From Laetmonice hystrix (taxonomy: Eukaryota), in assembly GCA_965235115.1 (NCBI GenBank), contig OZ249436.1, positions 21,454,001-21,518,000 of the forward strand: DNA of 64,000 bases, written 5' to 3'. A program made the position numbers and the translations under genes. The notes beneath the pieces are model-generated. The model worked only from the letters and a program-made list of their open reading frames with translations, searched no databases and was not told the origin of the DNA. This document shows, piece after piece, positions 1 to 64,000 of the stretch (position 1 is the stretch's first letter; each line of letters starts with the position of its first letter).

Positions 1-529
1 CTTAAGTCTTATCCTGCTACTCTGGTACGGTAGCACAAAATCTTCAAAGTTAGATAAGGACCTAAACGAGGAGGAGGAGTGCACTGTCCTCACTCGTGTT
101 TTCCACTGTGGCCGCCATTTTCCTCTCGGCAAGTGTTCTCGATTTGACGTCAAAACCTCATTAACATAATTCGCGCGCAATTTGAACCTTTCTGTGTCCA
201 TTTTGCAAAAAAAAGGCTATAACGTGCTTGTGGAAATTTTTTCCCCCCGTGAGCAGCCTGGAATGTATTATGTGCATTAAATAAGACATGTGTATGCCAC
301 TATTCCACATTTTAACACATCAATGACGGTTCCTGTTTAATTAAGACCATACGTACTTGAGATATACGGTATAGCATGTGGCATATACCCGGTACATACT
401 GTTTTTGTTGAAAAAGTACAAAGAAAGACAAAAATGGCATCATTTTAGAATATGAGCCAGTCATTGTCAGAAATTTGTCTCTGTATGTGTTTGATTACTT
501 ACAAGTCATGTTTCCTGTTTTTCTGTCAG

Positions 530-3500
530 GGTTTGCGAGCCAACGTTTTGCGTCAGTTTGAGGAGTCAGTCAGCCAGCGTGCACGTACTAATGTAGATTC
601 CGCAGACAGGAACCGAACGCAGAGCCTCAATGATGAGGCATTGCGCAGGTACACCACCTTACTTTCCGTCACTCTGATTTATTTTTAAACCTGCTGCATG
701 TATGTTTGGCTTGCTCTTTTCTCATATTATTTTGCAAATCCGGGAAAAGGAAGGAGATATTAGTTTTCATAAATTTTTATCTGAGTGGAGTAGTTTCTAA
801 AATTTGAGTCTTTTTTCTGCAAACACCCTGTAGCTACCAGGGCATGTGGGGTAATAATGTACAAATATACATTATAATAATTTGGATAAACAGAAAAAGA
901 GCCTTAAAAGTTAAACTGCAATTTTTCAGGCTGTAGGCTTTGTACAGATATGTTAGCCATCAGTCCCATGCATTCAAGTATGCAGTTTTCTCATTAATAG
1001 CCCTTTAAGTAGCTGGAGAGAGGAGGGAATTAGGGATAACTTCTGCCAAGTATTGTTTTGCGTTTACGCCACATTTAGCAAGTATGCAGTGGATTGGTTC
1101 ATATACTGGGGTAGTATTCCAGTAGTCAGTTTTGGAGGACTTTTTGTTGAACTGAATGGACTTAAAATGAGACATCCACCCATGGTTCCATATTAGACTC
1201 GGGTCTAAGGCAGATTAAGAATTTCAAGACATGATAATTTTCTAGGAACAGCCCAAATTAATGCCAGAATTTGATTAAATTAAAAACCTTGTACCAATAT
1301 TGACCATGTCACACATGACTAGTATAAATGCTTTTGATGTTGCTGTGAGGCAACTGTGATTTTGGCAAAGCGTGTTCTGACATTAACCAAAACATAAACC
1401 ATAATTTTTTTCTTTTATGGTATTCTGAAATTATCCAATACTTGAGTTTAGTGTTATTGATGTGTCATTTCAATGGTATACCCCTGGATTGGTCAAACAG
1501 GGCATCCAACCCCACAGAGTAAGTACAAACCGACATAATCCTTTCACCATGTGAACTGCGTCTCAGTCATTGTGCTCCAAGGTCCTGGTTTTACTGTCTG
1601 TCTCCTTTTCCTCTCCTTCATCGTCAACTTTATCGCTGTAGCCTTTGTTGCACATTATGGTAACCCTGTATATATCCCTAACACTAATTGTGTACTGCAA
1701 TCCTGTCACATCACATATCTGCCGTGCCATTTTACTGCAATCCAGAAGGATCAGGTCCATTTGACATCTTTATCTACTGAAATATTTATGTTGAAAAAGA
1801 AACGGTGTCATCAGTTTAGTGAAAACAAGTGACATGGTTTGTAATACACGACAGACAAGTGATGTTCTATATTTATTATATGACTTCACTGACTGATTAC
1901 ATTTAATGGACAGATTTTCTGTTGTTTTGTTCTTTTTGTGTTTTAGGTTTGACCTATTTGTGTTGAAAATCAATCTGAATTAAAGGCAACTTGTAATCAG
2001 AAATATTCCTTTATTGGATAGCCACACAACAAGCCAATCCTAACACATCATACCATTCCAGTAACAAACTCGAGTCAGACATTGAGGTACATGATACATT
2101 TCGGCCAAAGAACACACATAGCAGCACATTGCTTGTGTAATGAGTTTCAGCCAAAGAACACACACAGCAGCACATTGCTTGTGTAATGAGTTTCCTGCAC
2201 TTTGGTCTAGAGTCTAAACAGTTCTGTTTGTCATGGGTTGAAATACCAGAAAATTCAGTGGAGACACGAAGTCATATAAGATGAATAAATAAGACAGTGT
2301 ATAATGTCAGGAAAATTTTGATGTAAGAAGAGGTAGCTCATCAAGTCAGATTGCGTTCCTACCATTAATATAGGTTTTAACATCAGATATAGGAGTGTTA
2401 GCATTTAATAGTAGATCCGATAAATACATAAGTTTGACTGACAGAACGAAAATAGTACCCCAGTAAATAGAACCGTTAATGGAGTGTCTTAGAGTGTGTC
2501 TCCTGTTGTACATATTTTCATTTCAGATAACATGGGTCAGTAGGGTTAATGTCATGTATGCTAGATCTAATGAGGAGATAGTGCCTAGGTGTTGATGACA
2601 GGGAGAGGTGCCATCAACTTTTTGAGCTTTTGTTATCAAACTCGGTCGGATAGTCAGTCAATGCAGCAGTGACCATCTTTCTTTACCTTAGCTTGTATAC
2701 AGCTAATGACCTTCTCATGCTTTTGTGCTGGTAAGAATTTTTATTCCAATTTAGCACTCCTTATCTTTTTGGGGGGAACTAATTTGGTAATCGAAAGCTC
2801 AAATTACTCGCTCTATGCGATCGACATGAAGTTAGTTACCTTTCCAAATAATTATTTCATTTATTAGACAACTACATAGAAATACCATATAATACTGTAT
2901 TCAGGGCATGGATGCAGCTGTTGGAACTTTAAAATATTTTTTGAACGTTATAGATGTAAATAAACCCGGTATTAAACTCGAATCACAGTCACTGCTTCTG
3001 TTAAGCACCCCTGACATATTATGGTACCCTTACTCTTGCTTAGCTTCATCCTTGGATTCTATTTTAAGAACAGAAGAGGAAGTTTGTGAATTTTCATCTT
3101 CCACATGAAATCAATTGGATCTGATAAAGTTTTGTATTACAATTTGAGTTTTGTATTACAATTAGTCATTGCCTTTCCTGCATAAGTGTGATGATGACGC
3201 ATATCTGCCGGGAATGAGACTGATTGATATCAGCACTGCCTTCTGCCCTTTTGCACTTCATATTAAAACATGATTTATTCATTGCCATGACAAAGTTACA
3301 CCAGATGTACTCTTCTGATTCTCTGTTACATGCTTCCAACAAAAGCTATAAATTTCATATTACATATAAAATCTTCTTAGACTCTACCATAATTGCTTAG
3401 CCAATCCTGTGTTTAGGACCTCAATATTTAGGTACTAGCTCCCATATGCCCCTTTCTAAGATTGACACCTACTGCAAGAAACATGAAATGGAATTCACTT

Positions 3501-6500
3501 TAATGATTGTGGGTATCAAGACAAAATCTAGTATCTAAGATAAGCTTGGCTGAGTTAAAGGCTTCCGATTGGCTGCCTATGAACCAGGTGTCCTTTTCAA
3601 GAATCACTTTTTCCAGATTCAGATGACAGCTATGTTGACAGGTTTAGTTCGTGTTTTTTTTTTCAACACCCTTGATAAATATTGATGCATGGAGATTGCT
3701 TGTTCTCTCTCAAAAGCAAAAACAAAGGTATGATGATGGTTGTCATTGCCTGTGGTGACAAGATGCTTGTTGTCATGGTTACAGGAAGGCTGCTGCAGCT
3801 CGAGCAGCAGCTGTATCCAAGGCGCAAGGTTCAGCCCCAGCAGCTGAGGATGAGACAATGATGCAGTTCCACAAAGAGTTGATGGAGACTTGCATAGACA
3901 TGATGGCACGCTACACCTTCTCTACATGTGCGAGTATCCCAACCAGGTTAGTTCTCAGGTCGTCTGGGTGGAAGTCCGTTTCCAAAATGAAAATATACAT
4001 GTATAAAGATTTACTGTATTGCAAAAGGTATTCAATGCTAATTTACAATATTGGATGAAATGTAGTGAGGAATCACACATGAGTGTGATTTCCCACGAAA
4101 TTTTCCCATTTTTGATGCGAGTTCAATCTGACTGGGGAATAGAATGGAACAAATTGAGCTAGCATATTGCCATATTGATGTTGATTTCACTCCCATGGCC
4201 TGTCGGTACCGTAAATCTGATCACATTTCAGGACTCCTGTAGCTGAGTTCCTCCTCAGTGGAGGACAGAGCCAAAGCTGGTTCCAGGGCCACAAAATCAT
4301 TACCATAACAACGAGTGGCGGTGCTGGGGTTGGCACATCAGGACTCTGTGACAAGTGTCTCATGTTGGCAAGAGCAGCCGCCAAGCAGAAATCTGAAGCA
4401 TCCAAGCTCACATCGGAGCAGTCTTCTCACGAGGCAAGACGCAAACGGCACAAGTCAGCAGCAGTGAAAAGTCACTCAGAAACTGTAACGCTCAAGCCTC
4501 TCAGTCAGGTGAGCTCCTTAAAATATGTGCTGTCATGTGTTTTTCCAGGTGTGTGGATTAATAAGGATCCTTGAATTGAGTGGACGTTCTGTTTACGTTC
4601 CCTTTGTGAAGACTGGATATGACAAACCCTTGCCTCTCAGTTTTGATAAAAATGGGGCAAGATTCATACAGCAGTCCAGAAAGGTGGTGCTGTCGTAGTG
4701 TAGCACTGGGGTGGTTGTATATCAGCCCACAGTTGGGTGTGATAACACCCACAGCTGCACGTAAGCAAAAACAACCAGTTGAAAAATTGTGGACATTATA
4801 AATGTATCGCTTCCAGTGGTATATGTGAAGTTAGGTATGAAGTTTATAAAATTTCAATCCTTTACCTGACAGCTGGCAAGTTCTCTTTTGGAACAGATAC
4901 AAGAGAGATTGTTGGCCTTAGTACTACACAGTGACATGCCTTTGATTTCTGGCTTTTCTTCTGCAAACTGTGAAGCATATGTATATTTTTTTTAATTCCC
5001 TATGGGACGAGGATACCTGATGGTCTTGACAATTTCTAACAAATATGCACTACATTTCCCCTTACCTGTGTGTGTGAAAATTATCTGGAACTCATAACAT
5101 TCTTTGTTTCCGACCCTCCTAATTTATCATTACCTATTATCATAATACATGCTTCTTTTTACATGTGGCAATAAACATTTAATCAATTTCTCATGAAGGT
5201 GGACATTTGGGAGGAACCTACAGCAGACCTTGATAGTAGCGACCAGACAGAGCAGGAATTTGACGAGATAGTTGGTGACACAACATTAAACAGTGGTGTA
5301 TGTTGCTTGGTCCACTGTGTCTCCAAACTTTCATACATTTATCTCTAACCAATGTTTGTTACTATTTCCTGTGTGTGCGTGTTTACATGCATGAGTTTCA
5401 CCATCAATCCATTCAATCATTGCAAGATGTTGATGACTACTCAATGATTCTCGGTCGATCAAGACCGGGCATGCTGGTGTCAAAGCAGGCTTTCTTACTT
5501 ATAAAGTTCATGTTTATTCTCCAACGGGCATAGCATGAATTAAAGATTTTTATGACAAAGGCTTTGTGGCATATGATGGATGGGCACCATTATCTACAAA
5601 GTCTATGCACTGTAATTGGAGCATTTATTGGCCATGCAGTATTTAGCTGAACATTACGCTTCCCCTGTATTGAAATAGAATTCTGCCTGATTTTGTGACT
5701 CCTAGTAAGACCACATAAGTCTCTCATTGTCCCCGATATTCTTAGCCGTCTGTTTCCATGTCGAAAATGTAGGTACAGAATTCAGCTCGTTTGGACAGTT
5801 TTCCCTATAATATGTTGATAAGATAAAATTGTAAAAACCACAGAAAGCCACGACAAAAACTTTTTTGCACATGTATTTTGTGATCTTGTTCAGTGGAAGC
5901 CTGGGTTGGCCTGCATGTTCTGCCTCGTACCAAAACCTGAATTATAAAGAAACCTTTGGTAGCTGTTGTTTCGACAGGTTGTCTGAACATGAGGGGCATG
6001 TGAACATATCACATACTTTGTGATTGGTCTTGAATCTCCTGACAGGTAGTTTTACAGCTCAATATGATGACAGTTCATATTCAGACCTAATATGGAACAG
6101 TAGATTTCTAGTGGTATTCCGAGTTATCTAATTCATCAGATTTGAATCAGTTCAAGTGAAGCCATAGAGGTACTTTGATTGAAACGTTAAGTGTTCGTGC
6201 CATACTATTGAGAGATTTTGATTATTAATCAGAATGTTCATTTAGTTCTGATAGATCATTTATGAATATAACAAATTTCACTCATACTAGACCATCAGAA
6301 TAGATGGGTTTTTTTTACCAGTTAAGCTTTGTTTTATCATGAAACACTCGTGTAACACTTATGTAACATTATGTCGTTGTCTCAGTCCTTGCCTTAGAAT
6401 CTATTTGTAAATGTACTGTGAAGTTGCATTAGTTATTTCAAACGGTGTATAGGAAGACATAAAAGCTTTATAATGGTCATGTACCTTCTTGTCAGGTTCT

Positions 6501-9500
6501 CTGTGTAGGAAATGGTCCTTACGGCAACACCCTTACCATTTAGAATCCTGTAAAATTCATAGGAATGTGCAGCTTTTAATGTTTGCTTCTCATGATTTGA
6601 TATGAAACCTATATTTAGTGTAGACTAGCCATTGATAATTGAGTACCGTATTTATTATCATTTAAGTGTCACACATGAGCACTTCATGATCTGTCATACA
6701 AATTCCTGTGAAACACATTCTCTGCATCTGTTTGCAAATGCTGGTTTGTGATCAGATATAGGCACTAGGATGCAGTGTATAAAAACTTCAGAGAATTCGT
6801 TTTGTATCACAATACATGTGTTTAAAGTCGTCTGTTGTAGAGATCCGGTTCAGTTTAATGTTGAAGTTAGATCACCTCATCTGAATCACAGGCCAGCATT
6901 CTTGGTGCGACTAAACACGAAAACCGAGCGAATTTACCAAAACTGCAACCAAACTAAGACAGCATCCAAAGCTGACCTTGGCATATATACCGAAAGTGAC
7001 CATATATACCTGACCCTAACCGTAAATGAAACATGCCATTGCCATCTGGAGGTCGGTTTCGGTATACTGTATACCAGGGTAGGTTTCAGTCGGTATTGGT
7101 CGGTTTCGGTTGGCCAGTTTCTATGTTTAGTTGGACCAGTATTCTTTCCTGAATCCAATACTGAAGCACCCTAAATCACCATTTCAAGCCATTTCATTAT
7201 GTCAGGTTTTTCCAGGCAATCAAACTTTGTAACCTAGTAGTCGGGAATACTCAGGATTCGTGTACGTGTATATGGGAGATGTTGTGAAGGCTGTACCTCA
7301 GACTGTCTGGGTCATGACAAGTGACTGCCTTGACATCTATAAAAACAATACCAATATGTGGCTGTCTGCTCCTGTCGCTCTGAGTCTGTGATTCCAACCA
7401 GTGAAATGCAGAGGGATATATGGGAGCGTCTGAAATACACCATTTCTTTATTTGATGTACTCAAACTGGTTTTCTACATCTCAGATCTGCCACACCTCAT
7501 GTTAGGTACAGATTTCTAAATACAAGTACTCCACTTTTAGCCAGTTGGAAAAGAGTTTATGGGCTTTGTTATTATGATAGTTTGCAGAAGGATTATGGTG
7601 TGGGGTGTGTGTGTGTGATGCCGTTGGGGATTATTACGATGTTAGATTGTGGAGAGCTTACAATGGATTATCTCTTCTCTATGCAGGATGACCTCCACCT
7701 TCACCTGCAGGCCGCGCGGGCTAGTCAGAGTGAGGGTAGTCTTGTAATGGCAGGTGACGAGAGCGTGGCGCCGAACCCAGAGGAGGGCATCGAGGACAAG
7801 AGTATCGAAGACAAGATGCAAATGATGGACAGTGTCCTCATGGGTGCGATATTAATCCCTCAGAAGTTGTTTGATTACTAACAATGACAAGTTGAGAATT
7901 TATCGATAAACTGTGATGATGTGTGATTACCTTGTTTGTTGTGTTATCTGCAGACCAACTCTCAGATCATTGTAGGTTTACATTCTGTAAGAGTCACAGA
8001 ATGACTATTTAAAGACTGAAATTTATGTGTGTAAATTGTTATTTTGTGAGACAGAAATTTCGCGGATATTTCATGTAAAATCCCTGCGATATTTGAAAAT
8101 GAAAAATGGGCCAGGTAAAAATTGTATTATTCACCCAAAAAATAAATGCACACAGCCACAGAAGGTTCAAATAAGAATTTCATAACACAGTAATCGTGAG
8201 GAAACATTTGTAATCCTGTCTAGAGTGTATGGCTTTAGGATAACTTGAGGTGACTTTCTGTTTCAGGACTAAAACAGAACCCCAAAGACAAGTCAATCTT
8301 CACGAAACGACAGTGTAACTGCTGGTGTACGTTGTGGGCAGAAATCCACATCCGACAACCCACAGGCAACACGTCATGGATGATGCGTATCCAAAATGAG
8401 CAGGACCTTGCAGAAGTTTTCCCAGAATTCCCGCTAGCAGACATATCTAGTCTTTTCATGAACCCATTGGAAGACACCTACGAGTACATGACGAGAAAAA
8501 AGATTGACAGCATGACGCTGGGGGAAACAGAATACGACAGTCTACTTGAAGAGCATTTTGAGCGGGACATCCCAGATGGTAAGGAAACTGTTTGCCTAAA
8601 AAAAGGAATGCCCAATACAAATTACTTCTTGTTCATGGGTAATATTAGATAAATATCGTAAGTGGACAGTTGATTGCTAAAAGTCTGCCAATGCACAAAA
8701 CGGTCTATTTTTTATCAACATCCCTGAATTAGAAGAGAATTGTGCATTTTGTCATGAAAAGTCTCCTGCTGGTATGTCTCATTACTGTCTGTTGATTAGT
8801 GTGGCCTGTGTTTGCAGGGTGTTACTCAATACAAGAGAGTAGGTACCAATACTTCCATCAGTCATTGTATTACCTCTGTCTTCACTAATAGTAATAGCAA
8901 TACCTTTAAACGATCAACTATATGTATACCCTTATACATAGAAATTTATACTGTTAACAGCAGTTAGTTTTTAGGATAAAATCCGATATTAATGATTACT
9001 TCTGAACTACATCTATGTGAAACGTGAAATCCTATGCCCTTGATATAGACTCGGAATTATAAAAAAAGCTTCATTTTAAATAATATGGGGGTCTTACTTG
9101 TCATACAGAAATTTTACTTCACAGAATGTTGGGCTAGTGTCTTGGCTCCTGCCTGCCTGAAAGCCTCAGTCACCTTCTTACACCTGTAACTTTGTCGGGA
9201 AAAAAAGGGAAGAATATGTAAGAGCCATAAAATTGTGCAGTTGAAGTGGCATACATGTATTAGCCCCGTTAAGTACAAACCTTTAGTGGACATAGTCCCT
9301 ACCACAGATCTTTCAGCTGGCATTATGACAGCAGCCAGTCTACTTTAGTCAAGTTGTGGCGCCACCTATTGGTACATGCGCGAGTGTAGTATCCCCTGGT
9401 GTTGAGTTGGTGAATTATCTTGTAGCCTGGATTGGTGTCCCAGGGGTAGAGTTTAGCTAGATCACTTTGAGATGGGACTCTACGAGAGAAAGATGTATGC

Positions 9501-12500
9501 GGTTTGTAGGGTATGATGATAATTTCCTGACCGCATTACCAAAGAGAAACAAAGAAAAACTTGACAATCTGTATATGCCATTGTATGCATCAATTCCTAA
9601 TTGCTTGGCACCCATTAATTTTGATAGAAATGTAGATACATGTATTTGAATGGTCAGATGTTGGCTGTTGTAGATAATGAATGTATGTAACATTTCTTTT
9701 TGATTAAAATTATTCTGATCGCTGAATGCTGAATGCCAGGGATACACTGTTTACACTGTACTAAATGATGTGTTTATAGTGGCCACTAGTGGCTGTTGTT
9801 TTAGTTATGTAAGGATAACAAACAAATTACATGTGCTGATGAGTACTGGCAGCTAAATAAAACCATTCGCTTATGGTAAATAGATTAATAATAGAAGTTT
9901 GTGTGTGTGTATATATTATCATGCAGAGAAATGTGTGATTGTTTAATTTGGTGTGCTTTTAAAGAAACAATTTGTAATGCTATTTTAACTACCAGACATG
10001 TAATTCCCTGATGAGGTATATCATGCAAAATATAAAAAAAACGTTTAAATGTTTAACATTTTTTGCTGTTTTGCGATATTGTGCATCCCCCCCCCCCCCC
10101 AAAAAAAAAAAAAAAAAAAAAAATAGGAGTCTCCAGTCTCAACAAAACCGTGTTTATCATTTACATTGTTAATGTAGTACAATAAAAAATTGCTTCTTCA
10201 CCCATGACCATTTGTCCAGAATGACTACCAGGTATAAAATAATTGTGCTATTATATGTTAAAATGAATTGAAAAAAACTTGGCAGTGTGGTTGAGGCGTG
10301 TGGTTGACCTTCCCGGTGTGTGTGGGTTTTTCTTTTGTTGTGTTCTGACATCTTATTTTCTCACAGTAGATGGAGTTAGTGAGGATGGAGACGCCACGGG
10401 TGGCACCACTGAGGATGGTCTGGCTACGCAAGGTATGAATGCAATTTGTAACCTGGTATTTGAAAGCATGCTTAGAAATGAGAAATCTTCCAATTAAATC
10501 CTCTGAAGACTACATCAGAGACTTGGAACCAGTGTTGATCTATCAGTAAGGATATGGCAGTCCTGCATGTAGGTCTACATATTATAAAATGTTCATATCA
10601 TCTCTTTTTTTAAACACCAGCACTGCTTGTAAGTTGGCATCCGGGATTTCTTTAAAAGACATATTCATTGTAGTAAATTTTGCCCCCTAGATGTTGCTCC
10701 CGGTGCTGCTGGATCGGCTGAATCAACCAAATTGGTAAGTGTCCAAATCCTGTTAAAGTCCTCATTCTGTCCCATTCTGGAATAAACCTGTAGATGTGAT
10801 TTTGTTGACTGATGAATTACATATGTACTAATGAAATCATCTACTAATGACTATTCAGATGAATGACAATGGAGAAACACAGAATGCCGAAGTCATGATA
10901 AGGAAATCCAACTCATCACCCGAACTTCTGGTTGGCCACCAGCGGTCTCTGTCAACTAGTTGTATTGGAGAGTCAGACACTCAGGTTGGACCCGTGAAAA
11001 CCGTCACCTTCCAGAATGGTGGACCAAGCAAGTTTGAGTCTGATGTGTTGAAACCTGAATCACCAGTCAGGAAATCAGCATCCAACTCAGGCCCATCAAC
11101 GCCTGAACAAACGGAAGATGAGGTGGACGTGGCACCACAGCGGGCACGTAGTCGGACAACAGTGCTGCCACCTACCAGAAAACTCAGCCGGAATGAGCCA
11201 GTGCAGCGTCTCCCGTCTGTTGAGAAGCCGTCAGTTTCCACGGACAATGTGCAATCCCATGGCGGCATTAGTCCAAGTTTTCTCTTCCTTCAGTTGTATC
11301 ACTCCCAACTTCTGGGAATGGGAGCTGAGCGACCCTTGTTATTGCCTAACAACAGCCCAGTATGTAGCAATTTTTTGCAATATTTCTGATTATTATAAAT
11401 GCCAAAATTTGTTTTTTCAAATTTACATCTAACTATATCTCTAGATTTTGCTATGGAACTACATGTTTATGTCATAGTCAAGCTGAGAAACTCTCGAGAC
11501 TCGGGATACGTGTATGCCCAGAGGAAATTGAAATTGTGATTCTGACTGCCTAAGAGCATATTTAATTCCTGAGTTGTGTATTGTCAGAGTGGTTTAGAAT
11601 TTTCTTTGGTTCCTGCGGTTTGTGTACCGAATAACCTCCCTACCTGTTGATTTGTGTGCTCGTCAGGTTGTTGAGCGGGCTGTGAAGATGCTTGATTTGA
11701 TGTACCCCTACGAAACCCACAAACTTGGGGTTCTGTATGTGGGGCCAGGCCAGGTATGTTTACATTTACATTATACTGATTTTTGAGGCTTTTAAAACCA
11801 GCCATTCCTGAATAAAAGAAAAAAGTTTGAGTCAGACATTGTAAGTGCATTTTTAGTTTTAGGCCACTCTTGCAAACTTTTTACACATCAGTCTAATGGA
11901 ATCATTTGTAACGGAATTTTCTAGAATGTTTACCTTTTGTTTATTTATAAAAATCTTAGCGAAAGGAAACAAAACTTCATAAAAATTGCATTAGTTGCAT
12001 GATATTAATAGTTGATGGACACAATTTTCAGGAGTCAGACGAGCAAGGCATCTTGGCCAATGAGTTTGGATCCAGTCGCTATGCCGAATTCCTTCAAGGT
12101 CTGGGCCCACTCATGAAACTTGCTAACTGCAGTCCTGAGTCAACCTATGTCGGTGGTTTGGACCTACATGGCCAAGATGGACAGTTTGCCTATGGTTGGC
12201 ACGACGATTTCATACAAGGTAGGCTCAAAGTATTGAGGCTGTAAAAATAGACTTACCGGGCAATTTTATTTGTTTTTTTTAATGTCTGATGATCACTGCC
12301 CCAGAAAGGTATTCCTTTTATATTCTGAAGCTGTACATTGTGGATCGTGTTTTCCGCACATACTTAAAAAAAAATCTCTCTTCAGTTATCTTCCACGTGG
12401 CCACATTGATGCCAAACAAGGAGTCTGATCCCAACTGTAATGCAAAGAAGTTACACATCGGCAACGATTATGTGACGATTGTTTACAATGAGAGTGGAGC

Positions 12501-14260
12501 TGACTACAAGATGGGGACAATCAAGGTAACTTTCTCTAAGTACCTCACTCAGCATGTTCATAGATTAGTATGCCAAGACGAAAACAGGAGTCCCGAATGG
12601 AGAAATCACAGTAACCTAGGGTGACAGGAACCGTTTCACATTCTTAGACTGGTATAGCAAAAACAAAAAAATGATAGTCAGTTTAGGTATGATAAGGATG
12701 TTTAGGATTTCCGGAAAATGACTGTGTCAAAAATATTCATACTCAAATTTTGTATGAATAAAATAATGAGATTTAATTTGGCCTGTTTTTACCTGATTTC
12801 AGGGTCAGTTCAATTATGTGAATGTGATCGTTCAGCCTCTTGACCATGGAAGTAATGCAGTGATTGTACAAACAAGAGATGGTAAGTATTTAGGTAGAAA
12901 TATTAGTCGTCTTTTCAGTCTTTTAAGGAAAAAATTAGAAGTCCTCAAGAGAAGTATTTATTTGACTTTGTCTATAACTGAGCAGCACTTGGCACACAGA
13001 TCCCTGCCAATGTGACCTGTATAGTAACTACCGGTAGATAAAGTACACCAAGCTGGATAATAAGTGGAGTGGACAATTCACAGTAGAAGACCACTCTTCT
13101 CTCTGGGGGATTACTTTGAACTCTCACTAAATATGTGGATAAAATATAATGTGTGATGAAAGAGTGCAGCCCCAATAATACCGTCACATTTTCCAATTGA
13201 CTCCATCACACGTGTACATAGACTCAGCAGACATGCAGCTATTGGGATATTGTTCATGTCACTCATGTACAGTGTTACTGATTTATATCAGTGTGAACTT
13301 TGCACTGGTTAAACATGTCCGTGATGTGTAGACTAAAAACGTACAGATATGTAGGTCAGTGGCGTGGAATACAATCCCCACGGTTCAGTAGTCTGCCAGC
13401 TTCTAAAGTGAATGTTAGAACTCTGTATGGTTTTGGAAACATTATCAAGATTTTTTTTTTTAAACTTGAGTGCACATGAAATGTTACTTGCAACATGGCA
13501 CCAGTCAGCCTCAAGTCCTGATAGGTCTGTTTTACATTGTGTCACAAAAATATGCAACTTGTGACACAGGCCTTTCAACCTGGAGCTTGGCCAGTTTTCC
13601 ATCAGTTACGTTGTCCATGGAAATAAATCAACCATACTTATTTTTCTGCAGACTTTAGGAAGTTGAAATAGTTGTTATTCATTTTTGCAGGCCATTTCAT
13701 TGTACCAAGGGTATATTGACTTTATTTGTGATGCACATGTGTGCCAGTGTGGATTACACCTGGTCAGCTGGTGTTTTGTTTCATTAGTCATTTGTTGTTT
13801 ACAGATACCGTTGACATTATCGGTCACACAGACACTAAAATCATCTCGGATGTTTATCTGTCCAAGCTGGTACGGCAGATGGCTGTACATGCCAATGTGA
13901 GTATGACCAGGAAAAAAACTTCATTAATTACAAAAAAATCCACTAGATGCTTTATACAAAGTTTAAATTGTAACCTTAAACTATTTTGCGTGAGTGAGTG
14001 AGTTAAAACATTGAAAAATGAAATAGCTGCTAAAACTCAACTTGTTGAAATAATTTATTACCGTGGATGATTCTTCCCAACAGCTGGCATCTATGATCCT
14101 GCAGCGACAGAAAACGAACCCCAAAGATCCGTTCGCTTCAAACTGGCTGGAACGGCTGAGGAAGATCAAACATGTGAAGGCAAAGGCCTTAGCTCAGGCA
14201 AACAGTGATGGTGAAAAACAGGCCAGCATGATGGCTGAGGATTTCTCTGACTTTGTCTAG
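530..14260 (+). CDS. TSC2: Tuberin (TSC2), 3' portion, multi-exon; 5' exons lie outside the window
   Basis: Phase-consistent AG/GT exons: 530-648, 3785-3946, 4232-4508, 7687-7843, 8267-8578, 10367-10432, 10691-10734, 10859-11359, 11667-11753, 12032-12218, 12386-12525, 12803-12881, 13805-13896, 14084-14260 (TAG). Tuberin motifs: GLRANVL, ELMETCIDMMARY, TPVAEFLLSGG, WAEIHIRQPTGNTSW, GISPSFLFLQLYHS, THKLGVLYVGPGQ, IFHVATLMP, KKLHIGND (GAP Asn thumb), C-terminal EDFSDFV*. Confidence 0.96.
1501..1518 (+). CDS. TSC2: Candidate 18-nt TSC2 micro-exon
   Basis: caaacag|GGCATCCAACCCCACAGA|gtaagt; phase 2-2, frame-preserving (R-ASNPT-E); consensus donor, weak pyrimidine tract. Confidence 0.4.
2104..2194. 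repeat. 46-bp tandem duplication (2 copies)
   Basis: gccaaagaacacacaYagcagcacattgcttgtgtaatgagtttc occurs twice adjacently. Confidence 0.9.
5199..5297 (+). CDS. TSC2: Candidate 99-nt TSC2 cassette exon (acidic)
   Basis: aag|GTGGAC...AGTGGT|gtatgt; phase 0-0 matches flanking exons; open frame VDIWEEPTADLDSSDQTEQEFDEIVGDTTLNSG. Confidence 0.55.
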
Positions 14261-14642
14261 TACAGTCACTGCCTTGGAGGCGTGGGGAAGGCTCTGTTGG
14301 ATTGATACAACCAAGGACTTTTTGTAATATTTCACATGAAATATGGGAGAAGCACTGATACGTTGGAAAAAAGACACATTTTGAAAGGTTGAAGAGTGTG
14401 TTGAATTTGTCGTACACTGTCGATAACAGTGTTGCCTTAGAAAAACAAACATGACCTATGTTAAAGATGTAAAATTTGACTGGGCAATGCGAGTGCATGA
14501 TTGAGGGAGGATGTGAGAATGTATGCTGGAGCACAAAGATTGAGTTTGCCTTGGTATCCTAGGTCATTTGTTTTGTGTAGAGACCTTGGAGACTATGACA
14601 CATTTGTGTGTCCCTAATGGAAGGGTTGGGGGGGAGGGGGGT

Positions 14643-14823
14643 CAGTGGCGGATCCAGGAATTTTATTTTGGGGGGGGGGGGGGGCTGACCAGCGGGCAAA
14701 AACATATTATTAGGCCAAGGCAAAAAATATATGACAACTATGATCATTATTGGATGATAAAAATAACATCGTCCAGTATTTAGGGGGGCTGGAGCCCCCT
14801 TAGGCCCCCTGGATCCGCCAGTG
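14643..14823. mobile_element. MITE in TSC2 3' UTR
   Basis: TIR CAGTGGCGGATCCAGG / CCTGGATCCGCCAGTG (1 mismatch); GGGGT on both flanks (5-bp TSD, low complexity). Confidence 0.75.
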
Positions 14824-15342
14824 GGGGTGTTTGGAATGGAAATGACAGCATTCTAGTTACGATAATAATAAGGCTCCGAATGCCGGAGTAAATTGCCAGT
14901 CTGCACCGAGAAATCTAACATGTTTGCTTGGTGAAAGAGCTTATTTTTGGCCCCCTTTTTTCAAAGTACGGGGCATCTTACAGAGATGACTGTGTCTTCT
15001 ATGGAGACAGATTATAGACAGCTCAGTGTTGTCAGGGTTGTTTGTGGTCGTGTGCATGCTGCTGTATTGTAGATTGTTGAGACAATGAAACTGATGTTAA
15101 AACAAGGCAGACGTACACAGATCCTGCTGTTAACTGCCAGCAGGTTGATTTCTACTGACCTGAGATAGCTCTATATTATTGTACATACCGGTACCTCACG
15201 TGCTACAATGGAGTTTTCCCCAGTCGTCATATGCGCACATCTTGGAAACTAAAGTTCATATAATGTCGTTTCAGATTATTATCTTTTATGTCCCATCAAC
15301 CTGTAAAACTTCAGGAACTTCTTTTTTATGGTAAAAGTTAAG

Positions 15343-15348
15343 AAATAA
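15343..15348 (+). terminator. Candidate polyadenylation signal of TSC2
   Basis: AATAAA ~1.1 kb after the TSC2 stop. Confidence 0.4.
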
Positions 15349-18250
15349 AGACTGATAAGCCGTCGGCTATTTAGGAATTATAAGGACTGATTCGACACTA
15401 TTCTCCTTTTGAGTGTGTACCCATGTATAGGGAAGATATACGGATACGGTTACAATGTAGCGGATTTGAAAAGGAAACTACCCAAGTTGTGTGTGGTACC
15501 ATAATGTTTGAATGATATTAAGTGCCTTTCAATACAATATATCCCTTCTGTCAACCCAGTGTGTATTGACAGATCATAAAGATTAGCAGGTTGAAAATCC
15601 TTTGTATTGAACATAACTAGTTCTTTATGATTTGCTCGAAGATAAGTGAGCAGAGAGGTTGAAGGTGAATGTTCTCTTCCTGAATGACGTCTTTGATATT
15701 GTAGAATGGAGGGAGCGTGTGGCATACAGGAAGGGGGTAATAAGGAGGCCTTGCACTATGAGTAACCAGACATTTTCCAGAAAATATTAATTAACATTTA
15801 AATTGAGGTACCGCTATTATTTCTGTCTTTCCTCTGCTTTTTGAGCAGTTACTGATATTTCGTACACGTAAATGATCTGGATAATTGAGTTTCCAGCAGG
15901 CAATATCATTTCGCGACATATAGGACAGTATTATCGTGTTAACGAGCGGAGTAAGACAGAAATCTATTGTGTCACCTTTTTTTTTCTTTTTTTTTATCGA
16001 AATGTTACAGAGTATAGGGATATATCGGTATATGAGATTTCCCATTTCTTTATCAGTTCAATTTGATGAATGTCTCCGTTTTGAGAATAATGGGGATGCC
16101 TGAGTTTTGCTGTGGGAGTAAACTATGCCTGGACATATCAAAAAATATAATACTACTCATCTAACTTAGGACAGGTCCGAATAGATACTGTGTAGTGGAA
16201 CACGCTGTCAAATAGCGGCCTATCGCAATTCCAGTAAGATGACCCTGTCGAATTCTGCTATAATGGGAACATGTTATTTTTGTTTGGCTATTCCACCTCT
16301 ACCAGAAGTGTAGGTATACTACATATTTTGAAAGGGGTTGTCACTTTCCGTTTGTGTAAACATATTTGCAAGATTACTATGAATAGCCGAAACAAAGGAA
16401 AACTGCTGTTTAAAACAGGAATGGAGTCGTGCCATATGATAGATGACAAGTAAAATCACCAAGAAGATGGTATAAAAAAATTAATTGTCAAGATGTGAAG
16501 GTATATTGGGCAGAGTACGGTATACCCGTAAAGGCTACAGTTTGATATAAGTTATATGATCGTCCTGCTTATGTAAAATGTATATATTTACTATTGATAC
16601 GAGATTCGTCACATGTGAACGGATAGAGTTTGTTGTGATTTGTGTGCTATATTAATGAAGATACGAAATCCTAAGGCTAACTTAGGAGCTGTAAGTGTGA
16701 TACTTTTGTTGCAGTATTATTGGATGACAATGGAAATTGTGGAGCAACTCAACACTTCGCAGGCAAGCCACCCGTTTGCATGCCCAATTCGAGCTATTAG
16801 TTAAAGGCAGGCCGAGCTCTTCATAAAAACTGTGCATTGTGAAGTGATTTTTATGGCTCACGGAATATATGTTTGTAATGAAAACGGTGTCATTCCTCGT
16901 CACTTTTTCTCAGTTTTTTCCCCTATTTTCTGGCAAGATCAGAACCCCCCCCCCCCCTATAAATCTACGTTATTGGTTTTCTCGTTTGTTTTATTATAAC
17001 ATTACAGTTAAAAACAATATCCATAGATATAACGGCTGCGCTGTCGTTTCTACATTCCTTTACCACAAAAAATAATGTGGTATGATACAATGTACTTGGT
17101 TTCGGGGGTCTTAAATATTGATGTCAGGTTAAGAAAGGTATCGCAAAATGCTCCAATGGATGAGTTGTTAATTAATAATATAGTGAATGCACATGAAAGG
17201 CGATTCCGTAGAAAAGGAGCGGGAAGACCTTGCTGGAATCCCTGTCCCACTCCAGCACAAAGATAGCCCTAACTATTCCCGCACGCCGTTCACATCGTGG
17301 CCTACTCCCTGCGGATACACGTGTCGAATCGTCCGATCGTATATCAGAATACCAGAGGTCCGCTCCAGGCGCTCAGACTATGGCAGTGTGCCATGAGAGG
17401 CAAGGCATGCACTTGATGTAGGGTCACGCCAGCGACCAAGAGCGTCCTCCTGACTTTCGAAATTCGGAATCCAGCGGCAGTGTTCAGTAGCCTATAGCAA
17501 AATTCTAGGATGACTATTGATACAGACTGCAAAGCAAGATTAAAGATACTGGTAATTATCAGACGGTTATTTCATTGATGTCTGTAGTCACAATATCATT
17601 GATCGATATAATAAAAAATTGCCGTTAATATTCAGAGATATTTTTGCCATCTGACCACGGGCCATCTAAACACGTGCACCCATGATGTGTTCTTCGTAGG
17701 CCTGTCTGATGCTGGCCTTCAATCGAGAAAAGGGATGCAGAACTATAATAGTGAACAAACACCAGCACAGAGGAATATTTTTACTACAAATGCTTTGACA
17801 AGTTGTGGTTATACGAAATAAATGTACGGGTTCTAACGTAACGAGGTGACGTACGTACGTCAGATCCCAACCTTAGAGACGTGGACTGAACTAATCTATC
17901 CTACTTCCTGGCAGCCGGTCACCAGTAAACTGATCTTCAGGACATTCGTACTAAACATAGAAATAGGCCTATGTACTACACAAGTGAATGACCTGCTGGG
18001 ACTCTGTAGGCGAGGGGCAGGTTTGGAACTGTCAGTGGCTATTTCTGGTTAGAGATTGCTGGGTCCCAGGCTGGTCCCATGCACTATTAGGATCGAAGGG
18101 AAGAAAAGCTTAACTGATTCGGAAATTATATGTTTTAATGGGTATATCCCAACTGAGAAGCCAAAGGAACATGAACCGGCCGTCTGGTTATGGTTGAAAT
18201 AAAACTTTCTAAGTAAAGTAAAGAATGAGTCGGTCAATTTATTAGCCCTT

Positions 18251-18427
18251 CAGTGGCGGATCCGAGAGGGTTGCAACCCCTCCCTTGGGAACCAATTTTC
18301 GCCAGACTTTGCTCCTTCAACCAACTATCCCAAATCCTGGATGCGCCCGTGCCCTTTCCATTTTATCCAAAATCCTGAAACCGCCCGTGCCCTTTCCATT
18401 TTATCCAAAATCCTGGATCCGCCCGTG
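18251..18427. mobile_element. MITE related to 14643 element, right end triplicated
   Basis: CAGTGGCGGATCC ... GGATCCGCCCGTG; CCCTT on both flanks; ~38-bp unit spanning right TIR plus flank repeated 3x (~18327-18443). Confidence 0.7.
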
Positions 18428-19660
18428 CCCTTTCCATTTTATCAGACCTACCGACTCTCAAGATAGGACGTGTGCACACACCCCTCGACTTTTATTCAGT
18501 TTTCAGTAAAGCTTTATATCATGGTCTAACCTAAAAAATAATTTTGCCTCGCTACGCTCGGCATGATTTGATTGAGACGAATGAATCTTCATAACAAATA
18601 TTTTAAAAAAAGGCTATTCTAGCCCCCCCCCCCCCCCCCACCCGATCCTCCAGTGTATATGAATGGCGGCCTAGCGATAGGTCTTCACATGTTCCTGGAA
18701 TAAACTCCGAAACCTTGCTGAGAAATCACAACCAAAATCGTTTCTAATTTTACCAGAACACGTCTTATGACTACCAATTACACTCCTTTATCCGGCACTT
18801 CCCCACTCGATCTGGCAAATCTAGTTGGGACTAGTTGAGAATAGGTTTCTACGTGATCTAGTACCCCTTCCATCAAGTATGTTTACATTATAAGAACTCT
18901 TGCCCCCCCCCCCCCCGACTTTTTCCAGTATGAGGGATCTCTGCAGGGACCGGCCTTCCGTCCAGTCTGATCTGGACTCATAAAAAGGCTGAGTTCGGGT
19001 TTTGTCATATATTTATGCGGAGGTGTATCCTCAAATTGATACATGGCAATTAATGGTTAATAATATGAATACAACGTAATATTAAATGGCGTATACATGT
19101 ACGCTGAATTCAACCGTTGAGGACGATTTAATAGGTCACTGCGATTATAGGGTTTATGTTTAGTACAAATTGGAACAATAAAAAACGACCAACACCTTTA
19201 TCAGTGTCAATACACAATATGGAGAAACTGTTTTATTTCCAAGACAATTGCACTAATACAATTTTGCCGACTGATGTTACTCTCACATGACTTAGAGCAG
19301 CAGGGATGAGATCCGCAGGCCTGTCCTCCCCCCCCCCCCGACACTCATGCCCACCATGATATTGGGAATCAATACACGCGCCAGCCTGATGCACACCCTC
19401 CCCTCCCATCCCAGAGATCTAGGCCGAATCCACCGATCCATCAATAATACTCGTAATTCAACACCACCTGTATTTTCATAATGGAAGGCAGATTCGAAGA
19501 AGATGACGAGCATTTGTTCTTCCTAAAATGAAATTTCTAACCTCACATCTTTAATTCGCAGTTTAAAATGCAGTGCAAAATAAGGCATACATCAATGACT
19601 CCATCACTTAGGTTGACATCGGTCATCTCGCTGTCTCCTGCTACCCGTGGATTGACCATC

Positions 19661-20103
19661 TGTGCAGGTCTTAACTGACAACTGGTTTAAATTGACAACA
19701 GTTGTCAGTTTAGATCCATGTCTAAACTGACAAATAATGATCACTAGTGCTGGAATGATAATCACTAATTTGAACTGATTCAGGAGATGACAGCACCGAA
19801 CGATAATTGCTCTCTGTGAAAGGCACTGTAGAAATAAAGGTTCCACTTTAGATTTTCTCATCACTTCATTAATTACAGGTATTACAAGTATATTGTTAGA
19901 TGCAACACACAAAACAACAAAACATGGCGCACTGCCAATATTTTTGGTTGTTGTAAGAAAAATGCAGGCTACATTCCTGCCAAATCAGTTCCAATTAGTA
20001 ATTTATCATTCCAGCACTCGTGATCATTATTTGTCAGTTTAGACCTGGATGTAAAGTGACAACTGTTGTTAGTTTAAACCAGTTGTCAGTTAAGACTTGC
20101 ACA
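19661..20103. mobile_element. Non-autonomous DNA transposon, TGT...ACA ends, ~120-bp TIRs (Ginger2/TDD-like)
   Basis: TGTGCAGGTCTTAACTGACAAC... / ...GTTGTCAGTTAAGACTTGCACA; inverted similarity 19661-19780 vs 19983-20103; exact CCATC TSD. Confidence 0.8.
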
Positions 20104-23100
20104 CCATCCCATCAACCATCTCCCTGCCTCAACCCCCCTGGCTGCAGTCCTTCTCTCGAGTTGGTTCTAACATTAAGTCGCAATTAATGGCACAAGACTA
20201 TCTGAACCTGCATCATTTCATTTAGATGTTCACCACTTGAAAGCGGCAGATTGATCTCCATTTACTTTTGGTCCTGACGACGACTACAGGATTTTGATCT
20301 CTCAGAAAGCAAACTTACACCCAGGCACAAATCTTTAGGACAACAATTCACAACTGGATCTAAAATATAGCTACTGTCCTGACAAGTTTCATCAGTCATG
20401 TATCAAACACTGTTGATGACATAGTCACTGTATAAAACTGTTATCAAAATAGACAAAAGTCTTTCCCCTCCCTTAAAGGGGCATTAATAATAAAGCAGTT
20501 TCATTAAAAACAATAACAATAAACCTCAACATGATAACACTTATGGGGAAAAAGGGTTGTTGTGTCAGTTCTCCTGACGACACCAGCCCGAAGAAACCAG
20601 TGCATGGCGTCTAAATGTTGATATGAATAATAACCCAGAAAAACTAGGGCTTATTCTTCAAGTAGATCAGCTGCCTATTGGTCACTGCCAATGATGACAG
20701 AAGAACTTATACCTGATACTCTGTACTTTCTAAACCGTATACCGGTACATGTAAAGAATGAGACATTCTTCCCCCTAAATCTGAATATTTTACAAACATG
20801 TTGTTCCTTGAATATCAAATTAAAAGGGAGTTTTTCTAATCACTCATTGTTACACAAAACCAATGCCTATTCAAACATTACCGTAATTCATCACTACCAA
20901 CATGGAGAAAATGAACCACTAAGATGTGCTCATTTTAATTTAACAAAATAAAATAGCCACAGTAATTTATAACTTCTTGTAAATTTTGAGTTACATATGA
21001 ACACGTTTCAAACGGACAATAATGGTTAGGCACTAAGCAAGCAGTACATCCTTAAATTCACATGTTGAATAACATCACGCCAAGTTGATATCACGTTCCT
21101 GCATCCGTAAGGTTTGGCCCCACTAACATTTAATGTTAGGTGAAGTCCTGAACCCCTTCTTATGCAGCTTCTGTACTATATACAGTTTCATTGACAGTTA
21201 CAGCTGCCTATTGGTCACTGCCAATGAGTCCAGCAGTATAAACGCTGTGGTTCACAACGGGCACCCCCGACAGTGCTCTTGCTTAAAGAACACGGTCAAT
21301 TGTTGAGATCACCTAGAACGGCTTTTATAAGTGTTGCCAGTGAAGTACTTTCCAGTCTCTTTTGTCATATTTTCCCAGTTCAATTTCTTATCCTTCTCCT
21401 GTACTGTAGTAGAAGTGTTGAAAGATATTTATAACTCTTATAATGACCATCTGGTTGTTGGCCAACATATCATTGAGAAGATATTCATCTTATAACTTAA
21501 ATTAGGTAAAAAAATAATGGTTTTCCTGTGATTTATGACCCCCCCTTAAAAAAAATGGGTAAAGACGATTGTCTTTTTTAATTCAATGGAAAATACCCAT
21601 CATCCCCCACAAATTTTGCAAGAAAATATACCCAAAGTGAATTAATGAGAGGCAGTATTCTTTAGTTAAGGACTGTAAGTATCATACATGTTTTAAAGAC
21701 TGCCGATTTTCGAATTTTTTGCCAGTTTACCTTCCCTTTAAACGGACTCCCAGTAGTAGAGCTAAGTAACACCGTTACAGTCAAGTAAGTATCTTAATTC
21801 CTCAGCAGACAAAAGCAGAAGTTCCGCTACTCAAATAAAAAGACTGGGAAGCACTGCACAGGACCGCACTGTAATGTTTTGACGAAGCACAGATCAAGTA
21901 AAATGTCACTAATGCTTATGACACTTGTAGAAATACAATGTACGGCAGTTCCTTTCATTTTATAATATACATATCTCATATAGCTCATCTATTAATATAT
22001 CACAGTAGTGTACCAGTCACTGCTGGTGACACAATATATGAAATAACGGCTACACAGTTTGGCACATGTGTATCAAACACTGTTGATGACACATTTGAGA
22101 ATGTTTTGGTGTAAAACCATTCTGAAATGTCATGGAATGCGTGCTGAGCACTGCCAGCGACACAAATATGTATAAAAATATAATATATTTTTGATGTCTA
22201 AGTAGACTTAATATTACATAACATACACACAAGGCAATGATATGTCTTGCATCAAAATTACATCATCCTGCAACTACACAAAGAAAACTTGTCCCACCTA
22301 CACAACACCTGGTAGTTCATATGTCTCCCAGTCAAGTAAGACATCTCTGGAATTTGTTTCAATGAGGAAGGACTCATATGTTTGAAATTTTCTGTGGGAG
22401 ATATGCTGGATTTACAACATACAAAATCTGTCAAAATGTCCGACACCGCATAATAAACAAAATGTTTGTACGTGAACAAAATAAAACCTTTCTCGCTAAC
22501 AAGAGGTACCTGGTATACCATTATTATCAGTCATACATACCGTACCTTTTAACTTTTAAACCCTTTTTATTAAAAAGGTTTTGAAAAACGGCTTTTAGAA
22601 CATTCCTAGTACCGGTATAAGACACGTTTAGTTTACCCAGGTACCTACAGATTTCCTCACCATATTCTTTCCAGCTTCAACTCAATAAACAGGATTTGTT
22701 ACACAGCTAGATATTCAATATTGCTTATATCCCAGTTTCCTGTGGGCCTATAATGTGGCAAATTCCTACTTTTAAGTTGACTTTCTTTAAAAAGATAGCA
22801 ACCCATATTTATTTTAACACGTCATGCCTGGTATTTTCTTACAGAATTGTTCATGCTTCATTTCTCGACACTACTATAAGCAACTCAAAATGCTTACAAT
22901 ATCGTAAATCTGTATTTCACTTTGAAATGGTAAGGTCACTGAACTTACTTTCATGGTATTTACCCCAGTATTACCCCTGTAAGACAGCATTATGACCTAA
23001 CCACAGTTGTTCAAGTTCACAGTTTCAAAGGCACTGGCACCTTCATATACATGTATACTGGTACGACTTTCTATCCATGTTCAATAGTACCTAGGTGGTT

Positions 23101-23149
23101 ATTTATCATACATAATTATGGAGATATAATTATAAGCCACTGATAATAT

Positions 23150-23490
23150 TAGGCATGAGAGAGTGACGACTGAAAAAAAAATCTGAAAATTTCCGGGGCT
23201 ATGGAAAATGGTGAGGCCCTTTGGATATCAAGGGGCAAAGCCCCTGTAAGCTGAGCAAACAAAATCAGGTACCCTAGAGTTTTCACAAAACACAGTTTGC
23301 TTCGAGACTTTATGCCAGGATGACGCAATGTTGCAATGTTTGCTGGCAAGTTTTGATGAATTCGAACAGGTTTTACCCTCACCCCCCCCCCCCCCCCCCA
23401 TCATAATGCATTTTGAGATCTCAATGGATTTGCATCGATCTCGATGACCACAAATTTGGAGGTAAAAAAATCGGAACACTCTCATGCCTG
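23150..23490. mobile_element. MITE, 6-bp TSD (hAT-like)
   Basis: TAGGCATGAGAG / CTCTCATGCCTG; TAATAT on both flanks. Confidence 0.8.
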
Positions 23491-24042
23491 TAATATGCAT
23501 GGCCTTGTTTGACCTTAGTTAGGTGACTCATTGTCATGGAAAATGGTGCTAAAAGTCCATTTATTATCTTGCACTATTTTCAAAACATGACCCAAAATTA
23601 TTATGCATGTCAAAAACAAATATGACTGCTACGTCCCATATCATCTGAACAGAAAGTATATTGACTCACATGTAGGGTTCCCCTCATTTGCCTCCTCCCG
23701 GCAACAAGTTAGAAAGAATTCCAGATGATTGTTGTTTCAAATGTTTTTACTTCCAAAATGGCCACCAACTGGCCATTTTGAATTATACCAATCATGTATT
23801 TCATGTGCATCATCCTCAGATGAACCCTGACCATTATGAAAGGTTTCAAACAATTAAATCAAAACAATTTGAAGAAATCTCTGTCCACAGAAGAAATCTC
23901 TGTCCATAGACATACGCATGGCTGTACAGACGCAGGTCAAATAAGAAGCCCCATGCCTTTGGATGGGGCATCTTTCCTGACTATGTTCTTGATTCCTTCT
24001 GGCGTTATTACTTCCCGCACTCTTATATGCCAGGTGCACTTG

Positions 24043-24645
24043 TTACAATGGTCTTGGCAAGAAGTGGACTTTTGCCCTTCTCTTACTCCTGTTTGATTGA
24101 TGTTCTGGAACAAAATAGAGTAAAACTTTTCAGTTGAGAGGAACCAAACTGTTAATGTTATCTTTTAGATTACCGTTAAATTACTAAAGATATCTTAAGA
24201 TTGTACCATATACTTAAAACCAAATGTCCTTATTTCAAAGTTTTAACAATAAGAAAGTGATTTTCCACTTTAACTTGTTTAAGTCAAGTGGCATAATACA
24301 AGACCTTTTCATGCTGAAAGTTCAAACCTTATACATACCAGTCAATGATCCTAGCCTGGGTGCAATGCGAAGTTTTTTTACCAGTGGATTGACTGGAGGA
24401 AGCCTACGAACAATGCGCCGCTGTTGCACAGACTCCGTATTTTCAAACATTCTATGATGTACATGGTATGTTTCACCACGGATTTCCTTCTCAGACAGAT
24501 AGCGTGGCACATAACGTAGTCTTCGCCCATGCGATTCTTTGCTTCCATAAGACACAGCCAGTATTATTATAGCAACAAAGAAGACCACAACGAGGAGGAG
24601 AATGATGCCTCTAAGGACAGTGTCCTGCAGTCTAGAGGATAACAT
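24043..24645 (-). CDS. Probable small orphan single-pass membrane or secreted protein (~122 aa)
   Basis: Exon 24646-24339 (tttcag|gATG ... g|gtatgt) encodes MLSSRLQDTVLRG-IILLLVVVFFVAIIILAV (TM) plus a basic region; exon 24104-24043 (ttccag| acceptor) gives EHQSNRSKRRAKVHFLPRPL*. Probable non-coding first exon with donor at ~26568. No recognisable homologue. Confidence 0.5.
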
Positions 24646-24930
24646 CCTGAAACATAAAAAAAATGCCTTTTTATGGATAAGCATTACCATCATTGGTGCC
24701 AGTCTTTCAGTACTGCCAGTACCACTGCATAATAATACACTTAACAAGTTAATGAATTATGAAGGGATATTTACCTAATCCAACTTCATCTGTTCAATAA
24801 GTGAAAACAAAAACTAGTATAAGTCTGTAATTTACATTCTTACTTTGGTTGGATTTGAAGGTTGTTTTGTTTTCATGATCCCTGAATTATCCCTGTAATA
24901 TACTAAACTACCTATTCTATATAAAAATGA

Positions 24931-25308
24931 CAGGCCTCGAATTAGAAGTTAAAAGGGGCACGGCAAAAATTGCCGTCGAGGGCCTTGTTTAAAGGAGGGC
25001 ACCACGGCATTTTCAACCAAGTTTAGAAGGGCACCACGGCAAATTTACTTCTCCAAAACCAAATCTCGCATGTCTGGCCTAACAGTAAAACAAGAAATCT
25101 TCACACTTTAGGTTAGTGGCGTTGGTGATCACTAGGGGATCGATGTCAGGGATGATTCAGGGATGGCTGATGGGCACATCACAGCAAGGGAAAAGGGCAC
25201 CACGGCACTGGACTGCCGTCGATGGGGCAAAAAATAGGAGGGCACCACGGCAAATGGAAGGGGCACCACGGCAATTGCCGTCGATGCCGTCGTGTAATTC
25301 GAGGCCTG
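24931..25308. mobile_element. MITE, 6-bp TSD (hAT-like), internal GGGCACCACGGCA repeats
   Basis: Perfect 14-bp TIR CAGGCCTCGAATTA / TAATTCGAGGCCTG; AAATGA on both flanks; an inverted end of the same family lies at ~30014-30068. Confidence 0.88.
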
Positions 25309-26679
25309 AAATGATATAGAGCAAGTTGATGTGTTATTAACATCATCAGGGTTCTAGCTAGGAAAAAATAGTAGGGTTGCTTCATGTGGAAATCTAAAGC
25401 CGGTGAAAACAATATGTGGCGCACTCCACGCACCAGTGCACTGGGGTGCGCTTCAATATAGCCCAAAGAAATAACTCAAGACTATTGTTTTAAGTACATG
25501 TGTGTGTTTTACCATATTACGGGTAACTCTGCACAACTTTGGTACAAAAATTACTTTCAAACAGTGTCAAGACCCAGTCGTTATCTGGTAGCCCAATATT
25601 TTTGCTGCTGTGATACAAATTTAAATATATGCGAAACGAAGCCTGGCAGAAATTTCTCAATGACTTCGCTCTCATCTGCCCAACTCATGCAACTAACATT
25701 TTGGAGGGCCTTGTAAACGTTAATACTGGACTGATTTCCAACCATGATTCGCTGGCGAGTGACGAATTTGGACAAGTTTTACCCCCACCCCTACATATTA
25801 TATCACAACAAAAATTGTTTCTAATTTGACCAGAACACTACACATAAATGACCACACAATATATTATAGGCTATAGTATGCGTTACAAGATGTCAACGGA
25901 TTTGCACCAATAACAGAGTGAGGCAACTTTTTCAAATAAAACGCCTGATATCATACATGTATTTGGGGAAGGAAGTATTATCATTGTACTGCTATGTAAT
26001 GGTGTATGGAGTGACAATGTAACACCCACGGCAAATCATGTCACGCTTGGCTTATGCCTCAAGCGGAAGAAAACTGTCAAATCATTATGCCATTTATGGG
26101 CATGCAACAGAACCAACACTGTAGTCTGTACCGAAGATGACGCGTCATCTTCGTCTGTACTGAGTAGTGTGGAGTACAACTACAAAAGTACAAAGTCAGG
26201 GAGTGGGCCTAGTCTACTCCACTCAACTCGCCACCTGGCACCTCCTTTCAGTTTCTGTTCCCACCACTGACACTGTGTAGTGTTACTGTTAGTACCATTC
26301 CGGGCAAACTAAGTAAAATTTATTATATTGTTGGACAAGAGTGAGAACTGCAGAGATCAGCAGATGTTCATTGAGCTTGGTAGATACTGAGGCCTAACTG
26401 ATTGACTGAGTGTCGTCCCAGTTGCCAGAGGCAAGCCCACACTACAGTGGCTACACTGTCACTGTGTAAGTCAGTGTGTGTTCTAAGACTAGAGTAAGAG
26501 TCTGTCTAAACAGTTTAACTGGTGAGCGGCAGGGCGCACCGGAAAGCCTCAAATAGAAAAATAAATACCTTAGCATTGGCAGGAGCTAATAGATGATACA
26601 TCTGTTTCCCCCGCTGGACTTCTTATGCCAGGACGGCGCCGCAAGTTGTTCTGAACAACAGTTCGAGTTCACGCCTTCC

Positions 26680-27085
26680 TCACGTGCACGCCAACCCGTC
26701 ACCTCTCCGTCACCTCGCACCGTCAGCTTTCGTTCTGCCATCTGGTGGCGACATTGAAACTAAGCGGGTCACGTGTGAAACCCCACCAAGACAAACTTCG
26801 TGCTAAATGTCACTTGTTTCACTTGTATACTGTGCCTTTCGTTAAAGATTGACGTGTAAGGCCTATTTATTTATCTAATGCTTAATCTTGAACTTAAAAT
26901 TGTGGGATCCGGACACTGTCTTGGGAGGGCCTGTATTTTAATTAATAGACCATTGTGAGACCTAAATATTCGTATTCCAAAACGAGGCTTTTCAATTACG
27001 ACGCCATCTTGAAGGCAGGTCTTGATTGTGCCAGGACGTTTTTGAAGTTGCAAATCGTCGATTATTTTACCCATAACTGGGAAAA
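26680..27085. promoter_or_regulatory. Probable bidirectional promoter (LUC7-like / orphan gene)
   Basis: CpG-enriched; CTCF-like CTGCCATCTGGTGGCG (26735-26750), E-boxes CACGTG (~26680, ~26770), YY1-like CGCCATCTT (~27002), between divergent first exons. Confidence 0.55.
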
Positions 27086-30000
27086 ATGTCGGCTCACGAC
27101 CAAATACGAGCAATGCTCGACCAGTTAATGGGAACTGGCCGTGATGGTAAGTATATATTTCAGTGTAAATGGTTAGTTTTGCGCAACATTATCCGCCGTA
27201 GAATCTCAATCTGACGCCGTGTTTTACTGTTTACTCTGTTTTGCCGTTGTTGCATGACCATGATGATGACATCACGTTCCTTACCTTAGACCGTTTTCGC
27301 AGTGAGAAATTTTTGTGACGATATCCTGGCCACTGGGCCTGGCTCACCCGTCTCCTGTCTCTACCGAGGACACTGTCAGAGAATTTACAGTAACATGCAA
27401 TGCCAATGCTATCAAATGTTATCCACTGAGCATGCAGGGTATTTGGGTCAGGAGAGGGTCCATGCTGGCTGGTTCCCTGCCTTATTGGAAATCTATGAAA
27501 GAAGGTCTTCACACCAGCAATTTTGAAATTGGGGTCCCAGGAACCCTACTCCAACAAGTCAGGGGGGTGCGTTTCACAACCGCTTGTCGTGCGCTAACTA
27601 TAAGGTTTTCGTAAACTTAACGATTAACAACAAGGTCTACGATACCCGTTGCACAACTCTTGTCCTGCGTTAGCTTGTGGTGCACTTGCATATAGCTGTT
27701 GCTAACGTCACATATCTCCCAGCGGAGATCATTGTTCAATACAACGTCGCAACACAGTAAGCGTAAACCGGATGGAGCTGTTCTTTATGTTTACTGCTTA
27801 TATGCAAACACTGAATTTTTTGACACGTATATAATAAATACTCCTAATCGGGTTTAAAACACATCATGTTGTGACTCAAAACTGCCGCCGACATTTGTGA
27901 TGCCCTCTAACGTTAGAATCCAGCATCTATGCTCGATTGTACGTCGACTGTCAGTGAGATGCTCGATCAGAATCAGCCATCCTACTTGGTATTTGGAGAT
28001 TTTTGCCCATGCAATTCTTAAAAGAGGCCATATGGAGCCGAAAACATCAGTATTTAGATGCCAGATAAATGGAGTGATTTTAAAATTTTTGAGTAGTTAC
28101 GACAGCTTAACTACAGGCTCAGAGCCGTCTTTATTTTGGACGTGGTTTACGACACCGTCGTACAGGTTTTAACGCACAACAGGGGTTGTGAAACACCTCT
28201 GTCGTAAGTTCATAGTTTACGATTATTTTACGCACGACAAGCGGTTGTGAAACGCACCCCTGAGTCCTAGCGAGGCAGCAACTGCTATGCTGCCGGGATT
28301 CTATCTCGGTCCTATCGCGCATCATCGTCCCAAAGTCATGTTTCAGACCACTTTTGGCACTGAAACGTGCTATGAGTGCACACAAGAGGTTACTTCAACA
28401 GATACGTAAATGTATTTTGTTGGATGTTATCTTAGTAGGTGAAATTCTCAGTTTGTTTGGTCAAATACAGCGCAGGCGACGAGTATAGTGACCCGGTTTA
28501 TCGGGTGTGCGTATTTCCGACCTCTACAGTGGATCTGGAACGGACCGCATAAGTAGGTCGCGCTATTTGCTTACGCAGGCGGTGACGGCACAGAGTGGAG
28601 CAACCGTTTCAGGTACCAGTCCTGAGCGATCTAACTTTTATCAGGTCCCAGTCACTCGGTGCACTGCAGATGGCTGACGGAGCTAGGGACCTGACTTGCT
28701 CGTAAACAACTGGACCGTGTGGATGTTATATTTGTCCAATAATTATAATCATGGTCGGAATAGAAATTTCAATACCTTGGCTCTCTATAAAAATCGATTT
28801 CATGCTCTGTGGAAGAAGTTTAGTACTAAAACGAAGCCTGCAAAGTTGCGATAACGGACCTCTTCGCAGAGCGACCAAGAGTCGGGGCTGGGACGTCACG
28901 TATGAAGCAGGGGTGTTTTCGTAATTGTGAGTGTAAGACCCGCTTAAACCCGCGTCCGAAGCTAGAGCACACACACTGACACAGTGACATGCCATAGCAC
29001 GAAATGGCGCCATTGACCATCCCATCATATTGAGCACTTCCACAGTGCTTCAGTTGTGACAAAAATGCGAAAAATCCACCAAAAGGGTTGGTACAATTGA
29101 ATAGTGACTGCTTGTTACAGAGCCAACCGTCGGCCGCATTGATAAATTCTCTAGAGCTCTCCCACATCCTTAATGCGGAGCTGTTACGGGTGGCAACGTC
29201 TATGACATGCCGGTATGACTTATGGCTGCCCGAAAGACAAAACCGGATTTGCATTGCAATTTGCATACCAAAATCAGTCTATTGTGAATCAAATTATAAA
29301 ATGAGTCTCAAAATATTGCCTATTACTGCTTCTGCAAACCAGATAACTCAGTAATCATTGTGAATCAAAATTTTAAAGTATTTTAAGCCCTGCAGTACTA
29401 AGCCAACAAAAAAACAACCATGCCTATGTGCATGACACAATCACACAGAGCTGTCTATTCCTGGCTTCATTCTCTATGGTCCTGCATGACCATGCCAGCT
29501 ACAAATTCAGTATCTCATTGTATCACCTCCTGGGCATCCGACTATCAGATTTTTCTACCCCTGATACGTACAGCACAAACCACAAAAACACTGGGTTAGG
29601 GGGTTTAACCCTTCCAAAATCCCCCCCTTCTTGCCATGCATTTGCTGTTTTTCATTAGTTTTGTCACGTTTTCAGTACTTTTGTAGTGTTTTCGATACGT
29701 TGGCCATGTTACACCCATGACATATTCATGCCTAGTTTAGGGTACCGTGCCCAATTATAAACAATCAAGTAATCAAGCTATGATGGGGGAGGGGGGCTGA
29801 GTGAAACATATCAGTCTTGTGACCCCTGCTGAGTAGCAGATATTCAGTTCACCGTGACTGGGCAATCGTCACCTGGTCCTGGGTTAAAACCTGCATCAAT
29901 CTGTGTGTAAATATCTAGGAGACGGCCGGACTCCTGGTCAGGTGGCTGCTGGAAGTCCGTCCCAATTTTTGGGAGTCTCAGACTCACGGACTCCCGTCGA

Positions 30001-33000
30001 AATCGACCCCTGAAGGCCCTTGACAGCAATTTTTGCCGTGCCCCCTTTACCTTCTAATTCGAGGCCTGTATCACACCTCTTTCCATCAGCTCATCATATT
30101 TGGGGCAGTTGGAACAGAATTTTTGTTTCCAGTTCGATGGCACAAGGTTTAATCATCATACAGCCAACTAGGGTTATGTTAGATTAAAATTTGGCCTGGG
30201 TGCTTTGGTCTTAAACACTTGTGTGACAAGCAAACAATTCTGTGCTCGACAAAATGGCCTACATAGTCTGTTTAGTTTAGTCTGTTAATAATGTTATGTA
30301 TAAAGATGTATTTAACACAGTCATAGGATGTCTGATGTTGCATGCAAGAAGCTTGGGATTTTAGCAGGCTTCTTAACAAGCAAATAAATCATGGGCAGTG
30401 TAAACACAGTGTCAGATCTGATAATATTTAAAAACATGTCACAAATATCAGATGCTGTTGAAATCAATTAAATAAAAATTGCAAATGATAATTTTTAAAA
30501 AAATTTCAAATGATCAAAGTAATCGGACAGTTTAATCAGCAGGATCTAATTCATACTTTCACAGGTATTTGTGGTATGTTTCAAAATCAACTGAATGTCC
30601 AGGTCTAAGACCTTCCAATTCGCCATCGGGCCCCAAAGAGTTTGGTTAGGGAATGGTATTAACCCACGGGTGTACCGTGTTTTTGCCTCAATTTTTTAAT
30701 TTTTTTTTTTTTTTAATGTTTCCTCTATTAATTGAATTGAAAGGATCAGGAACCTTAAAAAGTTTCAGCCCTAGATCAGAGCCAGAGGGCCCAGACCAAA
30801 ATGACTTCTTTTCAAGGAAATATCAGTGGGGACACCTGATCAATTATCTGCAACATGATTGAGTTTTACACATAATTAACCACACACCCCTCCCCCTATC
30901 GAAATGGTTGCTTCTAATTTTTATTGGCTCTTTAGCATGCAACAGATGTGTGTTCTGAAAAAGATTGCTTCTGGAGTCATGCAGATAAGATGCTAATCTC
31001 ATTTATTTCATTCCTGATGATGATGTTTGCTTCTTCAGTGTTAGGGTTCTAGCTCTAGCAGAGAAACAGTGGTAGGCCTAATGACGAGCACTGCATGTGA
31101 CAACAGATGTTCATTGAGGTCCAATGTTGTGTGTAGCACAGGGTGACCACAGCACAGGGAAAACAGGGAAAATGAATTTAAAAAATCCCTGCAGGGAAAA
31201 CACAGGGAATCTGGAAAGGAAATTTTTGTGGTCACCCTAGTAGAACACATCTCCTTGTGCTTCAAACTTTAGGTCTCTGAAATTTTGCATATTCTGAAGC
31301 CTTTTTTATTTTCAGAGGTTTAAAAAAAATCCCACTTTTTCCACTAAGTACAGCCTACACAGGTCTAGTGTTGTGTGACTTGTACTAATCTGAAAGCTTT
31401 TTCAATGCATTTATAAATCATGTTCAATGATGTTCAACCGGACAAAAAATCCCGATCCAGATGCATTGATCACTGATTGCAATTATATACTGGCTAAATT
31501 ATGTCCTGCTGCATAAGACAGTATTGTAAGAAATCTGTAGCTCTACAATGATTACAGAATACAGTGCTGGTCAGCGTTTTTCTCAGTATAAAGTGAAATT
31601 AATTAAATGTCTAAATTCCACTTTGTTAAAAGATTTTAAAAAAAGAAAGAAACCTGACTAGATAATTCAAGGGTATAGCACCCCAGGGTGGTATATGATA
31701 CTATTGATAGGTTGGGTTTTTTTTAACCCACAACCCAAAGGGGCATGGCTTATGACCTCCGTCCATTAATACGAGAGATAGGAGAGACAATGTATAGGCC
31801 AATGTATTCTCAGTTCAGAGCAAACTTGGAGACAAGGCGGTCATATTTTTTTTGACCTCCCCCCAAAAAATGGCACAATCTAACGCAATAATTAGGATTA
31901 TTGACAGATAGGAGGTTCGTTTGGCACCATTTTCCATGACCTTGAAAGATCAGTCAAGGTCATGCATATTTTCAATGGACTTTATCTCCAAAACAGTTGA
32001 TGAAGACAACATAATTTTGCATGAAACATTGATCAGGGGACAATCTACTCTCTTAAATATGATGCAAGTCCAACAGATTTGTTTATGTACCGGTAATTCG
32101 AAGTGGCCACTCAGTGTCCATCTTGGATGTAGTTATATATATTTGCAGTACTTAATAACTTTTTCCTTTCAAACTTAGTGGTCAACGAGAGAAGGCATAT
32201 GGGCCCTGGGCATCCAGCATACCATTACCATTTTGTGGACAAATTAAATGTATTCATGTCCAAAATAGTTGAATATAATGACCTAATTATTATTATTGAC
32301 AAACAGGAAGTCATGAGTGAACTTTCGTCAGGATGAAGATATGAAGTGTCTGTGAATCATGTATCACGGATATTCTCACATGGACTGTATCTCAAAAATA
32401 CAAAGTACACATGTAGTTCCTATGCCCACAGATAATTAGTCCCTACCCAGTGTGACTCCGAGGAGATATTGTTAATCTTTTATACCACCTACATCTTTCA
32501 TTAACATTAAACAAGCTCACCTCTGACTTAGGAAGGATACATAAAATTGAGTCATAGATTTCTGTTATCTGTAAAGTGTTTATGCCTTCATGGTGTCATA
32601 TTGCCCTTGACACCAAGGCCACAGATGTAGACCGTTGCACACTGATGAGTGATCACTGGTTGGTTTATGGTTCTCTAGGTTACCATGGATACTGTCCTTC
32701 AAGACCTTCACATCCATCTAATGTGTTGGACAATTTCAGAGTACCTTCCCTATGGTTGATTTTGAATAACCTAAAGTTCACGTCATTGTCTTATGATTTT
32801 CCTGATGTAAAACTGGGAATTAGAATTAAAATTGATGAAATCGTCATACACTCATACAACCATCAGCATGCATGTTGTAATCTGCGCAAGCCATTAAAAT
32901 TGCCTCGCATTTCTTAACAAGATTATTGAGCTGGAAATTGAAGAAGACTGTTATTGTATACATTCAAGTTTGATTTGAAAATAATATCGTTTAAAACTTA

Positions 33001-36000
33001 ATTACACATTCAAGTGTAACTGAGCACTGTGAATTTGATAATGTAAGTAAAATTTTATTGCACTGTTTGGTATTAGGTTATGGTTATTACTATTAATTCT
33101 TGGATCCCATGCTTTTTAAGGGAACAATGTTATGTGGTCTATTGCTGAGCTTATACAAAGTCACACGTCTCGAGTCGCCGAGCCGTGAGTTGCAAAGTTG
33201 ATTTATCATCTGTATTTCAGCATTGAGTTTGAGTAAAAGAATGAAACTCCTGTTATTAGTACATGAAATATGAATTTTCTTTTTCTTTAGTATTAAGCAG
33301 GCATTTTCGTAATGCTAATCAATTATCTGTCTGCAAAGATATCTTAATTTGTAGCCACAAAAGTGAAAGTCCTGCACAGCATATGGTAGGACATCTGTAA
33401 TATTGAATCTAATTAATGTTGAGTATTTCTGTATTTAGTTAATTCCTAAGAAAGTAGATCACAGTACTTTTTTTATGTGTGCTTTTTCAACATTCCATTT
33501 GCTATGTATATCAGGCAAGTCTTTTATATACATGTACCAGTAACCCATACAGTTCTGGCATTGTACACTTTTAATAAAACTCTCCTGATCTACTACACCT
33601 ATATACAAGTTTAATCTTTGTTTTGGGAAATATTAGTAATCATTGTAAAAATTTTCTACAATCATCAAAATGGCCTAAGTGGTTTTGACTTTCTAACAAA
33701 TAGCATCATTGTATGGAAAGTTCTTTAGATTTTTGGAGAAGAAATAAAGATATGATGGCCATAGAACAGTCAAATAAACAGAAAAGGAATAACCATTTAT
33801 CATCTTAGGCCATTTTGGTTTATGTCAGAACATCTTCTGACAAGAATTGGCGTATGTAATGAGTATGCATGTTTTCCAGACCAATTTAAGGGCATTGTAA
33901 GTCGAAGTGGAGGGGGCCTCAACATGTTTGTTTCAGATGTGTCTTTACATTCTGGCATCCGGCGCAGTTCCAGGGAATCGCAGTGTGTATCCCCTAAATG
34001 TCACACAGAACTTACATTCAGAAATGAACAGCTCTTCACTACTCAAACATGCCCTTAGTTCGGACAATGCTTTTCATGACTCATGAACAAGTTACGGAAG
34101 TCCGAAGTTGACATCTTGTAGGATCTGCCTCTTGATACAATGTGTAACGTTAATGTGTGAAGAGACTATGTATGACTGTTGAGGCCAAAACGTGTACTGT
34201 AGTCCAAATGAGCACAATTACTGTATTGTTCTTCCAACAGTACTGCAAAGACTCCCATTTGGTGCCAGTTTTAGAAAATAAATCATTATTCCCCATGTGG
34301 TTGAAACGTTTCCTGAATTTTAAACGTATCTAGATTTTTAAAAGAGATTGTGAAAATCGGCCCGGAAGCCTTCACTTACCCAAACGCAGATAAATATTTG
34401 GCCAAAACCTTAGTAAAGAAACCATATGGGGGCATACTTTGACCAGACATATTTGAAAGCTAAGAACAGTGTCTTCATGCAGTTTGAGATCATTACTGTC
34501 ATGATCTGTCTTCCATCTGTGCATGATTCCACCACCAAAGTTTGTATTTTTGTAGGCGAAAACAACAAGTACAAAGTGAAGTTCGATGACCCTCGGGTAT
34601 GTAAGAGCTTTCTCCTAGGTTGCTGTCCGCATGACATACTGGCGAGCACGGTAAGTGGACGGTTCAGCAGTGGGGCTTTCTACTACACCCAGTTAGCAAC
34701 GGGGAACACCCGTGAGTAACCTTTGATGGTGTCTTGAGTGTCGGCCCTGTAAATATGTTTTTTTAAACAAGGAATTCTAGATTCTGAGAAGTTTTTAATT
34801 GATTTTAAAGGGCGCGCTCTTGTACACTGGTATTTTAAGTTTGTGAGTGTAGGTGATTCAAATATGCAGTAGATAATTGAGAGAAATATGCTTTTCCCAG
34901 AGCTTAAGTTATTGTAAAATTTGTGTGGTAATTCGAGAATTACTTTTACCATAATATTAGTCTGACATGTTAATTAGACAGAAATGTTGCACTCATTGCT
35001 ACAGTTCATCTGTTATCACTTTATGCTGTATCTATATCCAATGGAAAAAAATTGCTTTCTAGGTATCAGACTTTTTAGAGATATGGGCCTAAAAAGAATT
35101 GAAGCAGCTGCTATGCTTTAGATTATTTGACATGTATTTGTTTTGAATTTGTCGAGAGATGTATATTAGAGGTACATATCCAGATCCAACCAGTAATCGT
35201 TTTCATCTCTTTCAGCGGATGGATCTGGGTGAATGCCCTAAGATCCATGACCTAGCACTGAAAGCAGATTATGAAATGGCCTCTAAGAGGAAGGACTACT
35301 ACTACGACATTGACGTAAGCTAACAAGAAAGTATTCTAACAAGTTTTCCTTAAGCCAGTGATTTTTAATTTGATACAGTTATTAATTGGGTCAGTATACC
35401 ACTGCAATATTTTTTTCCTTATGTTAAACATATGTTGCAAATATTGATCTGAGAAGTGTACAGGCCTCTTATAGATCAGGTAAAATTACCAATACTTCAG
35501 AAATCTTAATGTCGTTTGCTCTATGGAGGTCGGGGATCTCTCTAGGATAGAATTTAAGTGCTCAGCTTCAGCGCACTTTCCCAGCCCAGGAGGCAACCCT
35601 GCTGCAGCGACTGAAATTTTTTTATTTTTTTTTGTCCATACGTGAATTCTGGTGCATTCTGAGAGTAAAATTGGCATCAATTTGTGGGGTCTTTAGACAG
35701 GAAGTAACTTACAAGTGATTTTGCAGGCCATGGAACATCTGCAGAGCTTCATCGCAGATTGCGACCGTCGCACAGAGCTGGCTAAGCGTCGTCTAAAGGA
35801 AACACAAGAAGAACTCAGTGAGGAAGCTAATGCAAAGGTTAGATTATGTTCAGTTTGTTTGAATCGGTCATACTTCACAGTTGGTTTGGCATGTTCAGAT
35901 GTAAGATGTTCAGATCTTTCTTGTTTGATGTCCAATTTGGGCCATCCAGCTCTCCCAGGGGAGTCAAAGTTGTTGGTTATACTCACTGGTATCTTAGAAA

Positions 36001-38736
36001 AGATAGCTGCACTTATCTGTTCCAAGAATTTTTAATATGAAAATTTAATATTTTAGTGCTCTAGATGAAGTATGTTCCAATTCAATCTTCAGATTGAGCC
36101 AGAATTACTCCATAAAACATTGCAAATACTCTGGGATGTGCCCAAAAAAAAGAGTGTCAGGCGATAGTTTTGCACTAGCACCGAAGGTGCAAGGTTGGTT
36201 TTCAGTTGGCAAGGGGTGTGGGTGAGGGGTTATTTTTTCAGATGACAGCCCTAATAAAAATTCCTGCCGGGCGGCACTTGAACCTTTTTAGTTTTGTGCC
36301 GGGCGACTAAAATCTGTGGCGGGCCTGCCCAGCGTTGCCACATCTCTGAATACTGTAAGAGAGGCATCATTGTTTATCTTGTCTGTTTCAGGCAGAGGTA
36401 ATCCATCAGCTTGGTGAACAGATTGGAACAAAATTAGCAAGGGCTGAGGAGGTTGGCGCAGAGGGTAACGTGGACGAGTCATTGGCCGCCATGAATGAGG
36501 TGGAGGAGTTGAAGAAAAAGAAGGCCCAAGCTGAGGTGAGCTTTTCTTCTGTCAACTTTTGGTAAGAGGACGTTCTGTACTTGACTGGTATTGTAATATA
36601 TTTAAGGAAATATATTTAGCCACTTGTATTATAATATATTTAAGGAAATATATTTAGCCTTTAATTGAGAGCTGCAGGGGTAAGGACTTATTTATATTGT
36701 TTACAAAGTGAAATTCACTCGTAAATATTGTTTAATTTCAGATTGAGTACCGAAACTCGATGCCAGCCTCAAGCTACCAACAACAAAAGTTGAGAGTTTG
36801 TGAAGTGTGTTCAGCTTACTTAGGAATTCATGACAATGATCGTCGTCTAGCAGACCATTTTGGTGGAAAACTACATCTGGGATTTATTACGATTAGACAA
36901 AAACTTGCTGAGCTTCAGGTAAGTGTGAAGAATTTTCTAGATCACTAAAAACATTACATATATCTGAATTAATGTATATTACAATAGGACACCAATACCA
37001 TCTAAAATTGGAGGATGATACATTTAAATTTTGCGTCCATATTATGCGTAAATATGGAGGAAAGTTGCGTTAACACAAATGCTGTTTTTACTGTTGAAAT
37101 AAGAAATATTGGGTAAGAAATAGGAAACAGATTTTGTACACTTGCTTTGAGGTAACATGATTTATGATTGTCTTGAGATGAGTGATATAATGCAAAATTG
37201 TAATTTTTCCTTTCTTTTCAGGCTAAAATAGAAGCATCCCCACAAGACGTTGCTTTGGTAGGTTTTGCCGAATTAATAAGTGAAACAAGCAAACTTGCTG
37301 CAGGATACTAATTCAAAAATTGTGACATCAAAACTCATAGATAAAAACAAGATGAGTCTGAAATAAAGAATTGAATTGAATAGTGTGAATTTACCGCATT
37401 GTATAGAAGAAAAATTACACTTCATTGTTACAGTATTTGAGGTACATGTATTTGCATGTGAGAAAAAAATATTTAAGTCAGAAGTGCCACTACTTCTTTT
37501 GGATAAGACCTTGACTTGCATTACTTACAGAAAAGTGTTCAAGAACGTAGACTACAACGGGAGAAAGAACGGGAAGAGCGACGTCGTGAACGAGATGAAA
37601 ATGAAAAGAGGCGAAGTCAGAGTGCTGAAAGAGAAAGGGAAAGAGAGCGTGAGAGGGAACGTGAGAGGGAAAAAGAGAGGGACCATGAAAGAGAGAGAGA
37701 AAGCAGGCGCAGCCGGAAGAGAACTAGAAGTCGCAGCCGAAGTCACAGTCGTGATCACGAGAGACGCCGGAGAAGATCAAGGTCAAGAAGCAGGGAACAT
37801 GGTCGACGACACCGGTATGGCCTGGCCACATCTTATCAAACACGTTTTCAACATAATATCTTTAGTCTAAATCAATTTAAATTTAATTTGATGCTAAACC
37901 TCTGAAGTAAACAATATATCTGGTAGATTCTCCTGGAATATTTAGCCTTATTGATTTAAATCGACTTTTTTTAAAATCTCTAGATCACGGTCTAAGAGTG
38001 ACAGACATAGACGCTCCAGATCAAGGGAAAGGCGTTCACGCTCCAGGTCAGGATCACGGCGCTCACGTTCAAGGAGGTCACGATCAGGATCCAGGTCAAG
38101 GAGGAGGATGAAGAGGTCACGGTCGAGGTCACGGTCAAAATCAAAGCGATCTAAGTCAAGGTCTAGATCAAGGTCCAGGTCTAAAAGGTATGCCTGATTT
38201 TCAGACTTTTTTTTCGCCTATGAAACAAGATTTAGAAAGCTAAAAGCTTACATTTTCAACTAACATGTATTAGGATAGTATTGTTAACATTTTGTTTATT
38301 GAAATGACATGCACATGTTTGTATATTGTTTACTCAATGTTGTGGGACCTTTCTTTTTCTAGGTCACGCCGCTCAAGGTCAGCCGAGAAGTCTAGGAGTG
38401 AATCTCCAAAGAAAACCAAAGAGAGGTAGCTATGGTTCACTTGAATAAATCAATTAAGCTGCAACTTGAAAAAAAATTGAAACTGCTAACAATAAAAACA
38501 TTTTAGAGGTGACTTAGAGGTTAAACTTTGAGTTGTTTGACGTTATGTTTATCTTATAGTTGTAATTTGGAGATTCTGAAATAATGTCGAAGATTGAGGT
38601 GGCTGTGCATGTTGCATTGTTTGTTGGTTGGTGCTATCACTTACGATTACAAAATTTCCCTTAAAGAGATGAAAACGGCGACTCCATGCTAGCCGCTGCA
38701 GCTGCCGCCACTACCCCAGAGAACCACACCGATTGA
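27086..38736 (+). CDS. LUC7L: LUC7-like U1 snRNP-associated splicing factor (LUC7L/LUC7L2 family), complete
   Basis: Exons 27086-27146 (MSAHDQIRAMLDQLMGTGRDG), 34556-34650 (FDDPRVCKSFLLGCCPHDIL, ZnF1), 35216-35314 (RMDLGECPKIHD), 35727-35837, 36392-36535, 36742-36918 (QQQKLRVCEVCSAYLGIHDNDRRLADHFGGKLH, ZnF2), [37222-37257], 37531-37814, 37984-38187, 38363-38425 (RE/RS domain), 38667-38736 (TGA); all phases consistent. Confidence 0.96.
27565..28260. mobile_element. PIF/Harbinger-like MITE in LUC7 intron 1
   Basis: 30-bp TIR GGGGTGCGTTTCACAACCGCTTGTCGTGCG / CGCACGACAAGCGGTTGTGAAACGCACCCC with CAG/CTG context; superfamily call is inference from G-rich ends. Confidence 0.8.
31139..31239. mobile_element. 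Short MITE
   Basis: CAGGGTGACCACA / TGTGGTCACCCTA; flanks GTAGCA / GTAGAA; internal CAGGGAAAA repeats. Confidence 0.7.
37222..37257 (+). CDS. LUC7L: 36-nt cassette exon of LUC7-like gene
   Basis: Strong tract tttttcctttcttttcag|, AKIEASPQDVAL, |gtaggt; phase 0-0. Confidence 0.65.
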
Positions 38737-40530
38737 AGCGTTCGACTCCCACAAGCATACCGACCCCACTGTGTGGCTATATTACTACATGACACATCTA
38801 GACGTCCATCTCAGGAGGATTGGGGAGGCAGGGGGTTAAATAAGACCCCCAATAACTCTGACATCACCAGATAACTAGACTTGTAACCCTGCAAACTAAT
38901 AGATTGAAGTCCCTCAGAATCAGATCACTGTATGGTCAGTTTTTACGTCATATCACACAAGCCAGCAACGGTCATCCCATAGCCATTTCTACTTAAAAAG
39001 TAAAGTTATTTTAACGTAAACAACAGGAAGTTCACTGTGTAGGGCCCATAGTTTCGGAAGGTGGTTTACGTATGATTGAAAGAACTTAGAAGAAGGTTCC
39101 AAGACCAGGTCTCCAGGACCTCTCCAGTTAAATGGAGGGTGCCATCACATTGTCTAGCATTTGTACTATTGCTTAGTGTAGTTTTGCAACCTTCTCCATT
39201 CTACCTTTGCTTTTAGCGTAATGATATTGTGCTGGTATAGACAGGCGTGTGCATGAATGGTAAAATGAAAGTGTGAAACGGGAAAGCATACACTTTGTCA
39301 AGTTGTCAGTGATGTTTGTCTTTTTAGCGTAGATATTTAATCCCACTTGTACATAAAAAAAGATCAGTGCTTCTCTATTATGTAATTCAAGAAAGGGTTA
39401 TAGAGGAGAGTCGAAAGGTGCAACAAGCATGAACAAAATGTACGTTGTTAATAGAGGTCTTTGTAGTTTCAGACATCTGGCATATTTCCGCAACTTGTTA
39501 GCAGTTACCCTTAGGTATTCCACGTGAATAAATGAACTTGAAACAATCGAGGCACTGTTAGTCAAAGCCTCATTTATGTTTCGGCAAAATTATTGGGGTG
39601 AAACTAAGAGTGACAAGACCTGCATGAAAAGAGAGGGACTTATTCCTTCATGTTAGAAAACATCAGATCACATGTTGCACGTGCAGTTCTCATTCAGTCA
39701 GTGTTGAATGCTGGAATACATGTCAGAAGGGGTATTGTATCTGGAGCTCGTAAACAGACAATTTGACTTTGTAAAACGCCAAAGCAAGAATGTTGGAGTG
39801 TTCTTGGCCGAAGTTTAAAGAAATAACCATGAAGCACGTCGCCCGGGGTTCGCTTGTATTGCCGCCATTCAGTTATTAAGGACATCTTCAGGAAGGAACC
39901 CGTAACCTCTGTTTTCAATCCCGTGACGTTGGGCTCCAGTCGGGAAATGCTTTATTTAATTAATGAAATACGTTTGTACAGAGGAATCCCAGTGGCGTGT
40001 CTCAGAATCGCTGCACTTGATGAAGTTTTCCCACTTGATACTGAATCCCCCAGAGCAGGGCCTGCATGATGCTGACGTGCCTATATCTGGGCTGAAATCA
40101 TATCATGGAGAGGACACGCGGGTATCGTAATAAAACCTGTCATGTTGCCTCCCTCGACGTGCGGAATTGATATACCGGTATTCATTTCACAATAAAAATT
40201 GTATCTTGTGCTGGAAACTATATGCGTCTTATTTTTAGTTTTCGATATCCATAGAATATATTACCATGCTCTTGTGTCGTGACTTGGATCACGTTTGATA
40301 CTCTCGTATAAACTTTTTAGGTTAAATGTATCAACTTTTTAGTCCAATATGTCCAAGCGGCTAGATTTGTCCGGTGAAAAAGTCGGCGAGATATTCCCCA
40401 GATTTCAGTAGTTGTGTCCATCTAAATCGGCTGGTTATGTCCAGTTGAGATATGTCTGCAAATTCAGATTTGTCCACAGGGATCGACTAGATACAGCCGC
40501 AGATTCAGATTTGTTAGCAGATTTCAGCTA

Positions 40531-41019
40531 CACGGCCTGTAGACGATCTTGCATCTCTATGCGCCGACCGTTAAATCGTGCATTTAAAGTAAAAGTTAAA
40601 GTATTAATGATTACGTCTCTTTAACTACACCACGGAATGCCTGAATATGTTAGCAATGTGTGGACATCAACTTTCCGGCATGTTTTTCTCTGGTTAGGCC
40701 ACACGAATGCACACAGTGCAAGCAAACCCCGACGTGTTTTTCCCATCATAGGGTGTCTGAACTGTGGAGGCTTACACACAAATATTATCGTGTTAATCAA
40801 GATGATACCACGTACTGCACATCCAACCAGCAATATCGTACATGTTCCGTGAGCTTGGAAGTTGATGAATAAACATTCTGAGTAACTCGCGGGAAGACAT
40901 TTTAGGAAGGCGTGCTGACGTGACAGGGCCGACTGCCACATCGAGATGCACGAATTCCTCATCGAAATGCACGATTTACGGGTCGGCGCATAGAGACGCA
41001 AGATCGTCTACAGGCCCTG
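40531..41019. mobile_element. MITE, ~38-bp TIR, 5-bp TSD
   Basis: CACGGCCTGTAGACGATCTTGCATCTCTATGCGCCGACC / GGTCGGCGCATAGAGACGCAAGATCGTCTACAGGCCCTG; AGCTA on both flanks. Confidence 0.88.
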
Positions 41020-42933
41020 AGCTAGAAATGTCAGCAAATTCGAATTTATCCCAAGAATTCGTCTGTCGATTTAGACCATTTAGACTTGTCTAGGTGCTGG
41101 GACAAGCCTAAGGGGCAGACCATTTAATAGCTGGGGGGAGGGTATGGTTTTTCCTTCTGACCAAACTTTTCTTTTTGCTTCCAACAAAAAACAAACATTT
41201 TTTTTCAGTAAAATATATGAAAACGACGACCCCGATGACATCTTTGTACCCTTTGAAACATTCGAGTAAGTTGTGCTGAACTGGTCTCTATTTTGGCTGG
41301 AGAGGCGGGGGGGGGGAGGAGAAGCGAAAACACAGAGAGGGGAAATATCTGAACACTTAATATAACATTTTAATGCGATAAACTCAATAAAAACACAAAT
41401 TTCCTCCGATATAACCGGTATATCTTAATAAATGAAAAAGATGTACTCTTTAACGGTACATTGTTAATGAGAAAGGCCAATGTTATTTACAAAGGCAAAA
41501 TGCAAAAACCACCGTTGACCAATTTTTGTTGTCTACAGTAAGTGCATCATGAAGGTAGGGTTTAAAGCACTTTGAAATAAATTTTATATTTTTTCAAAGT
41601 GCACTGAGGTGGTCCAACATTTAATGCATTCTGAAAACATTTTTCAAAGTGCGTAATTTTTTCAAAATGGGTTGAGATACAGACCTAGAGGTAGCATTTA
41701 CAAACCCCCACCTCTCCTCAGGTACGTTAGAGCAAGCAAGAGAACACTGGAGCAGAACGTGTTCACGGACCTCCTCCATGATGCCGAGGAACAGTCACTT
41801 GACATAATCACGGCCCTGCCTCTTTCTGTATATAAATTATGCTAGATCTAAACGGCCAAATGCCATGCTAGCATCGACAAGCATACACCAGATCCATTAA
41901 CTTGTGCTGCACTTGGGACGGATGATGAGTTTGAATATAACTCTGGGCAAAAATCTGAACACCAAATCGGCATCCCTCAATCACAGCGTGTAGCTAAAAG
42001 TTATATTATGCCTTGATAAAGAGTTACATCATGCCCCATTACATTATCAAAGCATAACGCACTCTTAGCAATTGGGTTATTTTCAGGTTATTTTCTTCTT
42101 GATTCAAATTTAGTAAGGTTCTGTATTTCATATTTAGACCCTATCACGTTCGAAGGACACAGATACTGGGCGAACCCATTACATTCCTAGTCACCATCAT
42201 CACACATGAAGTTGGATAATTCTATATACATTTATTATTATACCAAACGGTCCACACTCAAATTTTCACAACAAACCTTTTCAAGCTGATGGTCAATGCG
42301 GGATTATGGTATTCAACAGCAGAACAGTATTTTAACTACCACGAAGGCCGAGTTGTATTATATCATGTTCAAACTGCCAGCAGCATGTTAAGCACCACTA
42401 TATGTACATAGGCCTGGGAAGCAAATGAGTAATACGATTCAAATCCCACCAGGGAAGAAATGGAACAAGGAGAAATTGCAAAATATGGGAAGGATTCTCA
42501 AAGAACATAAACTATATCGTTTCTTTGAAACACCTTGAGTAAATATCGATGGCAACAAGAGACAAATTCAAGCCAAGGGCCTTATTTCTTGAAGTCAGGA
42601 TGAGCTGATAGAGATCTGTTGTCATTCTTCCGTTGTGCTAATTAATAGTCATCATGACAAGCTTACGCAGAAGTACATGCACCATCAAAACAACCATCAA
42701 TCTGTGTTTTTGTCAAAGCTTGGCTATTGCAATCAACCACTATACCTTTGCAGGAGAGCACAGCGAGACGCCCAACACACAAAAGCTGTGTTGGCATCAG
42801 CAAGATTCGTTGACTTGCTAAAACTAATGTAAAAAGTGTAGCAAACAAGAACAATTTTGAATTTTGCAGAAGCTAAAAAACTTCTAGCCCTATAAAATAT
42901 TATACCGTTATTCATTCATATCTAAACTTTTGC

Positions 42934-43046
42934 ATTATAGCTAGGGGAAGGGCTAATAAATATCATTATAGCAAAGGGAAAGGCTAATAAATGATGTCAT
43001 TATAGCAAGGGGAAGGGCCAAAAGGGGAAGGACTAATACATGATGT
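42934..43046. repeat. Degenerate ~31-34-bp minisatellite (3-4 copies)
   Basis: cattatagcWagggRaRggctaataaat repeated. Confidence 0.75.
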
Positions 43047-43741
43047 GCTGTCTCAATTTAGAACATAATCTAGGAGTATGGGGAAAAAACTAACTGCATC
43101 ACAGAATCGTTGGGAAGGGAATATGTACTCATTTTTGATTCTCTTTGTGTTTAAGTACAGAACCATTTTTCAAATATTTGATGATACAACTGCCTTCACG
43201 AAACATTATACCTGATTTGTAAAAGTTAGAGAAAGTTATGATGACCATGGAATGAACTGTGCACGTTCAATATGTACAACAGCAAAATATACAATTTGAA
43301 TTCTTCGCCCACTCAGGTTTATGTGGTAACTTAATTGATGTAATAATGAATGTCAAACGAATGTCGGTTGCAATCATTTTGAACTACCGTATGATATACC
43401 CTATCATGGAATAAATACTACGACTACCGAGTTGAATGTGCAGTCTTTCAATGTTCATCATATCTTTCTCAAATATGTGGCATTTGTGAAGAAGCTTGGA
43501 AAATAAAAATGTTAAAATTCTTTGGAACTAACTTGATAGGAGTAATCCTGGCAATATCTACAAAAGTAACATAACAAGTCTTCTTGCTTACTACCGGTAC
43601 ATCTCACTCACGGTCTGCGAGTACCGGTACACTTCTTGTGTCAAGAGCGACTTTTTCAGGATATGAGTTGTCACAGTCTATACACTCTCAGTACCCACTA
43701 CTGTGATACACTGCTGACAGGGAGACCTATATTACATTACA

Positions 43742-43846
43742 AGACAATTTACCAGACATTCCTGTCCTTTCAGCACCCGAGGTCTCAGAACAGTTTTAAG
43801 TACGTCTTTAACCTGTAACTGACATAATATTGTTAGGGCCAATGCC
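43742..43846 (-). pseudogene. Out-of-frame relic of the recombinase catalytic C-terminus
   Basis: Shifted frame after LRD reads GIGPNNIMSVTG*RRT*NCSETSGAERTGMSGKLS, resembling the Crypton tail G....IM..TGH....L..Y......R..MS..L. Confidence 0.7.
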
Positions 43847-46800
43847 TGTCTCTGAGAGATGTCGCAGTTGTTGCCCTAATACAATGGTTTGTGTAACGGT
43901 AGGACAACTGTGCTCTCTCCGAGATGCGAGGCATGAAATCAGATATAGTATTAACACCTAAAGGGTTCTTCCAGTACCAGATATTCCCTCCAAGGAACTT
44001 TGACGTCATTGGACGTTGTAAGAAAGCATCACTTTCTGGGTTAAGCCTAGATAAATAAAACTTTAAGGACCGAATTGGGCACCTTGCATCTCCTGTGGCA
44101 TACATGCGTTGGTCATGCTCATTCTCCCTCTTCTGGTTCTTGTCAAGGTTATTGAAGCACAGTGTGGCATACTCTTTACCTGAAGCATCGGTTTTAAAGA
44201 CAATATTGTCCTTCTTTAAATCTCTGAAACCGTGTCTGCCCATGCGTCCAAGGTGGTAGGATATTTCAAAGAAAACTTTACTCTGAAGGGATGTGGGGTC
44301 GCACCCTGACAGTACACCCGAGTTATACATTTTCTGCATATCGGAAGCAGTGATAGTGGGTTTGTGCCCTGAAGTTCTATCAATACCTTGCATTTTAAGG
44401 ATCCTTATTTTCCCAAAAATAACATCATTTGCTGCTTTAAACATACCACCAGATATTATGTCTATTTTGAGGTTGTGGGGAGGACCTGCAAGGTGCCTCT
44501 GGATGCACGCCCTTAAACACATCAAGGATGACCTTGAGTATTGTTCCGACTTCTTGTTACGGGCTTCACCATAAAAGCGGCGGAGAGTGTCAGCCAGAAT
44601 ATCTTCTGGGAGGTTCTCGAAGTCTGTTTGCAACTCGTTTTCAATGAGCCATTCTGAAATTAAAACATAAGGGGGAAAAAACAAATTAAAATCTTGCCTA
44701 AAATATTTTCAAGTGAAAGACAGGTGACTTACTTCCATGCATATATCAAGACAGAAACAAACCTCTCTCTCGAGTGCCTTGGCTTGATGTTTGACCAATA
44801 GAAGCTCAATATTTTGACAAACTCTCATGAAGGGGTGACTGTCATACCAGATTCTATGGAAGACTCTTGCCTTCCGAGTAAAGGTCAGGAATTTAAGAAT
44901 GGCTTCTGCAACTTTTATGGCTAGGCCTATCTTGGTTATTATTAACTTTAAATTGGTAACTCACCGCGTAATACTCCGATTCCCCAAGATGTTTGCTGGC
45001 GGGTCCGAGCCGATCTTGAGTTGCCATTTGTCTGCCCATTCGTCTGAAGTTTGTCCAGGTCCTCGGGGGCCATCTTCTCAAAGCGGGGCCTTGGAGTCTG
45101 CATTGAGTTTGGATCGACCAAGTCATCTGCATCTTCCCATGGTTCTTGGCTTACTGAAACATTGTCTTCCTCATCCCAAGGTGGTTGTGTGCAATGCACA
45201 GAAGGCGGGGTAGTTTCTATATTATCCTCATGCATCGGTTGATCCATCCGATGTGTCAACTGATGACAAAACTCCTCGGGTTTTCGCATATCTTGCTTCA
45301 CACGTCCAGTGTTCAATAAACACTCTGACAGGACACCTGAGTTATACACTTTCTGCACATTTGGATTACTGTTCGGTTTGTGCTCTGAGTATTTGTCCAA
45401 ACCTTGCATCTCTGGGTTTCTTGTCTGACCAAAAATAACATCATTTGCAGTTTTAAACATACCACCAGATATTATGTTAATTTTGAGGTTGTTGGGAGGA
45501 GCTGCAAGGTGCCTCTGGATGCACGCCCTTAAACATGTCAAGGATGACCTTGAGTATTGTTCTGACCTCTTGTTACGGGCTTCGCCATAAAAACGGCGGA
45601 GAGTGTCAGCCAGAACATCTTCCGTGAGGTTCTCGAAGTCTGTTTGCAACTCGTTTTCACTAAGCCATTCTGAAAATATCCAAAGAAAGAGATTAAAACT
45701 CTCCCTACTAACAGAAAAAACCCTATTAACAGGGGTGGTACGATATGGTTATGTCACGATACGATACATATGTTGCAATACTAGAGCCAGTCAATTTCCG
45801 CGATTGCGGAATCGCGGACGGAATTGCGGAATTTACTATTTGAAACGGAATTTACTATCTGAAACGGAATTTCCAGTGTAAAACGGAAAATAACGGAAAA
45901 CGCCTTTTTTACTACTGGTAATTCCTCAGCCGACCGTATACAGTGTAGCTGGGACCTGGGTTGGCCTGGCTGGACCCGCTAGAGGAGTGGGGTGGGAGGG
46001 TCATGAATATGCTCGAGCTTTTGTTAGAGCAAACAGAATGGACTCGCAAATGTGACAGGTGTGCAGATATGGTTGTGCATTTTTTGTGACACCTTGTATA
46101 CTGAGAAAATACTAAAACGAAAAAAAACCGGAATTTTAAAAGTTCAAAACGGAATTCCCTGTCAAGGATCACGGAATCTGACTGGGTCTACAATACATAC
46201 ATCACAATACAATATGTATCACAATAAATACTGCAAACTCCACTGCAGAGAAATCTCTCTGTAATAATCATCTCATCCATGGGCCCGTTTTACTAAAGGT
46301 CAATAATAACGACGACGATAATTTAACATAGAAGTGAATGGTTGCTAGTTCGTTATTTTCAACCTAGCAACCCATTCACTTCTATGTTAAATTTTCGACG
46401 TCATTATTTTCGACTGTTTAGTAAAACAGGCCCCAGAGTCCACCAAATCAAGTGACGATGAGCCTCAAGGCATGACATTTGACACTGGAACAGCTTACGA
46501 TCAATCGTTTGGATAGCCGTTGTAGCATTACTACCCTTCCAATCTGGCATAAAACTTGTTGGACTAAAGCTTTTTCTTTATATTTGAACAAAAAATCCTG
46601 GGCAACCATGTTTTGTTGTTGGACAACCAATTTTGAGCTTTGAGCAACCACATTTCTGAGGGATTTGACAGGCCTGTCATAATTTATAAGCCTTTCTCAG
46701 TGTTCTCCACAGGGTCGAGCCAAGGTCGGGCGGCCCCATGTGACGAGGGGCGAGAGGCGAGCGCCGAAGAAGCGCGAGGCTTTCGGTTTGGGGGGGGGTC

Positions 46801-48121
46801 TGGGGGTCCTCCTCCAGAAAATTTTGAAATGTAGAAGCCCGGAGATGCAATTTCCCGGCATCTGGGAGAGAAAATGACTGCGTAGGGGGACTGGGTTAGT
46901 CAGACGGCGAGTGTGACGTAGTTAGGCTGTGTCAAATCGTTATTTAACCAGCTCTAAGACTAAGGCCCAGTAAGAGTACATGATTCATTGCTTCTGGGAT
47001 AAGTGAGTTTAGATGATTGGAATGGATTTTAAGGTGGGCGGTCGGCCGCCAAGGTCGGGCGGTCGGCCGCCAAGGTCGGGCGGCCCACTGCGAAGGTCGG
47101 GCAGCCCGCCCGACCTTGGAGCCTTGTGGAGAACACTGTTTCTTTACAACAAAATTTTAATGTATTACTTAGTACTATTACCATGTTCTTCATTCTGGGT
47201 CATTTCAAGGGGTTATATATACGGGGTGTATGTTCATCTAGAATTGACATATAAAATGGAAGTCAGACGGCAGAATAAATGAATTAGTTTGACTTATTAC
47301 CGACACAAAACAATGTTTCGGTTAGGGTTAAGCCTGGCGTTAGTGTTAGTTTAGACCCAAAATTGTTGTTAATTAGGCACTTATTAGATAATCTGCTATT
47401 CTGCTGTCAGACACCAATAAGAATCCAGTATTGCTGTCACATGACCTATTCATACACCGGCAGAATAACCACTGCCTAAAAATTATAATGCCAATAACTC
47501 ACTGCGCAAAACTCCAATTCCCCAAGATGTTTGCTGATCGGTCCGAGCCGATTTTGTATTCCCATTTGTTTGAAGCTTGTCCAGGTCCTCGGGTGCCATC
47601 CTCTCAAACCGTGGTTTCCTAGTCTGTATTGGGTTGGCGTCGGCTGAACCATCCTCGTCTTCCCAGGGCTCTTCAGCATCCTGGCTTACTGAAACAGCGT
47701 CTTCGTCATCCCACGGCTGCTGTTTGCAATGTATGGAAGGCGGGGTAGTTTCTACGTTATTCTCGAAGTCATCCTCCCCTTTCCACGGTTCCTGGCTTAC
47801 TGAAAGGCTGTCTCCGTTGTACCAAGGCTGTTGGTTAGTTTCTACTTTAATATCCTTGAGGACCCTCGGTTGATCCAACCCCTGTGGACAGTGTGGTACC
47901 TGTGGACAGTGTGAGTGTGGTGCCTGGTCCGGCTTCGAGTCGGTGGATCTTCGCATGTTTCCATCGACAGCGGTGACAACACGTCCAGTGTTCAATAAAC
48001 ATACTCCATATTTATGAACACAAAATCCACGAAGTGTCATTGTCTGAACCACCCCAATGGTCCATTTTCCTTCCACAAGAACATCGACCAACTCGCCCAG
48101 ACGAAAGTAAGTCTGAGACAT
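43833..48121 (-). CDS. Crypton tyrosine-recombinase-derived protein (DUF3504-like; KCTD1/ZMYM/QRICH1/KIAA1958-type domain), 714 aa, predicted catalytically dead
   Basis: Exons 48121-47503, 45669-44965, 44653-43833 (gtgagt donors, tttcag acceptors, phase 1-1; 2145 nt open). Motifs LRRFYGEARNK..YSRSSL..LRACIQRHL, LQSKVFFEISYHLGRMGRH, DKNQ, CPIRSLKFYLSRLNP..DAFLQRP, WY...PLGVNTI..FMPRIS....LS..YTNHCIRAT. Confidence 0.85.
45782..46190. mobile_element. MITE, 6-bp TSD, nested in an older CGATAC-rich element
   Basis: TAGAGCCAGTCAATTTCCGCGAT / ATCACGGAATCTGACTGGGTCTA; CAATAC on both flanks; internal ACGGAAT repeats. Confidence 0.85.
46281..46434. mobile_element. Fold-back MITE (Harbinger-like)
   Basis: Almost fully palindromic: GGGCCCGTTTTACTAAA...AATTTAACATAGAAGTGAATGG / CCATTCACTTCTATGTTAAATT...TTTAGTAAAACAGGCCC. 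Confidence 0.8.
46698..47138. mobile_element. MITE, 5-bp TSD (hAT5-like)
   Basis: Perfect 14-bp TIR CAGTGTTCTCCACA / TGTGGAGAACACTG; TTTCT on both flanks; subterminal AGGTCGGGCGG repeats. Confidence 0.88.
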
Positions 48122-48225
48122 GTTGTTGTGGTTTCACACGTCCATTGCGGGCAAGCCATTCCCATAATGCATGTTACTTCCGGAAACAACCTGCCTCAGC
48201 AGTTTCGTTCTCCGGTCGTTCCCGC
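48122..48225 (-). promoter_or_regulatory. Compact promoter/5' UTR of the Crypton-derived gene
   Basis: CAACAACATG start context; ZNF143/Staf-like TTCCCATAATGC (48159-48170); ETS CCGGAAGT (48176-48183); CpG-rich. Confidence 0.5.
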
Positions 48226-48261
48226 CCGGTGTCACAGTCTGAAAGGACAGGTGTGTACAGG

Positions 48262-49410
48262 TGTGCCATGAAATATTGCAGTCATGAAATATTGCAGTAA
48301 TGCGTCAAAATGCGGCAATATTTCATGACTGCAATTGCCATTGGCTATGAAATATTGCAGTCATGAAATATTGCCTCATTGACATTGCGCTTTCGTACTG
48401 CAATATTTCATGACTGCAAGATTTCATAGGCGGCATTATTTCATAGCTATAGGCTGTGAAATATGGCAGTCCGTGGAATATTGCAGCATTTCATCACTGC
48501 AATATTTCATAGGCGGCATTATTCCATAGCTATAGCTATGAAATATTGCAGTCCGTAGAATATTGCAGCATCTCATGACTGCAATATTTCATAGCTATAG
48601 ATCTAGCTATGGCTATGGAATAATGCCGCCTATGAAATATTGCAGTCTTGAAAAAGCCTAGTAGGCTACTGCAATATTCCACGGACTGCAATATTTCATA
48701 GCTATAGCTATGGAATAATGCCGCCTATGAAATATTGCAGTCTTGAAAAACCTGGTAGGCTACTGCAATATTCCACGGACTGCAATATTTCATAGCTATA
48801 GCTATGGAATAATGCCGCCTATGAAATATTGCAGTCTTGAAAAAGCCTAGTAGGCTACTGCAATATTTCACGGACTGCAATATTTCATAGCTACAGCTAT
48901 GCAATAATGCCGCCTATGAAATATTGCAGTCTTGAAAAAGCCTAGTAGGCTACTGCAATATTCCACGGACTGCAATATTTCATAGCTATAGCTATGGAAT
49001 AATGCCGCCTATGAAATATTGCAGTCTTGAAAAACCTGGTAGGCTACTGCAATATTCCACGGACTGCAATATTTCATAGCCATAGCTATGGAATAATGCC
49101 GCCTATGAAATATTGCAGTCTTGAAAAAGCCTAGTAGACTACTGCAATATTCCACGGACTGCAATATTTCATAGCTACAGGCTATGACATATTGCTGCCT
49201 ATGAAATAATGCAGTGATGCAATACTGCAATATTTCATAGGCAGTAATATTTCATAGCCTGTACCTATGAAATATTGAAGGCTATGAAATATTGCAGTAT
49301 TGCGTCACTGCAATATTTCATAGGCAGCAATATTTCATAGCTACAGGCTATGAAATATTGCAGTGACGCAATGCTGCAATATTTCATAGGCAACAATATT
49401 TCATAGTACA
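48262..49410. mobile_element. Nested TGT...ACA element built from ATGAAATATTGCAG motifs
   Basis: cagg|TGTGCCATGAAATATTG ... CAATATTTCATAGTACA|ccgg; whole body made of direct and inverted copies of the motif. Confidence 0.7.
48590..49180. repeat. 94-95-bp tandem satellite, ~6 copies
   Basis: G(G/C)AATAATGCCGCC recurs at 48617, 48712, 48806, 48901, 48996, 49090. Confidence 0.95.
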
Positions 49411-50731
49411 CCGGCCAGTCCAGAAGGGCCGGTTGTGTCTAGACAGCACTAAGTTCAAAGGACGCGCATGCGAGCCATAACTCACTTCCCGCGTTAGCCG
49501 AAAGTGATGCTAGCGACCGCGGCGACCGTGCCAGACGTTCCGCTTGACACCGACAAGGGAAGACACACTCACCCAGGATAGGGTAGTGGTATCATTGTTG
49601 CCTTTCCTTGGCTTGCAAGTTAGAAATGTATAATTGTGAATGGTATATGTTAATAGGGGCCTATGTGAATATAGCTTTGGGTTCATTCTTGGTTTTATTG
49701 CTACAAAGCTAATAATATGTCACTTTAAGAAGTTTGTAATAGGGCCGATAAGTGTGTTTTAAACCACAGTTTTTTGTTGTCTGCTATAGAGTCTAGGCTC
49801 GATTCCAGATAGTCTACGCATATAAGGCCGATAATCGTAGGCCTATATGAAGAAGTTATACCTACATTTTAAGTTCATTTTCGTCCATTTTGTTTGTCGC
49901 AACCGGGACTTAGGAAGGACATATATTTTACTGATCCAGTGGTCATACATCAGGATTTCTCACCGGCGGGGGGGGGGGGGGGGCGGTCGACGATGTGGCG
50001 GACAAAGCTCCACTTTAGAAGCGCTGAAGGCGTGCATAAATATCGACCTAGGCCTATTACATTGTATAATACTTGTCCCATTTACGCGATAATGACAGAA
50101 TATTTCCCCATAATTTTATTACCGAAATGTCAAGGAAATGTCAAGGATTTAGGCCCTTGTCTCAAATTATTTCTACAGGATAAATATAGGCCCCTAGGCC
50201 TATATTGCACAGGTCAAATTTTGTTTATGTACTTATTATTTTTTCTACCATAGACTGTGTTTCGACTGAATAAAGATAATATTTCCAGTACAAGTTGCCA
50301 TGTATAGGCCCTATTTATCTCTGCCCACTAAAAGAAACCCACTCGATTGATGCATAACTTGCCGATGACAGACTAACTGTCATGGATTCTATAGGCTTAA
50401 TTTGCCCGGAACTTTCAGACCACCTAGCCGGCCCTTCTGGCACGTTACATGTAGTTTAATATTGTGTGTTTACTATTAATTCCACGGAATAAAGTTAGTA
50501 TTTCCAGCTCCCTTCTAGGCCTAGATCTATATGTGGCACGGTAATTTCATCCTACGCGGCCCTTGTGGCACGGTACTTTCAGACTGCCCGGCCCTTCTGG
50601 CACGTTACATACAACGTGCCAGAAGGGCTGGGTGTAGTGGCTTCATTCCGGCGCATGCGCACTTACCGGAACCGGCCCGTCTGGCACGCCGGCCGGTCCA
50701 GACCGCCACACCGGCACCAAATCCGATGGTC

Positions 50732-53700
50732 CGTATCTTCTCCAAATTTTAACATTAGATGCTCCTGGCCTGTACCTTTCCATTCCACTACCTCACTGTA
50801 CTGTTTGCTTGGCTACTGGTCACTGTACTCTTTGCTTGTATACAACAGTAGCCAGTAAGGCACTCCTCATGCTTCATGTTTCCATGCCTTTATTGTCCAG
50901 GAGGCAGGCCATACGTTTCGTCTATGATCTACTCCCATCTAATCTGTGTCCCCTACAGACTATCTTTAAGCGTGCGACAACGTTGTCAGGTCGTCCCAAT
51001 GACTGTTTGCCGTAAAGGTTTAGTTAACAATGGCAAATGACGTTGTACGCCTTTTCTATATCAGATATCCCATCCCCAAGTAAGAAACAAACAAAGAAAG
51101 AGTACAGAGATGTTGCAGGCAAGAAACACCAGGGTGCAGCGCAGCTCTACTGAAGAGGCGGCGGGGGCGGCGACTGCACTGCCATCTTCCGGCTACCGGT
51201 GGAATCACCACGTATACCTGGCCGGGCTGGCGGGCACCTGTGGCTCTTAGGTTAAAGTAATGAGAAGCGAAAAATGGCTACTATTTTGATACGTCAAATT
51301 GAAACTACGCCCCCCAAAGTTATGATTCTTAGGCCAGATGTATCACTGTCAAACGTATAGGTCTCGTAGGGCCTACGTTCGCTACAGATACTATATGGTT
51401 GTGATGTGTAGGCCTATGCTTCCCATTTGAGTATCTTCTCCAGATTTTAACATTAGATGCTCCTCGCCAGTACCTTTCATTTCCACTACCTCACTGTGTT
51501 TGCATGACTACTAGGACAGTCGGTAAGATGTACGGACTTCTCACTCTACTGGTTGGCCCCCCACACTGCTTGGCCTCACAGTGTACTGTTTGGCCTCACT
51601 GCACTCTTTGGCCTCACTGTAGTGTTCGCTGGGGTGCTAGGCCAGCCAGTACCTTGTGGCGATTCCTCACTGTAGGCCTACCGTTTGTCCCCCCTGTACC
51701 GTTTGCTTGTATACAACAGTAGCCAGTAATATAGGGACGACTCATGTTTCATGTTTCCATGCCTTTATTGTCCAGGAGGCAGGCCATACGTTTCGTCTAT
51801 CATCTACTCCCATCTAATCTATGTGCCTAACAGACCATCTGTAAGCGTGCGACAACGTTGTCAGGTCGTCCCAATGACTGTTTGCCGTAAATGTTTAGTT
51901 AACAATGGCAAATGACGTTGTACGCCTTTTCTATATCAGATATCCCATCCCCAAGTAAGAAACAAAAAGAAAGAGTACAGAGGTGTTGCAGGCAAGAAAC
52001 ACCAGGGTGCAGCGCAGCTCTACTAAAGCGGCGGCGGGGGCGGCGACTGCACTGCCATCTTCCGGCTACCGGTGGAATCACCACGTATACCTGGCCGGGC
52101 TGGCGGGCACCTGTGGCTCTTAGGTTAAAGTAATGAGAAGCGAAAAATGGCTACTATTCTGATACGTCAAATTGAAACTACGCCCCCCCCCCAAAGTTAT
52201 GATTCTTAGGCCAGATGTATCACTGTCAAACGTATAGGTCTCGTACGTTCGCTACAGATATATGGTTGTGATGTGTAGGCCTATGCTTCCCATTTGAGTA
52301 TCTTCTCCAGATTTTAACATTAGATGCTCCTCGCCAGTACCTTTCATTTCCACTACCTCACTGTGTTTGCATGACTACTAGGACAGTCGGTAAGATGTAC
52401 GGACTTCTCACTCTACTGGTTGGCCCCCCACACTGCTTGGCCTCACAGTGTACTGTTTGGCCTCACTGTACTCTTTGGCCTCACTGTAGTGTTCGCTGGG
52501 GTGCTAGGCCAGCCAGTACCTTGTGGCGATTCCTCACTGTAGGCCTACCGTTTGTCCCCCCTGTACCGTTTGCTTGTATACAACAGTAGCCAGTAATATA
52601 GGGACGACTCATGTTTCATGTTTCCATGCCTTTATTGTCCAGGAGGCAGGCCATACGTTTCGTCTATCATCTACTCCCATCTAATCTATGTGCCTAACAG
52701 ACCATCTGTAAGCGTGCGACAACGTTGTCAGGTCGTCCCAATGACTGTTTGCCGTAAATGTTTAGTTAACAATGGCAAATGACGTTGTACGCCTTTTCTA
52801 TATCAGATATCCCATCCCCAAGTAAGAAACAAAAAGAAAGAGTACAGAGGTGTTGCAGGCAAGAAACACCAGGGTGCAGCGCAGCTCTACTAAAGCGGCG
52901 GCGGGGGCGGCGACTGCACTGCCATCTTCCGGCTACCGGTGAAATCACCACGTATACCTGGCCGGGCTGGCGGGCACCTGTGGCTCTTAGGTTAAAGTAA
53001 TGAGAAGCGAAAAATGGCTACTATTCTGATACGTCAAATTGAAACTACGCCCCCCCCCCCCAAAGTTATGATTCTTAGGCCAGATGTATCACTGTCAAAC
53101 GTATAGGTCTCGTACGTTCGCTACAGATATATGGTTGTGATCTGTAGGCCTATGCTTCCCATTTGAGTATCTTCTCCAGATTTTAACATTAGATGCTCCT
53201 CGCCAGTACCTTTCATTTCCACTACCTCACTGTAGTGTTTGCATGACTACTAGGACAGTCGGTAAGATGTAGGGACTTCTCACTCTACTGGTTGGCCCCA
53301 AACACTGCTTGGCCTCACAGTGTACTGTTTGGCCTCACTGTACTCTTTGGCCTCACTGTAGTGTTCGCTGGGGTGCTAGGCCAGCCAGTACCTTGTAGCG
53401 ATTCCTCACTGTACCGTTTGTCCTCCCTGTACCGTTTGCTTGTATACAACAGTAGCCAGTAATATAGGGACGCCTCATGTTTCATGTTTCCATGCCTTTG
53501 TCGTCCAGGAGGCAGGCCATACCTTTCGTCTATCATCTACTCCCATCTAATCTATGTCCCTCACAGACCATCTGTAAGCGTGCGACAACGTTGTCAGGTC
53601 GTCCCAATGACTGTTTGCCGTAAATGTTTAGTTAACAATGGCAAATGACGTTGTACGCCTTTTCTATATCAGATATCCCATCCCCAAGTAAGAAACAAAA

Positions 53701-56700
53701 AGAAAGAGTACAGAGGTGTTGCAGGCAAGGAACACCAGGGTGCAGCGCAGCTCTACTGAAGCGGCGGCGGGGGCGGCGACTGCACTGCCATCTTCCGGCT
53801 ACCGGTGGAATCACCACGTATACCTGGCCGGGCTGGCGGGCACCTGTGGCTCTTAGGTTAAAGTAATGAGAAGCGAAAAATGGCTACTATTTTGATACGT
53901 CAAATTGAAACTACGCCCCCCAAAGTTATGATTCTTAGGCCAGATGTATCACTGTCAAACGTATAGGTCTCGTACGTTCGCTACAGATATATGGTTGTGA
54001 TGTGTAGGCCTATGCTTCCCATTTGAGTATCTTCTCCAGATTTTAACATTAGATGCTCCTCGCCAGTACCTTTCATTTCCACTACCTCACTGTAGTGTTT
54101 GCATGACTACTAGGACAGTCGGTAAGATGTACGGACTTCTCGATCTACTGGTTGGCCCCCCGCACTGCTTGGCCTCACAGTGTACTGTTTGGCCTCACTG
54201 TACTCTAAGTCTTTGGCCTCACTGTAGTGTTCGCTGGGGTGCTAGGCCAGCCAGTACCTTGTAGCGATTCCTCACTGTACCGTTTGTCCTCCCTGTACCG
54301 TTTGCTTGTATACAACAGTAGCCAGTAATATAGGGACGCCTCATGTTTCATGTTTCCATGCCTTTATTGTCCAGGAGGCAGGCCATACGTTTCGTCTATC
54401 ATCTACTCCCATCTAATCTATGTCCCTTACAGACCATCTGTAAGCGTGCGACAACGTTGTCAGGTCGTCCCAATGACTGTTTGCCGTAAAGGTTTAGTTA
54501 ACAATGGCAAATGACGTTGGACGCCTTTTCTATATCAGATATCCCATCCCCAAGTAAGAAACAAAAAGAAAGAGTACAGAGGTGTTGCAGGCAAGAAAAA
54601 CCAGGTTGCAGCGCAGCTCTACTAAAGCGGCGGCGGGGGCGGCGACTGCACTGCCATCTTCCGGCTACCGGTGGAATCACCACGTATACCTGGCCGGGCT
54701 AGCGGGCACCTGTGGCTCTTAGGTTAAAGTAATGAGAAGCGAAAAATGGCTACTATTCTGATACGTCAAATTAAAACTACGCCCCCCCCCCAAAAAGAAA
54801 GTTATGATTCTTAGGCCAGATGTATCACTGTCAAACGTATAGTTCTCGTACGTTCGCTACAGATATATGGTTGTGATGTGTATATGCTTCCCATTTGAGT
54901 ATCTTCTCCAGATTTTAACATTAGATGCTCCTCGCCAGTAGCCTACCTTTCATTTCCACTACCTCACTGTAGTGTTTGCATGACTACTAGGACAGTCTGT
55001 AAGATGTAGGGACTTCCCACTCTACTCGTTGCCCCCCGCCCCCCACACTGCTTGGCCTCACAGTGTACTGTTTGGCCTCACTGTACTCTTTGGCCTCACT
55101 GTAGTGTTCGCTGGGGTGCTAGGCCAGCCAGTACCTTGTAGCGATTCCTCACTGTACCGTTTGTCCTCCCTGTACCGTTTGCTTGTATACAACAGTAGCC
55201 AGTAATATAGGGACGCCTCATGTTTCATGTTTCCATGCCTTTATTGTCCAGGAGGCAGGCCATACGTTTCGTCTATCATCTACTCCCATCTAATCTGTGT
55301 CCCTACAGACTATCTTTAAGCGTGCGACAACGTTGTCAGGTCGTCCCAATGACTGTTTGCCGTAAAGGTTTAGTTAACAATGGCAAATGACGTTGTACGC
55401 CTTTTCTATATCAGATATCCCATCCCCAAGTAAGAAACAAAAAGAAAGAGTACAGAGGTGTTGCAGGCAAGAAACACCAGGGTGCAGCGCAGCTCTACTG
55501 AAGAGGCGGCGGGGGCGGCGACTGCACTGCCATCTTCCGGCTACCGGTGGAATCACCACGTATACCTGGCCGGGCTGGCGGGCACCTGTGGCTCTTAGGT
55601 TAAAGTAATGAGAAGCGAAAAATAGCTACTATTCTGATACGTCAAATTGAAACTACGCCCCCCCCAAAGTTATGATTCTTAGGCCAGATGTATCACTGTC
55701 AAACGTATAGGTCTCGTACGTTCGCTACAGATATATGGTTTGATGTGTATGCTTCCCATTTGAGTATCGTCTCCAGATTTTAACATTAGATGCTCCTCGC
55801 CAGTACCTTTCATTTCCACTACCTCACTGTAGTGTTTGCATGACTACTAGGACAGTCGGTAAGATGTAGGGACTTCTCACTCTACTGGTTGGCCCCCCCC
55901 CCACACTGCTTGGCCTCACAGTGTACTGTTTGGCCTCACTGTACTCTTTGGCCTCACTGTAGTGTTCGCTGGGGTGCTAGGCCAGCCAGTACCTTGTAGC
56001 GATTCCTCACTGTACCGTTCGCCCTCCCTGTACCGTTTGCTTGTATACAACAGTAGCCAGTAATATAGGGACGCCTCATGTTTCATGTTTCCATGCCTTT
56101 GTCGTCCAGGAGACAGGCCATACCTTTCGTCTATCATCTACTCTCATCTAATCTATGTCCCTAACAGACCATCTGTAAGCGTGCGACAACGTTGTCAGGT
56201 CGTCCCAATGACTGTTTGCCGTAAATGTTTAGTTAACAATGGCAAATGACGTTGTACGCCTTTTCTATATCAGATATCCCATCCCCAAGTAAGAAACAAA
56301 AAGAAAGAGTACAGAGGTGTTGCAGGCAAGAAACACCAGGGTGCAGCGCAGCTCTACTGAAGAGGCGGCGGGGGCGGCGACTGCACTGCCATCTTCCGGC
56401 TACCGGTGGAATCACCACGTATACCTGGCCGGGCTGGCGGGCACCTGTGGCTCTTAGGTTAAAGTAATGAGAAGCGAAAAATGGCTACTATTTTGATACG
56501 TCAAATTGAAACTACGCCCCCAAAGTTATGATTCTTAGGCCAGATGTATCACTGTCAAACGTATAGGTCTCGTACGTTCGCTAAAGATATATGGTTGTGA
56601 TGTGTAGGCCTATGCTTCCCATTTGAGTATCTTCTCCAGATTTTAACATTAGATGCTCCTCGCCAGTACCTTTCATTTCCACTACCTCACTGTAGTGTTT

Positions 56701-59700
56701 GCATGACTACTAGGACAGTCGGTAAGATGTACGGACTTCTCACTCTACTGGTTGGCCCCCCACACTGCTTGGCCTCACAGTGTACTGTTTGGCCTCACTG
56801 TACTCTTTGGCCTCACTGTAGTGTTCGCTGGGGTGCTAGGCCAGCCAGTACCTTGTAGCGATTCCTCACTGTACCGTTTGTCCTCCCTGTACCGTTTGCT
56901 TGTATACAACAGTAGCCAGTAATATAGGGACGCCTCATCTTTCATCTTTCCATGCCTTTATTGTCCAGGAGGCAGGCCATACGTTTCGTCTATCATCTAC
57001 TCCCATCTAATCTATGTCCCTTACAGACCATCTGTAAGCGTGCGACAACGTTGTCAGGTCGTCCCAATGACTGTTTGCCGTAAAGGTTTAGTTAACAATG
57101 GCAAATGACGTTGTACGCCTTTTCTATATCAGATATCCCATCCCCAAGTAAGAAACAAAAAGAAAGAGTACAGAGGTGTTGCAGGCAAGAAACACCAGGG
57201 TGCAGCGCAGCTCTACTGAAGAGGCGGCGGGGGCGGCGACTGCACTGCCATCTTCCGGCTACCGGTGGAATCACCACGTATACCTGGCCGGGCTGGCGGG
57301 CACCTGTGGCTCTTAGGTTAAAGTAATGAGAAGCGAAAAATGGCTACTATTCTGATACGTCAAATTGAAACTACGCCCCCCCCCCCCCCAAAGTTATGAT
57401 TCTTAGGCCAGATGTATCACTGTCAAACGTATAGGTCTCGTACGTTCGCTACAGATATACGGTTGTGATCTGTAGGCCTATGCTTCCCATTTGAGTATCT
57501 TCTCCAGATTTTAACATTAGATGCTCCTCGCCAGTACCTTTCATTTCCACTACCTCACTGTAGTGTTTGCATGACTACTAGGACAGTCGGTAAGATGTAG
57601 GGACTTCCCACTCTACTCGTTGCCCCCCGCCCCCCACACTGCTTGGCCTCACAGTGTACTGTTTGGCCTCACTGTACTCTTTGGCCTCACTGTAGTGTTC
57701 GCTGGGGTGCTAGGCCAGCCAGTACCTTGTAGCGATTCCTCACTGTACCGTTTGTCCTCCCTGTACCGTTTGCTTGTATACAACAGTAGCCAGTAATATA
57801 GGGACGCCTCATGTTTCATGTTTCCATGCCTTTATTGTCCAGGAGGCAGGCCATACGTTTCGTCTATGATCTACTCCCATCTAATCTATGTCCCTTACAG
57901 ACCATCTGTAAGCGTGCGACAACGTTGTCAGGTCGTCCCAATGACTGTTTGCCGTAAAGGTTTAGTTAACAATGGCAAATGACGTTGTACGCCTTTTCTA
58001 TATCAGATATCCCATCCCCAAGTAAGAAACAAAAAGAAAGAGTACAGAGGTGTTGCAGGCAAGGAACACCAGGGTGCAGCGCAGCTCGACTGAAGCGGCG
58101 GCGGGGGCGGCGACTGCACTGCCATCTTCCGGCTACCGGTGGAATCACCACGTATACCTGGCCGGGCTGGCGGGCACCTGTGGCTCTTAGGTTAAAGTAA
58201 TGAGAAGCAAAAAATGGCTACTATTTTGATACGTCAAATTGAAACTACGCCCCCCAAAGTTATGATTCTTAGGCCAGATGTATCACTGTCAAACGTATAG
58301 GTCTCGTACGTTCGCTACAGATATATGGTTGTGATGTGTAGGCCTATGCTTCCCATTTGAGTATCTTCTCCAGATTTTAACATTAGATGCTCCTCGCCAG
58401 TACCTTTCATTTCCACTACCTCACTGTAGTGTTTGCATGACTACTAGGACAGTCGGTAAGATGTACGGACTTCTCACTCTACTGGTTGGCCCCCCACACT
58501 GCTTGGCCTCACAGTGTACTGTTTGGCCTCACTGTACTCTTTGGCCTCACTGTAGTGTTCGCTGGGGTGCTAGGCCAGCCAGTACCTTGTAGCGATTCCT
58601 CACTGTACCGTTTGCCCTCCCTGTACCGTTTGCTTGTATACAACAGTAGCCAGTAATATAGGGACGCCTTATGTTTCATGTTTCCATGCCTTTATTGTCC
58701 AGGAGGCAGGCCATACGTTTCGTCTCTCATCTACTCCCATCTAATCTATGTCCCTTACAGACCATCTGTAAGCGTGCGACAACGTTGTCAGGTCGTCCCA
58801 ATGACTGTTTGCCGTAAAGGTTTAGTTAACAATGGCAAATGACGTTGTACGCCTTTTCTATATCAGATATCCCATCCCCAAGTAAGAAACAAAAAGAAAG
58901 AGTACAGAGGTGTTGCAGGCAAGGAACACCAGGGTGCAGCGCAGCTCTACTGAAGCGGCGGCGGGGGCGGCGACTGCACTGCCATCTTCCGGCTACCGGT
59001 GGAATCACCACGTATACCTGGCCGGGCTGGCGGGCACCTGTGGCTCTTAGGTTAAAGTAATGAGAAGCGAAAAATGGCTACTATTCTGATACGTCAAATT
59101 GAAACTACGCCCCCCAAAGTTATGATTCTTAGGCCAGATGTATCACTGTCAAACGTATAGGTCTCGTACGTTCGCTACAGATATATGGTTGTGATGTGTA
59201 GGCCTATGCTTCCCATTTGAGTATCTTCTCCAGATTTTAACATTAGATGCTCCTCGCCAGTAGCCTACCTTTCATTTCCACTACCTCACTGTAGTGTTTG
59301 CATGACTACTAGGACAGTCTGTAAGATGTAGGGACTTCCCACTCTACTCGTTGCCCCCCGCCCCCCACACTGCTTGGCCTCACAGTGTACTGTTTGGCCT
59401 CACTGTACTCTTTGGCCTCACTGTAGTGTTCGCTGGGGTGCTAGGCCAGCCAGTACCTTGTAGCGATTCCTCACTGTACCGTTTGCCCTCCTTGTACCGT
59501 TTGCTTGTATACAACAGTAGCCAGTAATATAGGGACGCCTCATGTTTCATGTTTCCATGCCTTTATTGTCCAGGAGGCAGGCCATACGTTTCGTCTATCA
59601 TCTACTCCCATCTAATCTATGTCCCTTACAGACCATCTGTAAGCGTGCGACAACGTTGTCAGGTCGTCCCAATGACTGTTTGCCGTAAAGGTTTAGTTAA

Positions 59701-62700
59701 CAATGGCAAATGACGTTGTACGCCTTTTCTATATAAGATATCCCATCCCCAAGTAAGAAACAAAAAGAAAGAGTACAGAGGTGTTGCAGGCAAGGAACAC
59801 CAGGGTGCAGCGCAGCTCTACTGAAGCGGCGGCGGGGGCGGCGACTGCACTGCCATCTTCCGGCTACCGGTGGAATCACCACGTATACCTGGCCGGGCTG
59901 GCGGGCACCTGTGGCTCTTAGGTTAAAGTAATGAGAAGCGAAAAATGGCTACTATTCTGATACGTCAAATTGAAACTACGCCCCCCAAAGTTATGATTCT
60001 TAGGCCAGATGTATCACTGTCAAACGTATAGGTCTCGTACGTTCGCTACAGATATATGGTTGTGATGTGTATGCTTCCCATTTGAGTATCTTCTCCAGAT
60101 TTTAACATTAGATGCTCCTCGCCAGTACCTTTCATTTCCACTACCTCACTGTAGTGTTTGCATGACTACTAGGACAGTCGGTAAGATGTACGGACCTCTT
60201 ACTCTACTCGTTGGCCCCCCACACTGCTTGGCCTCACAGTGTACTGTTTGGCCTCACTGTACTCTTCAGGGCTGTCCATCCGTCGCATTGTCGCAAATAA
60301 TGTGCGACAGGGACCATAAAAATTGCGACATCGGCTTTATCAACGAATGTTTTAACTGTCTGTCGCAATCCAGACACTTTGCTCCACCCAGTTAGAATTC
60401 TGCTCTGGGATTTTCAACTGTGGCCAGCCTTGCTCTTTGGCCTCACTGTAGTGTTCGCTGGGGTGCTAGGCCAGCCAGTACCTTGTAGCGATTCCTCACT
60501 GTACCGTTTGTCCTCCCTGTACCGTTTGCTTGTATACAACAGTAGCCAGTAATATAGGGACGCCTCATGTTTCATGTTTCCATGCCTTTATTGTCCAGGA
60601 GGCAGGCCATACGTTTCGTCTATCATCTACTCCCATCTAATCTATGTCCCTTACAGACCATCTGTAAGCGTGCGACAACGTTGTCAGGTCGTCCCAATGA
60701 CTGTTTGCCGTAAAGGTTTAGTTAACAATGGCAAATGACGTTGTACGCCTTTTCTATATCAGATATCCCATCCCCAAGTAAGAAACAAAAAGAAAGAGTA
60801 CAGAGGTGTTGCAGGCAAGAAAAACCAGGTTGCAGCGCAGCTCTACTAAAGCGGCGGCGGGGGCGGCGACTGCACTGCCATCTTCCGGCTACCGGTGGAA
60901 TCACCACGTATACCTGGCCGGGCTGGCGGGCACCTGTGGCTCTTAGGTTAAAGTAATGAGAAGCGAAAAATGGCTACTATTCTGATACGTCAAATTAAAA
61001 CTACGCCCCCCCCCCAAAGTTATGATTCTTAGGCCAGATGTATCACTGTCAAACGTATAGTTCTCGTACGTTCGCTACAGATATATGGTTGTGATGTGTA
61101 TATGCTTCCCATTTGAGTATCTTCTCCAGATTTTAACATTAGATGCTCCTCGCCAGTAGCCTACCTTTCATTTCCACTACCTCACTGTAGTGTTTGCATG
61201 ACTACTAGGACAGTCTGTAAGATGTAGGGACTTCCCACTCTACTCGTTGCCCCCCGCCCCCCACACTGCTTGGCCTCACAGTGTACTGTTTGGCCTCACT
61301 GTACTCTTTGGCCTCACTGTAGTGTTCGCTGGGGTGCTAGGCCAGCCAGTACCTTGTAGCGATTCCTCACTGTACCGTTTGTCCTCCCTGTACCGTTTGC
61401 TTGTATACAACAGTAGCCAGTAATATAGGGACGCCTCATGTTTCATGTTTCCATGCCTTTATTGTCCAGGAGGCAGGCCATACGTTTCGTCTATGATCTA
61501 CTCCCATCTAATCTGTGTCCCCTACAGACTATCTTTAAGCGTGCGACAACGTTGTCAGGTCGTCCCAATGACTGTTTGCCGTAAAGGTTTAGTTAACAAT
61601 GGCAAATGACGTTGTACGCCTTTTCTATATCAGATATCCCATCCCCAAGTAAGAAACAAAAAGAAAGAGTACAGAGGTGTTGCAGGCAAGAAAAACCAGG
61701 TTGCAGCGCAGCTCTACTAAAGCGGCGGCGGGGGCGGCGACTGCACTGCCATCTTCCGGCTACCGGTGGAATCACCACGTATACCTGGCCGGGCTGGCGG
61801 GCACCTGTGGCTCTTAGGTTAAAGTAATGAGAAGCGAAAAATGGCTACTATTTTGATACGTCAAATTGAAACTACGCCCCCCAAAGTTATGATTCTTAGG
61901 CCAGATGTATCACTGTCAAACGTATAGGTCTCGTAGGGCCTACGTTCGCTACAGATATATGGTTGTGATGTGTAGGCCTATGCTTCCCATTTGAGTATCT
62001 TCTCCAGATTTTAACATTAGATGCTCCTCGCCAGTACCTTTCATTTCCACTACCTCACTGTAGTGTTTGCATGACTACTAGGACAGTCGGTAAGATGTAC
62101 GGACTTCTCACTCTACTGGTTGGCCCCCACACTGCTTGGCCTCACAGTGTACTGTTTGGCCTCACTGTACTCTTTGGCCTCACTGTAGTGTTCGCTGGGG
62201 TGCTAGGCCAGCCAGTACCTTGTAGCGATTCCTCACTGTACCGTTTGTCCTCCCTGTACCGTTTGCTTGTATACAACAGTAGCCAGTAATATAGGGACGC
62301 CTCATCTTTCATCTTTCCATGCCTTTATTGTCCAGGAGGCAGGCCATACGTTTCGTCTATCATCTACTCCCATCTAATCTATGTCCCTTACAGACCATCT
62401 GGAAGCGTGCGACAACGTTGTCAGGTCGTCCCAATGACTGTTTGCCGTAAAGGTTTAGTTAACAATGGCAAATGACGTTGTACGCCTTTTCTATATCAGA
62501 TATCCCATCCCCAAGTAAGAAACAAAAAGAAAGAGTACAGAGGTGTTGCAGGCAAGGAACACCAGGGTGCAGCGCAGCTCTACTGAAGCGGCGGCGGGGG
62601 CGGCGACTGCACTGCCATCTTCCGGCTACCGGTGGAATCACCACGTATACCTGGCCGGGCTGGCGGGCACCTGTGGCTCTTAGGTTACAGTAATGAGAAG

Positions 62701-64000
62701 CGAAAAATGGCTACTATTTTGATACGTCAAATTGAAACTACGCCCCCCAAAGTTATGATTCTTAGGCCAGATGTATCACTGTCAAACGTATAGGTCTCGT
62801 ACGTTCGCTACAGATATATGGTTGTGATGTGTAGGCCTATGCTTCCCATTTGAGTATCTTCTCCAGATTTTAACATTAGATGCTCCTCGCCAGTACCTTT
62901 CATTTCCACTACCTCACTGTAGTGTTTGCATGACTACTAGGACAGTCGGTAAGATGTACGGACTTCTCACTCTACTGGTTGGCCCCCCACACTGCTTGGC
63001 CTCACAGTGTACTGTTTGGCCTCACTGTACTCTTTGGCCTCACTGTAGTGTTCGCTGGGGTGCTAGGCCAGCCAGTACCTTGTAGCGATTCCTCACTGTA
63101 CCGTTTGTCCTCCCTGTACCGTTTGCTTGTATACAACAGTAGCCAGTAATATAGGGACGCCTCATGTTTCATGTTTCCATGCCTTTATTGTCCAGGAGGC
63201 AGGCCATACGTTTCGTCTATCATCTACTCCCATCTAATCTATGTCCCTTACAGACCATCTGTAAGCGTGCGACAACGTTGTCAGGTCGTCCCAATGACTG
63301 TTTGCCGTAAAGGTTTAGTTAACAATGGCAAATGACGTTGTACGCCTTTTCTATATCAGATATCCCATCCCCAAGTAAGAAACATAAAGAAAGAGTACAG
63401 AGGTGTTGCAGGCAAGGAACACCAGGGTGCAGCGCAGCTCTACTGAAGCGGCGGCGGGGGCGGCGACTGCACTGCCATCTTCCGGCTACCGGTGGAATCA
63501 CCACGTATACCTGGCCGGGCTGGCGGGCACCTGTGGCTCTTAGGTTAAAGTAATGAGAAGCGAAAAATGGCTACTATTCTGATACGTCAAATTGAAACTA
63601 CGCCCCCCAAAGTTATGATTCTTAGGCCAGATGTATCACTGTCAAACGTATAGTTCTCTTACGTTCGCTACAGATATATGGTTGTGATGTGTATGCTTCC
63701 CATTTGAGTATCTTTTCCAGATTTTAACATTAGATGCTCCTCGCCAGTACCTTTCATTTCCACTACCTCACTGTAGTGTTTGCATGACTACTAGGACAGT
63801 CGGTAAGATGTACGGACTTCTTACTCTACTGGTTGGCCCCCCACACTGCTTGGCCTCACAGTGTACTGTTTGGCCTCACTGTACTCTTTGGCCTCACTGT
63901 AGTGTTCGCTGGGGTGCTAGGCCAGCCAGTACCTTGTAGCGATTCCTCACTGTACCGTTTGTCCTCCCTGTACCGTTTGCTTGTATACAACAGTAGCCAG
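50732..64000. repeat. ~866-bp tandem repeat array, 15 units plus a partial 16th, continuing beyond the window
   Basis: Anchors at 51912, 52779, 53645, 54511, 55387, 56246, 57105, 57979, 58839, ~59710, 60735, 61606, 62472, 63332 (period 859-876; 1025 where a MITE is inserted). First unit ~700 bp and diverged. Internal TTGGCCTCACTGT sub-repeats. Confidence 0.98.
60267..60432. mobile_element. 166-bp MITE inserted in one array unit, 5-bp TSD
   Basis: CTCTT|CAGGGCTGTCCA ... TGGCCAGCCTTG|CTCTT; other units show the empty site gta-CTCTT-tggcc. Confidence 0.95.

Follow-up and report, generated by a model that had tools for sequence, protein, structure and literature searches.

Four ancient domestications of Crypton transposons have been described in animals, and further candidates are found in tunicates and in an intron of ATF7IP (sections of PMC3212892 available to us). 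According to the same sections, all human domesticated DUF3504 genes no longer have the catalytic tyrosine or the second arginine, and animal Cryptons have no terminal repeats and encode the recombinase as their only recognisable domain. Incipient domestications have also been proposed for the Glomhopper cases (PMC13465315, available in part). A different route is represented by KRABINER-type factors, which are derived from transposases such as those of mariner elements, are fused to host domains and bind their cognate transposons (bioRxiv 10.1101/2020.05.07.082677, available in part). Because the described animal DUF3504 genes are ancient, the first role of their dead recombinase domain can no longer be reconstructed.

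Here we describe a gene in a 64,000-nucleotide stretch of Laetmonice hystrix DNA (hereafter the window, to whose first letter all positions refer). Its resemblance to CryptonA transposons, as these are described in the sections of PMC3212892 that we used, consists of a DUF3504 domain, nesting among intact relatives, and a start codon, intron and N-terminal domain shared with a sister transposon. It differs from them in its broken catalytic set, its single copy, its internal duplication and the element ends, which were not found. KCTD1, KIAA1958, QRICH1, ZMYM2/3/4 and WOC likewise have a catalytically dead Crypton fold under purifying selection, but the gene described here is made of transposon sequence only, without the BTB, zf-FCS or Q-rich parts of that set. 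It keeps the HxxR motif and has lost the first arginine, whereas the human genes have lost the second (same sections of PMC3212892). The known domesticated genes are ancient, whereas this gene has a young sister family in the same genome. The tunicate, ATF7IP-intron and Glomhopper candidates share its origin and, like it, are candidates for lineage-restricted domestication, although in other lineages, and the available sections of the two papers (PMC3212892, PMC13465315) describe neither an internal duplication nor an active sister family for them. Compared with the KRABINER type, the gene encodes an unfused tyrosine recombinase, and binding to a cognate transposon is putative. In a literature search that took in few subscription journals, we found no account of a catalytically inactive Crypton gene sharing a genome with an active sister family; Repbase or supplementary files may already describe the element family.

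The gene lies on the minus strand and contains three coding exons (48121-47503, 45669-44965 and 44653-43833), which join into 714 codons and a stop codon (43835-43833) with no internal stop. Both introns are GT-AG introns in phase 1. Exon 1 (residues 1-206) encodes a small N-terminal barrel, an acidic repeat expansion and the first core-binding-domain helices. Exon 2 (235 codons) contains the second core-binding domain, and exon 3 encodes a truncated tyrosine-recombinase fold with core-binding and catalytic parts. Intron 1 (45670-47502, 1833 nt) has the same position as the intron of the sister transposon and contains several repeat insertions. One of these is a high-copy MITE (45782-46190, no strand assigned) with at least 39 matches elsewhere at 93-97% among 40 scored candidates out of 2646 and a 6-bp duplication on its flanks; a joint skipping this MITE is present in three sequencing runs. 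Intron 2 (44654-44964, 311 nt) has single-copy depth in three DNA-like runs. The start codon has an A at -3 and is the same as that of the sister transposon. The short 5' region (48122-48250) contains candidate ETS-like and GC-box motifs, namely CCGGAAGT at 48176-48183 and GGGCGGG at 48221-48227; a dispersed palindromic repeat begins beyond it at about 48250. The first-pass annotation had described an uninterrupted 714-codon spliced frame, a good start context and housekeeping-type promoter motifs, all of which we recover here, and MITE-filled introns, a description that suits intron 1 and not intron 2.

Four runs of one sample contain the locus, and none of them is on record as RNA. Runs X1-X3 (517-600 million letters) cover the introns. 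In the fourth run, X4 (58 million letters), the intron 2 bin has no coverage, and the depth of repeats relative to unique sequence is far lower. The alignment of contig 27 of this run begins with record letter 45 at 44965, which is exactly the donor, and the bin depths of 13.8 and 7.34 are reproduced exactly if the other 44 letters are 44610-44653, which ends at the exact acceptor. From this depth arithmetic we infer an exon 2-3 joint that skips intron 2, and thus a spliced transcript carrying the frameshift described below, in an RNA-like run. The exon 2-3 joint does not itself appear in the displayed alignment rows, nor was an exon 1-2 joint observed in the runs. In the RNA-like run, a contig begins at 48155, and 43480-43832, a probable 3' UTR, is likewise covered by a contig. 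We considered whether the duplication junction and the frameshift could be assembly artefacts and rejected this, since DNA-like runs cover both and no indel is listed there.

The sequence identifies the gene as a descendant of a CryptonA recombinase. The Pfam profile of DUF3504 matches exon 3 at E 4e-11, above its cut-off, and exons 2 and 3 match the QRICH1 domain weakly, below its cut-off. A search of the genome (627 Mb, 35 contigs) with exon 3 gave 24 matches. The two nearest, L002 and L003, show 63% identity and have an intact catalytic set. Both are full copies of a 3725-bp element, one of them at C1:45630362-45634086; they are 98.5% identical to each other and have unrelated flanks. The element encodes a 513-residue protein that shares with the gene its start, the position and phase of its intron, and its N-terminal domain. 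In a quick tree of 93 rows, both duplicate copies in the window are sister to L002 and L003 with an SH-aLRT of 100; the WOC fragment L029 and short rows were excluded from this tree, and its database rows are the first 70 by identifier. For the 3' end of the element, at least 39 more matches at 100% were counted among 39 scored candidates out of 144, and most of them adjoin a 97-100% match to the 5' end of the element; the short copies measure roughly 750 bp. The near-identical short and full copies indicate that the sister family spread very recently. Between the gene and the element, synonymous sites are saturated and dN is 0.275, which indicates that their split is old; given this saturation, we claim no omega for the pair. 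No similarity to the ends of the element was found within the window, and no remnant of them near the gene. The coding DNA of the gene matches only itself in a genome search that gives lower bounds. The HMM search, the phylogeny and the copy count that the first-pass annotation had proposed thus point to a single-copy gene of Crypton descent, and the many near-identical copies expected of a decaying transposon were not seen.

Two kinds of lesions have broken the R-H-R-Y tetrad, as it is given for Cryptons in the available sections of PMC3212892. In box I (44232-44243), the catalytic arginine has become methionine (44243-44241) and the glutamate has become histidine (44234-44232). The HCIR motif (43875-43886, from residue 698) retains the histidine and the second arginine. 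Near 43849, a 2-nt deletion shifts the frame, and the old C-terminus (43733-43849) lies decayed behind the new stop. Within this remnant, the codon of the second histidine is now TAA (43810-43808), followed by a 9-nt deletion and a second TAA (43798-43796), and the tyrosine codon is now TGT (43792-43790), encoding cysteine. The second histidine and the tyrosine are therefore absent from the protein. The GRMGRH reading of box I and the retention of HxxR in the earlier annotation are both correct. Its statement that the protein stops before the second histidine and the tyrosine is right about the missing residues, but the protein does not simply end there, as a frameshift with the decayed old C-terminus lies behind it. 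The remnant is identical to the sister at 20 of 37 positions (54%), compared with ~63% expected by regression. It is thus only modestly decayed, suggesting that the inactivation is not very old and may be fairly young. Tyrosine recombinases cannot cut without the tyrosine nucleophile and the first arginine. As judged from its sequence, the gene product, which has lost both, is unable to cut DNA.

Exon 2 is an internal tandem duplication that added the second core-binding domain. Its 5' half shares 86% identity with the beginning of exon 3, and its 3' half shares 75% identity with the last part of exon 1. The exon thus fuses duplicates of two segments, the 5' part of exon 3 and the 3' part of exon 1, at a junction near 45322. 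Introns 1 and 2 share nothing, any similarity of intron 2 to intron 1 being gone. The resulting domain order is N-terminal small barrel, acidic linker, core-binding domain, second linker, second core-binding domain and truncated catalytic domain. The barrel (residues 1-59, 47945-48121) is 53% identical to that of the sister transposon. It resembles SH3/Tudor folds in Atlas matches (scores 0.80-0.91, one source), which we take as a lead to its fold and nothing firmer. A profile of the N-terminal domain gave no significant match among 158 database proteins, the majority of them partial sequences. We note that the duplication, the active sister family and the decayed C-terminal remnant had all been absent from the earlier annotation.

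Protein searches with exon 3 found no orthologue (2 matches among 656 longer candidates, and 8 among 181 of near length at E 1e-20), and none is present among the best 150 of 4359 representatives, in libraries with few animal proteins clustered at 50-90%. The best near-full database matches are 51-53% identical, below the 63% of the sister in the same genome. A PDB sequence search gave 0 matches. No zf-FCS was found in the three exons, and BTB, the C-terminal domain of KCTD1, had no match in the exons or in the 106 open reading frames of at least 75 residues in the window, in line with the previously noted lack of BTB and MYM zinc finger. Orthology to WOC/ZMYM was rejected: a gene with zf-FCS and DUF3504 lies elsewhere in the genome (C6:30.30-30.31 Mb), and its similarity to exon 3 is weak (best E 0.007). 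The host WOC/ZMYM gene thus occupies a separate locus, and clear orthology to this described gene, which the first-pass annotation had named as evidence against its reading, was not found. For KIAA1958, a gene of jawed vertebrates, the recent sisterhood with an intact transposon argues against orthology, in a tree that has no row named KIAA1958.

Across the 196 duplicated codons, a codon model puts omega between the two internal copies at 0.31, which differs from 1 at p 1e-6 and is well below the value near 1 that had been named as a sign of decay. The recombinase half has an omega of 0.46 (p 0.02) and the exon 1 part 0.21; the corresponding NG86 values are 0.38 and 0.15. These values show that the duplicates have been under purifying selection, a signal that could predate inactivation and date from an active phase. 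The dS between the duplicates varies along their length, being 0.16 over the first 80 codons and 0.66 over the rest, which suggests gene conversion. The single copy, the low omega and the separate WOC/ZMYM locus support the earlier proposal of an independent, putatively lineage-specific domestication of an inactivated Crypton recombinase, and we consider that the host has probably retained the gene.

A structure model built from a 106-row alignment has a pLDDT of 93, while the model from the single sequence reaches only 33. The structure closest to the alignment-based model is that of QRICH1 in 9HJT (Z 15.8, rmsd 3.5, 157 residues aligned). The model also matches residues 55-305 of Cre (Z 14.3, rmsd 4.7, 237 residues aligned). 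Trp315 and Tyr324 of Cre lie beyond this range. The predicted fold of the DNA-gripping clamp is intact. The core-binding domain is the part of the gene closest to the sister recombinase, and one of its helices is 11/12 identical to the sister, compared with at most 9 in 143 other rows; by likeness to Cre, this helix may read bases. An intact clamp whose core-binding domain is closest to the sister favours a non-cutting binder of sister-like sites. We envisage that a CryptonA copy became fixed at this locus and lost its ends while the host kept the whole recombinase gene. The tandem duplication would have supplied the second core-binding domain, and the box I changes and the frameshift would have removed the arginine, the glutamate, the second histidine and the tyrosine, and hence the cutting chemistry. 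The product would be a non-cutting DNA clamp, most likely recognising sites like the ends of the sister family. At such sites it could block or poison the active recombinase, as a competitor or a poison subunit, or have a regulatory role at the numerous short copies. This host-kept clamp is the best explanation that we can offer, and we give it about an even chance. DNA binding and its target sites are predicted from the model, and the preference for sister sites may have drifted, as synonymous sites are saturated against the sister. A more specific version, in which the dead recombinase with its two core-binding domains binds and restrains active sister ends or wires the copies into a new regulatory network, is tentative.

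The strongest competitor, somewhat improbable in our view, is that the host kept the gene for a cofactor role in chromatin or transcription that has nothing to do with Crypton sites, as with WOC/ZMYM or QRICH1 in Zincore (cited in PMC13538652, available in part). All of the evidence for selection would fit this role equally well, the structure of the top match shows QRICH1 complexed on DNA with a zinc-finger factor, and Kojima and Jurka proposed DNA or protein binding for such domains (PMC3212892, available sections). However, the gene has captured no host domain, and the part that was duplicated is the core-binding domain, which is also closest to the sister recombinase.

Less probable still is that the gene is a fairly recently dead copy, with a low omega inherited from its mobile past, a frame open by chance and a passive transcript. 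The lack of an orthologue in the protein searches and the modest decay of the remnant would agree with this, and many DUF3504 copies in the genome carry stops, so that one clean copy could be picked by chance. Compared with the window, the runs carry 9 coding variants, of which 5 are non-synonymous, 4 of these in exon 2; exon 3 has 0 variants, compared with 8 in the 311-nt intron 2, a weak contrast from linked sites in one sample. Other observations argue against a dead copy and suggest that selection continued after inactivation. Upstream of the frameshift, the gene retains 33 of 35 conserved columns and has lost only those of the box I arginine and glutamate, with no structural column gone. 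All 35 reach at least 90% conservation across 84 rows whose R-H-R-H-Y set is intact, and all are shared with L002; the row filter itself fixes three of them, and without that filter a count across 158 homologues gives 36 of 38 kept. Behind the frameshift, 3 of 8 conserved columns are lost (Fisher p 0.037). Both stops in the old frame fall within the 37-codon remnant and none in the preceding 714 codons (37 of 751 codons, p 0.0024), in a post hoc test on a locus picked for its open frame, where multiplying p by the 34 DUF3504 matches gives ~0.08. When neutral drift was simulated at 0.05 substitutions per site, the frame stayed free of stops in 1.3% of 2000 runs, while drift of 0.02 per site predicts 0.09 stops in the remnant, where 2 are present. 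The searches also revealed neither a further copy or derivative of the duplicated form nor element ends.

A role as a non-catalytic accessory or architectural partner in the transposition of the sister family would explain the helices and the N-terminal domain shared with this very recently spread family, but it is highly improbable, as a single immobile locus gains nothing from transposition unless the host benefits, and the protein lacks the C-terminal part (the model ends at Cre 305) that Cre uses for subunit contacts through its C-terminal helix.

If the dead recombinase indeed binds and restrains its active sister family, or wires its copies into a new network, a Crypton domestication has been caught with parent and product in the same genome. 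Because this genome contains both the inactive gene and its intact parent family, 63% identical to it and with recent spread, one can ask directly which comes first when a Crypton is domesticated, DNA binding or transposon control. Sharply bounded and represented by many identical short copies, the intact sister family also offers convenient material for studying the movement of animal Cryptons. As for the surroundings of the gene, a search of the whole window against Rfam gave 0 matches. Its neighbours are LUC7, on the plus strand and next to it, and a Rap-GAP gene that we take to be TSC2-like, downstream of which it lies; repeats flank its 5' side.

The duplicated parts of the gene diverge unevenly at synonymous sites, with dS of 0.16 in the first 80 duplicated codons (45430-45669 versus 44410-44653) and 0.66 elsewhere. 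This unevenness suggests gene conversion between the two core-binding domains. In intron 1, three runs contain a joint (45775-46191) omitting the MITE, which is consistent with a polymorphic insertion.

Upstream, a dispersed repeat (48250-49415), internally palindromic and containing 95-bp tandem units, is inserted about 130 bp from the start codon. A tandem array of ~870-bp units (50800-64000) with 95-98% identity continues past the window end. An Rfam search of the whole window, including the array, returned no matches, and a Pfam search of ORFs, scanned to about 52.6 kb, returned none in the array.

The sister CryptonA element is an intact 3.7-kb element present at C1:45630362-45634086 and C8:29414188-29417911 of the host genome (G000). 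Its ends are sharp, about TTAG...CTAA; the 5′ one carries a 115-nt hairpin, and the element also has a short subterminal inverted repeat. At least 39 near-identical short copies of ~750 bp were also found, part of them in tandem.

A further Crypton recombinase (L004/L017, C5:30625856-30626671) retains a complete set of catalytic residues and shares the gene's N-terminal barrel; its coding region had no further DNA match among the 40 candidates scored. A second two-copy Crypton family is located at C8:25.35 Mb (L007) and C11:22.43 Mb (L008), the copies being 97.7% identical across 2.4 kb. A WOC/ZMYM-like host gene (C6:30301000-30311000) has exons with zf-FCS and DUF3504.

Within the window, a Rap-GAP-domain gene (7000-14000) and a LUC7-family gene (34000-38000), both on the plus strand, can serve as synteny anchors.
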